The translations under genes were made by a program, and so were the position numbers. A stretch of 43,828 nt of DNA from a virus. Positions 1 to 43,828 of the stretch are shown here, one piece after another (the first letter of the stretch is position 1; the number at the start of each line of letters is the position of its first letter). Location: positions 1 to 43,828 of IMG/VR virus record IMGVR_UViG_3300048914_000068; one strand, given 5' to 3'. The notes below the pieces were generated by a model, which was not told the DNA's origin, made no database searches, and was given only the letters and a program-made list of their open reading frames with translations.

Positions 1-127
1 GCCCGCTTCGTCGCTACCGAGCTGAAAGCCTTGTCCAAGGCGCAGGGACCGGTGCGCGTCATGCAGAAGGCGGCGAAGGAATTCGCGGAAGCCATGCTGT
101 CCCGCAAGCAGATCAAGGACATCAAGC
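1..127. repeat. Left copy of the exact 127-nt end overlap (identical to 43702..43828); assembly circularisation signature
   Basis: Base-by-base identity of the first and last 127 nt of the window. Confidence 0.95.
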
Positions 128-2658
128 CGAACCAATACGCCGCCGCCGAGACCCGCGCCGCCAAGAACGCGGAGAAGGCACTCAAGTCTGGTGACTCTGC
201 CACAGCGGTCGCGGAGAAACGCAACCAGCTGGTGCAAAACTACGCCACGCGCGCCGCCTACGACGCGTTGACCGAGATTGAAAAGGGCGTGCGCTACTTG
301 CGCAAGTTCGACACCGAAGGCACCCGCAAGAACATCGACAGCGAGTACACCGACCAGATCGACACGCTGCTGGAACGCTTCGACTTGCGCACCTCCGTCT
401 CCAACAAGGATTCCGCCAAGCGCGAGAGTTTGATCAAGTGGGTTGAGGGGCAGCGTGAGCAGGGGTTCGAGCCGGACATCCCGCCCGAGCTGCTCAGCGA
501 AGCCATGCGCAAGCCCTACCGCACGATGACGCTGGAAGAGTTGCGCGGTTTGGTCGACACGGTGAAGCAAATCGAGCACCTCGGCCGACTGAAGCAGAAA
601 CTGCTGACCGCCAAGGACGAACGTGAATTCCAAGCCGTAGTCACCGAGATCAGCACCTCGATCGAGCAGAACGCGCAGGGCCGTACCGCCGAGACGCGGA
701 CGCCGACCGACGCCCTCGGCAAGCTCGCGGCCTCGCTCAAGCGCTTCTGGGCTTCCCACATCAAGGCCGCGACCTGGTCGCGCGTCTTGGATGGCGGCGC
801 GGATGGCGGCGCGATGTGGGAGTACTTCATGCGCTCGGCGAATGAACGCGGCGACATGGAGACCTCCATGCGGGCGGATGCCACTCTCGCGCTGTCCAGC
901 ATTCTCAGCCCAGTCGTCAAGACCTGGCCGACGATCCAAGGCAAGGGCCGCTACTTCGAGAGCGTCAAGCGGGCTTTCACCCGCGAAGGCGCGATGGCTG
1001 TGGCGCTGAACACGGGCAACGAGGGCAACTTACAGCGCTTGCTCGGCGGGGAGGGGTGGACGTTCCAACAAATCCGCCCAGTGCTGGAGTCGTTGACCGC
1101 GCAAGAGTGGCAAGCCGTACAGGCGGTTTGGGACCACTTCGAGACCTACCGCCCCGAGATCGGTGCCAAGGAACGCCGCATCTACGGCAAGGAGCCGAAT
1201 TGGATCGAGCCGACACCGTTCACCATCCGCACCGCAGACGGGCAGGAGATGAACCTCAAAGGGGGCTACTACCCGATCAAGTACGACGCCGCCGCCAGCC
1301 AGCGCGCCGAGGAGCATGCGGCCGCCGAGCAGGCCAAGCGCGACATGCAAGGTGCCTACACTGCGGCCACCACGCGGCGCAGCTTCACCAAGGCGCGCAG
1401 TGAGGAGGTCAGCGGTCGCCCGCTGCTGTACTCGCTGGTGGGCGTCTACTCGGGCGTGAACGATGTTATCCACGACCTGTCGTGGCATGAGTGGCTGATC
1501 GACGCGAACCGGCTGCTGCGCAGCAAGGCGATCGACCAGGCGATCCGCAGCCACTACGGACCGCAGGTCAAGGACCAGTACAAGCAGTGGGTCAAGGATG
1601 TGGCGCAGGGTGAAACCCGTGCCGACAACCCCGCCGAGGTCGGGGTGTCCTGGCTGCGTCAGGGCGTGAGTGCGGCAGGGCTGGGGTTCAACGTGATGAG
1701 CGCGTTAATGCAGGTCACGGGGTACACGCAGTCCATCGTGCGGGTCGGACCGACATGGGCGGCAAGAGGACTTGCCCAGTACGCGGCCAACCCTGTCGGC
1801 AAGGCGCGGGAAGTGCTCGGCAAGTCCAGCTTCATGGAAGGCCGTAACCGCACCCAGTTCCGCGAGCTGAACGAATTGCGCAACCAGGTCGAGGGGCAGA
1901 CCGCCGCAGGCCGTGCGCTCTCCCTTGGCACGTACTTCCTCATGATGCGGATGCAGAAAATGGTCGACGTGCCGACCTGGCTTGGGGCGTATGAGAAGGC
2001 CATCACCGAGGGGAACAACGAGGAGCGCAGCATCGCGCTTGCCGACCAAGCCGTGATCGACAGCCAAGGATCCGGCATGGTCAAGGACCTGTCGACCATC
2101 GAGCGCGGGGGGCCGGCGCTGAAGTTGTTCACCGTGTTCTACTCCTACATGAACACCGCACTCAACATGGGTGTGCAGGTCGGCATGACAGAACAGAACA
2201 AGGCCAAGTTCGCAGCCAAGATGCTGATGATCTACTCCGTGCCTGTGGTGCTGGGCTACGCGTTCAAGCATGCACTCACCCCCGGAGGGGGTGACGATGA
2301 CGACCCGGAGAAGCTTGCCAAAGCCTTGGCCGCCGAGCACATCAGCTACCTGACCGGGCTGTTTGTCGGAGTCCGCGAGTTCAGCGAGATGGGCAAGATC
2401 GTGACCGGTGCCGAAGGCGTACGCGACTACGCCGGCCCCGCTGGCGCGCGTGTGGTGGGCGACGCCTACAAGGCCGGCAAGCAGGCCATGCAAGGCGAGT
2501 TCGATGACGCCTTCCGCAAGGCGTCGATCAATCTGCTGGGCGACCTGTCCGGCATGCCTTCCGCCCAGATCAACCGCACCATCACCGGAGTCAATGCGCT
2601 CTCCGAAGGCGACACGAGCAACCCCGCCGCCGTGGTGCTCGGCTACCAGAAAAAATAA
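1..2658 (+). CDS. 3' part (885 codons) of the 2,607-aa giant virion ejection / polyvalent protein gene; the 5' part is 38536..43828 (gene split by the linearisation point of a circular assembly)
   Basis: The frame is open from nt 1; track ORF 31..2658 merely starts at an internal TTG. nt 1-127 equal 43702-43828 and the 43,701-nt unit is divisible by 3, so the frame is continuous. C-terminal hydrophobic segments (LKLFTVFYSYMNTALNMGV, MLMIYSVPVVLGYAF) fit a membrane-inserting ejection protein. Confidence 0.85.
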   Translation, partial: ARFVATELKALSKAQGPVRVMQKAAKEFAEAMLSRKQIKDIKPNQYAAAETRAAKNAEKALKSGDSATAVAEKRNQLVQNYATRAAYDALTEIEKGVRYLRKFDTEGTRKNIDSEYTDQIDTLLERFDLRTSVSNKDSAKRESLIKWVEGQREQGFEPDIPPELLSEAMRKPYRTMTLEELRGLVDTVKQIEHLGRLKQKLLTAKDEREFQAVVTEISTSIEQNAQGRTAETRTPTDALGKLAASLKRFWASHIKAATWSRVLDGGADGGAMWEYFMRSANERGDMETSMRADATLALSSILSPVVKTWPTIQGKGRYFESVKRAFTREGAMAVALNTGNEGNLQRLLGGEGWTFQQIRPVLESLTAQEWQAVQAVWDHFETYRPEIGAKERRIYGKEPNWIEPTPFTIRTADGQEMNLKGGYYPIKYDAAASQRAEEHAAAEQAKRDMQGAYTAATTRRSFTKARSEEVSGRPLLYSLVGVYSGVNDVIHDLSWHEWLIDANRLLRSKAIDQAIRSHYGPQVKDQYKQWVKDVAQGETRADNPAEVGVSWLRQGVSAAGLGFNVMSALMQVTGYTQSIVRVGPTWAARGLAQYAANPVGKAREVLGKSSFMEGRNRTQFRELNELRNQVEGQTAAGRALSLGTYFLMMRMQKMVDVPTWLGAYEKAITEGNNEERSIALADQAVIDSQGSGMVKDLSTIERGGPALKLFTVFYSYMNTALNMGVQVGMTEQNKAKFAAKMLMIYSVPVVLGYAFKHALTPGGGDDDDPEKLAKALAAEHISYLTGLFVGVREFSEMGKIVTGAEGVRDYAGPAGARVVGDAYKAGKQAMQGEFDDAFRKASINLLGDLSGMPSAQINRTITGVNALSEGDTSNPAAVVLGYQKK

Positions 2659-2694
2659 AACCGTGTCCTTGACGCGGGGCCTAGGGTCCAGAAT
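2658..2694 (+). promoter_or_regulatory. Late-operon motif copy L1 (AAACCGTGTCCTTGACG - 14 nt - CAGAAT), upstream of the tail fibre gene
   Basis: One of five copies of the same 17-mer. The first A is the last base of the TAA stop of the giant gene. A -10-like hexamer follows at a fixed 14-nt distance. Confidence 0.5.
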
Positions 2695-2723
2695 GTCGCA
2701 AGTTTGTAGGGGAACCCCACGAA

Positions 2724-4703
2724 ATGACCATCGCCATCGCCACGGCTAAAGCAGGCCCTTACACCGGTAACGGCGTAACGTCGTCCTTTAGCTTCGCCTT
2801 CAATGTGTTTGCGGATGGCGACATCCGCGTCGTCGAGACCCTGACCGCGACAGGGGAGGAAACTGATCTCGTCCTCAACACGGACTACACCGTCAGCCGT
2901 AATCTCGACCAGGATAACAACCCCGGGGGGACGATCACCTACAAAGTGGGCGGCATCACTGCGGCGCTGCCATCGACAAAGAAGCTCACCATCGTCGGCG
3001 ACTTCAGCTTCGAGCAACCCACAGACATCCCCAACGGCGGCAGCTTTTTCGCGTCGGTCATTGAGACCGCTTTGGACCGCTTGACGCTGCTCGTGAAGCA
3101 GCTCAAGGTGGACACCGACCGCTCCGTTAAGGTTGACGTGTCGAGCAGCATCGACCCCGCCGAACTGATTGAAGAGCTGCTTGACGCGTCCACCGCCGCC
3201 GTGGCAGCCGCTGCCGGCGCTGCGGTGAGCGAGGGCAATGCCGCAGTCAGCGAAGCGAACGCAGCCGCAAGTGAAGCAGCAGCAGCGGTAAGCGAGACGA
3301 ACGCTGCGGCCAGCGCGACCAGCTCAAGTGCGTCGGCTACAAGCGCAAGTGCGTCGGCCACAAGCGCAAGTGCTTCGGCTACAAGCGCAAGTGCTTCGGC
3401 CACCACTGCCACCGCGCAGGCCACAAGTGCAAGTGCTTCGGCCACCACTGCCACCACGCAAGCCACCAACGCCAGCACGTCGGCCACCAACGCCAGCACG
3501 TCGGCCACCAACGCCAGCACATCGGCCACCAACGCCAGCACATCGGCCACGAGCGCATCCACCAGTGCTAGCGCGGCCTCTGCTTCGGCAGCCAGTGCGC
3601 AGGCGATCGTCGATTCGGTCGGCTTCCGGGACGTGCTGTTCAAGACGTTCTCTGACAGCCCGATCACGGTCGCACAATCCATGTCCGGCAAGCTGCTGTC
3701 GATCGATACTTCGGGCGGCGCGGTCACGATCAACCTGCCGGCGATCAGCGGGCTGACGCTGCCTTTCACCGTCGGGGTCAAGAAGGCCACCGGGGACTCC
3801 AACAGCGTCACCATCAACCGTGGCGGCAGTGACACCTTCGACGACGCCACTACCGCGCAGACGCTGTCGTCCATCGGCGGTATGACCTTGATCCCGGACA
3901 CCGACCCCGCACCAGACAAGTGGACCACGGCCGTCTTCGGCGCCGCCACCGGGCAGCAGCAGAAACAGCAGTTCTCCGGAGGTGGCGTCGACTTCACCGC
4001 CGGCTCCACCACCACGCTGACCATCACCGAAACGCCGATACCAACCTCGAAGGACGCGCTTGACGTCTTCTTCGATGCCGCGTACCAGCAGGAAAGCGAG
4101 TGGAGCTACAACGCGTCGACCGGGGTCATCACCTTCAACTCGGCGATTCCCACGGGGACGCTGAAGGTGCAGGCCCGCTGGATCTCGCCGCTTGCCATCG
4201 GCACGCCGGCGGATGGCACCGTGACGCTGGCCAAGATGGCGAACATCGCGACGCAGAAACTGATCGGTCGCTCGACATCCGGCACGGGCGTGCCGGAAGC
4301 ACTGTCAATCGACTCGACCACGCTGCAGCTATCGGGCGGCACGCTGTCGACGAAGTCTCCTTTCAACGCCAGCTACGACAGCGGCGATCAGACTATTACC
4401 GCAGCGGGCACGCTGACGCTCACGCATAACCTGGGGGTACTGCCGAAGGACATCGTTTGCTTCCTGCACTGCACCACTGCGGAATTCGGCTACTCCATCG
4501 GGGACATGGTCCCCTGCGCAGGCTTCGCGAGTTACGACGGCACGGCGTCACGGGGGGTTCAGTTCTACGATCTGACCACAACGCAGATGTCCTTGCGCTT
4601 CGCCAACGGGGCCGCGACCATGGCCCTTCTCAACAAAACCACGGGTGTGTATGTAGCCACCACGAACGCGAATTGGAAACTAGTAGTTAGGGCGTATGGT
4701 TGA
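2724..4703 (+). CDS. Tail fibre protein (659 aa)
   Basis: Position after the ejection-protein genes. Beta-rich N-terminal virion-attachment-like region, central Ala/Ser/Thr heptad array, beta-rich C-terminal region. AGGGGA box 10 nt upstream of ATG 2724. Confidence 0.75.
   Translation: MTIAIATAKAGPYTGNGVTSSFSFAFNVFADGDIRVVETLTATGEETDLVLNTDYTVSRNLDQDNNPGGTITYKVGGITAALPSTKKLTIVGDFSFEQPTDIPNGGSFFASVIETALDRLTLLVKQLKVDTDRSVKVDVSSSIDPAELIEELLDASTAAVAAAAGAAVSEGNAAVSEANAAASEAAAAVSETNAAASATSSSASATSASASATSASASATSASASATTATAQATSASASATTATTQATNASTSATNASTSATNASTSATNASTSATSASTSASAASASAASAQAIVDSVGFRDVLFKTFSDSPITVAQSMSGKLLSIDTSGGAVTINLPAISGLTLPFTVGVKKATGDSNSVTINRGGSDTFDDATTAQTLSSIGGMTLIPDTDPAPDKWTTAVFGAATGQQQKQQFSGGGVDFTAGSTTTLTITETPIPTSKDALDVFFDAAYQQESEWSYNASTGVITFNSAIPTGTLKVQARWISPLAIGTPADGTVTLAKMANIATQKLIGRSTSGTGVPEALSIDSTTLQLSGGTLSTKSPFNASYDSGDQTITAAGTLTLTHNLGVLPKDIVCFLHCTTAEFGYSIGDMVPCAGFASYDGTASRGVQFYDLTTTQMSLRFANGAATMALLNKTTGVYVATTNANWKLVVRAYG
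3185..3602 (+). repeat. In-frame 21-nt (7-aa) periodic array inside the tail fibre gene, about 19 heptads
   Basis: Near-perfect tandem units GCCACCAACGCCAGCAC(G/A)TCG x4 at 3462-3545 and AGTGC(G/T)TCGGC(T/C)ACAAGCGCA x3 at 3327-3389. Peptide reads AAVSEGN/AAVSEAN/.../ATNASTS x4. Confidence 0.9.
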
Positions 4704-4728
4704 ACTAAAAAGATGAAAGGCTTAGACC

Positions 4729-5079
4729 ATGAGCGAACGTTTCACGCTGACGCAGGAGCACATCGAGATGCTCAACAGCAGACGGGCGGTAGACGCGCAA
4801 TTCGGCGAGTTCATGCAGGACTCGGACGCCCGCGTCAATCGTCTCGAAAAAGCCGTAGCCCGTCTCGAAGCCGTGATCAACGAGATGCACACGGCGCTGT
4901 TCGCCAAGGACGACACCAACGAGTACGGGGTCACGGGGTTAATGGTGAATATGCAGCGAATCGTCAGGCACACGGAAGTAGTGTGTAACATCGCCCGCTT
5001 CTTCAAGTGGTGCGTCGTCGGTGTGCTCGGCATCGTGACGCCGTTCCTCGCGGCGCTGCATTACCTCGGTTGGGTCTGA
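4729..5079 (+). CDS. Tail-anchored coiled-coil membrane protein, function unknown (between tail fibre and holin)
   Basis: 116-aa ORF with a helical charged body and a single C-terminal hydrophobic helix (WCVVGVLGIVTPFLAALHYLGWV). Confidence 0.6.
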   Translation: MSERFTLTQEHIEMLNSRRAVDAQFGEFMQDSDARVNRLEKAVARLEAVINEMHTALFAKDDTNEYGVTGLMVNMQRIVRHTEVVCNIARFFKWCVVGVLGIVTPFLAALHYLGWV

Positions 5080-5081
5080 TC

Positions 5082-5549
5082 ATGTTCTCCGCACTTTTCT
5101 CCTTCCTCGGTGGCTCCGTGTTTCGCATGATCTGGGGCGAGGTCTCGTCCTACTTCAACAAGAAGCAAGATCACGAGTACGAGATGCAGCGCCTGACGCT
5201 GGAGTCCGAACTTGACGCGAAACGGCATGAGCGTGACATGTACCGACTCAAGATGCAAGCCGATCTCAACGTGCGCGAGGTCCAGGTGATGGCGGACGCG
5301 GCGGTCAGCAAGACCGAGGCCGACGCCTGGCTCGATGCCGTGCAGTCGGTAGGCAAACAGACGGGCTACAAGGTCATCGATATCTGGAACGGTGCCATCC
5401 GGCCTCTGCTGGCGACGCTGTCGATTGGCGTGGTGGTGGTGGAGATCATCGCGCACGGCTTTGTGCTGAGCGATTGGGACCGCGAACTGGTGGCCGCGAT
5501 CCTCGGCATTTACGTGGCCGACCGCACCCTACAGAAACGAGGTAAATGA
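5082..5549 (+). CDS. Putative holin (155 aa; resembles the 'holin of 3 TMs for gene-transfer release' architecture)
   Basis: ATG 5082 lies 2 nt after the stop of the previous gene. N-terminal MFSALFSFLGGSVFRMIWG, long charged helical middle, C-terminal hydrophobic helices (IRPLLATLSIGVVVVEIIAHGFVL, LVAAILGIYVA). Sits immediately upstream of the lysozyme. Confidence 0.55.
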   Translation: MFSALFSFLGGSVFRMIWGEVSSYFNKKQDHEYEMQRLTLESELDAKRHERDMYRLKMQADLNVREVQVMADAAVSKTEADAWLDAVQSVGKQTGYKVIDIWNGAIRPLLATLSIGVVVVEIIAHGFVLSDWDRELVAAILGIYVADRTLQKRGK

Positions 5550-5620
5550 TGCCTGCCTTCCTCCTCTGGCTTGCCTTCGGCGGGATCTTTCTGCTGGCGA
5601 TGGTGGATTTCGGGCGATGA
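5546..5620 (+). CDS. 24-aa hydrophobic peptide MMPAFLLWLAFGGIFLLAMVDFGR (not in ORF track; below size cut-off)
   Basis: ATG overlaps the holin stop (AAATGATG) and its TGA overlaps the endolysin ATG (ATGA). GAGG box 4 nt upstream. Single predicted TM helix. Confidence 0.45.
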   Translation: MMPAFLLWLAFGGIFLLAMVDFGR

Positions 5621-6039
5621 TCGAGGAGCTCGCCACGCTCTACGCGCTGATCCGCCGATTCGAGGGTTGCCGGCTCACCCCATATCTATGCCCCGCAGGG
5701 GTGTGGACGTGCGGCTGGGGCAGCACCGGCGCTGATGTCTTCCCCGGTAAAGCATGGACGCAGGAGTACGCCGATCAGCGCATGCAAGCCGACGCGCTGA
5801 AGTTCGCCAAAGGTACGCTCAGGCTGTGCCCCGGGCTGACGGGCGCCGGCCTGTGCGCGATCGCCGATTTTGCTTACAACCTAGGCCTTGGCAAGTTGCG
5901 GGCGTCAACCCTACGCCGTAAGATCAACGCGGGAGACATGGAAACCGCGAAGATGGAGTTGCACAAATGGGTAAGGGGAGGGGGCAGGATCCTGCCCGGG
6001 CTCGTCCTGCGCCGCCAGGCAGAGGCCGCGCTACTGTAA
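5617..6039 (+). CDS. Endolysin, glycoside hydrolase family 24 (lambda/P22-type lysozyme), 140 aa
   Basis: Motifs RRFEGCRLTPY (catalytic Glu), GVWTCGWG, DFAYNLG. Size and position in the lysis cassette fit. Confidence 0.9.
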   Translation: MIEELATLYALIRRFEGCRLTPYLCPAGVWTCGWGSTGADVFPGKAWTQEYADQRMQADALKFAKGTLRLCPGLTGAGLCAIADFAYNLGLGKLRASTLRRKINAGDMETAKMELHKWVRGGGRILPGLVLRRQAEAALL

Positions 6040-6050
6040 AGGAAGAAGAA

Positions 6051-6575
6051 ATGACGACGCAATTAACTGCCGGATGCATCGCCGATAGCTCCGTAGATTA
6101 CTCGAAAGTCGCTGTGGGCGCCGTGGTGCAGCGGGTCTCCACCAGCAGCGGTGCGGTAGCGACCGGCTCCACCACAGTGCCGGTAGACGACACCATCCCG
6201 CAGAACACGGAAGGCAACGCCGTCAGCGCGATCGACACCGCCATCACGCCGAAGTCGACCACCCACCGCCTGCGGATCGAGGTGGTGGTGGTGTGCTCGC
6301 ATGGCACCGATGCCGCTAACTTGGTGCTGGCACTGTTCCAGGACTCGACGGCCAACGCGTTGGCCGCGACGGGGACCGCGCAATCCGGCAGTAACACCCT
6401 GACCACCTTACGGCTCACCTATGAAATGGCGGCTGGCACTACGTCCGCTACTACGTTCAAGGCAAGGGTGGGGTCGGGCACGGCGGGTACCGTCACGATC
6501 AACGGCACGTCCAGTGCGCGCCTGTTCGGCGGGGTGATGTCGTCGATCATGACCATCACGGAATGCAAGGCTTGA
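6051..6575 (+). CDS. Hypothetical beta-rich protein (174 aa), last gene of the late arm
   Basis: ATG 6051 preceded by AAGGAAGAAG. Thr/Ser/Ala/Gly-rich beta-type sequence with no TM segment. Its 3' end overlaps the convergent gene 6556..6816 by 20 nt. Confidence 0.6.
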   Translation: MTTQLTAGCIADSSVDYSKVAVGAVVQRVSTSSGAVATGSTTVPVDDTIPQNTEGNAVSAIDTAITPKSTTHRLRIEVVVVCSHGTDAANLVLALFQDSTANALAATGTAQSGSNTLTTLRLTYEMAAGTTSATTFKARVGSGTAGTVTINGTSSARLFGGVMSSIMTITECKA

Positions 6576-6816
6576 TCTCAAACGCTCTCGTCTCTTCGTT
6601 GAGCACCATCGGCGGCAACTCCGGGTGGGCGATCACGATCCGGTTGTCCTGGTCAAGCGCCATCGCCGTACGCGCGTCATAACCGGGCGGGAACTCAAAA
6701 GGCATCATAGGATTTTTCTTCCAAACCAATGCGGGCATTGACTTAGGGTATGCGAACCACCGCATAGCGGGCATGTTTTGATTCGGTAAGTCATCGTCCT
6801 CCCCTTTTTTCACCAC
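6556..6816 (-). CDS. Hypothetical protein (86 aa), last gene of the - strand arm
   Basis: Track ORF; overlaps the upstream gene end by 7 nt (coupled). Confidence 0.5.
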   Translation of the reverse strand: MVKKGEDDDLPNQNMPAMRWFAYPKSMPALVWKKNPMMPFEFPPGYDARTAMALDQDNRIVIAHPELPPMVLNEETRAFEIKPCIP

Positions 6817-7073
6817 ATCCGAGAAAGTACGGATCGCATCTGTTCGTTTTCTCTTTTCAAGGATGCATTTTCTTTCTCCAGCTCTTCAATGCGTGGATGG
6901 TCCGGCGGCGCAAGAAAGATCGAGCGCTTCTCCCCCATCTGATGCCCGACGTTGAACGCCTTGATCAGCTCCCTGTCCGTGTAATAGTCGCTGCCTTTGC
7001 CCGTGTCGCGCTGCATCCCGCGCATCAGCCCGGTTTCGTATGCGTCGCAGATCATCACCATGCGGCGGTTCAT
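6810..7073 (-). CDS. Hypothetical protein (87 aa) with C-terminal coiled-coil-like segment
   Basis: Track ORF; ATGA-type overlap with the upstream gene. Confidence 0.55.
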   Translation of the reverse strand: MNRRMVMICDAYETGLMRGMQRDTGKGSDYYTDRELIKAFNVGHQMGEKRSIFLAPPDHPRIEELEKENASLKRENEQMRSVLSRMW

Positions 7074-7366
7074 CGCTCGCTCTCCATCTCGATCAACAAG
7101 TCAATGAAGTGCCGGGCCTTCTTCAAGTCCTCGACCCCGTTCTTCGCCTTCCAGCGGCTCACGTACTTGATCACCGCACCCTCGCAGAAGCCGAGCCCGT
7201 TCTTGTGGATGTACTCTACCGGCTGAATTTTCATATCCTTGTAGTGGCTGCCGCCCACCTGGGTGGCGGATGCGCGCTCGGTCAGGGGCGGTGCCATCTC
7301 TCCCTCCATGCAGGCCCCGCCGCATTCCCCTTCGGGCACGTTACAACCGGAATATGGACAAGTCAT
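7070..7366 (-). CDS. DUF3310-family protein (98 aa)
   Basis: Signature GGSHYKDMKIQPVEYI...GAVIKYVSRWKAKNGVEDLKKARHFIDLL matches the DUF3310 pattern common in phage replication modules. Confidence 0.7.
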   Translation of the reverse strand: MTCPYSGCNVPEGECGGACMEGEMAPPLTERASATQVGGSHYKDMKIQPVEYIHKNGLGFCEGAVIKYVSRWKAKNGVEDLKKARHFIDLLIEMESER

Positions 7367-8766
7367 TTTCTTCCTTTCATCGACTCAAGCAAGATATCCT
7401 GCACGGCACGTTTCGTCTCGTGTCGCGCCAGCACCAGTTCATCCACCGTGCCGCGCGCGATGATGTCGTAGATGTACACGGGGCGCTTGTGCCCGGCCTG
7501 GAACTGCCGTACAGGGCCGACACGCCCGATGATCTGGTCGCGCTGGTCCATGTCCCACCAGTGGCCAAAGAACGCGATACGATGGCAATGCGCCTGCAAG
7601 CCGTCCACCCCATGCCCCATGCTGGCGGGGTGACCGAAACCGACTTCATACTTCCCTGTCTTGAACTCGCGCAGTTGCGCCGGGTCTGACAGCACCCGCG
7701 CCTTGGGGAACGCCTTCAGCAGCCGGGCGAGATCGCTCTTGAAGTGGTAGGCCACCAGCACCGGCGAACCGTTCGCCTCGCTCACGATCGACTCTAGCTC
7801 TTGCAGCTTCACGTCATGGACTTCCCGCCATTCCTTCGGCCCGGGCGATTCCTCCCCTTGCACGAGGGGGTCGACGTACACGGCACCGTTGCACAACTGG
7901 AGCAACTTCTGCGTCTTCGCGGCGGCGTTGAACACCTCGGCGTGGCGGTCCTCGATCTGGGTGTACATCTCCTTTTCCATCTCTTTGTACTTGATCCGGG
8001 CCTTCGCTGGTAGCTCGACGTGGCGTGGGACGTGTATCGGCTTTTCCAAGTCGAACCAGTCAGCGGCGTCCACCCGCAGGCACACATCGGACAGCGCGGC
8101 TTGAATCTGCTCCTGGGCGAATTCCATCGGCACCACACCAAAGCCGTTCGGTGCCGTGCGGAACCAGCGGTCCCGGAACGCGGAGTAAGTGCGGCCAAGA
8201 CGTTTGCCCGCGTCGAGGAACCACGCTTGCCCGTAGAGGTCTATCAGCCCGTTTGGCGCTGGCGCACCAGTCAGTTGAATCATGCGCTTCACCTTGGTGT
8301 GCGCAACTCGGGCCAATGCTGCAGTGCGCTTGCCGCCTTGCTTCAGACGGAAAGATTTGAGCTTACGCGCTTCGTCAACTACCACCGTGCGAAAGGGCCA
8401 GCGATCACCCAAGTGCTCAACGAGCCATTCTAGGTTTTCATAGTTGATCGTGTAGGTACTCACGTCGTAGCGTAATGCGGCAAGGCGTTCAGCTTGAGTC
8501 CCCAGTATTGGCATGATGTCGGTTTGCCGTAGATGATCCCACTTCCTCGCCTCTTCCGGCCATGTGTCGCGGGCCACGATCAAGGGCGCGATCACAAGCG
8601 CGGGATGAGACTCCCCCGCGAGGAACAGCGCATCAAGCGCGGTCAGCGTGGATACAGTTTTGCCAACACCCATATCACCCCATACTGCACCGCGCAGCAC
8701 ATCGAGGGCATGATTGGTCATTAGCTGACCGTACGGGCGGGGGGTGTAGGGTCTGCGTTTGGTCAT
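7363..8766 (-). CDS. SNF2-family DEAD/DEAH-box helicase (467 aa)
   Basis: Walker A GDMGVGKT, motif II VVVDEARKLK, C-terminal helicase lobe (VLVAYHFKSD, GHGVDGLQ). Confidence 0.85.
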   Translation of the reverse strand: MTKRRPYTPRPYGQLMTNHALDVLRGAVWGDMGVGKTVSTLTALDALFLAGESHPALVIAPLIVARDTWPEEARKWDHLRQTDIMPILGTQAERLAALRYDVSTYTINYENLEWLVEHLGDRWPFRTVVVDEARKLKSFRLKQGGKRTAALARVAHTKVKRMIQLTGAPAPNGLIDLYGQAWFLDAGKRLGRTYSAFRDRWFRTAPNGFGVVPMEFAQEQIQAALSDVCLRVDAADWFDLEKPIHVPRHVELPAKARIKYKEMEKEMYTQIEDRHAEVFNAAAKTQKLLQLCNGAVYVDPLVQGEESPGPKEWREVHDVKLQELESIVSEANGSPVLVAYHFKSDLARLLKAFPKARVLSDPAQLREFKTGKYEVGFGHPASMGHGVDGLQAHCHRIAFFGHWWDMDQRDQIIGRVGPVRQFQAGHKRPVYIYDIIARGTVDELVLARHETKRAVQDILLESMKGRK

Positions 8767-8969
8767 TCAACCCACGCTTGGCTCACAGGGCACCAGACCA
8801 CGGGCCTCGCGTCTTCCAGTACTTCGAACGGTACAATGTCTTCGTGGGGGTACCCGAGTTTGAAGTAACTACCTTTCCGGCCTACTAAGATAACTTCATC
8901 TGGGTCAAGCTCGACCACCACCGTTCGCTTCTTTGTGGCTTTGCTTACGGTATCCTTTTTGATTTTCAT
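8763..8969 (-). CDS. Hypothetical protein (68 aa)
   Basis: Track ORF; ATGA overlap with the downstream helicase gene. Confidence 0.5.
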   Translation of the reverse strand: MKIKKDTVSKATKKRTVVVELDPDEVILVGRKGSYFKLGYPHEDIVPFEVLEDARPVVWCPVSQAWVE

Positions 8970-8973
8970 CGCG

Positions 8974-9273
8974 TCACCGCCTCTCTAGTAGTTCGTCTAC
9001 ACCATCATACGAGTCGACGATCTCAACCCGCTGCCCCATCGCCCGCAGGCGTGCATGCTCGCGCGCCTGCTTGCGCTCGTGGGCGTTCTTGGGAAACGCG
9101 GCCTTGCCGCCTGGTGTCTTAACCTCGACCCACACCGGTTGCTCGCAGAGTGGCAGCATCACCAGCCGATCCGGCGCGCCTTCCCGTCCGATCCACTTGA
9201 CCTTGCGTACCTCTCCGCCGTAGCTCTTGGCCATCTTCACAAGGTAGTTCTCAATGTCAGATTCGCGTGTCAT
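8974..9273 (-). CDS. VRR-NUC domain nuclease (99 aa)
   Basis: PD-(D/E)xK-type pattern GAPDRLVML...VWVEVKTPGGK, plus size typical of VRR-NUC. Confidence 0.7.
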   Translation of the reverse strand: MTRESDIENYLVKMAKSYGGEVRKVKWIGREGAPDRLVMLPLCEQPVWVEVKTPGGKAAFPKNAHERKQAREHARLRAMGQRVEIVDSYDGVDELLERR

Positions 9274-9554
9274 TTCGTAGCCCTCTGCAAGCGGTTGGAC
9301 AAGTCGTACAGATACCCCGCCGCGCTGCGAAGGTTGTCGTGCTGGCCCCCTTCTTGCAGCGCCGATGCTACGCTGTCGACCGCCGCTGCGGTCTCCCTAA
9401 GCTTATCGACGTCCTCACGCCAGGGGCCGAGGGTATGCCCCCCAACGCGGGCCACGTTGCACACCCCGCGGATGTTGTCGGCGATGGTCATCAGGCCCTC
9501 CATCAGCTCGCGGTTCACCTGTTCCAGCTCTCCCCTAGTCATCGCTCTCGGCAT
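9270..9554 (-). CDS. Hypothetical helical protein (94 aa), first gene behind promoter P_A
   Basis: Track ORF; ATG 9554 lies about 32 nt downstream of the predicted transcription start. Confidence 0.55.
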   Translation of the reverse strand: MPRAMTRGELEQVNRELMEGLMTIADNIRGVCNVARVGGHTLGPWREDVDKLRETAAAVDSVASALQEGGQHDNLRSAAGYLYDLSNRLQRATK

Positions 9555-9592
9555 GTCAATCCCCGTCTCCCCATTGATCGTTCAGTACACTC

Positions 9593-9621
9593 AATGTAGC
9601 AAACGCTAAACACGTAGTCAA
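9593..9621 (-). promoter_or_regulatory. Early/middle promoter P_A: TTGACT-17 nt-TACATT (- strand) with embedded TAGCAAACGCTA box
   Basis: - strand reads TTGACTACGTGTTTAGCGTTTGCTACATT, one of three near-identical copies. A degenerate second box TAGTAACGCTA lies at 9647-9657. Confidence 0.65.
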
Positions 9622-9681
9622 GGAAGGTTTTCATGCCGTGGTATGCTAGTAACGCTATCAACTTAATAAAAAGGAAAAACC

Positions 9682-10119
9682 ATGAGAGGCGCACTTGTAG
9701 TCACCCGTAATGACCAGTGGTTCCCCACAGCGGTGGACGGGACGAATTACCCAGTATTGTTTGGAGACACCATTTACGACACAGATAACTTCTTCACCCC
9801 TATCACGCCGGGTGTTTTCACGATTCCGCAGGGTGTGACGATGGCAAGGATTTCTGCCTCAGTCATATGGTCACCTGAGTACACCACCGGAGCGCGTCAA
9901 CTAGTGATAAAGAAAGGCCCGAACCAAGAGTTTTTTAACGGCGTCTCCCCTGATAATCGCTTAGCAATCAGTGGGACGACCACGGATCAGGCAGTTCATA
10001 CGCCATGGATCCCAGTCACCCCCGGGGACACGTTTTGGGCCATGGTGTGGCAAACATCAGGCCATGAACTGGCCGTATTAAAGTCTAACGGAACGTGGTT
10101 TGCAATCGAGGCTATCTAG
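9682..10119 (+). CDS. Opposite-strand accessory gene: beta-rich 145-aa protein (possible C1q/TNF-like jelly-roll; low-confidence fold guess)
   Basis: Only + strand ORF inside the - strand arm. AAAAGGAAAAACC precedes the ATG. Visibly lower GC than its flanks. Followed by a hairpin at 10120-10146. Confidence 0.6.
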   Translation: MRGALVVTRNDQWFPTAVDGTNYPVLFGDTIYDTDNFFTPITPGVFTIPQGVTMARISASVIWSPEYTTGARQLVIKKGPNQEFFNGVSPDNRLAISGTTTDQAVHTPWIPVTPGDTFWAMVWQTSGHELAVLKSNGTWFAIEAI

Positions 10120-10146
10120 GCAAGGGCTCTCCTTGCTGGCAATTTT
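10120..10146. terminator. Weak bidirectional hairpin between convergent genes (GCAAGG-gctct-CCTTGC then AATTTT)
   Basis: 6-bp stem and a short T-run on the + strand only. Confidence 0.3.
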
Positions 10147-10190
10147 GCCGACGTCAGCTTACTGGTCTGCTTCTATTGGCTCTGGGGCGG

Positions 10191-10709
10191 TTAGGTGTTG
10201 CTGATGGTCGGCATTTCGCAGTTGTCTAGTGCCCAGCCAATCCAAAACTCCAACCACAGGAGGCGCGCTAGCGTAGGGTCTTCGCCGTTGTCGATTTCGT
10301 TCCATTCTTTATCCATGTCCCAAAACCCGGCTGGCTTCCCGCCGTTCGAGCGTTCACGCTTGGCTCTGGCCGCTGCGATGTATTCCAAATCCCCAGGAAG
10401 TAGCGCGAACGCGCCGGGGTGTTCTGCCAGTAGCGGCGTCTCGCGGTGAAAATCTTCGGTGCAATCCATATACCTGCGGATATCACGATTCCAACCTTGA
10501 CCATAAAACAGTTCGGTTATGCCAGCGTCGTCGCAGAACTTGGACCACGCTGTATAAGACGAGCTACGGCTGTTGCTGTTTTTCGTAAATGGGCAATGCG
10601 TTGGTGCATCTGGATGGGTTGCTGGCGTCACGTCAATGCGGATATATTCGTCGCCCTTATGGTATTGAAGGCATGCATTGCCGATAATGATGTTGTAGCC
10701 CATCTTCAT
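10191..10709 (-). CDS. Hypothetical protein (172 aa; MKMGYNIIIGN...)
   Basis: Start chosen at ATG 10709, which overlaps the upstream stop (ATGA) and follows AAGGAAGGGG. The track's longer 204-aa form would overlap the upstream gene by about 100 nt. Confidence 0.6.
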   Translation of the reverse strand: MKMGYNIIIGNACLQYHKGDEYIRIDVTPATHPDAPTHCPFTKNSNSRSSSYTAWSKFCDDAGITELFYGQGWNRDIRRYMDCTEDFHRETPLLAEHPGAFALLPGDLEYIAAARAKRERSNGGKPAGFWDMDKEWNEIDNGEDPTLARLLWLEFWIGWALDNCEMPTISNT

Positions 10710-11134
10710 TCCCCTTCCTTCTGCGGTGCGGCGGCTTGCGCTGGCTGCTGTGCTAACTGTGGTGCGACCTCTACCATTGATCGAAAAACAGCATTCCCCG
10801 TCCATATTTTGTTGAGTATCGTTGTCTCAATCCGAATAGCTTGCGCTCCCGCTGTCTGCATTTCTTTTGTCGGCTCAATCGGCACAAGCTTCCACTTTGA
10901 ATCGTCATAAGTGATTGTCTTGGTCATTTGGAGTCCTTGAGTTCGCGCAATGTTCTGAGAGCGTGCATCTTGTGACTTTCCGTTCTTCTCCGCGAGCACA
11001 TAGGAATAGTATTTGTCGAGCCACTTCTTTAGCCTATTCATTTGCTCGGGAGTTCCGTAAGCGACTTCCTCCGCGTCGCCATCGAATGCAATTGTTAGTG
11101 GAATCCATCCGTTCGGCAGTATGGTCTTGATCAT
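10706..11134 (-). CDS. Hypothetical protein (142 aa; MIKTILPNGW...)
   Basis: Start at ATG 11134 overlaps the methylase stop (ATGA). C-terminus is Ala/Gln/Pro-rich and ends in ...QKEGE. Confidence 0.6.
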   Translation of the reverse strand: MIKTILPNGWIPLTIAFDGDAEEVAYGTPEQMNRLKKWLDKYYSYVLAEKNGKSQDARSQNIARTQGLQMTKTITYDDSKWKLVPIEPTKEMQTAGAQAIRIETTILNKIWTGNAVFRSMVEVAPQLAQQPAQAAAPQKEGE

Positions 11135-11640
11135 TTGCTTTCCTCCTCCTCTTGTTTTGTCATGATCGTTGTCACATGGCCAAGGCCACTTGCTGTCAAC
11201 GCTGCGACATTGCTTGAGCCATACGCCACAAGACATATCGGTGCGCCGCTGTTGAATGCAGCACGGACGCCGTCAACGAAATGGAAGTGCGGCCTGCCCT
11301 TGATGAAAAGTACGGCGTCGGCAGCGCCCCATACACACTCATAGAACATCTGCGTTTCAGTTCGCGCTGGGATTAGAGCAATTCCGTTCCCATGCACTAC
11401 CATGCGCCGCAGCCATTTGACCGCCGCCCGGCCAAAAGGCGGGTTACACCACACGCGCCCCTCCCAAGTCTGCATAAGGCCGTCATCCGCGATGGTGTAA
11501 TGCTTTCTGGCCGTATCCCACGGTCGAACTATTGGCGCGCATGGATCGAGGTCGAAGACTCCAAGAGCTTGCGTAATTTCAGGTGGCGTCAACCATTCGT
11601 CGTTCTTCATTCTTGCGCTCTGATGCCCTGATAAGCTCAC
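11131..11640 (-). CDS. dam: Phage-type DNA N6-adenine methyltransferase (Dam family), 169 aa (or 159 aa from ATG 11610)
   Basis: DEWLTPPEI, FDLDPCA, DGLMQTWEGRVWCNPPFG (NPPF catalytic motif). No cognate restriction gene is present. Confidence 0.8.
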   Translation of the reverse strand: MSLSGHQSARMKNDEWLTPPEITQALGVFDLDPCAPIVRPWDTARKHYTIADDGLMQTWEGRVWCNPPFGRAAVKWLRRMVVHGNGIALIPARTETQMFYECVWGAADAVLFIKGRPHFHFVDGVRAAFNSGAPICLVAYGSSNVAALTASGLGHVTTIMTKQEEEESK

Positions 11641-11867
11641 GTCCCGCTTTCCTGTGGCTTCTGCTGCTCTAGCTTGGCTAACATTGCTTTAAGGCTTTTG
11701 CCAACTCTGTTCATGCGCTCAACGTTGTGTTGAAAACACCAATAGGGACTCCATGCAGTTCCGGCAGGATCGTTGCAACCCTTTTCAATGCACGATTTCC
11801 CGGTGTGATAGAAAGATGAGTTCCCTTCATCTTTAGGGTCTGCATATCGATCTACAGTCATGCTCAT
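11637..11867 (-). CDS. Hypothetical Cys-containing protein (76 aa; MSMTVDRYADPKD...), ends ...LEQQKPQESGT
   Basis: Start at ATG 11867 overlaps the upstream stop inside the conserved linker. The track's 117-aa form overlaps the upstream gene in another frame. Confidence 0.55.
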   Translation of the reverse strand: MSMTVDRYADPKDEGNSSFYHTGKSCIEKGCNDPAGTAWSPYWCFQHNVERMNRVGKSLKAMLAKLEQQKPQESGT

Positions 11868-12106
11868 TCCCCTTTCTGCTGCTCTAGCGAAAACAGGTAA
11901 CGCAACCAATCTTGCGCTCCGCTTTTTGTTATAGTTGTGTCTTTGTGTTGATCTATAACCCACCCAGGCCATAGCTCGGCAAACCCGCATTCAGTTAAAT
12001 GGGCGCGCATCATGCCAACAGACACACTACTCGTACCTCCGTACAAACGAAGAAAGGCTCTAACTGCTTTGTTCTCGCCATGGCTAATCAATAATTCACT
12101 GGACAT
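11864..12106 (-). CDS. Hypothetical protein (80 aa), ends ...LEQQKGE
   Basis: ATG 12106 shares one base with the upstream TGA (TGATG). Conserved linker at both ends. Confidence 0.55.
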   Translation of the reverse strand: MSSELLISHGENKAVRAFLRLYGGTSSVSVGMMRAHLTECGFAELWPGWVIDQHKDTTITKSGAQDWLRYLFSLEQQKGE

Positions 12107-12444
12107 CACTCACTCCCTTTCTGCTGCTCTAGCTCCAGCTTTGCTTCAAGTTCTGCACGCCTGTTCGTTGCAGACCTGCTTTCTACATAGTTCGAACATT
12201 TGATGGTTTCACTTGATGGGCCGGTTGTGCGTCCGTTTACGTTTCGTTCTTTGGGGCAGCTGGACGACTTCATCCACTTATCGCAATCACCGCAACGAGT
12301 TCCAATAAGACGAATATCAGAGGAAAGTCGGTTTATACGATCCAGCCTGTGGACGTGTTCAGAAAATTTCCCGGCCCATCCCCATATCTCGCGGCCATCT
12401 GGCGATATTTCACTCGGCAAGTGAGGTAATTGGTCCATCTTCAT
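12106..12444 (-). CDS. Hypothetical Cys-rich protein (112 aa), ends ...LEQQKGSE
   Basis: Track ORF; ATGA overlap; contains a CGDCDKW...SSCPKE...KCSNY cysteine pattern. Confidence 0.6.
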   Translation of the reverse strand: MKMDQLPHLPSEISPDGREIWGWAGKFSEHVHRLDRINRLSSDIRLIGTRCGDCDKWMKSSSCPKERNVNGRTTGPSSETIKCSNYVESRSATNRRAELEAKLELEQQKGSE

Positions 12445-12869
12445 TCTCCTTTCTGCTGCTCTAGCTTGAGCAACTCAGCGCCGATTACCTCGGCATGTGC
12501 ACGATTGGCATAGTCAAGTTTTAGTAACGCCTCTAGCTCTGGCGATTCCACATCGATGGCTCTGAACGCATACAGCTTGATTCCCGACTCAAACTTTCCG
12601 CCTTCTCTGTTATAGGCCCATGCGTGGCCATCGTCGTCAGTGATACCCACTAGCAGCGCCCTCTCGCTGCTGGAGGGTTGCGCCTCTTGCGATTGCGAGC
12701 GACGGTTCCAGTGTTTTATCGCATCGTTTGGATTCGCATGAACCGTTCCATCAGTTGAGCCACATCCAAGATCAGAGCATTGAACCCAATACTCAACGCC
12801 AAAGTCGTCTTGAACGTCTGCTTCGGCTCCACAGAACGGACAGCGCTCGATTTCTTGTGTGCTGTTCAT
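12441..12869 (-). CDS. Lar-like restriction-alleviation zinc-ribbon domain fused to an unknown C-terminal domain (142 aa), ends ...LEQQKGE
   Basis: N-terminus CPFCGAEADV...YWVQCSDLGCG...NDAIKHWNRR matches the Lar family pattern (CPFCG ... C..CG ... A...WNRR). Confidence 0.6.
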   Translation of the reverse strand: MNSTQEIERCPFCGAEADVQDDFGVEYWVQCSDLGCGSTDGTVHANPNDAIKHWNRRSQSQEAQPSSSERALLVGITDDDGHAWAYNREGGKFESGIKLYAFRAIDVESPELEALLKLDYANRAHAEVIGAELLKLEQQKGE

Positions 12870-13753
12870 TTAGCGGCTCCTTGCATGGCGGCGCGCATAG
12901 CCTTGCGCAATTCCTTTAAGATGAAGGAAATCGATAGAGCACTTTCGGCGGCATCGTAAATCAGCCCATTTGGAAGATCTGGATATTTTTCTCGATTGAA
13001 GAATTCCGCGTTATCTAGCTTGGAATGAATCTTGTTTGCGCAGTGTTCAATCAGGTCTAAATTGCGTTTAACGGCATCGCGCAATAGCGGCTTCCATACC
13101 TGTGCTGGCTGTACGGCATAGAAATTGGAGCGGATGGATTCGGCAGCATTCAGAAAATCCATGGCTTCTTGAATGTCAGTCTCTCCGTATGGCCCATCAC
13201 CCAGCACGTTGAGAGCTGCCAGTGCCGACTTCGAGTCCCACGTTACAGAGGCGCTTGCCGATTGCGTCGATTGAGGTAGAGCGGCATGCCATCCATTGGA
13301 AAACCACGCTCTTGCGTCTTCTGTTTCTTCTTTCCCATAAATACAGCCTTGCATTGCCTTATCAAACGCTTCCCGCTCATCCGCTTTCTGCTCTCCCTGC
13401 GCATCGGATTGCTTTGATTGGATGAACGCAGCCGCGTCATTGAACAGCCTTCTCACGTCCTCCGAGTAAGAGCCGTCATTCGCGTAACGCTGAAGGAATA
13501 GAAGAACGGCTTGTCTTGCTACCTCCTCTTGCGCTACCCCCTCTTGCGCTACCTCCTCTTGCTCGGCTGGGCAAACCCGAACGAATTTCCCATTTTCGAT
13601 TTCGATTTGGTAGAACTCCCCGGTTCGCAGCTCGCCGAGTTCATATTCGTCCGGCACCCACGCAACGCCAATCCCACTATTCACTGCACCTACATAAGTG
13701 AACGCGCGCGGTCGATGGCCTATACGCCCAACATATTTTGCTTTGATTGCCAT
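12866..13753 (-). CDS. Hypothetical protein (295 aa) with an EEVAQ/EGVAQ/EEVAR pentapeptide repeat; first gene behind promoter P_B
   Basis: Track ORF; 15-nt tandem repeat at about 13515-13562. Confidence 0.6.
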   Translation of the reverse strand: MAIKAKYVGRIGHRPRAFTYVGAVNSGIGVAWVPDEYELGELRTGEFYQIEIENGKFVRVCPAEQEEVAQEGVAQEEVARQAVLLFLQRYANDGSYSEDVRRLFNDAAAFIQSKQSDAQGEQKADEREAFDKAMQGCIYGKEETEDARAWFSNGWHAALPQSTQSASASVTWDSKSALAALNVLGDGPYGETDIQEAMDFLNAAESIRSNFYAVQPAQVWKPLLRDAVKRNLDLIEHCANKIHSKLDNAEFFNREKYPDLPNGLIYDAAESALSISFILKELRKAMRAAMQGAAK

Positions 13754-13799
13754 GATCTCTTCCCCTTTATCTGATTTGCCGCATCGTCAGGTGTTCCTA

Positions 13800-13828
13800 A
13801 ATGTAGCAAATGCTAAACGTTAAGTCAA
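13800..13828 (-). promoter_or_regulatory. Early/middle promoter P_B: TTGACT-17 nt-TACATT (- strand) with TAGCAAATGCTA box
   Basis: - strand reads TTGACTTAACGTTTAGCATTTGCTACATT. The -35 hexamer contains the TGA stop of the DNA polymerase gene. Confidence 0.65.
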
Positions 13829-15945
13829 TCCTTTTTATAGCGAGGACCTTCAAACCCAGCCGATGCCAACGGCAACCCGGGTGCCCAATCGGGTACGGTG
13901 GACATGAGCGAGGTCAAGCCGTCAACGCTGAAATATTCCACGTCTGGAACCTCCGTCAGTAGTTCGTCATGCACGCTCAAAATAATTTCATACCCGGAAT
14001 CATCAATCATTGGCATGTTGTCCGCGAGTACGTCACGGCTTGCCGCCTGCGTGATGTTCTCAAACATCTTGCCGCCGTACGTCTTGATCCGCTGCCACTT
14101 GCGTGTGTACTGGTTGACGCCCATGTAACTGATTTCCCCTTTGTCGTTGACCTGGGGGGAGGGGTAGCACAGCAACCGCCCCGATGGTAGGCGGCACTTC
14201 AACCACGCACCATCACGCCGGAACGGGGTCTTGATCGGCACGGATACCGTGTCGCCATTGCGCCAGAACCTGCCGACGGAAACCCATTCGCCGGGGCTGC
14301 TGATGGCCTCGACCGCCGCAGCCTTCAGCGCCGGCCACGTGTTCGTGATGCCGGGGTGGGCGCCGCGCCACAACCGTTTCAACGCATCGCAGGCGATGAA
14401 CACCTCATGCGGCAGGCCGAAGGTCGAACGCCGCTGCTTGATCGTCCAGTCGTAGAAACCCCTTGCTTCCCCCAGCACGGCGTCGGGGATGGTCGGCAAG
14501 GCAGCTTTCGCCATGGCGTCAAGATCAATCCGGTAGGTTGCGGCTCCTGTCAGGAATGCGCCGACACCGCCTTCATACTGAAGCATCAACTCCATCACCT
14601 TACCGATCTGGCGCATCAAGTCGTCGACATCGTCTACGTGGATGCCAAACGCCTTGGCGTAGGCAACTTTGTAGAGATCCGGGCCGGTACCATCGTCGTA
14701 TTCCTGGAACTTCACCAGCTTCCACCCTTCACCAGCGAGCCACGCGGCCATGCGCCCCTCGATGTTGGCCAAGTCCCCCACGACCAGCTTCTTGCCGGGG
14801 GGTGCGATGATGCAGCCGCGCACCAGGGAGCCGAGCACTTCCATCGGGTTCTCATAGATGAGATCCACCGCACCGGCCTTGATGTCGTCCGCTGCTTCTT
14901 CCCACAGTTTCTTGATGTACTTCGGCACACGCGACAGGTTCTGCGGCTGGAAGGTGCGGCCGGCCCATCGTCCCGTGCGGGACGCGCCGGCGAACTGCAA
15001 GGTGCCACGCAACCGACCGTCACTCGACGCGCCGCGCACAACAGCCTTGTACTTGGCAACACTGGCGGTGCTGGCTTGGAGCCGGATAGCCAAGAGATCA
15101 CGCAACTCGATCGGCAGGTCCGGGTCTTCGATGCGGCGTTCCAGCGTGTCCTTCTGCAAGTCGGGCAGGGCCACGCCGTAATCCATCAAGATGTACTCCA
15201 ACAACTTATCGCGCTTCGTGGCCGACTCGACTTGTCCGTCCGTCATCTCCTGCGTCACTGACTTCAGCCGTTTCTGTTCCCGTGCTACGGCTTCAATGGC
15301 TGCGTTCGCGAGATCGAGATCGACGCAGAAACCCCTATCGTTGACCTTCTGGTCTAGGTGCCACAGCGCCAGCTCGTCGCCACGGTAATTCCATTTCGGG
15401 CATTTCTTGTAGAGTTCGCGCATCGCCAGCACGTCATGGTCGCCGTAGTCAACGAACTGCGCCCACTCCTCGGGGTGAGTCTCCTTCGTGGCGCGGCGCA
15501 GCTTCATGTTCTTCGGGCGCGGCTTGCAGAAGAGTTGGATCAACTGCTTACCGGTATCGAGTTTGCGCTTGTCCTGATCGACTTTCAGCACATCACCCAG
15601 CTTCTCCAAACCGCCCGGGAGGGAGTGCGCCAATGCCTGCACCATCGTGTCCCGCCAACGATAGATTTGACCCCCCACCTCGCGCATAAGCGGTGTTGAG
15701 TTCGTCGCCAAACGGAAGACGGTGCGGTCGAATTGGCTGTTTTGAAACACGATCTCGTCGGCTTCAGCGAGTGCGGCGGCGAGGTCGTCCGGCATGTCCT
15801 CGCCTGTCGTCAAGTCCCAGCAATTGACCGGGCCGTCATCGATCGCATAGAAGAACAACATGATCTCGCACGCTTCGGCGTAAGCATACGTGCCGTGCGC
15901 GATCGGCTTTTCGCAATAGGTTTCCAGATCGCCGAACAGGATCAT
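13825..15945 (-). CDS. Family-A DNA polymerase with N-terminal 3'-5' exonuclease domain (706 aa)
   Basis: Exo I FGDLETY; polymerase motifs DLANIEGR, RQIGKVMELMLQYEGG, SVHDELLTEV. Confidence 0.9.
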   Translation of the reverse strand: MILFGDLETYCEKPIAHGTYAYAEACEIMLFFYAIDDGPVNCWDLTTGEDMPDDLAAALAEADEIVFQNSQFDRTVFRLATNSTPLMREVGGQIYRWRDTMVQALAHSLPGGLEKLGDVLKVDQDKRKLDTGKQLIQLFCKPRPKNMKLRRATKETHPEEWAQFVDYGDHDVLAMRELYKKCPKWNYRGDELALWHLDQKVNDRGFCVDLDLANAAIEAVAREQKRLKSVTQEMTDGQVESATKRDKLLEYILMDYGVALPDLQKDTLERRIEDPDLPIELRDLLAIRLQASTASVAKYKAVVRGASSDGRLRGTLQFAGASRTGRWAGRTFQPQNLSRVPKYIKKLWEEAADDIKAGAVDLIYENPMEVLGSLVRGCIIAPPGKKLVVGDLANIEGRMAAWLAGEGWKLVKFQEYDDGTGPDLYKVAYAKAFGIHVDDVDDLMRQIGKVMELMLQYEGGVGAFLTGAATYRIDLDAMAKAALPTIPDAVLGEARGFYDWTIKQRRSTFGLPHEVFIACDALKRLWRGAHPGITNTWPALKAAAVEAISSPGEWVSVGRFWRNGDTVSVPIKTPFRRDGAWLKCRLPSGRLLCYPSPQVNDKGEISYMGVNQYTRKWQRIKTYGGKMFENITQAASRDVLADNMPMIDDSGYEIILSVHDELLTEVPDVEYFSVDGLTSLMSTVPDWAPGLPLASAGFEGPRYKKD

Positions 15946-16133
15946 TGCATTCTCATAGGTGCAGGCATTACAAACAGGGGGCCTTCATCCGTTTCGATGA
16001 GAGCGGCTTCTCTGGCGGTCATTAGCGCGTTCATCGCTTGCTCATGTTCGCGTCGGATGATCCGGGCGCGTTGGTAGCCGTCGTACCACCACGCACGGGC
16101 GGGAGTGCTGCACCGACGGCGGCGCGTCCTCAT
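15942..16133 (-). CDS. Hypothetical basic protein (63 aa)
   Basis: Track ORF; ATGA overlaps on both sides. Confidence 0.45.
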   Translation of the reverse strand: MRTRRRRCSTPARAWWYDGYQRARIIRREHEQAMNALMTAREAALIETDEGPLFVMPAPMRMQ

Positions 16134-16345
16134 ACCCCTCCCCCAAGTGATGCTACTTGCCGCGTCAACTCGTCGATTTGCTCTTCCAAGTCCTTAATAT
16201 AGTCTTCCGCCTCCCCTAGTTCTTGGGTTATGCCACGTAGGCCAGCGTTCAACCTGCGGGCTACTTCGGCGCTAGCCTGCGCGTCCTTCGGGCTCGCGTA
16301 GCACCAACGTTCTAGTTCGTTGTTCGTCAACCGTTCGTACAGCAT
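16130..16345 (-). CDS. Hypothetical coiled-coil protein (71 aa from ATG 16345; the track form starts at TTG 16360)
   Basis: GGAG lies 9 nt upstream of ATG 16345. Helical acidic sequence. Confidence 0.5.
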   Translation of the reverse strand: MLYERLTNNELERWCYASPKDAQASAEVARRLNAGLRGITQELGEAEDYIKDLEEQIDELTRQVASLGGGV

Positions 16346-16656
16346 CCCTATCTCCCCCAAGGTAAAGACCGTTGTCCTGATTAACGTTTAGTGCAGTTAC
16401 CGACGTCCCAACGCGTGCGCAGCATACCCCCGCTTATGGACAGATCGAGTACGGGTGGAGCGGGGTTAGCGATCAGAACCGTTCAAACACCGACGTGGTC
16501 ACTCCGTCGTTCATAGAAAGGGGGGCGTCCCCGTACTGCCAGCAGGTGCTTGGGTGGAGGATCCCATGCTAGCCCTTCGGTCGGGTCGTTGTGCCGATTC
16601 CTCGCGCTCACGCCGCCGGGTCTCCTCCACCCAAGCACCCGAAGGTGCCCCCTACC
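16346..16656 (-). other. 311-nt highly structured non-coding region between the SSB and polymerase-side genes (candidate ncRNA / leader / origin)
   Basis: Perfect 17-bp inverted repeat 16545-16561 / 16623-16639. GCACC-UUCG-GGUGC tetraloop hairpin (16635-16648) competes for the same GCACC. 7-bp stem 16428-16434 / 16459-16465. GGGTGGAG occurs 3 times. No ORF of 60 aa or more on the - strand. Confidence 0.5.
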
Positions 16657-17229
16657 TTACCCCGCCAAGTTATCCTCTTCTTCCTCATCCACGCCAAGAT
16701 CGTCAAAGTCATCCGGCGAGGCGGGAGCGCCACCGCCGAAGGCGTCGCCGTCTTTCACGAACTGCACACCTTTGAGTGAAGCGCTGATGCCGTTGCCTGA
16801 GTTGTCGTAGGCGAAGAACTCAATGGTTGCGTTCACATAGCAGCCGGCGTAAGGCCTACCATCGGCGGAGTCGAGCGGGTCTTTGTTGCGGTCGATGATG
16901 AGCGGGCGGGCCTTGTTGCCTGCTGTAAGGGCCATCATGCCGGCGTAACCGTCATAGTCCTTGGAGTCCCCGTCCTGAAAGCAGAACTTGTTGGGGTTGT
17001 TGCGGATGGATTTGAGGATGGCATCGGCCTTCTTGCCCCACTTCTCCTCGGCGGTCGCCTTAATAGCGGCCTCGATCTTGGCGTTTTGTTCCTTGTCGTT
17101 CTGGTTGACCAGGAAGGTCGCCTTGTGCTTCGGTTCGTCGCCGGGCTTGAATGCACGGGGGGTGAACAGGTCCGGGAAGGACAGGCGAACCTCCTTAAGC
17201 TTAACGGCTTTTGGGTTGTCTTTACTCAT
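16657..17229 (-). CDS. DUF2815-type single-stranded DNA-binding protein with acidic C-terminal tail (190 aa)
   Basis: Start at ATG 17229 (MSKDNPKAVKLKEVRLSFPDLF). Pattern VRLSF..LF, YAGCYVNATIEFFAYD, LKGVQFVKDGDAFGG. Tail reads DDFDDLGVDEEEEDNLAG. Confidence 0.7.
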   Translation of the reverse strand: MSKDNPKAVKLKEVRLSFPDLFTPRAFKPGDEPKHKATFLVNQNDKEQNAKIEAAIKATAEEKWGKKADAILKSIRNNPNKFCFQDGDSKDYDGYAGMMALTAGNKARPLIIDRNKDPLDSADGRPYAGCYVNATIEFFAYDNSGNGISASLKGVQFVKDGDAFGGGAPASPDDFDDLGVDEEEEDNLAG

Positions 17230-17236
17230 GTTTTCA

Positions 17237-17419
17237 TTACTCCTTATCAAAGTTAAACAGCTCTGGGTACACCAGTCTTGCGGTTTGTGTCGCCGTCGCA
17301 ATCGCCCGCCGTCGCTCGAAGTCATCCGGTATCTTCGCCGCTGCCACGAGTGCATCGCGGATCCTTGGGGGGAGTAACTCCGACATAGTAGGGCGCGGGG
17401 TGGGTAATTGTTTCGGCAT
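17237..17419 (-). CDS. Hypothetical protein (60 aa; MPKQLPTPRPT...)
   Basis: ATG 17419 preceded by GAGGAGAAACGTT. The track form adds 14 N-terminal residues overlapping the upstream gene. Confidence 0.5.
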   Translation of the reverse strand: MPKQLPTPRPTMSELLPPRIRDALVAAAKIPDDFERRRAIATATQTARLVYPELFNFDKE

Positions 17420-17435
17420 AACGTTTCTCCTCTTT

Positions 17436-18782
17436 TTAGCCTGCGAGGTCTTCCCCCTCATCGACTACGTCAAAGTCATCCGCCACCGGTGTGATCACCA
17501 ACGCGGGGCGCTTGTCGGATTCCGGTGCGACAGACGGGCTGCCGTCCGCTTGCCGAATCTCTTCTTTCAGCTTCAGCCATTGCTTGTGCCCGATGACCGT
17601 TGCCTCCTGCCCAAGCTTAAGATTGCCGTCCTTGTCGTACTTCGGCGCCAGCTTCTCGGCGGAGGTCGGACTGATGAGCTTGAAGTCGTACATATCCTCA
17701 CGTTTCAAGCGCATCGACTTCATGAGGGCTTCGACAGCGGATTCACTGCCCCATTGACGGCTGCCCTTCCTGCCCTTCACCAGCTTGTAGCCGGGCACGG
17801 GGGTGCCGGCTAGCAGACGACGCTCAACCTCGGCGCGCACAGCCTTGCACCAATCCTCGATCAGGTCGACGGCGGCCATCTTGGTGCCGAGAATTGCAGC
17901 GTCCGCACTGGGTACGGCTTCCTCGACGATGTGCTTTATCTCGTCCAAGTCCTCAAACTCCGCACCGACATCCTCCTCCACCTTCTGCGCCAGCTTCGGG
18001 CACGTCGCCCGTGCGTCACAGAAGGTCGTGCGGCAGTGCTCGCCCGGTGTGAGGTACGAGTAATCCGGGCCGTTCTTCCAGTTGTCGTAGAACTTCATGA
18101 CGTGATGCACTTGCTTGGCGCTCTTCAAGGCCTCGGCTTCGAACTCCCGAATCTCGCTGATGTCGATCTCCCAGTCGCTCGGCTCGAACTTGATGCGCGG
18201 TTGGTGGACGGTCAGGCAGGCACGGGTGAAGTTGTAAAGCAGATCGAGGTTGCGCAGCGCTCCACTGCCATACATCAGCAGCTGGGGGTTTTCTTCAACC
18301 TCGACCTCCACGCCTCTACCGAACTTCGCGTCGATCAAGTCCAACATGGCCGTATCGTCTTCCCACACCGAGACGATCACCACGTCACCGGTGCCTGTAG
18401 CATCCTCCTCCCCGGTCATGTGGTCGATCGGCAGCGGCTGCTCGACCAGCAGCTCGACCGACACCGCGCCTTCGAGCTTGCGCTGCTCGACACGGGCTCG
18501 CACCATGTCGACATAGACTTGCACGTACTCGGCCATGTCGTCCGTGACTTCCATCGAGTAGAAACGTGGCGTGAATTCGGCTTTGTCGACGTAGAGCAGG
18601 GCTTGACTGCCGGGGCACGTCATCCAACGCTTGGCGCCCGAGGGGGACAGCTTGGCGTGCTCGTAGTCCTCGGCTTCCAGCAATCGACCGATGTAGGCAG
18701 AGGCATCCGTGCCTTCGGCCAGGCACATCGCAGCAAGCTGATGCGCGATGGTGCCCTCGTCGGCGTATTTAGTGCTGGACAT
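17436..18782 (-). CDS. DUF2800-type PD-(D/E)xK (Cas4-like) nuclease (448 aa)
   Basis: ATG 18782 preceded by AAGGAGGTGCCGC. Motifs HAKLSPSGAKRWMTCPGS, YADEGTIAHQLA, GTGDVVIV...LDLIDAKFGRG, NPQLLMYG. Acidic tail reads DDFDVVDEGEDLAG. Confidence 0.75.
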   Translation of the reverse strand: MSSTKYADEGTIAHQLAAMCLAEGTDASAYIGRLLEAEDYEHAKLSPSGAKRWMTCPGSQALLYVDKAEFTPRFYSMEVTDDMAEYVQVYVDMVRARVEQRKLEGAVSVELLVEQPLPIDHMTGEEDATGTGDVVIVSVWEDDTAMLDLIDAKFGRGVEVEVEENPQLLMYGSGALRNLDLLYNFTRACLTVHQPRIKFEPSDWEIDISEIREFEAEALKSAKQVHHVMKFYDNWKNGPDYSYLTPGEHCRTTFCDARATCPKLAQKVEEDVGAEFEDLDEIKHIVEEAVPSADAAILGTKMAAVDLIEDWCKAVRAEVERRLLAGTPVPGYKLVKGRKGSRQWGSESAVEALMKSMRLKREDMYDFKLISPTSAEKLAPKYDKDGNLKLGQEATVIGHKQWLKLKEEIRQADGSPSVAPESDKRPALVITPVADDFDVVDEGEDLAG

Positions 18783-18975
18783 GCGGCACCTCCTTGGACT
18801 CCTCGTAGTTGCACAGCTGCCTGTGCGCGTCCTGCAGCTGCTCAATCAGCAATTCGCGGCTCTTGGCATCCTCTAGCACACGGAAGCAGGAGACGAGGCC
18901 CGTGACCGCGGAGTCGGTCTTGATACGCACGGTCGTCGACGCGCCGATCATTGTTGCTTCGAACGCCGTACTCAT
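18769..18975 (-). CDS. Hypothetical protein (68 aa)
   Basis: Track ORF; ATGA overlap with the upstream small membrane gene. Confidence 0.5.
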   Translation of the reverse strand: MSTAFEATMIGASTTVRIKTDSAVTGLVSCFRVLEDAKSRELLIEQLQDAHRQLCNYEESKEVPHVQH

Positions 18976-19151
18976 AGTGCACCCGTGAAGTATCCGGTGG
19001 CGAAGATCAGCAGGCCAACGGCGAAGCCCATGAGCAGGTAGACACGCGCCGCAGGACTATCGGTTTTGAAGTCGTCGATGACGGCGCCCAATACCATCAG
19101 GATGAACGAGAGCGCCAACGCCACTACCGCAGCAGGGATGATGAGGATCAT
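18972..19151 (-). CDS. 59-aa two-TM membrane protein MILIIPAAVVALALSFILMVLGAVIDDFKTDSPAARVYLLMGFAVGLLIFATGYFTGAL (not in ORF track)
   Basis: Hand-translated 60-codon ORF filling the gap between two track ORFs, with ATGA overlaps at both ends. Confidence 0.55.
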   Translation of the reverse strand: MILIIPAAVVALALSFILMVLGAVIDDFKTDSPAARVYLLMGFAVGLLIFATGYFTGAL

Positions 19152-19552
19152 TTGAGCAGCTCCTCCGCCTCGCGGCAGAAGGCGCTGATCTGTTCGGGCT
19201 TGAGCTTGGCGGTCTGCTCCACACCGAACTTCTTCAGCAACGCGACGATTTCGTTACGCTTCCCCGCCTTAACAGAGTCGGTCGTCAACCTCTTCGCTTC
19301 GTCAAGCGTGTAATCCTTATCGCCACTTGATTCGCCAGTACCGGATGGTGCACTTGACTCGGAGTCGCTCGTGGTGCCAGTAGATGGTGCTGACACCTTC
19401 TCCTGCTTTGGGGCTTCCGCCTTTTCCGTCTCGGGCTTCGGGGGCTCTGGATTCTCTCTCACCGGCCTATCTTGCGCGATGCGCAAATCCAGAGCGTGCA
19501 CCACCGCGCTCAGCTGCTCAACGTTGTGGATCGTGATGGTCATCGGGAACAT
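19148..19552 (-). CDS. Hypothetical protein (134 aa) with Pro/Glu/Lys/Ser-rich linker; first gene behind promoter P_C
   Basis: Track ORF; AAGGAG box upstream of ATG 19552. Confidence 0.6.
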   Translation of the reverse strand: MFPMTITIHNVEQLSAVVHALDLRIAQDRPVRENPEPPKPETEKAEAPKQEKVSAPSTGTTSDSESSAPSGTGESSGDKDYTLDEAKRLTTDSVKAGKRNEIVALLKKFGVEQTAKLKPEQISAFCREAEELLK

Positions 19553-19599
19553 GTTTGCAATTTCTCCTTGGTTGAGGTTGTTGGCGCTTCTGTGACTTC

Positions 19600-19628
19600 A
19601 ATGTAGCAAACGCTAAAAAGGAGGTCAA
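19600..19628 (-). promoter_or_regulatory. Early/middle promoter P_C: TTGACC-17 nt-TACATT (- strand) with TAGCAAACGCTA box
   Basis: - strand reads TTGACCTCCTTTTTAGCGTTTGCTACATT, the third near-identical copy. Confidence 0.65.
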
Positions 19629-19660
19629 GGGGTGTAGTGAAAAATAAATGTATTGGCCAA

Positions 19661-19684
19661 CAAAAAGCCGCCCGAAGGCGGCGG
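19661..19684 (-). terminator. Rho-independent terminator of the regulator/micro-gene transcription unit
   Basis: - strand RNA GCCGCC-UUCG-GGCGGC followed by UUUUUG, 18 nt downstream of the XRE gene stop and just upstream of P_C. Confidence 0.7.
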
Positions 19685-19701
19685 TTTAGTAGTCCTGGGG
19701 C

Positions 19702-19899
19702 CTACCGGCGGAGCCCCTTCTTCAGATTGAAGAGCTCAAACAGTGCGGGGCGCATCTGGCGGTGGTTGACCGTGCCTTGCTCTGCTTCCCAGTTTTGCCA
19801 AGTTCGTTCTGACACGCCGAGTAAGTCAGCGGCTTCCGCTTGGGTCAGTCCGCAGGCGCCACGTGCGGCTTTGATCTCTGTTGGGGTAGGTGGTTTCAT
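19702..19899 (-). CDS. XRE-family helix-turn-helix protein (65 aa)
   Basis: GLTQAEAADLLGVSERTWQNWE is a classic HTH_3-type motif. Confidence 0.7.
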   Translation of the reverse strand: MKPPTPTEIKAARGACGLTQAEAADLLGVSERTWQNWEAEQGTVNHRQMRPALFELFNLKKGLRR

Positions 19900-19905
19900 T
19901 TCTAT

Positions 19906-20070
19906 TCAGACGTTGCGCAGCACTCTGCCTAAGCGAATCACGCGATTCACAAGAACGCGCACAGTTGCCGGGTCGTTCAGTATCATCGCATTATGATCAA
20001 GATGCGGCACGAAGCGAAGAACAGACAGTTGCAACATTGCGTCGTCGCGCGCGGCTTTGATGGTGTCCAT
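19906..20070 (-). CDS. Micro-gene, 54 aa (MDTIKAARDDAMLQLSVLRFVPHLDHNAMILNDPATVRVLVNRVIRLGRVLRNV); not in ORF track
   Basis: Hand-translated; AAGGATGGGG box upstream of ATG 20070; tightly packed with its neighbours. Confidence 0.45.
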   Translation of the reverse strand: MDTIKAARDDAMLQLSVLRFVPHLDHNAMILNDPATVRVLVNRVIRLGRVLRNV

Positions 20071-20071
20071 G

Positions 20072-20236
20072 CTATACCCCATCCTTCGTTTGCGCGTTTA
20101 ATTCTTGCAGATATTGCAGCGTTGGGATTGCTTCGTACTTCACAGTATTAAGCGCAGCGACCTTATGTCCGTCGAATGTTTCCATGATCGCTTGTTTTGT
20201 TGTTTTGTCTCTTATAACCCAAGATGTGATTTTCAT
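20072..20236 (-). CDS. Micro-gene, 54 aa (MKITSWVIRDKTTKQAIMETFDGHKVAALNTVKYEAIPTLQYLQELNAQTKDGV); not in ORF track
   Basis: Hand-translated; AGGGGA box 5 nt upstream of ATG 20236; AT-rich. Confidence 0.45.
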   Translation of the reverse strand: MKITSWVIRDKTTKQAIMETFDGHKVAALNTVKYEAIPTLQYLQELNAQTKDGV

Positions 20237-20247
20237 TTTATCCCCTA

Positions 20248-20379
20248 TTATTTGTTTGGCGACCAGCGGACGAACAACGTGCCGTCTTCCCGAGATTCTA
20301 AAACGTCAAGCTTGCGACGATTAGCGAAGCGCACTGCTTGGATTAAAGACCTGAATTCTGTTCCGCCGACTTTGAACAT
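20248..20379 (-). CDS. Micro-gene, 43 aa (MFKVGGTEFRSLIQAVRFANRRKLDVLESREDGTLFVRWSPNK); not in ORF track
   Basis: Hand-translated; start context GGGAGAAACGAAATG is identical to that of the next micro-gene. Confidence 0.4.
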   Translation of the reverse strand: MFKVGGTEFRSLIQAVRFANRRKLDVLESREDGTLFVRWSPNK

Positions 20380-20404
20380 TTCGTTTCTCCCTTCGCCTGG
20401 TTCG

Positions 20405-20548
20405 TTAGTCGGCTCTTACGAGCGTCGCCTTTACTGCAGAAGGATTTCCGTACATTCTCGCGAAACTTACAGCGTCGCTTTCATTTTCTGCGACTTGATA
20501 GCAAAGATGGCGATTTTTGCGGTCTGTGATTTCGTAGATGTTTTTCAT
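20405..20548 (-). CDS. Micro-gene, 47 aa (MKNIYEITDRKNRHLCYQVAENESDAVSFARMYGNPSAVKATLVRAD)
   Basis: Internal ATG 20548 of track ORF 20405..20629, preceded by GGGAGAAACGAA. Confidence 0.45.
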   Translation of the reverse strand: MKNIYEITDRKNRHLCYQVAENESDAVSFARMYGNPSAVKATLVRAD

Positions 20549-20581
20549 TTCGTTTCTCCCGGTTGTTCGCTGCATGACTGC

Positions 20582-20609
20582 AGAATAGCACACATTGAGT
20601 GGGTTGCAA
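20582..20609 (-). promoter_or_regulatory. Possible sigma70-type promoter TTGCAA-16 nt-TATTCT for the micro-gene cluster
   Basis: Hexamers read on the - strand between the regulator stop (20626) and ATG 20548. Single occurrence with no conservation support. Confidence 0.3.
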
Positions 20610-20625
20610 GAACTATTTTTGCGGT

Positions 20626-21096
20626 TCAACTTTTCACAAGTTTGATCAGCCGGGCGATGTAGTCGTCGTCGACCCCCTCGCGCTCAAGCGCATGCGCGTA
20701 CGCCAGGCTCACTATCTCAGCCGTGCGTGCGTGAGGCAGTTGAACGCCTTGCGCATGGAGCGCGGACGCCACTGCGGCCACGACCTGATTGATCAACGAG
20801 GCGGACGAAGGCCCAGAGGGGACTACGTCCATCCACCCCTGTGGCAGCTTCATCGTTTTCTCGATGTAGCGCGCCGTCTTCTCTGAAACAGGTTTGCCCC
20901 CTTGCGCGATCGGCCGGATCATCTGCGACAAGTAGGAAGGCCCACCATACTTCAATTTTTTCGCCAAGGCACTGGGGCCGCCCCAACGGCCTATTAGCGT
21001 GCGCAAGTTACTCTTGCGGATGGTTTGTGAATCCAACATCAACGACCTTTTTACAGAAGTGCGGCGTTCGCTAAAGCCCATTCCCTTGTTTGTCAT
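20626..21096 (-). CDS. CI-like HTH regulator with extra C-terminal domain (156 aa)
   Basis: NLRTLIGRWGGPSALAKKL...PSYLSQMIRP...EKTARYIEKTMKLPQGWMD resembles phage CI-repressor N-terminal domains. Divergent from a paralogous HTH gene. No S24 peptidase motif. Confidence 0.6.
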   Translation of the reverse strand: MTNKGMGFSERRTSVKRSLMLDSQTIRKSNLRTLIGRWGGPSALAKKLKYGGPSYLSQMIRPIAQGGKPVSEKTARYIEKTMKLPQGWMDVVPSGPSSASLINQVVAAVASALHAQGVQLPHARTAEIVSLAYAHALEREGVDDDYIARLIKLVKS

Positions 21097-21190
21097 CGTC
21101 TTCTCCTCAAAAATTGCTTTTCATAGTGCGACTAGCGCCGTCTGCTTAAGCTGAGATAAGTCAAACGACCCGAAAGTTCTTGAAGCGGTG

Positions 21191-21219
21191 TTGAGCAAAC
21201 GCTACACTTCGTTTAGCTA
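21191..21219. promoter_or_regulatory. Operator-like site D in the divergent regulator spacer: AGCAAACGCTA plus inverted CGTTTAGCT
   Basis: Shares GTAGCGTTTGCT (- strand) with the spacer of P_A/P_B/P_C, but the TACATT hexamer is replaced. A possible weak + strand promoter TTGAGC-17-TAGCTA overlaps it. Confidence 0.45.
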
Positions 21220-21237
21220 ATTGGACGAAGGAAAGAC

Positions 21238-21513
21238 ATGACATTTAAGCAACGTAGAAAGGGGGCCACTCCCGCGGGCGTGTTGCATTCGCTACACAAT
21301 CTTCGGTGCAAGAACCTGCTGTCGCTAGTCGGTGAAGGCAAGCGCTTTGCATCCCAAAACGATCTCGCCAAGGCGCTGGACCTTGCTAGCGGTTCATACC
21401 TCTCACAAATGGTCGGCCCGGCACCCCGCCGCCGCTTCACGGAGGTGGCGGCGCGGCGGTTCGAATGCCGTTTGAAACTCCCTGTGGGCTGGTTAGACAC
21501 GCAACAGGGGTGA
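21238..21513 (+). CDS. Small HTH regulator (91 aa), paralogue of the N-terminal domain of 20626..21096 (Cro position)
   Basis: NLLSLVGEGKRFASQNDLAKAL...GSYLSQMVGP...EVAARRFECRLKLPVGWLD. GAAGGAAAG box before the ATG. Confidence 0.6.
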   Translation: MTFKQRRKGATPAGVLHSLHNLRCKNLLSLVGEGKRFASQNDLAKALDLASGSYLSQMVGPAPRRRFTEVAARRFECRLKLPVGWLDTQQG

Positions 21514-21516
21514 GCC

Positions 21517-22086
21517 ATGGCCGCTCACGATACGCGGCGCAAGGTTGCCGCCCTCATGCCGCTGGTCGAGCGCATGCATCGCGGCCATTGCTGGGTCAAG
21601 ACGCCGAACGGGCCACGACACATCCGCGACGAGTTCACCGAATTCATGCTGGCGGAGCATTGCGCCGGGCGGAAGGCTTATGGGCTCTGCCCGATCGCGC
21701 CAGGCGAAAGCACGTGCCGGGTGGCCTGTCTGGACTTCGACAGCCACGGGGGAGAGACGCCGTGGACGACGATGATCGAGAAGGCGCGCGATGTCGCCTT
21801 CGCGCTGGGGCAAGACGGCTACACGCCACATCTGTTCCGGTCGAGCGGCGGGCGCGGCATCCATCTGTACTTGCTCTGGAACGAGCCGCAAGACGCCTAC
21901 AGCGTGCGCACGATGCTGTGCACGGTGCTGGAGTCAATGGGCCTGAAGAGCGGTACGGGCGGGGTGGCGAAGGGGCAGGTGGAGGTCTTTCCGAAGCAGG
22001 ACAGCGTCGCGCTTGGTTCTTATGGCTCCATGTTTATTTTACCGGGCAGTGGTGAAAGTGAGTTTTTAGGAGAAGAAAAAGAATGA
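21517..22086 (+). CDS. Archaeo-eukaryotic primase (AEP / prim-pol) catalytic domain protein (189 aa)
   Basis: Motif I ACLDFDSH, motif II SSGGRGIHLYLLW, motif III-like VEVFPKQD. Confidence 0.7.
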   Translation: MAAHDTRRKVAALMPLVERMHRGHCWVKTPNGPRHIRDEFTEFMLAEHCAGRKAYGLCPIAPGESTCRVACLDFDSHGGETPWTTMIEKARDVAFALGQDGYTPHLFRSSGGRGIHLYLLWNEPQDAYSVRTMLCTVLESMGLKSGTGGVAKGQVEVFPKQDSVALGSYGSMFILPGSGESEFLGEEKE

Positions 22087-22820
22087 CGACACCGAAACAC
22101 ATCATCGGTTTATCGGGAGGCAAGGACAGCACGGCGATGGCGCTACGGCTGGCTGAGATCGAGCCGCGCGACTACGAGTACATCGCAACGATGACGGGCA
22201 ACGAACTTCCTGCCATGCAGGCGCATCGCGCGAAGCTCGAACAGTTGCTCGGTAAGCCGATCCTCGACGTCGGTCTGCCTGGCCTCGCCACTGGTGACGG
22301 TCTGCTCGACTTGATCGAGGCCATGGGGATGTTGCCCAACTTCCGGGCACGCTGGTGCACCCGCATCCTCAAGATCGAACCGACGATCGAGTATATGGAA
22401 AGCCTACCGCCCGGCTCGGTGCTCTATGTCGGGCTGCGCGCCGACGAGGAGGAGCGCCGAGGCATCTACGGCGAGGACATCGAGATCGACTTCCCTATGC
22501 GCCGATGGGGGTGGGGTGAATCGGATGTGTGGCGCTACCTTCAGCAGCGCGGGGTCACTATCCCGAACCGCTCAGATTGCGCTTGGTGCTACGGTCAACG
22601 GCTAGGAGAGTGGTACGCCTTATGGAAGAAGCACCCGGACATATACGAACAAGGCGTTCAAGTTGAAAAGCGGCACGGTCACACATTTCGTTCGCCGCGG
22701 CGCGACAGTTGGCCGGCGGCGTTGACCGATCTGCGTGAGGCATTCATCACGCGCGGGGCGCCACGCGGCGCAGAAGCCGCGATGCGAGAGGACGGCGCTT
22801 GCCGCGTGTGTTCGCTATGA
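22083..22820 (+). CDS. PAPS-reductase / PP-loop ATP-pyrophosphatase family protein (245 aa)
   Basis: PP-loop GLSGGKDST at residues 9-17; RWCTRILKIEP; C-terminal CRVC. ATGA overlaps on both sides. Confidence 0.8.
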   Translation: MTTPKHIIGLSGGKDSTAMALRLAEIEPRDYEYIATMTGNELPAMQAHRAKLEQLLGKPILDVGLPGLATGDGLLDLIEAMGMLPNFRARWCTRILKIEPTIEYMESLPPGSVLYVGLRADEEERRGIYGEDIEIDFPMRRWGWGESDVWRYLQQRGVTIPNRSDCAWCYGQRLGEWYALWKKHPDIYEQGVQVEKRHGHTFRSPRRDSWPAALTDLREAFITRGAPRGAEAAMREDGACRVCSL

Positions 22821-24259
22821 GCGCCATTCCAACATGGGTTGCTTCCAACCCGGTGCCGGTGCTCGTACGCCCGCCAAAACCGGAAAGACAGATCACCGCC
22901 ACCCCCGAGCTGGCGCAGCTGCGCTCGGCGCTGGACGCCATCCCGAATGACTCCGACCCGCTGGATTATGACCAGTGGAGGAATGTCATTTTTGCAATCC
23001 ACCACGCCACGGACGGCAGCAGCGACGGCTTGGCGATCGCGCACGAATTCTCGGCCAGATCCGGCAAGTACGACGCCGAGTTTCTAGAGGAGCGCGTGTG
23101 GCCCTACGTCGGCGTCAACTCGTCCGATCCGATCACCGAACGGACCATCTTCGCGCTGGCCGGTCAGCACGGATGGATCGATCCGGCCGTCATGGACGAG
23201 TTCGACGTCGTCGAGGCGGATGACGCCGACGAGTTCGAGGCCCTGCCGGACGAGAAGGAACCGGGCAAGAAGCCCCGCTTCCAGGTACTCGACGAGGACG
23301 AGTTCCTCGACGCGCCCCCCATGTCCTGGCTTATCAAGAACGTGGTGCCCAAGGCAGAACTCGGCGTGATCTACGGCGAGTCAGCCAGCGGCAAGAGCTT
23401 CATGGCGTTGGATATCGGTGCGGCAGTCGCGCGCGGCATGCCCTGGCGCGACCACAAGGTGACGCAGGGGCGGGTGGTGTACATCGCTGCCGAAGGTGCT
23501 GGCGGCTTCCGCAAACGCATGACCGCCTACCGCATGCATAACGAACTTGAACGCACCGGGGTGCAGATCATCGCCGACGCCCCGAACCTGATCGAGAAAG
23601 CCGATGCGGTTGACATCTGCAAATCGATCCTCGCGGGGGGTAAAGCCGATCTGGTCATCATCGACACCCTCGCGCAGTCGATGCAGGGCAACGAGAACAG
23701 CGGTGAGGACATGGGGCGGGTGCTGGCCCACTGCAAGGGCATCCATCGCGCCACGGGCGCCATGGTGGTGTTGGTGCATCACAGCGGTAAGGATTCGGCC
23801 AAGGGGGCGCGCGGGTGGTCAGGGTTGCGGGCGGCTTGCGATGTCGAGCTGGAAGTAGTGAGGGCCGACGACGACCGGGTTCTCACCGTCACCAAGCAAA
23901 AGGACGGGGGAGACACTGCCGAATTCGGCTTCAAGCTGGAAGTGGTGCCCATCGGGATGGACGACGATGGGGATGTGATTTCGTCGTGTGTGGTGGCGCA
24001 TGGGGCGGTAGCGCGGGGCGTTAAGAGGGGGCCGCAAAGTAAAACGGAACAGTTGGTTTATCGGACGATGATGGACCTCATTTCGCCGGGCGGGGATTGG
24101 CCGACTAGGGATGAAGTGGTTGAGGAGTGCTTGGCCCGTACCACGGTGCCTGAGGGCAAAAGGGATACAAGACCACGGCAGTACAGGCAGGCAATCGACA
24201 GCCTTATGACGCGTGGGGCGGCCATTGCGGAGGGCTTGCGCATGGGGCCGCCCGACTAA
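22817..24259 (+). CDS. PriCT-2 domain + RecA/RepA-type (AAA_25-like) replicative helicase (480 aa)
   Basis: YDQWRNVIFAIHHATDGSSDGLAIAHEFSARSGKY (PriCT-2-like); Walker A GESASGKS; Walker B DLVIIDTL; VLVHHSGKD. Start at ATG 22817 overlaps the upstream stop. Confidence 0.8.
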   Translation: MSAIPTWVASNPVPVLVRPPKPERQITATPELAQLRSALDAIPNDSDPLDYDQWRNVIFAIHHATDGSSDGLAIAHEFSARSGKYDAEFLEERVWPYVGVNSSDPITERTIFALAGQHGWIDPAVMDEFDVVEADDADEFEALPDEKEPGKKPRFQVLDEDEFLDAPPMSWLIKNVVPKAELGVIYGESASGKSFMALDIGAAVARGMPWRDHKVTQGRVVYIAAEGAGGFRKRMTAYRMHNELERTGVQIIADAPNLIEKADAVDICKSILAGGKADLVIIDTLAQSMQGNENSGEDMGRVLAHCKGIHRATGAMVVLVHHSGKDSAKGARGWSGLRAACDVELEVVRADDDRVLTVTKQKDGGDTAEFGFKLEVVPIGMDDDGDVISSCVVAHGAVARGVKRGPQSKTEQLVYRTMMDLISPGGDWPTRDEVVEECLARTTVPEGKRDTRPRQYRQAIDSLMTRGAAIAEGLRMGPPD

Positions 24260-24265
24260 CCCACG

Positions 24266-24829
24266 TCAGCGAAGAAGGGTGACCACCCCCCGGCGTAGGG
24301 ATAGCCACCCTTTTTCCTGGAGGCTGATCATGGCGCGATCAACACGAAAATGCCGAGTGTCGCGTTTGCCCGGCTCTAAAGGGGGGAGGAGCCGGGCTAT
24401 CGCTTCATCCACCACGTCTTTCAGCATCACGTCCCCGGCCAGCGAGAAATCGCTCACAACCCCATATATCACCTGTTCAACCTTCCCTTTACGGTCCCGT
24501 TCACGCTGCGCCATCGCGGCTTTCCCTTCAGGGGAGTCAAGCCAACGTCTGAGGCCTTCGGCTCTGGCTTTGACAAGCTTCTTATACGAGGCTGTTTGGG
24601 CTTTCAACCGATGGAAGGTGCAGAATTTTGGAGGCGCGAATTTGGCCCACTCCCACGGATTGTCCGTGGCCGTACGGACTTCTAATGGGATGAGGCAACC
24701 GCGGTGGGAGCAGGAGGTCACCCACGCTTTCAGAGTGATCTGGCGACCGTCGCGAGTGGTGTGGGGGGAGGTCTCTTTGTAGTTAAAAGTACGGCCGTCG
24801 AGGTGTGTGAACGTCGTTTTGATAGGCAT
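24266..24829 (-). CDS. Lone - strand gene: Zn-ribbon-like N-terminus + coiled coil + C-terminal domain paralogous to the helicase C-terminus (187 aa)
   Basis: CSHRGC...FCTFH cysteine/histidine pattern. The C-terminal 65 aa align with the helicase tail (K.EQ..Y....D.S..GD....D.V.E..AR...P.E.GKRDTR....A..SL...G). Confidence 0.6.
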   Translation of the reverse strand: MPIKTTFTHLDGRTFNYKETSPHTTRDGRQITLKAWVTSCSHRGCLIPLEVRTATDNPWEWAKFAPPKFCTFHRLKAQTASYKKLVKARAEGLRRWLDSPEGKAAMAQRERDRKGKVEQVIYGVVSDFSLAGDVMLKDVVDEAIARLLPPLEPGKRDTRHFRVDRAMISLQEKGWLSLRRGVVTLLR

Positions 24830-25003
24830 AAAAAGTTTCTTTCAGGAAAGGTCGTAACACGAGGGGTCTAATATGCCCCGTAAGCTTGTTGCGGAGGTAT
24901 TGTAACACGGAGAGTGGAAGGGTTAAGACTGCCGAGTGCGCGTTAAAACGGTTGAAACATTTAAACTGAAGTTCTTCCCGCCCAAAATCGAGGGCGGTTG
25001 GTA

Positions 25004-25036
25004 CGTGCACTCTCACTCTCTTTATGAGAGTGCACG
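25004..25036. promoter_or_regulatory. Perfect 12-bp inverted repeat CGTGCACTCTCA-9 nt-TGAGAGTGCACG (operator-like) 46 nt upstream of the HTH gene
   Basis: Read directly from the sequence. No T-run on either side, so it is not a terminator. Two GTAACACG direct repeats at 24854-24861 and 24902-24909 lie nearby. Confidence 0.5.
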
Positions 25037-25081
25037 CACCCCCCGCGATGGGTTCCCTAAAAATCGAGGAGAAAATCCACC

Positions 25082-25384
25082 ATGCCGATACCTGCAAAAT
25101 TTAACGAGCGGGGCCGGAGAGTCGGGGAAAGCCACCCCAGGGCCGTACTAACCGACCATGAGGTTGAGTTGCTGTTGGGCCTGCTTGACGAGCGTGAAGC
25201 ATTGGTTGCCGAAATGCTAAAAGCAGGGGCAACGGCATTGGCGATTGTGCGGGCGCTGAAGGCGAGGGGGTTGACCCTGCGACTGCTGGCCGTGAAATTC
25301 GAAATCAGCAAAGGGCATGTGGCCAAGATCCAGCGCGGGGAACGCAGATGCCAGACGCCCGTTTGGGTTGGGGGTGGGGCCTAG
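25082..25384 (+). CDS. HTH DNA-binding protein (100 aa), candidate late-gene regulator
   Basis: GESHPRAVLTDHEVELLLGLL... and C-terminal HTH LLAVKFEISKGHVAKIQRGERR. GAGGAG box before the ATG. First gene of the late arm. Confidence 0.55.
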   Translation: MPIPAKFNERGRRVGESHPRAVLTDHEVELLLGLLDEREALVAEMLKAGATALAIVRALKARGLTLRLLAVKFEISKGHVAKIQRGERRCQTPVWVGGGA

Positions 25385-25442
25385 GTATGCCCAAGGGCGA
25401 AAAAACCGCGTGGTGGGCCGTTTGGTGCGTTTGCGGGGCGTG

Positions 25443-25479
25443 AAAGCGTGTCCTTGAGCTAAGGCCGCAGCCGTAGACT
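25443..25479 (+). promoter_or_regulatory. Late-operon motif copy L2 (AAAGCGTGTCCTTGAGC - 14 nt - TAGACT), 7 nt upstream of the terS ATG
   Basis: Matches the 17-mer at 15 of 17 positions with the same 14-nt spacing to a -10-like hexamer. Confidence 0.5.
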
Positions 25480-25486
25480 TACGCAC

Positions 25487-25939
25487 ATGGCACGCCAAAG
25501 TACATTTTCCGAAGTAGTCGCAGCCGAGATCGTCGAACGCATCTCCACGGGCGAAACTTTGCGTGCGATTTGCCGCAGTGATGGGATGCCAGCATGGAGA
25601 ACGGTTTACGATTGGATTGACAACAACGCAACATTCGCCGCAGCGATCGCGCGCGCGCGCGTTCTCGGTCACGACGCAATCGCCGAGGAGACGGTCGACA
25701 TTCTCGACAAGGAGCCGGAACGCGGGAAGGATGGCAAGATCGATCCTGGCTATGTGCAATGGCAGAAGAACCGCGCCTACCAGCGCATGCAGCTGCTGGC
25801 GAAGTGGTCACCGAAGAAGTACGGTGACCGCATCGAGATCGACGCCAAGGTCGACATAGGCGTGGCCGAACGCTTGGCACGCGCCCGCAAGCGCACCACA
25901 ACCCCTGACGAAGACGACGGCAGTGACCTCGCAGGCTGA
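25487..25939 (+). CDS. terS: Terminase small subunit (150 aa)
   Basis: N-terminal HTH-like FSEVVAAEIVERISTGETLRAICRSDGMPAWRTVYDWI typical of this terS family. Overlaps and precedes terL. Confidence 0.7.
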   Translation: MARQSTFSEVVAAEIVERISTGETLRAICRSDGMPAWRTVYDWIDNNATFAAAIARARVLGHDAIAEETVDILDKEPERGKDGKIDPGYVQWQKNRAYQRMQLLAKWSPKKYGDRIEIDAKVDIGVAERLARARKRTTTPDEDDGSDLAG

Positions 25940-27494
25940 CGCAGCGCTGGCTGATGATATTGCGCGCTTCTACGCGGACCCTCTTGGGTTTGTCCTGTTC
26001 GCCTACGATTGGGACTCTGACCCCTCGTTGCAGGTGGTCGAGCTGCCCGCCCCTTGGAACCTCCGTTACGACAGCCAGTACGGCCCGGATGCGTGGGCAT
26101 GCGAGCTACTTGATCGCATCGGCAACCAGGTCAAGGCCAACGCCTTCGATGGCGTCCACGCCGTCAAGGCGATCCGCGAAGCGATCGCCAGCGGCCACGG
26201 TATCGGCAAGAGCGCGATTACCGCTTGGCTCGTCAACTGGATCATGTCCACCCGCCCGTTCGCCAAGGGCACGGTGACCGCCACCACCGCGCCGCAGCTT
26301 GAGTCCAAGACCTGGGCTGAGATCGCGAAATGGAGCAAAAAGAGCATCACCGGCCACTGGTTCGACATCACTACCGGGCGCGGCTCGATGAAGATGGTAC
26401 ACAAAGAGCATCCGGAGTCGTGGTATTGCACCGCTCAAACGTGCCGCGAGGAGAACAGCGAGGCGTTCGCCGGGCAACACGCCGCGAACTCCACTTCGTT
26501 CTATGTGTTCGATGAGGCCTCGGGCGTCCCCGACACGATCTGGGAAGTGGCCGAGGGGGGTTTGACGGACGGTGAGCCGATGTTCTTCGCCTTCGGCAAC
26601 CCGACCCAGAGTTCCGGCGAGTTCCATAACTGCTTTCACACCAAGCGCCACCGCTGGAACACGCAGCAGATCGACAGCCGCACGGTGCAGATCACGAACA
26701 AGCAGGTTATCGATGAGTGGATCACCGACTACGGCCTCGACTCCGACTTCGTCAAGGTGCGCGTGCGCGGCATGTTCCCGGCGATGTCGGCCAAGCAGTT
26801 CATCTCGGTGGCTGACGTGGATGCCGCATATGGACGCCATTTGCGTCCCGAGCAATACGCGTTCGCGCCGAAGATCCTCGTCTGCGACCCGGCGTGGGAC
26901 GGGGACGACGACCTCGTCATCGCGCTGCGGCAGGGCCTGAAGTTCGAGGTGCTGCGCGTGATCCCGAAGAATGACAACGATGTCGAGATCGCCAATATCC
27001 TGGCGCGGCTGGAAGATGAGCACGAGGCGGACGCCGTGTTTCTGGACAAGGGCTACGGCACCGGCATCTACAGCGCCGGGTCGACGATGGGGCGCGACTG
27101 GCTGATGGTGGACTTCGGCAGCGCCTCGCCCGACCCAGGCTGCCTCAACATGCGTGCCTACATCTGGCGCGAGATGCGCGATTGGTTGAAGGAAGGCGGC
27201 GCAATCCCGAAAGATCCCGTGCTGCACACCGAGCTGGTCGGCATCCAGACCGTGCCGCGCATGGAGGGCTTGATTCAGTTGGAGGCCAAGAAGGACATGA
27301 AGAAGCGCGTTGGCTTCTCCCCGAACCGCGCCGATGCGCTGGCGATTTCGTTCGCCTACCCCGTGACCCGCAAGGCGCGCGGCTTGTCCGCCCGTCGCCC
27401 CAACGCGCCCCAACGCGAGCACGACCCGTATGCCTCCCTAAACCGTGTCCTTGACGCGAACCCGGTCGAGCATAATCCCTACGACTTGCGTTAA
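25923..27494 (+). CDS. terL: Terminase large subunit (523 aa; GTG start)
   Basis: Walker A-like ASGHGIGKSA, FYVFDEASGV (Walker B), nuclease-half acidic motifs. Size and synteny fit. Confidence 0.9.
   Translation: MTSQADAALADDIARFYADPLGFVLFAYDWDSDPSLQVVELPAPWNLRYDSQYGPDAWACELLDRIGNQVKANAFDGVHAVKAIREAIASGHGIGKSAITAWLVNWIMSTRPFAKGTVTATTAPQLESKTWAEIAKWSKKSITGHWFDITTGRGSMKMVHKEHPESWYCTAQTCREENSEAFAGQHAANSTSFYVFDEASGVPDTIWEVAEGGLTDGEPMFFAFGNPTQSSGEFHNCFHTKRHRWNTQQIDSRTVQITNKQVIDEWITDYGLDSDFVKVRVRGMFPAMSAKQFISVADVDAAYGRHLRPEQYAFAPKILVCDPAWDGDDDLVIALRQGLKFEVLRVIPKNDNDVEIANILARLEDEHEADAVFLDKGYGTGIYSAGSTMGRDWLMVDFGSASPDPGCLNMRAYIWREMRDWLKEGGAIPKDPVLHTELVGIQTVPRMEGLIQLEAKKDMKKRVGFSPNRADALAISFAYPVTRKARGLSARRPNAPQREHDPYASLNRVLDANPVEHNPYDLR
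27440..27476 (+). promoter_or_regulatory. Late-operon motif copy L3 (AAACCGTGTCCTTGACG - 14 nt - CATAAT), embedded in the last 55 nt of terL
   Basis: Exact 17-mer, translated in terL as LNRVLDA. The hexamer CATAAT is 5 of 6 to consensus. The GNAT gene starts 30 nt downstream. Confidence 0.5.
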
Positions 27495-27505
27495 GGGGAC
27501 GGGGG

Positions 27506-27967
27506 ATGGTCGAGGTACGGGAATGCTCGATGCTGGTGTTCTGGGCGCTCAATGAGACGCCCGCGCTGCTTGCCGAATACGCGGAAGAAGCCGCGAATGC
27601 GCACCTGCCCCCGCCGAACCCCTCACAACCGATGTACTTCCAGATGGAGCGCGCCGGCATACTGCACACCGCCATAGCGATGGTGGACGGCGAGATGGTG
27701 GGCTTTCTCGCGCTGCTGGTGAACCGCAACCCGCACTACAGCGAGGTGTTGGCGGTGGCTGAGTCCTTTTTCGTCGCGCAAGCGCACCGCAAGACGGGCG
27801 CCGGGCGGATGCTGAAGAGATGGGCGGAAGCAAAAGCAGAGGAGCAGGGAGCTTTGGGCCTGTACTTTAGCGCTCGCGTCGGTAGCACGCTCGCCCAAAT
27901 GTTTGAGCGCGAACGGGCATACCGGGAGACCAACCGCATCTTCTTCAGGAGTTTTACGAATGAGTGA
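27506..27967 (+). CDS. GNAT-family N-acetyltransferase (153 aa)
   Basis: Motif A VAQAHRKTGAGRMLKRWAE preceded by MVGFLALLV. AAGGGGACGGGGG lies before the ATG. Confidence 0.75.
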   Translation: MVEVRECSMLVFWALNETPALLAEYAEEAANAHLPPPNPSQPMYFQMERAGILHTAIAMVDGEMVGFLALLVNRNPHYSEVLAVAESFFVAQAHRKTGAGRMLKRWAEAKAEEQGALGLYFSARVGSTLAQMFERERAYRETNRIFFRSFTNE

Positions 27968-28424
27968 AATCACCATACCCCGGCCTGCCGGAGTGGTGCC
28001 CGCGACCAGCCCTGCCGGCCTCGATCTCGTCAACCAGATCGAGAAACGCGTATTGGAGACGCCACAACTGAAGCTGATCACGCGGCACGTGATCCACGCC
28101 GGCGTCTACAGCCGCACGATCTGTGTACTGAAGGGCACCGTGATGACCAGCGCGCTGATCAAGGTGCCGACCACGGTGACGATATGCGGCGATGCGTCGA
28201 TGCTGGTCGGCGACGCGCGCGAGGTACGCGTCAAGGGTTATGAGGTGGTGGCCGCCAGCGCTGGGCGCAAGGTGGCCTACATCGCGCACGAGGACACGTA
28301 CATCACGATGAGCTTCAAGACCAACGCCCGTTCCGTCCACGAGGCCGAGGCGGAATTTACCGACGAGCACGAGCGGCTGATGTCACGCCGTGGTGTCAAT
28401 GAAGTCGTCATTACAGGGGAGTGA
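27960..28424 (+). CDS. Hypothetical beta-rich protein (154 aa; MSEITIPRP...)
   Basis: ATG 27960 overlaps the GNAT end by 8 nt. The track's earlier start lies inside the GNAT gene. Confidence 0.55.
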   Translation: MSEITIPRPAGVVPATSPAGLDLVNQIEKRVLETPQLKLITRHVIHAGVYSRTICVLKGTVMTSALIKVPTTVTICGDASMLVGDAREVRVKGYEVVAASAGRKVAYIAHEDTYITMSFKTNARSVHEAEAEFTDEHERLMSRRGVNEVVITGE

Positions 28425-28427
28425 GCC

Positions 28428-28721
28428 ATGTCAGGAGCAATCAGCGTTGGAACGATAGCCACCGCCGCCGCAGTCGGGGTTGGCACCATGGCCGTTATGA
28501 AGTCCATGCAGCCGTCAGGCGGGCAGAGCACGCCCGCCACGCCTACCGCGCCGCCCACCCCGCAGGCCCCAAAGGCACCCGACCAACGCGCGCTGCGCCA
28601 GGCCTCGGGCGGGAACTACGGCGCGCCCACCCCAGGCGCGACCGGCACCATGTTGACAGGGGCCTCGGGCGTCGATCCCTCTGCCCTGAACCTCGGCAAG
28701 AACACGCTCTTAGGGCAGTGA
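28428..28721 (+). CDS. Small protein with N-terminal hydrophobic helix and Pro/Ala/Thr-rich linker (97 aa)
   Basis: Track ORF directly upstream of the portal gene. Confidence 0.55.
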   Translation: MSGAISVGTIATAAAVGVGTMAVMKSMQPSGGQSTPATPTAPPTPQAPKAPDQRALRQASGGNYGAPTPGATGTMLTGASGVDPSALNLGKNTLLGQ

Positions 28722-28722
28722 C

Positions 28723-30444
28723 ATGGAGAACGGCCTGACCAAGAAGCAGGAGTACATGTACCGCAAGAGCGCGCTGTGGGCGGAACGCTCTTCATGGATC
28801 AACCGCTACCAGCAGATCACGGACTTCTTGCTGCCGTACTCAGGCCGTTACTTCGCGCAGGACCGTAACAAGGGCGACCGCTCGTTCAACCACATCTATG
28901 ATTCGACCGCTACCGGTGCCTTGCGCATCCTGACCGCCGGCATGATGGCCGGCATGACCTCGCCCGCACGGCCATGGTTCCGGCTCGCCACCACCGACCG
29001 CGAGATGATGGAGTACGAACCGGTCAAGTACTGGCTGCACGACGTCACGGAGCTGATGCGCGACATCTTCTCCAAGTCGAACACCTACAACGCGCTGCAC
29101 TCGCTGTACCAAGAGCTGGGCGCGTTCGCCACCGGCGTGTCGATCGTCGAGCCGAATTTCGACAACGTCATCCACCACACCGTGCTGACCACCGGGCAGT
29201 ACGCGCTCGCGGCCAACGACCTGGGTTACGTCGACACGGTGTGCCGCGAGTTCGAGATGACGCTGATGAACGTGGTCAGCAAGTTCGTCAGGCGCGCGGA
29301 CGGCTCGATGGACTGGTCGACGGTCTCGCCCACGATCAAGCGGATGTGGGACACCGGCAAGAACCACGATTCGTGGGTACCGGTCATCCATCTCATCCAG
29401 CCGCGCGAAGACCGCGACGTCCGCAAGCGCGACGCACAGAACATGCAGTTCGCTTCCTGCTACTTCGAACCCGGCCGCGAAGACGGCGACGAGCGCTTCC
29501 TGCGCGAATCCGGCTACAAGCGCTTTCCGGCACTGGCGCCGCGCTGGGATGTGTCGGGCGGCGACGTGTATGGGCACGGCCCGAGCTTCGACGCCTTGGG
29601 CGACATCAAGCAGCTGCAGCAGGAGCAGTTGCGCAAGGGCCAAGCGATCGACTACAAGACGAAGCCGCCGATTCAGGTGCCAGCCGAGCGCAAGAACTCG
29701 GTGCTCAACCAGCTGCCGGGCGGCGTTAGCTACGTGCCGATGAACGGCCAGAGCCAGCCGGTGCGCCCGCTGTTCGAAGTCAACCTCGACCTGCAGCATC
29801 TGCTGATGGACATCCAGGACGTGCGCAGCCGTATCAACAGCGCGTTCTACGCCGACCTGTTCCTCATGATCTCGCAAGACAACCGCCGCACGCCGGCCAC
29901 TGCCACCGAGATCGCCGAGCGCCACGAAGAGAAGCTGCTGATGCTCGGCCCCGTGCTGGAGCGCTTGCACAACGAGCTGCTGTCGCCGAAGATCGACATG
30001 ACGTTCACCGCGATCGTCGAGTCCGGGATCCTGCCGCCGCCACCGCGCGAGCTGCAGGGGGTGGACTTAAAAGTCGAATTTGTCTCGTCACTGGCGCAAG
30101 CACAGAAGATGGTGGGCTTGGGCTCGCTCGACCGCTTCATCGGCACCGTTGCGCAGATGGCCGCTGGCAGCGGCGACGCTTCGGTGTGGGACAAGGTCAA
30201 CAAGGATGAAGCGATCGACCGCTATGCTGACCTGCTCGGCGTCGACCCGAGCGTCATCGTGGCCGACGACAAGGTCGCCATAGTGCGCGACGAACGCGCC
30301 AAGGCCATGGCCGCGCAGCAGAAGGCGGCGATGGTGCCCGCCGCCGCAGGAGCCGCCAAGGACTTGGCCGGCGCCGACACTTCCGGGCAGAACGCGCTCA
30401 CCGACATCATGCAGCAGGTGCAGGGCTACAACGCGACCGTGTAA
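28723..30444 (+). CDS. Portal (head-to-tail connector) protein, T7 gp8-type (573 aa)
   Basis: N-terminal pattern RSSWINRYQQITDFLLPYSGRYF...IYDSTATGALRILTAGMMAGMTSPARPWFRL typical of the podoviral Head-tail_con family. Size and synteny fit. Confidence 0.9.
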   Translation: MENGLTKKQEYMYRKSALWAERSSWINRYQQITDFLLPYSGRYFAQDRNKGDRSFNHIYDSTATGALRILTAGMMAGMTSPARPWFRLATTDREMMEYEPVKYWLHDVTELMRDIFSKSNTYNALHSLYQELGAFATGVSIVEPNFDNVIHHTVLTTGQYALAANDLGYVDTVCREFEMTLMNVVSKFVRRADGSMDWSTVSPTIKRMWDTGKNHDSWVPVIHLIQPREDRDVRKRDAQNMQFASCYFEPGREDGDERFLRESGYKRFPALAPRWDVSGGDVYGHGPSFDALGDIKQLQQEQLRKGQAIDYKTKPPIQVPAERKNSVLNQLPGGVSYVPMNGQSQPVRPLFEVNLDLQHLLMDIQDVRSRINSAFYADLFLMISQDNRRTPATATEIAERHEEKLLMLGPVLERLHNELLSPKIDMTFTAIVESGILPPPPRELQGVDLKVEFVSSLAQAQKMVGLGSLDRFIGTVAQMAAGSGDASVWDKVNKDEAIDRYADLLGVDPSVIVADDKVAIVRDERAKAMAAQQKAAMVPAAAGAAKDLAGADTSGQNALTDIMQQVQGYNATV

Positions 30445-30480
30445 AACCGTGTCCTTGACGCGGCGGGTTGCCTTTACAGT
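30444..30480 (+). promoter_or_regulatory. Late-operon motif copy L4 (AAACCGTGTCCTTGACG - 14 nt - TACAGT), 8 nt upstream of ATG 30489
   Basis: Exact 17-mer beginning with the last base of the portal TAA. Confidence 0.5.
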
Positions 30481-30488
30481 TGGCACGC

Positions 30489-30854
30489 ATGACAGACGAG
30501 TACAACCCGATTGATATCGCCGAACAGGAACGCACTGCCGCCGAATACGCGGAAGAGGAGCGACGCCGGAGAGATCAGGAGATCAGCGACTTGTGCAAGG
30601 TCATGGGCAGCAAAGAGGGCCGGCGCTTCATGTGGCGGCTGTTGAGTGAGGCGGGCGTTTATCGATTGAGTTTCAGTTCTGACCTGGCGACGATGGCTTT
30701 CAACGAAGGCAATCGCAATGCGGGGTTGAAGCACTTGAACGACATCATGACCGCATGCCCCCATCTCCACGCCTTGATGCTGGACGAGCAGAAACAAGCA
30801 AAGGAAAGATATGACCAACGAAACGCAGACCGCAGGAACAAGCGCTCCCGCTAG
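30489..30854 (+). CDS. Conserved head-module protein (121 aa; resembles Bbp19-like proteins of BPP-1-type phages)
   Basis: GRRFMWRLLSEAGVY...MAFNEGNRNAGLKHL pattern. The ATG has no SD. Overlaps the scaffold gene start by 44 nt. Confidence 0.5.
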   Translation: MTDEYNPIDIAEQERTAAEYAEEERRRRDQEISDLCKVMGSKEGRRFMWRLLSEAGVYRLSFSSDLATMAFNEGNRNAGLKHLNDIMTACPHLHALMLDEQKQAKERYDQRNADRRNKRSR

Positions 30855-31494
30855 CACGACGACAGACGCTCCGGCACCCGTCGCAAGTGCGGCTCCCGTG
30901 TCGACGGACACGACACCGGGTTCGCTTTTGACGACGGAGGCATCGGCATCCACCGAGCCCCACGCCGAACCTGCCACTGCGCCCGCGGGTCAGGAAGCCA
31001 CGCAAGAGAAGGACGAGCCGCAAGGTGCTCCCGAGAAGTACGAATTCGCGACACCGGAAGGCGTCAAGTTCGACGAAGGGATCACTGAAAAGCTGTCGGC
31101 GCTCGCCAAAGAAAAGAACCTCTCGCAGGAGGACGCGCAGAAGTTCGCCGACCTCGGGGTGGAAGTCGCGAAGCAAACGCGCGACGCCTACGCCAAGCAG
31201 ATCGAGGAGGTCCAAATGAAGTGGGCCAACGATTCCCGCGTCGACAAGGAGTTCGGCGGCGACAAGCTAGCCGCAAACATGGCGGTCTCGAAGCGCGCGC
31301 TTGAAGCGTTCGGCAGTCCCGAACTCAAGCAAATGCTCAACGAGACTGGGCTTGGCAACCACCCCGAAATCATCCGCGCATTTTTCCGCGTGGGGCAGGC
31401 GATCAGCGAAGACAAGCTTGTGCCGGGGGGTAAAGCACCGAACACCGCGGGGGATGCGCGCTCTTTTTACGGCAATAGCCAGATGAACCCTTAA
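30811..31494 (+). CDS. Scaffolding protein (227 aa)
   Basis: Position between portal and capsid. Low-complexity Ala/Thr/Pro/Glu N-terminus followed by a helical charged body. Confidence 0.65.
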   Translation: MTNETQTAGTSAPASTTTDAPAPVASAAPVSTDTTPGSLLTTEASASTEPHAEPATAPAGQEATQEKDEPQGAPEKYEFATPEGVKFDEGITEKLSALAKEKNLSQEDAQKFADLGVEVAKQTRDAYAKQIEEVQMKWANDSRVDKEFGGDKLAANMAVSKRALEAFGSPELKQMLNETGLGNHPEIIRAFFRVGQAISEDKLVPGGKAPNTAGDARSFYGNSQMNP

Positions 31495-31520
31495 CACCTT
31501 TTCGATAAGGAAAACGAATC

Positions 31521-32519
31521 ATGTCTACATTAGCGACTACCCATCCAACCTTGTTGGATGTGGCGAACCGGCTGGACAAGAACGACAACGTGTTGCAAGT
31601 CGTCGAGATGCTGCATCAAACCAACGAGATTTTGGACGACGCCGTTTGGCTGGAAGCGAACGAGCTGACCGGTCACACTACCAGCGTGCGCACCGGTATC
31701 CCCGAACCGACTTGGCGCAAACTGTACGGCGGTGTGCAACCGACCAAAAGCACCAGCGTGAAAGTGCGCGAGAGCTTAGGCATGCTGGAGAACTACGCCG
31801 AGGTGGACAAGGCGTTGGCTGACTTGAACGGCAACAGCGCGGCATGGCGCATGTCGGAAGAGTCCGCGATCATCGAGGGCTTTGGGCAGAAGCTGGCCCG
31901 CTATATGATCTACGGGAACGAGGCGACCGAACCAGAAGGCTTCACCGGCTTAGCACCGCGGTTCAATGATCAAGCCGCCGTCAACGGGGAGAACATCCTC
32001 ACTTCCGCCGCGACGCCGGACGGTACCGACAACACGTCCTTGTGGGTCGTCGGCTGGGGGCCTAACACCTGCCACATGGTCTATCCAAAAGGATCCAAGG
32101 CTGGGTTGCAAATCCAGGACAAGGGCCAGGTGACGATCGAGAACGTGGACGGTTCGGGCGGTCGCATGGAAGCCTATCGCACCCACTACAAGTGGGACGC
32201 CGGCATGGTGGTGCGCGACTGGCGTTACATCGTGCGCGTTAACTTCGACTTGGAAGACATCGTCGCCTCGGGTGCCACTGGCCCGGTGCTGCGCGACCTC
32301 CTAGCTAAAGCCATGCGCCGCATCCCGAACCTGAACAACTGCCGTCCCGCGATCTACATGAACCGCGACGCGTTGGACGCCTTCGACTTGCAGATGAACC
32401 GCGACCCGCTGTTGCAGTTCAAGACGCAGGAGGAGGCCCAGGGCAAGTTCGTCACCCGCTTCCGCGGCGTGCCGATCCGCCGTGTGGACCAGATCACCAG
32501 CACCGAATCCGGCATCTAA
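31521..32519 (+). CDS. Major capsid protein (332 aa)
   Basis: Size and synteny fit. N-terminus MSTLATTHPTLLDVANRLDKNDNV...LHQTNEILDDAVW resembles BPP-1/epsilon15-type HK97-fold capsid proteins. Confidence 0.85.
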   Translation: MSTLATTHPTLLDVANRLDKNDNVLQVVEMLHQTNEILDDAVWLEANELTGHTTSVRTGIPEPTWRKLYGGVQPTKSTSVKVRESLGMLENYAEVDKALADLNGNSAAWRMSEESAIIEGFGQKLARYMIYGNEATEPEGFTGLAPRFNDQAAVNGENILTSAATPDGTDNTSLWVVGWGPNTCHMVYPKGSKAGLQIQDKGQVTIENVDGSGGRMEAYRTHYKWDAGMVVRDWRYIVRVNFDLEDIVASGATGPVLRDLLAKAMRRIPNLNNCRPAIYMNRDALDAFDLQMNRDPLLQFKTQEEAQGKFVTRFRGVPIRRVDQITSTESGI

Positions 32520-32537
32520 TCTTAGGAGAAGCGAATC

Positions 32538-33023
32538 ATGATACTCGACGAACGCACAGAATTTGCCGACGCCGTATCGGTGGCAGCAGCTGCCGGCACC
32601 GCCCTGATCGGCGACGTAATCGACTTGAACCCGACCACGATCGCGCCGAACACCACGCTCGATCTGGGCGCAAGCGGCATGTATCTCGTGATCCAAACGG
32701 ATACCGAGGTCATCACCGCTGGCGCTGCGGGCACGATCCAGTTCAAGCTGTCCAGCGATGCACAGGCCGCGATCGCGACCGATGGCTCGGCTACTGATCA
32801 CATCATCTCGGCTTCGCTGGTGACCGACGACGCCGCGGCGAACTCGGCGGCACTGAACGCCGGTGGCGTGATCTACGTCGGCAAGCTGCCGCACGGCAGC
32901 TATGAACGTTACCTCGGTATCCTGGCCGTCATCGGCACCACGACCGTGACAGCGGGGAAGATCAACGCCTTCTTGACGCACGACCCCGCCGTCTATCGTG
33001 CCTACGCTGACTACGTCGGTTAA
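32538..33023 (+). CDS. Capsid decoration / cement protein (161 aa; Bbp16-like)
   Basis: MILDERTEFADAVSV...GDVIDL start typical of this family. Immediately follows the capsid gene. Confidence 0.6.
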   Translation: MILDERTEFADAVSVAAAAGTALIGDVIDLNPTTIAPNTTLDLGASGMYLVIQTDTEVITAGAAGTIQFKLSSDAQAAIATDGSATDHIISASLVTDDAAANSAALNAGGVIYVGKLPHGSYERYLGILAVIGTTTVTAGKINAFLTHDPAVYRAYADYVG

Positions 33024-33034
33024 GGAGGTGGAGC

Positions 33035-33304
33035 ATGTCTGACAATAAGACAACTGAATCCATCCTGCTGGTGGCCATCGAACGCGGTTTCCTGCAGGGC
33101 CGCATGGTGGAACCGGGGCAGACCTTCCAGTTCAACCCGGTCGGCGCGGATGGCAAGCCCCGCAAGCTGCCCAAGTGGGCCGCAAAAAAGGGCGACCCCG
33201 TCTTGAACAAGCCGAAGCCGGTGGCGGGGGACTTGAAGCCCAAAGCCGCGCAAGACGCTTCGAAGAAGAAGCGTGATGGGCTGATTGACGATCTAGCGGG
33301 TTAG
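33035..33304 (+). CDS. Small basic head-module protein (89 aa) ending in ...LIDDLAG
   Basis: Track ORF with GGAGGTGGAGC before the ATG; followed by a terminator hairpin. Confidence 0.6.
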   Translation: MSDNKTTESILLVAIERGFLQGRMVEPGQTFQFNPVGADGKPRKLPKWAAKKGDPVLNKPKPVAGDLKPKAAQDASKKKRDGLIDDLAG

Positions 33305-33323
33305 CCCCACCGTAGCACCAATC

Positions 33324-33349
33324 GACGGGGCCTTCGCGCCCCGTCATTT
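33324..33349 (+). terminator. Hairpin GACGGGGC-cttcgc-GCCCCGTC followed by ATTT (partial terminator after the head genes)
   Basis: 8-bp GC-rich stem 20 nt after the stop codon, with only a short T-run. Confidence 0.45.
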
Positions 33350-33363
33350 CATGGAGTCGATCT

Positions 33364-33963
33364 GTGGCTTCAAAAATAGATATTTGGAACACGGCGCTGT
33401 CGCACCTTGGGCATAAGGCGAATATCACCGACCCAGACGAAGTGAGCGCGGAAGCCAACCACTGCCGGCGCTTTTACCCCATCGCGCTGGGCACCACGCT
33501 GGAGCGTTTCGCGTGGTCGTTCGCCATGCGCCGCGTGGCACTGGCCGAAGTAACCAACCCAGTGGACCATTGGATGTTCGCGTATGGCTTACCCAACCCC
33601 TGCGTCGCGGTGCGCGCCGTGCTGCCGCCCGCCTGCACCGACGACACCCAGGAGCAGGAATACGCGATCGAAGCCGATGAGAACAACGACGCGGTGCTGT
33701 ACACCAACCAAGAAGCCGCCGTTCTCAAGTACACCACACGCATTGAGGATACGACGAAGTTTTCTCCGCTGTTCGTCATGGCCGTTTCCGCCGAACTTGC
33801 GGCGCTGCTGGCCGGGCCGATCCCCAAAGACCCGAAGAAGCGGCAAGAGATGCAGCAGCTCGCGATCTACTACATCGGCCTTGCGGAGGCGAACAACGCC
33901 AACAGCGGACAGAGCAGCCGTGCCTACGACAGCTTCACCCCCAGCCACCTGGCGGCGCGATGA
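33364..33963 (+). CDS. Head-tail adaptor / tail tubular protein A (T7 gp11-like), 199 aa, GTG start
   Basis: N-terminus IDIWNTALSHLGHKANITDPDEVSAEANHCRRFY...ERFAWSFA matches the podoviral tubular protein A pattern. GGAG lies 7 nt upstream. Confidence 0.7.
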   Translation: MASKIDIWNTALSHLGHKANITDPDEVSAEANHCRRFYPIALGTTLERFAWSFAMRRVALAEVTNPVDHWMFAYGLPNPCVAVRAVLPPACTDDTQEQEYAIEADENNDAVLYTNQEAAVLKYTTRIEDTTKFSPLFVMAVSAELAALLAGPIPKDPKKRQEMQQLAIYYIGLAEANNANSGQSSRAYDSFTPSHLAAR

Positions 33964-36260
33964 GCATCGTCAAGACCCTATCGCGCTCCTTCGCCTCCGG
34001 AATCATCGGTCCTGAGCTGTTCGGGCGCTTGGACCTAGCGAAGTTCCAAACCGGGCTGGCGGAGGCGCTGAACTTCTGGGTGCTGCCGCACGGCCCCGTG
34101 CAAAACCGGCCGGGATTTGAGTACGTGTTGGAGGTGAAAGACTCAAGCAAGGCCACGCGCGCGGTGCCCTTCTCCTACAGCACCGAGCAGACGTTCGTCA
34201 TCGAGTTCGGAGACCAGTACGTGCGCTTCCATACGCAAGGCGCGACGCTGCTAGAGACTGGGCTGACGATCACCGCCATCTCAAAGGCGAACCCGGGCGT
34301 GCTGACCTATACCGGCACCGACCCCAGCAACGGCGACTGGATGCACCTAGCGGGCATCGGCGGCATGACACAGTTGAACGGGCGTTACGTGAAGGTGGCG
34401 AACGTGAACACCGGGGCTAATACCTTTGAGCTGACCGACATCCATGGCGGCGCCAACATCAACACCAGCGGCTACACCACCTACACCAGCGGCGGCACGG
34501 CGTCGCGGGTCTACACGGTCGCCACCCCCTACCTAGAGGCCGACCTCTTCGATCTACACTTCGTGCAATCTGCGGACGTGCTGACTATCGTGCACCCCAA
34601 CTACGCCCCGCGCGAATTGCGCCGGCTGGGGGCCACGAACTGGCAGTTATCGACGATCGCCTTCGCCCCCACCATCGCCGCTCCTGGCGCGCCATCTCTT
34701 AGCGTGGGGGGCCCGGGCGGTGGGTCGCCGGTGTCGCACACCTACAAAATGACCTCCGTCGCCTCGGAGACGCTGGAGGAGTCGCTTGCCTCGGCGTCCG
34801 CTAGCGCTTCGGTCGACATGAACGTGGCGGGCAACTACATCGCGGTGTCGGTCCCTGCGTTCGTGACGGGCGCGGTGCGCTATAACGTCTATAAGCTGGA
34901 CAACGGACTGTATGGCTATATCGGGCAGACGGACGGCAACGTCTTCATTGATGACAACATCACGCCGGACCTCAGCCAAACCCCGCCGGAAGAGAACACC
35001 CCATTCCTGTCCGCGGGCGATTTCCCCGGCGCCGCCGGCTACCACGAGCAACGCCGCTGTTTCGGGGGCACCAACAACAAGCCGCAGAATTTCTGGGCGA
35101 CCCGCTCGGCCACCGAGAACAATCTTAGCTACTCGATCCCCACCCGCGACGATGACGCTATCGCTTTTCGCATCGCGTCGCGCGAAGCTAACCGCATTCG
35201 GCATATTGTTTCGCTGGACCGGTTGCTGTTACTGACATCGGGCGGGGAATGGCAAGTGGCCCCGCAGAACTCCGACGTGCTGACGCCCACCACTGCCGCA
35301 CCGAAGACCATCGCGACCGAAGGCGCGAGTAACGTCCAGCCCGCAGTCACCTCCGGCTCCGTCATCTACGTGCAAGAGTCAGGCAGCCGCATGCGGGAGA
35401 TGGCTTATTCTTGGGAAGCCAACGGTTACCAGGTCAAAGACATCTCCATCATGGCCCCGGATTTGTTCGACGAGTATGAGATCGTCGATCTCGCCTACGC
35501 CAAAGCGCCCTATAAATTCGTTTGGTGCGTGCGTGACGACGGGCAGTTGCTCAGCATGACGTATCTGCCAGAGCATCAAGTGCTCGCGTGGTGTCACCAC
35601 GATACGTTAGGGCTGTTCGAATCCGTCGCTTGCGTGAAAGAGGGGAAGGAGTACGTCTTATATGCGGTGGTGCGGCGCACGATCAACAGCCGTACGGTGC
35701 GGTACATCGAGCGCTTGCACACCCGCCAGATCAGCGACCCCGCCGATTCCTTCTTTGTCGACGCTGGCGCGACGTACGATGGCAGCGCCACGACAACGAT
35801 CACCGGTTTGTGGCATCTTGAGGGGGAGGAGGTGGCGGTGCTGGCCGACGCCGCAGAGGTAACGGGCGTGACGGTCACCAACGGCGCGATCAGCTTGGAC
35901 TACGAAGCCAGCGTCGTGCACATCGGCTTGCCGATCACGGCCGACCTGCAAACGCTGCCGCTTTCGCTTGAAGCTCAGGCCCTTGGCCAAGGGCTGACCA
36001 AGAACGTCAACGAGGTCTACCTGCGGCTGAAGGATACTTCCGGCATCCGCATCGGCCAGAGCTTCGAAGACGACGACATGGTCGAGATGACGATGCGGTC
36101 GGATGAGCCTTACGGTACGCCACCGGCGCTGATGACGGGGGTAACGCAAGTCACCGTGCTGCCTGAATGGGGGCAGGACGCGCAAGTCTGCATCCGCCAA
36201 ACAGCGCCACTGCCTTGCACGGTGCTGTCGATGACGCTGGAAGTGGCCATCGGGGGGTAA
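33960..36260 (+). CDS. Tail nozzle / tail tubular protein B (T7 gp12-like), 766 aa
   Basis: Size, ATGA coupling to the adaptor gene and position before the internal virion protein genes. Confidence 0.7.
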   Translation: MSIVKTLSRSFASGIIGPELFGRLDLAKFQTGLAEALNFWVLPHGPVQNRPGFEYVLEVKDSSKATRAVPFSYSTEQTFVIEFGDQYVRFHTQGATLLETGLTITAISKANPGVLTYTGTDPSNGDWMHLAGIGGMTQLNGRYVKVANVNTGANTFELTDIHGGANINTSGYTTYTSGGTASRVYTVATPYLEADLFDLHFVQSADVLTIVHPNYAPRELRRLGATNWQLSTIAFAPTIAAPGAPSLSVGGPGGGSPVSHTYKMTSVASETLEESLASASASASVDMNVAGNYIAVSVPAFVTGAVRYNVYKLDNGLYGYIGQTDGNVFIDDNITPDLSQTPPEENTPFLSAGDFPGAAGYHEQRRCFGGTNNKPQNFWATRSATENNLSYSIPTRDDDAIAFRIASREANRIRHIVSLDRLLLLTSGGEWQVAPQNSDVLTPTTAAPKTIATEGASNVQPAVTSGSVIYVQESGSRMREMAYSWEANGYQVKDISIMAPDLFDEYEIVDLAYAKAPYKFVWCVRDDGQLLSMTYLPEHQVLAWCHHDTLGLFESVACVKEGKEYVLYAVVRRTINSRTVRYIERLHTRQISDPADSFFVDAGATYDGSATTTITGLWHLEGEEVAVLADAAEVTGVTVTNGAISLDYEASVVHIGLPITADLQTLPLSLEAQALGQGLTKNVNEVYLRLKDTSGIRIGQSFEDDDMVEMTMRSDEPYGTPPALMTGVTQVTVLPEWGQDAQVCIRQTAPLPCTVLSMTLEVAIGG

Positions 36261-36296
36261 AACCGTGTCCTTGTGGCTGGGGGCCGGCGTTACCCT
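36260..36296 (+). promoter_or_regulatory. Late-operon motif copy L5 (AAACCGTGTCCTTGTGG - 14 nt - TACCCT)
   Basis: 15 of 17 match, beginning with the last base of the nozzle TAA. Lies in the 64-nt gap before ATG 36325. Confidence 0.4.
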
Positions 36297-36324
36297 TGGC
36301 ACTTATCATTCAGGAGGAAGCGGT

Positions 36325-36870
36325 ATGTCCGGGGCAATGAGCGCGGGGACGATGGGCTCGATCATGATGGGGATGCAGGTTGCCGGGGCTGTCACGAGCG
36401 CGCAGGGCGCCGCACAGCAATCGCAGGCGACCAAGGCCGCATACGAATACCAGTCGGCTGTCAGCAGCAACAATGCGCAGCTCGCGCAATGGCAAGCGCA
36501 AGATGCCTTGCAGCGCGGCGCGCAGGCCGAGCAGCAGCAACGGCTGAAGACGGCGCAATTGAAGGGCAGTCAGCGCGCACGCCTCGCCGCGAACGGGGTC
36601 GCGTTGGACGAGGGCTCGGCGCTGAACGTGTTGCAGGATACCGACTACATGGGCGGGCAAGACGCGATGACCATCCGCGACAACGCGGCGCGCGAAGCCT
36701 GGGGGTACCGTACCCAGGCCGGCAACTACGCAAGCGATGCCAGCATGCTGCAATCCCGCGCCGATGCGGAAGACCCCGATCGGGCCATGTTCGGCTCCCT
36801 GCTGGGCAGCGCCGGCTCTGTGGCGAGTAGTTGGTACAAACGGAAAACAACGACGACGTCAGGGGGCTGA
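36325..36870 (+). CDS. Internal virion protein A (T7 gp14 position), 181 aa
   Basis: ATG 36325 preceded by CAGGAGGAAGCGGT. Gly/Met/Ala-rich hydrophobic N-terminus and Gln/Ala-rich helical body. Confidence 0.6.
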   Translation: MSGAMSAGTMGSIMMGMQVAGAVTSAQGAAQQSQATKAAYEYQSAVSSNNAQLAQWQAQDALQRGAQAEQQQRLKTAQLKGSQRARLAANGVALDEGSALNVLQDTDYMGGQDAMTIRDNAAREAWGYRTQAGNYASDASMLQSRADAEDPDRAMFGSLLGSAGSVASSWYKRKTTTTSGG

Positions 36871-36873
36871 CCG

Positions 36874-38535
36874 GTGCCGAAGATCCCTACCTATAGCGCC
36901 CCGCAGGTTGAGGAGCGCGCGCTGCCTGGCGCGCGACAATCCTCGGTCGCGTCGCCTTCGCTGTTCGGCGCCGAAGCCGAGCAGACCACGCAGACCGGCA
37001 AGAGCCTGATGAACGCGGGCTCGCAGCTCGGCGACATCGCCGTGAAGATGCAGGAGCGCGAGAATGCGGACATGGTGTTCCGCGCAGAGACGGCGCTTAA
37101 GGACGATTATCTTAAATTCGAAGAGCAGACCCGCAGCCGCAAAGGCGTCAACGCATGGGGCGTGCTGCCGGACACGCAACAATGGTTTGCCGACCAGGAA
37201 AAGAAGCACAGCGAATTACTCCAAAATGACGCGCAGCGCTACCACTTCGGTAAGACCTTTGTTCGTTTGCGCCAAACCGCCGAGGGCCAGGCCGCGCAAT
37301 ACGAGGTCAACGAACGCCGCCATTCGCAAGAAGAAGCGGGCAGGGCCTCGATCGCCAGTACGACAAGCCTAGCTGCGGCCTCCGCCGATAGCGTGATCGC
37401 CGCCGCGCGCTCGGGCGATGACACGGTCAACCCCATCGGCGGGCTTAAGCTGGATGTTTTGCAAAAGATCCATGACCTTTCCCGGCTAGGCGGCTGGACC
37501 CCGGAGCGTCGGCAGTTCGAGGAGTCGCAACACCTCACCAACTTTCACAAGCAAGTGATACAGAACATGGTGGACAAAGACCCCGCCATCGCGAAACGGT
37601 ACTTCGAGACAAATAAGGGTGAGATCAACGGCGGCGAATATGATTCGATTAACCGCGTACTGCAGGTTGGCGAGACCAAGCAAGCCGGATTTGAATTCGC
37701 CAACCGTCAAGACATCCGCGAGCTGAACACGGTCGAGCAGCGTATCGCGGCGGCGCGCGACTTTTTCAAAGACGAACCGGCCAAGCGCGAATCCGCAATC
37801 GCCGAACTGAAGCTGCGCGAGAACGAGCGCATCCAGTTCCGGGAGCGCGGGCAGAAGGACGCCGCTGACCAGGCGTGGCGGACCTACGCACAGTCCGGCG
37901 ACCTGAAGGACATCCCTTCCACCACCATCGCCGCCATGGACGGCAAGGATCTCGAAGCATTGCGTAAGCACGCTGAGCTTAAGCTAAATGGGACGGCTGT
38001 TAGAACTGATCCCGTTGCGTGGCTTGATGTCCGGGATCGTATCTTGGCTGGCGAGCAAGTAGACTTGCGCAAGCACATCAACGAAATCGCTGTCGGCGAT
38101 ATCAAGGAGCTTGAAAAACTGCAAACCAAGGACGCCGACATTCGGGACGCCGCAACCTTGTCCCAACAACTCGGCAACACTCACGACCTGATGAAGTGGG
38201 GCGGCGGCGACAAGGCGAAGAAAGGCATGTTCGACAAGGCGGCTACGGACGCGATCAATATCGAGCAGCAGCGCCTCGGCAAAAAGCTCAACTACGAACA
38301 GCGCCAGCAGATAATCGACAAGATGCTCATTCAAGGCAAGGTGGACGGCTCGGGCTGGTTCAGTGACAGCAAAACATACTACGAGGTAGCGGGCACCCGG
38401 GATGCTGCGAAGTTCGAACCGAAGCCGAGCAAAGAAGATAAGCAGGCCATCGTCGAGCGTTATACGCGGAGGAATGGCGCGCCCCCGAACGATGCGCAGA
38501 TCAGCGCAATCTACAAAACATGGAAGGGGTTCTGA
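36874..38535 (+). CDS. Internal virion protein B (T7 gp15 position), 553 aa, GTG start
   Basis: MPKIPTYSAPQV start typical of podoviral core proteins. Long helical charged sequence. Confidence 0.55.
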   Translation: MPKIPTYSAPQVEERALPGARQSSVASPSLFGAEAEQTTQTGKSLMNAGSQLGDIAVKMQERENADMVFRAETALKDDYLKFEEQTRSRKGVNAWGVLPDTQQWFADQEKKHSELLQNDAQRYHFGKTFVRLRQTAEGQAAQYEVNERRHSQEEAGRASIASTTSLAAASADSVIAAARSGDDTVNPIGGLKLDVLQKIHDLSRLGGWTPERRQFEESQHLTNFHKQVIQNMVDKDPAIAKRYFETNKGEINGGEYDSINRVLQVGETKQAGFEFANRQDIRELNTVEQRIAAARDFFKDEPAKRESAIAELKLRENERIQFRERGQKDAADQAWRTYAQSGDLKDIPSTTIAAMDGKDLEALRKHAELKLNGTAVRTDPVAWLDVRDRILAGEQVDLRKHINEIAVGDIKELEKLQTKDADIRDAATLSQQLGNTHDLMKWGGGDKAKKGMFDKAATDAINIEQQRLGKKLNYEQRQQIIDKMLIQGKVDGSGWFSDSKTYYEVAGTRDAAKFEPKPSKEDKQAIVERYTRRNGAPPNDAQISAIYKTWKGF

Positions 38536-41500
38536 TTGCCTACCCTAGACGAAGCCATTGACGGCACACCCCCGTTGGACGCCGCGATCACCGGCGTGGC
38601 GGACGACAAGCGGCGCCAGTCCCTGTATGGCGCGGTGCGGCAGAACCCGGACGAGTACGGCCGCGCGGTGCAGTTGGCCCGCGCCACCGGAGTGCCCGCG
38701 CCCGTGGTGGCGCGCAACCTACCGGACGTGGAGCAGCGCGCCAAATTCGATGCGCTCGACGCCGCAGTCGATCGGGGCTCCGCGCTCGCGGTGAAGTTGG
38801 AGAGCCAAGACTTCGCCGCCCTCAGTCACGATGACATCGCCAGCCTTAAGGACATCGAGCGCACGTTGAACCGCCGCAGTGCGGGCAAGATCGACGGCCC
38901 GGCCTTCGTGCGCAAGCCGGTCGCAATGGCGTTTAGCGGGCCAGACGCCACGGCTTCTAGCGTGGTCTCTGGTTTGTTGCGGTCTGTCCCGCAAGGCGGG
39001 GAAGCGACGCGGCAAGGACTTCGGCTCCAGTTCGCGGACTTGATCGGGGCGGGGGCAATGCGCGAGGATGCGCTGCAAAAGTACCAGCAGAACCAATTCG
39101 AGAGTGCGCTGTCGACCCCGGAGTTTGACTCGGCCACTGCGCGTGGGGTGTACAGCGGGGGCGTCAGCCTCCTGCGCAACCTACCCGGCATGGCAGCGTC
39201 CATCGCCACCGGCAACCCCGCTCCCGCACTCGCCACCATAGGTGCCCAAACCGAAGCCGATGCCTACGGCAAGTACCGCGCTCGTGGTGCCACGCCGGGC
39301 ATGGCTCTGCTCGGCGCGACGGGCGAAGGGGCAACCGAAGTCGGCACCGAAATGCTGCCGATGGGATTCCTCGTGAAGAACATGGGCAAGGTGGGCACCG
39401 GTCAGTTCCTTTCGGGGCTACTTGCACGTGAGATTCCAAGTGAGCAAATCGCCACGCTCGTGCAAGACGCGGTCGACACCGCCGTCGCCAACCCCGACAA
39501 GACATGGGGCCAGTACCTCAAGGAACGGCCAGGCGCGGCGTATGAAACGCTGGTGGCTACCTTAACCCAAGCGGGGGCGATGGAAGGCGCACATGTCGCA
39601 ATGAGCCGTCTTTCGGGCACTCAGCAACAAGCCAATCAAGCGTTGCAAGACGCCGCCGCGATTGACCACTTGACGAAGCTGTCCACCGCCTCCAAGGTGC
39701 GCCCGCGCGACATGCAGAGCTTCGAAGACTTCGTGCAGTCGGCAAGCGAAGGCGGACCGGTAGAGAACATCCACATTGACACTCGGGCGTTGCAGCAGTC
39801 CGGCATCCCGCCGGAAACGCTAGCCACCTTGTCACCGACCGCCGCCGCGCAGATGCAGGAGGCAATTGCCACCGGTGGCGATCTCGTGATTCCGATAGGC
39901 GAGTACGCCGGCCGCATTGCCGGCACAGAACTCGACTCGGTGCTGGCGCCCCACTTGCGCACCAGCGAGGACGCGTTAAGCTTGGACGAAGCGCAGAAGT
40001 ATTTCCAGACGCAAGGGGAGCAGTTCCGCGCGGAAGCAGCTCGGATCATGGAAGAGAAGTCCAGCGATGACGCGTTCCAGGCCTCGGCCAAGGCGGTCGA
40101 GGGGAATCTTTTCGCGCAGCTGAAGCAAGCCGGACGGTTCACGGACGACGTGAACACGGCATACGCCACGCTGATGCGCGACTTCTACGTCACCACCGCC
40201 TCGCGTCTCGGCCTCACGCCCGAGGAAATGTTCAGCCGCTACCCGCTGCAAGTGCGTGCGGAAAGCGTGGCGGCGGAACAGCGGATGGGGCAGGGGGATA
40301 CCACACCGGTTTCGGCTGACCGCGTCGCACTGGCACTTGATGAGACGCGGTGGCTCGACCGTGGGCTAAAGATCGGCAAGGCGACAAAGCTCTACCGAGG
40401 CGTGTCAGACCGCACAGGTAAGAACACCGCCAACTTCGGACGCGGGCTGTACGTCACCACTGATAAAAGCGAAGCGGCCCAATATGGCGATGTGAAGGGG
40501 ATGCCACTGACCGATCTTCCGCAGAACCCCTTGCGATTTGCGGATGAAGGCAAGTTCCGTGAGTGGGAATCGTTCGTCGCGCGGGAGGTGTTCGGGCATC
40601 AGCGTATGGCCGACTTCGAGGCGGCGAGGGGCATCCCCGATGAATGGGTGCGGCTTCTCGACCCTGCGGTCGACGGTATCCAAATCGGAACCGGTAAGGG
40701 TGCATTCTTCGTCAGATTCCCTGATGTATCAAAAGCTGCAACTTCGTCCTATACTGGTGGCAACACGTTAAGCCAAGGTGGACAGAATGGAACTGGAACT
40801 GATCGACCCGGCGTACAAGCCGAGCAAGAGCCTCGCACAGTTGGCGGCGGAACACCCCGAGTGGACTGGACTGAACAAACTCGCATCCGAACCAAAAGCG
40901 GAAAACCCGCAACCGTCTACCGCGGAGCAAGCCGCCCCCTCGGAACCGCAGACTTCAACGCCGGATCTCTCGGTCATGCAACGGGTAATCCAAGCAGTGG
41001 CCTCGGTGTTTGGTTCAGCCTCGACCGAGAAGACGCCGCCGGATACGGCTCCGTAACCGAGGGCTTTCAGCTCGACATCCGTAAGCCGAAGGTCTACCGG
41101 GATTCCGACATTCCCGGCTTCGACACACCGCAGGAAGCGCAAGCGTTTGCGCGCGAACTCCAATCCCAAGGCTATGACGGCATCGCGATCGATTACCGTG
41201 GTTTAGGTGGCCCGCTGCACCTTGTCGCCTTCACACCCGAGACGGTCATCCAGCCAGCCGCACCTAAGCCGCTCGATATGTCGCAGTTCTTCCAAGGTGA
41301 ACACGCGAGCACGACACCGCAGACAGAAACCGAAGCATTTAAAAAATGGTTTGGCGATAGCAAAGTCGTTGACGAAAACGGCAAGCCGTTGGTGGTTTAT
41401 CACGGGGGTAATGAAAAGATAGCAGCCATCGAGGAGGGCAAAGGGAAGTTCGGTGGCATCTTTGTGCGCCTTGGGAAGTCATCGGGGTATGGGAGAGTCG

Positions 41501-43828
41501 AGAATGAGTTTTATCTCAGGGGTTACGCGACGCTATCTGAGCTGCGCGACGCTATCGACTCACAGGAAGACGGGGGCGAGTCCTTAATTAAAAAGTTTCT
41601 CGGGGACTCGGTAGCAAACACTGACGATGTTATTGACGCCCTTACGGATGGAGGGCATTACCCCATCGACGAAGGGGTTTGGGAGAGTATTGGGGCGATT
41701 GACGAAGCTGATGCGCAGGTAGAAATCCAAAAGCTTCGCGGCAAGGTTGCCAGAGAACTAGGATTCGGCGCTATTGAAACTCCTGACGAATTCGATGGCG
41801 AAACCGTGATGGTCCTCGACCCGGCGCAAATCAAATCCGCCACCGGCAACCGTGGCACGTTTGACCCGAACGACCCGAACGTTCTGGCGCAACCCACCGA
41901 AGAGCGAGGCGGCAACCGCGCCGAGATCAGCTTTTCGAAGGACATCACGCAAACCCCGACCGTCGTCACGCTGTTCAAGAACGCGGATCTGTCCTCCTTC
42001 CTGCACGAGATGGGCCACTTCCAGCTGGAAGTGCTCGCCAACATCGCCAGCCGCCCCGACGCACCGCAAGGCATCGTCGACGACATGAACGCCGCGCTGA
42101 AATGGTTTGGCATCAAAGGCACTGAAGATGTAAAAGGCGGTGAGCAGTCGGGCAGCTTGGGGCAAGGCGCGGTCGGCCAAACCGAGACGCCTGAGTTCAA
42201 GGCTTGGTTCGGTGATAGCAAAGTCGTTGACGAAAACGGCAAGCCGCTGCCGATGTATCACGGCACCAGCCACGCCGGGTTCGAGTTCTTCGACACCTAT
42301 GCGTCGAACTATGGCCTGATGGGCATGGGCGGCTACTTTACCGCCGATCCGGCGGTCGCCAGCAGCTACACAAGCAAGGGCAAGGGCGATTCGCAGGGCG
42401 TATACAAGGTCTACCTGTCTATACAGAACCCGATCGATATGGAGGCGAAGGCCGATCCAGCGGAGTGGGCCAAGCAGTTCGACGGTATCGAGCAGTACCA
42501 TGAAGGCGGCGACACGAATGAAAGTTGGTATCGCGCCGCCGAAGAAATGATATCCGATGAAGGGGTGCCGAAGTGGGAGGGTGCCGAGGCGATGCAGGAC
42601 GGGCTGCGCGCAATGGGCCACGACGGCATCACCCATATCGGCGGTGGCCGCGTCGCCGCTGACGGCATTCGCCACCGCGTGTATGTCGCGTTCGATCCAG
42701 AGCAAATCAAATCCGCCATCGGCAACAGCGGTGCTTTTAACCCGAACGACACTAGCATCCTGGCGCAAGGTGGTGGGGAAGGAGCCAAACCCAGCACCCT
42801 GCCCAAAGGCCGCACCGCACTCGACGTGTGGAACGCCATGTCGCTGGAGGAGAAGCGCCCCTACCACGAGCAATTTGCCCGCGGCTTCGAGGCGTATCTG
42901 TTCGAGGGCAAGGCACCGAACCAGGAACTGCAATCCCTGTTCCAGCGCTTCCGTGCATGGATGGTCAGCGTCTACAAGTCGATGGCGAACCTGCGCGTCG
43001 AGATTAATGATGAGATTCGCGGCGTGTTCGACCGTTTGCTCGCCACCGACGAGATGATCAAGGCTGCCGAAGATGCGCGCAGCATGACCCCGCTCTTTGC
43101 CACCTCTGAAGAGATGGGAGACACGCCACAAGCGTGGGCGGATTACCAGCGCATCGGTATCGAAGCCAGCCGCGACGCGCAGGACGAGCTGCAGCAGCGC
43201 AGCATGAAGGACATGCGATGGCTGACCAACGCCCGCAGCCGCGTGCTGAAGGAGCTGCAGCGCGACGCCAAGGACAAGCGCAAGACGGTCGAGGAAGAGG
43301 TCCGCGCCGAGGTCGACGCCATGCCGGTCTACGCTGCGCAGAAGTTCTTGAAGCGTGGCGAGCTGGTCGGCCCCGATGGCGAACAGATCAAGGCCGAGAA
43401 GGGCCACCGGCTCGACACGGGGGCGCTGGCCGAGATGTACCCAGAGACGATGCTCAACCGCCCGAACCTGGACGGCTTGCGCGGTATGACGCGTAAGGAT
43501 GGCTTGCACCCCGATCTCGTGGCCGAGATGTTCGGCTTCACTTCGGGTGACCAGCTTGTTCGCGATATCCTCACTGCCGAAAACAAAGCCGACCTCATCA
43601 CCGGCTTGACTGATCAGCGCATGCTGGAGCGCTACGGCGACCTCAACCACCCCGACACCTTGGCGCGTGCCGCAGACGAAGCAATCCACAACGACGCCCG
43701 CGCCCGCTTCGTCGCTACCGAGCTGAAAGCCTTGTCCAAGGCGCAGGGACCGGTGCGCGTCATGCAGAAGGCGGCGAAGGAATTCGCGGAAGCCATGCTG
43801 TCCCGCAAGCAGATCAAGGACATCAAGC
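38536..43828 (+). CDS. 5' part of the 2,607-aa giant ejection / polyvalent protein (T7 gp16 position); runs off the window end and continues at nt 1..2658
   Basis: No stop found in this frame in the stretches read codon by codon (38536-38595, 40381-41100), and it reads as continuous coding sequence to the window end. Starts at TTG 38536 directly after the TGA, with GGAAGGGG 5 nt upstream. High third-position GC. Contains ART-like modules and HEMGH. Absent from the ORF track because it has no in-window stop. Confidence 0.8.
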   Translation, partial: MPTLDEAIDGTPPLDAAITGVADDKRRQSLYGAVRQNPDEYGRAVQLARATGVPAPVVARNLPDVEQRAKFDALDAAVDRGSALAVKLESQDFAALSHDDIASLKDIERTLNRRSAGKIDGPAFVRKPVAMAFSGPDATASSVVSGLLRSVPQGGEATRQGLRLQFADLIGAGAMREDALQKYQQNQFESALSTPEFDSATARGVYSGGVSLLRNLPGMAASIATGNPAPALATIGAQTEADAYGKYRARGATPGMALLGATGEGATEVGTEMLPMGFLVKNMGKVGTGQFLSGLLAREIPSEQIATLVQDAVDTAVANPDKTWGQYLKERPGAAYETLVATLTQAGAMEGAHVAMSRLSGTQQQANQALQDAAAIDHLTKLSTASKVRPRDMQSFEDFVQSASEGGPVENIHIDTRALQQSGIPPETLATLSPTAAAQMQEAIATGGDLVIPIGEYAGRIAGTELDSVLAPHLRTSEDALSLDEAQKYFQTQGEQFRAEAARIMEEKSSDDAFQASAKAVEGNLFAQLKQAGRFTDDVNTAYATLMRDFYVTTASRLGLTPEEMFSRYPLQVRAESVAAEQRMGQGDTTPVSADRVALALDETRWLDRGLKIGKATKLYRGVSDRTGKNTANFGRGLYVTTDKSEAAQYGDVKGMPLTDLPQNPLRFADEGKFREWESFVAREVFGHQRMADFEAARGIPDEWVRLLDPAVDGIQIGTGKGAFFVRFPDVSKAATSSYTGGNTLSQGGQNGTGTDRPGVQAEQEPRTVGGGTPRVDWTEQTRIRTKSGKPATVYRGASRPLGTADFNAGSLGHATGNPSSGLGVWFSLDREDAAGYGSVTEGFQLDIRKPKVYRDSDIPGFDTPQEAQAFARELQSQGYDGIAIDYRGLGGPLHLVAFTPETVIQPAAPKPLDMSQFFQGEHASTTPQTETEAFKKWFGDSKVVDENGKPLVVYHGGNEKIAAIEEGKGKFGGIFVRLGKSSGYGRVENEFYLRGYATLSELRDAIDSQEDGGESLIKKFLGDSVANTDDVIDALTDGGHYPIDEGVWESIGAIDEADAQVEIQKLRGKVARELGFGAIETPDEFDGETVMVLDPAQIKSATGNRGTFDPNDPNVLAQPTEERGGNRAEISFSKDITQTPTVVTLFKNADLSSFLHEMGHFQLEVLANIASRPDAPQGIVDDMNAALKWFGIKGTEDVKGGEQSGSLGQGAVGQTETPEFKAWFGDSKVVDENGKPLPMYHGTSHAGFEFFDTYASNYGLMGMGGYFTADPAVASSYTSKGKGDSQGVYKVYLSIQNPIDMEAKADPAEWAKQFDGIEQYHEGGDTNESWYRAAEEMISDEGVPKWEGAEAMQDGLRAMGHDGITHIGGGRVAADGIRHRVYVAFDPEQIKSAIGNSGAFNPNDTSILAQGGGEGAKPSTLPKGRTALDVWNAMSLEEKRPYHEQFARGFEAYLFEGKAPNQELQSLFQRFRAWMVSVYKSMANLRVEINDEIRGVFDRLLATDEMIKAAEDARSMTPLFATSEEMGDTPQAWADYQRIGIEASRDAQDELQQRSMKDMRWLTNARSRVLKELQRDAKDKRKTVEEEVRAEVDAMPVYAAQKFLKRGELVGPDGEQIKAEKGHRLDTGALAEMYPETMLNRPNLDGLRGMTRKDGLHPDLVAEMFGFTSGDQLVRDILTAENKADLITGLTDQRMLERYGDLNHPDTLARAADEAIHNDARARFVATELKALSKAQGPVRVMQKAAKEFAEAMLSRKQIKDIK
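40787..41056 (+). CDS. Candidate overlapping ORF (89 aa, +1 frame relative to the giant gene); status uncertain
   Basis: ATG 40787 preceded by AAGGTGG at 5-6 nt. Third-position GC is 21/25 in this frame versus 16/40 in the giant-gene frame over the same stretch. The product is Pro/Ser/Thr/Ala/Glu-rich. Confidence 0.25.
   Translation: MELELIDPAYKPSKSLAQLAAEHPEWTGLNKLASEPKAENPQPSTAEQAAPSEPQTSTPDLSVMQRVIQAVASVFGSASTEKTPPDTAP
41356..41388 (+). repeat. 33-nt perfect intragenic repeat, copy 1 (GATAGCAAAGTCGTTGACGAAAACGGCAAGCCG)
   Basis: Identical to 42214-42246; encodes DSKVVDENGKP at the start of effector module 3. Confidence 0.9.
42004..42018 (+). other. Zincin metallopeptidase motif HEMGH within the giant protein
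   Basis: Codons CAC GAG ATG GGC CAC in the giant-gene frame (context SSFLHEMGHFQLEVL). Confidence 0.6.
42214..42246 (+). repeat. 33-nt perfect intragenic repeat, copy 2
   Basis: Identical to 41356-41388, at the start of effector module 4. Confidence 0.9.
43702..43828. repeat. Right copy of the exact 127-nt end overlap (identical to 1..127)
   Basis: Base-by-base identity with the window start. Confidence 0.95.

Follow-up and report, generated by a model that had tools for sequence, protein, structure and literature searches.

The closest described counterparts of the protein reported here come from two lines of work. Hardies et al. (2016) listed Bbp10 of Bordetella phage BPP-1 as an IVP-D (T7 gp16) homologue, a relationship drawn through podovirus-restricted HMM chains, and described internal virion proteins (IVPs) as hosts of domains destined for the cytoplasm. 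PhiXacm4-11 has a 2,300-aa protein at the equivalent position, and core density is visible above its portal; the accessible text, in which the table is an image, carries no explicit statement on virion proteomics of Bbp10 or PhiXacm4-11 gp35. Iyer, Burroughs, Anand, de Souza and Aravind (2017) described polyvalent proteins as large, multi-domain proteins with domains such as LPD22 and ART-PolyVal, whose genes lie among those of the virion and for which injection is predicted; gp16, internal virion proteins and Bordetella phage all go unmentioned in that study.

Here we describe a protein that falls within both of these lines. It is encoded in IMG/VR record IMGVR_UViG_3300048914_000068, of which the whole 43,828-nt stretch (hereafter, the window) was analysed. 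We consider it probable that this is an internal virion protein of the IVP-D/gp16 position, in which a conserved scaffold carries four ADP-ribosyltransferase (ART)-type effector modules that are injected with the genome.

Results

The window begins and ends with the same 127 bases, indicating an assembly overlap and a closed circle of 43,701 bp. A sequence-only reading had traced one uninterrupted frame from 38536 through 43701 to 2658 (7,824 nt), and this was borne out on the closed circle, where 2,607 codons follow one another without a stop. Codons 1–1722 occupy 38536..43701 on the + strand, the strand also of the protein's other parts and of its three neighbouring genes given below, and codons 1723–2607 with the stop continue from window position 1 (1..2658; positions 1–127 are duplicated at 43702–43828). 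The start codon, TTG, abuts the TGA of the preceding gene and has GGAAGGGG 6 nt upstream. Every motif quoted in that reading lies where it was placed: KLYRG... at 40387–40491, KPATVYRG... at 40903–41049, FKKWFGDSK... from 41338, HEMGH at 42004–42018, FKAWFGDSK... from 42196, and HEQFARGFEAYLFEGKAP at 42865–42918. The giant ORF is not a chance frame: among the 623 database proteins that match it at E<1e-10, the top 120, 1,855–3,402 aa long, share its plan from end to end; in all 120, BLAST coverage is unbroken across the join of the window ends (aa 1722/1723). At the DNA level the genome was absent from the phage collection, and the phage is a new epsilon15/BPP-1-like podophage with a probable betaproteobacterial host.

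The gene lies in a block that runs from a T7-type portal through a GP7 capsid protein, a Bbp16 cement protein and tail tubular proteins A and B to a T7_gp14-family gene (36265..36870; Pfam, 55 bits), a muralytic-type gene in the gp15 position (36874..38535; 553 aa, of which the N-terminal 277 match PHROG 'endolysin' families), the giant ORF, and a tail-fibre gene (2724..4703). A separate lysozyme gene is found at 5617–6039, and there is no RNA-polymerase-sized ORF in the genome. BPP-1 and Caulobacter phages have the block, giant ORF included, in common with this phage, and the giant protein is 61% identical to Bbp10 over 1,208 aa and 36% over the N-terminal ~600 aa, by which measure it is the Bbp10 orthologue. 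The assignment to the T7 gp16 position, made earlier from gene order, is thus upheld by both its neighbours and its orthology. A profile of the scaffold, searched against all PDB sequences, matched no solved relative, T7 gp16 included, so the link to gp16 and IVP-D rests on synteny and on Hardies et al. (2016). For the giant protein itself, we found no proteomic evidence in the literature.

At least 120 relatives are built alike: the N-scaffold, which contains LPD22, is followed by a payload slot that varies, then by an invariant HExxH domain and finally by a C-scaffold of ~1,180 aa. From aa 26 onwards, BLAST alignments cover the N-scaffold (aa 1–585; 38536..40290) in 106–120 of the 120 relatives; it includes LPD22 at aa 27–117 (38614..38886; Pfam PF18834, 69.9 bits). 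Within the window tail, the C-scaffold accounts for aa 1521–1722 (43096..43701; PHROG 9880), a part that is 61% identical to Bbp10. The C-region had been described as ~1,100 aa of helical sequence ending in hydrophobic helices. A single strongly hydrophobic, TM-like segment, FAAKMLMIYSVPVVLGYAF, does occur at aa 2459–2477 (2209..2265; Kyte-Doolittle 1.59), with no others beside it; the AlphaFold2 (AF2) check of the helical description covered aa 1428–1517. Slot 1, between the N-scaffold and the HExxH domain, varies from 0 to 1,530 aa across the 120 relatives, and slot 2, inside the HExxH domain, is empty in ~106–110 of them. Elsewhere in the family the cargo includes PBECR1/3/5 nucleases, GNAT, RadC/JAB, zeta toxin, Pol-beta NTase, ParB_N and LPD3/23. 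Two hallmarks of a polyvalent protein, at least two disparate domain families and a virion or DNA-transfer gene context, are present: LPD22 stands beside ART-PolyVal (127.9 bits in three stretches) and the HExxH domain, and the gene sits between internal virion protein genes and a tail-fibre gene. The proposal that this is a polyvalent-type protein therefore holds in Pfam terms.

Four modules, M1 to M4, had been proposed by eye as ART-like, and profile comparisons relate all four to ARTs, by routes of different length. The reference family, ART-PolyVal, is Pfam PF18760 (Tox-ART-HYD2-like; gathering threshold 31.2 bits). M4 and M3 exceed this threshold with 90.5 and 39.3 bits; M4 (aa 1218–1405; 42187..42750) is a canonical ART-PolyVal that occupies slot 2, within the HExxH domain. 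M2 (aa 769–918; 40840..41289) falls below the threshold at 25.1 bits, and M1 (aa 587–745; 40294..40770) has no match in Pfam or NCBIfam. In hhalign comparisons M2 aligns with the M4 family over its full length (99.4%), which is convincing sequence evidence of ART homology. M1 aligns with M2 at 95.4% and 91.1% on independent alignments and with M4 at 58%; it thus appears ART-related with M2 as its sole link (91–95%). Only M4 has the complete H (strand 1)-Y (strand 2)-D (strand 5) active site (H1242, Y1267, D1363; H in 20 of 21 and D in 21 of 21 family members). The corresponding residues are R796, W826 and D881 in M2 (R in 60/60, W in 50/60 and D in 60/60) and R621, Y639 and D713 in M1 (10/10 each). 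The Asp that precedes a Pro (AFDPE) was discarded as the catalytic candidate; its column is variable, whereas the G-x-D-G Asp is invariant. The YRG first motifs had been taken for an oddity of this protein. They instead characterise conserved subfamilies: the unannotated R-W-D subfamily to which M2 belongs occurs in hundreds of proteins, and M1 is a rare type with ~14 known homologues (2 found by k-mers, ~13 in the HMMER matches). Short M2-containing proteins yielded no MuF domain. Profiles of M1 and M2 found no solved relatives in the PDB, the M2 matches to a designed TIM barrel and a SPOR domain being spurious. Four ART modules are unusual within the family (1 of 121 proteins), as had been suggested, but not in general; up to 12 ART copies in a single protein have already been published.

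M3 (aa 930–1112; 41323..41871) matches NCBIfam NF052490 ('AcrIF11 family anti-CRISPR ADP-ribosyltransferase') over profile positions 3–142 of 142 at E=7.5e-8. Its 33.4 bits fall under the equivalog cutoff of 50, and M3 is accordingly best described, from its sequence, as a homologue of the AcrIF11 family and not an equivalog. Searched against the PDB, the M3 profile retrieved 6KYF (E=2e-25) and 8DWQ (3e-14), and these two again rank first in the whole PDB with a profile built from M3 and the relative P0119 only. The AcrIF11 active-site pattern, a strand-1 His (H956) and a D-E pair after an LG-x-x-x-[VI]-E strand, is present, with F976 between; D1084-E1085 align with Pae1 D115 and Pae2 D146/E147, which are experimentally essential in AcrIF11. 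The AcrIF11-type identity of M3 had been missed in the earlier reading. We also considered M3 as a degenerate ART, with I975 at the strand-2 Tyr and G1076 in place of the G-x-D-G Asp, and rejected this, the AcrIF11-type catalytic D-E being intact. Members of the AcrIF11 family ADP-ribosylate Cas8f/Csy1 and block type I-F CRISPR; the helical insert, thought to determine target specificity in AcrIF11, is divergent in M3. The published AcrIF11 survey discarded all homologues above 200 aa, so embedded versions would have escaped notice.

The HExxH domain is invariant in the family: the motif is found in 120 of 120 relatives, with H1157, E1158 and H1161 invariant. Its first half spans aa 1126–1200 (41911..42135; H1157-E1158-x-x-H1161) and its second half aa 1426–1520 (42811..43095; W1432, H1444, E1445, A1448 and E1452 invariant). 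Because M4 sits inside the domain, the HEMGH and HEQFARGFEAY segments are the two halves of one domain; the distance between them is 54–55 aa in uninterrupted members against 287 aa here. The M4 insertion had previously been overlooked. The motif had also been called a zincin. An HExxH helix with a downstream Glu helix (H1444, E1445, E1452) is indeed predicted (pLDDT >90), and two AF2 models were made and compared by Foldseek with the PDB and BFVD. The model of the domain (pLDDT 85.5, pTM 0.79) shows a two-stranded hairpin with seven helices, for which the best PDB match had E=0.94 and TM <=0.28, and the BFVD matches were uncharacterised members of its own family. Pfam searches per segment and per member, Pfam MPTase-PolyVal and NCBIfam gave no zincin link, with scattered Pfam matches (E 0.02–0.16) to Tox-MPTase4, Peptidase_M3 and DUF4344 in 10 of 40 members; a PDB profile search gave no match to the domain, and hhalign against phage N4 gp50 alone and against a nine-phage N4-like profile was insignificant (6.6%). 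With these five routes negative or insignificant, we dropped the zincin label and retain an invariant HExxH domain.

Two further features run through the whole protein. Not one of its 2,607 residues is cysteine; across the family there are 33 in 285,042 aa, and 101 of 120 members have none, payload included, a depletion of ~100-fold. The gp14- and gp15-position proteins likewise have no cysteine, against 0.35–2.1% in other genes of the genome. We read this depletion as a possible translocation signature, which, together with synteny, would lend indirect support to injection. In addition, short motifs mark the borders between modules: MGQG between the N-scaffold and M1 (aa 584–587; 40285..40296), LSQG between M1 and M2 (aa 745–748; 40768..40779), FFQG between M2 and M3 (aa 918–921; 41287..41298), LAQP between M3 and the HExxH domain (aa 1117–1120; 41884..41895), LGQG between the first HExxH half and M4 (aa 1208–1211; 42157..42168) and LAQG between M4 and the second half (aa 1409–1412; 42760..42771). 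It is at these motifs that similarity to the closest relatives is lost; that to P0001 and P0005 stops at FFQG, and similarity to relatives returns at LAQP. Six of the seven occurrences of [LMF]xQ[GP] fall one per junction (P~3e-7, a post hoc value, the motif having been defined after inspection). In an independent test, 52 and 60 of 120 relatives carry the motif, where ~10 would be expected, and the broad form [L/F/M]-x-Q-[G/S/A] is present in 113 and 119 of 120. Most likely the motifs are processing sites that free the modules, and the HExxH domain may be what cuts them. A head-maturation protease is an unlikely processing enzyme: neither Pfam nor NCBIfam supports the 227-aa PHROG 'protease' at 30811–31494, the capsid protein lacks a propeptide, and the BPP-1 capsid proteins are uncleaved.

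Discussion

We propose that the scaffold, comprising the N-region with LPD22, the HExxH domain and the C-region with its one TM-like helix, is packaged in the capsid core and joins a trans-envelope DNA conduit, and that its two slots would hold exchangeable effector cassettes. The cargo here would be four NAD+-dependent ADP-ribosyltransferase-type modules: R-Y-D in M1, R-W-D in M2, AcrIF11-type in M3 and H-Y-D in M4. The protein would be made late, packaged in few copies and passed unfolded through the tail into the cell, before or with the DNA; the modules would then refold and ADP-ribosylate separate host targets ahead of phage gene expression. Since this phage lacks its own RNA polymerase, the likely targets are the polymerase and the defence proteins of the host, and M3 could by homology disable CRISPR-Cas or another defence component. 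A bolder version is very doubtful in our judgement: that M3 is a virion-delivered AcrIF11-type enzyme inactivating CRISPR-Cas or another defence before phage transcription, and that Bbp10/IVP-D proteins are two-slot effector chassis whose Phi-x-Q|G sites are self-cut by the HExxH domain.

How the modules would reach their targets can be seen differently. The protein may stay whole: still attached to the scaffold, the ART modules would act where the conduit opens into the cytoplasm, and the Phi-x-Q-G motifs would serve as flexible linker caps or recombination joints. We hold this to be somewhat unlikely. It would account for the coincidence of similarity breakpoints with the motifs, as expected of recombination joints, and it calls for neither a protease fold, which is not demonstrable in the HExxH domain, nor a supported head-maturation protease. 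Against it, the motif is conserved by position in the manner of a recognition site (P3 L/F/M, P1 Q, P1' G/S/A), even where the payload is almost nil, the invariant HExxH + H-E...E domain adjoins every payload slot in 120 of 120 members, and Iyer et al. (2017) inferred MPTase processing as a general theme. The HExxH domain could also be an effector or envelope-breaching enzyme, a metallopeptidase whose substrates are host proteins or the peptides of peptidoglycan, in place of a self-processing protease. That it belongs to the invariant scaffold and not to the cargo would fit such a role, as would the murein endopeptidases that Hardies et al. (2016) noted in some podophage IVPs and the weak, scattered peptidase matches; but the gp15 position is already muralytic-type, the genome has its own lysozyme gene, and no similarity to any characterised peptidase turned up, and we regard this role as unlikely.

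It is more doubtful still that some or all of the ART-like modules are pseudoenzymes with a binding or spacer function. The case would be strongest for M1 and M2, in which the canonical His is replaced by Arg (and Tyr by Trp in M2), Pfam matches are below cutoff or absent, and no solved homologue is at hand to show NAD+ binding. The substituted positions are nevertheless near-invariant across independent lineages, which argues for selection on an active site and not for decay. A strand-1 Arg is, moreover, the usual NAD+-binding residue of R-S-E class ARTs. Finally, the ORF spans the artificial ends of the contig, and the protein might on that account be an artefact of circularisation or annotation, or else a late cytoplasmic polyprotein and no virion component. 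This is hardly credible: the frame is kept exactly over the 127-nt overlap, all 120 relatives cover the join, the gene stands between internal-virion and tail-fibre genes in a block syntenic with BPP-1 and Caulobacter phages, and the extreme cysteine depletion is common to the gp14- and gp15-position proteins. An injected internal virion protein with ART-type cargo is the reading that we retain.

If it holds, the family amounts to a natural and compact means of injecting several catalytic effectors, each virion holding ~four copies. The AcrIF11-type module would provide a testable case of whether anti-CRISPR-like enzymes can be delivered ready-made, a question to which the usual answer for anti-CRISPRs is negative; were M3 to act in this way, the multi-infection 'cooperation' of conventionally expressed anti-CRISPRs would no longer be needed. 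The R-W-D subfamily falls systematically below the Pfam threshold, which means that a large number of phage and plasmid ARTs probably lack annotation. The slot-and-junction plan, the junction motif and cysteine depletion together give simple rules by which ejected effector carriers could be sought in metagenomes, and which could serve to engineer phages that deliver chosen enzymes.

Among known systems, AcrIF11 (6KYF, 8DWQ, NF052490) is the counterpart of M3, which spans the family model end to end and keeps the strand-1 His and the essential D-E dyad. AcrIF11 is, however, a free protein of ~130–170 aa expressed from an acr locus after entry, whereas M3 is a module of a 2,607-aa virion-type protein, with an ART-PolyVal N-terminal 'FKKWFGDSKVVD' extension, a sub-equivalog score and its own form of the helical insert. 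Phage T4 Alt is an ART carried in the head that enters the cell together with the DNA and there modifies host RNA polymerase and other proteins; it differs in being a single-domain R-S-E enzyme (Alt/VIP2 clade) that is cut by the T4 prohead protease and lies outside the ejection-conduit protein. The virion RNA polymerase of phage N4, gp50, is, like the giant protein on our reading, a very large, packaged and injected protein whose enzyme is embedded in an IVP-D-type scaffold with an HExxH domain, but its cargo is an RNA polymerase, and the HExxH regions, while in register, align insignificantly.

The polyvalent proteins of Iyer et al. (2017) share with the giant protein the themes of multiple ART copies and an HExxH domain; their ART-PolyVal is H-Y-D, in contrast to M1 and M2, and the HExxH domain here is unrecognised by Pfam MPTase-PolyVal. 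The nearest likeness is to Bbp10 and its relatives (Rauchvirus, Caulobacter phage Jess A gp39 and the IVP-D family), which have the same position, LPD22 N-scaffold, HExxH domain and C-scaffold, with a gp14-like and a muralytic protein upstream. It is the cargo that differs, a PBECR1 nuclease in Bbp10, one ART-PolyVal in Jess A and four ART-type modules here; relative to Bbp10, the present protein is ~550 aa longer, includes an AcrIF11-type module and has one module inside the HExxH domain. In conclusion, the giant protein is an extreme example of a strategy already described in 2016–2017, in which ready-made host-modifying enzymes would be injected with the genome.

Results

Positions 1-127 of the window are repeated exactly at 43702-43828, a 127-nt terminal direct repeat that is a typical k=127 assembler overlap of a circular or terminally redundant genome; with the overlap merged, the closed circle measures 43,701 bp. 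The sequence-only reading had described one uninterrupted frame across the window ends, and this was borne out: from 38536 through 43701 to 2658, the circle holds 2,607 codons without a stop, closed by a stop codon at 2656-2658, and every motif coordinate quoted was found in its place. The frame's start codon, a TTG, abuts the upstream gene's TGA, and GGAAGGGG is placed 6 nt 5' of the TTG. The giant ORF is real, and is a new, extreme example of a known protein type.

This ORF sits within an epsilon15/BPP-1-type late module. The order is terminase (25923-27494), T7-type portal (Pfam Head-tail_con), Bbp19-like protein, GP7 major capsid protein, Bbp16 cement protein, tail tubular A and B, a 201-aa T7_gp14-family internal virion protein (36265-36870), a 553-aa protein in the gp15 position (36874-38535, + strand), the giant ORF and a tail-fibre gene (2724-4703). 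PHROG 'endolysin' matches of the gp15-position protein are confined to its N-terminal 277 aa, and it has no Pfam SLT match, unlike BPP-1 Bbp11 and Jess A gp40 (720-758 aa), which carry SLT mid-protein. Also in this arm, a 227-aa ORF without cysteine (30811-31494, +) is a 'protease' according to PHROG 458 (E=1e-57) and has no Pfam or NCBIfam match; since the capsid proteins of BPP-1 are not cleaved, a role as this lineage's scaffolding protein is more likely. A GNAT acetyltransferase gene lies between terminase and portal (27506-27967, +); Hardies 2016 places T7 IVP-A in an acetyltransferase family, so the product of this gene could be another virion-associated enzyme. A PAPS-reductase-like gene (22083-22820, +, PHROG 424) was also present; according to a 2026 NAR paper, phage genes of this kind are concentrated in anti-defence hotspots and one aids Dnd evasion.

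The replication module (6500-19600) lies on the - strand, opposite the structural genes, and comprises a helicase (7363-8766), PolA (13825-15945), a gp2.5-like SSB (16657-17355) and an exonuclease (17436-18845), with more than one helicase in the arm. An ORF scan of the genome gave no ORF large enough for a phage RNA polymerase, no integrase was noticed among the ORFs scanned, and the genome had no DNA-level match in the phage collection. The C-terminal region has relatives, 61-66% identical, on large contigs from Sterolibacterium, Thiobacillus, Acidovorax, Accumulibacter and Azoarcus MAGs; the family is therefore in part prophage-borne, and these contigs point to a host that is probably a betaproteobacterium.

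The giant protein and BPP-1 Bbp10 are orthologous: they share 61% identity across the C-terminal 1,208 aa and 36% across the ~600 aa at the N-terminus. Gp39 of Caulobacter phage Jess A is a further relative. RefSeq and BFVD label Bbp10 and many homologues 'crystallin beta/gamma motif-containing protein', 'lysis protein' or 'coil containing protein', none of which was supported by any search made. A database search returned 623 matches at E<1e-10, the best 120 of which (1,855-3,402 aa, almost all with LPD22) were used for architecture counts. BLAST coverage of the query over these 120 relatives outlined a conserved N-scaffold (aa 26-585), a variable slot 1 (aa ~590-1125, here holding M1-M3), the conserved first half of an HExxH domain (aa 1126-1200), a variable slot 2 (aa 1201-1425, here M4) and a conserved C-scaffold (aa 1426-2607, PHROG 9880). 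Among them slot 1 measures anything between 0 and 1,530 aa, and ~106-110 of the 120 carry nothing in slot 2. Cargo of relatives in slot 1 includes PBECR1/3/5 nucleases, ART-PolyVal, GNAT, RadC/JAB, zeta toxin, Pol-beta NTase with MuF_C, DUF3293, DUF7178, LPD3 and LPD23, and in slot 2 ParB_N or ART-type domains. The nearest relatives share 75-81% C-scaffold identity and carry different cargo, with similarity ending at aa 922-924 and returning at 1118-1124, then ending at 1191 and returning at 1424-1429. In three relatives (P0015, P0025 and P0106), slot 2 inserts of ~290-345 aa contain a distinct ~300-aa domain ('PAYHGSPY...GWGLYFA...GIKYLDG...'), which in P0015 and P0106, the two scanned, scored 24-27 bits against ART-PolyVal over the first ~55 residues only; it may be a further unannotated ART-like subfamily.

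Slot 2 lies inside a domain. An HExxH was present in all 120 relatives, followed by an HEQFARGFEAY-type motif after 54-55 residues in uninterrupted members versus 287 here. The two segments previously described as a zincin are therefore halves of one conserved domain (aa 1126-1200 and 1426-1520), and M4 is a domain insertion within it. H1157, E1158, H1161, W1432, H1444, E1445, A1448, E1452, G1458, P1461, F1469, W1475 and Y1480 are invariant. AF2 modelled the domain with confidence, at pLDDT 87-96 in the interrupted query and at mean pLDDT 85.5 and pTM 0.79 for the uninterrupted domain of the relative P0002, and the model shows a beta-hairpin with seven helices after it. The zincin label itself was not confirmed. 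The domain belongs to no Pfam or NCBIfam family; in Pfam scans of 40 individual members, 10 had no more than scattered hits to three zincin families, at E 0.02-0.16; its sequence profile had no match in the PDB; Foldseek of the model against the PDB gave none either (best E 0.94, TM at most 0.28), and BFVD matches were confined to uncharacterised family members. Iyer et al. unified the HExxH region of N4 gp50 with zincins, and our comparison with that region was in register and insignificant (0.6% with the single sequence, 6.6% with a nine-phage profile). Given these negative searches, we call it simply the HExxH domain, a conserved and probably metal-binding unit whose role as a peptidase is putative.

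All four modules had been read as ADP-ribosyltransferase (ART)-like, which held for M4 and M3 by Pfam score, for M2 by profile comparison and, probably, for M1 through its link to M2. Against Pfam ART-PolyVal (cutoff 31.2 bits), M4 scored 90.5, M3 39.3 and M2 25.1, and M1 gave only faint PARP and DUF3990 hints. An HMMER search with M1 and M2 over 1.84 billion representatives found 423 relatives. M1-type domains are rare (~13 proteins); M2-type domains are widespread and unannotated because they score 22-30 bits wherever scanned, all slightly below threshold. At E<1e-10 they were found in over 250 representative proteins (P0121-P0268), among them giants as long as 5,358 aa and proteins of 500-900 aa whose N-terminus shows no recognisable domain. 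In profile-profile comparison, the M2 family matched the M4 family at 99.4% over its full length, and M1 matched M2 at 95.4% (91.1% with independently built alignments) and M4 at only 58%. The strand 1 residue is H in 20/21 M4-type domains and R in 60/60 M2-type and 10/10 M1-type; strand 2 has Y/H/F, W (50/60) and Y (10/10), respectively, and the G-x-D-G Asp is present in all (21/21, 60/60 and 10/10), as in 92% of 225 ART-like domains. From this census we assign predicted active sites H1242-Y1267-D1363 (M4), R796-W826-D881 (M2) and R621-Y639-D713 (M1). Among 121 family members, 67 have no ART-like module, 39 one, 12 two, 2 three and this protein alone four, which is unusual here, although a polyvalent protein with up to 12 copies has been published (Iyer et al. 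2017).

M3 lacks the G-x-D-G Asp, and was at first taken for a degenerate ART, an idea dropped on its match to AcrIF11. With phmmer, M3 matched AcrF11 weakly in the PDB. A five-sequence profile of its subfamily reached AcrF11 6KYF at E=2e-25 and 8DWQ (AcrIF11Pae2) at 3e-14, and a profile of M3 and its closest relative alone ranked these two first among 177,635 PDB sequences (1.6e-4 and 0.03). M3 on its own also matched the full model of NCBIfam NF052490, 'AcrIF11 family anti-CRISPR ADP-ribosyltransferase' (E=7.5e-8), at 33.4 bits, under the equivalog cutoff of 50 bits. H956 and D1084-E1085 align with essential AcrIF11 residues (D115 in Pae1; H20 and D146/E147 in Pae2; PMC12421852). A module of this type is present in just 4 of the 121 proteins of the family.

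Discussion

Two further features run through the family. The giant protein contains no cysteine in 2,607 residues, and the best 120 relatives together have 33 in 285,042 (0.012%), with none in 101 of them. This scarcity is common to scaffold and cargo, and extends here to the gp14-like and gp15-position proteins (none in either), as against 0.35-2.1% in the other genes of the genome. Such depletion would be expected for unfolded passage through a narrow channel and an oxidising periplasm, and on that reading it lends independent sequence support to ejection of the whole polypeptide, effectors included. It may be usable as a signature of ejected proteins.

The other feature is a motif at the module junctions, [LMF]-x-Q-[GP]. 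It occurs seven times, and each of the six inter-module linkers, together 6% of the length, holds one of six of these copies (P~3e-7, to be read as the value for a motif defined post hoc). As an independent test, in the 120 relatives it stands at the N-scaffold end in 52 and just before the HExxH domain in 60, with ~10 expected; a broader Phi-x-Q, with L/F/M at P3 and G/S/A at P1', does so in 113 and 119, respectively. Cassette breakpoints relative to the nearest relatives also fall at these motifs, which a rival reading would take as linkers or recombination joints. We favour sites of processing, with the HExxH domain possibly making the cut, by analogy with the MPTase processing of polyvalent proteins proposed by Iyer et al.

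In the literature searched, we found no account of AcrIF11 kinship for a cargo module, an insertion slot within the HExxH domain, the junction motif, family-wide cysteine depletion, or the R-W-D and R-Y-D ART subfamilies. The AcrIF11 survey excluded every homologue longer than 200 aa, and a virion-delivered AcrIF11-type enzyme, as suggested by M3, is a testable idea and the main source of interest here.

Context and homology give good support to the predicted role of the giant protein as an ejected carrier of effectors. The sequence-only reading of an injected polyvalent ejection protein was correct but not new, given prior work: Hardies et al. 2016 listed Bbp10 as a homologue of IVP-D (T7 gp16) and described internal virion proteins (IVPs) with cytoplasm-destined domains, such as N4 vRNAP and the methylase H66 gp60; the definitions of polyvalent proteins, LPD22 and ART-PolyVal come from Iyer et al. 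2017, who also described multi-ART architectures and predicted injection; and the PhiXacm4-11 preprint reported gp35, a 2,300-aa protein that occupies the gp16 position and has no similarity to PDB entries.
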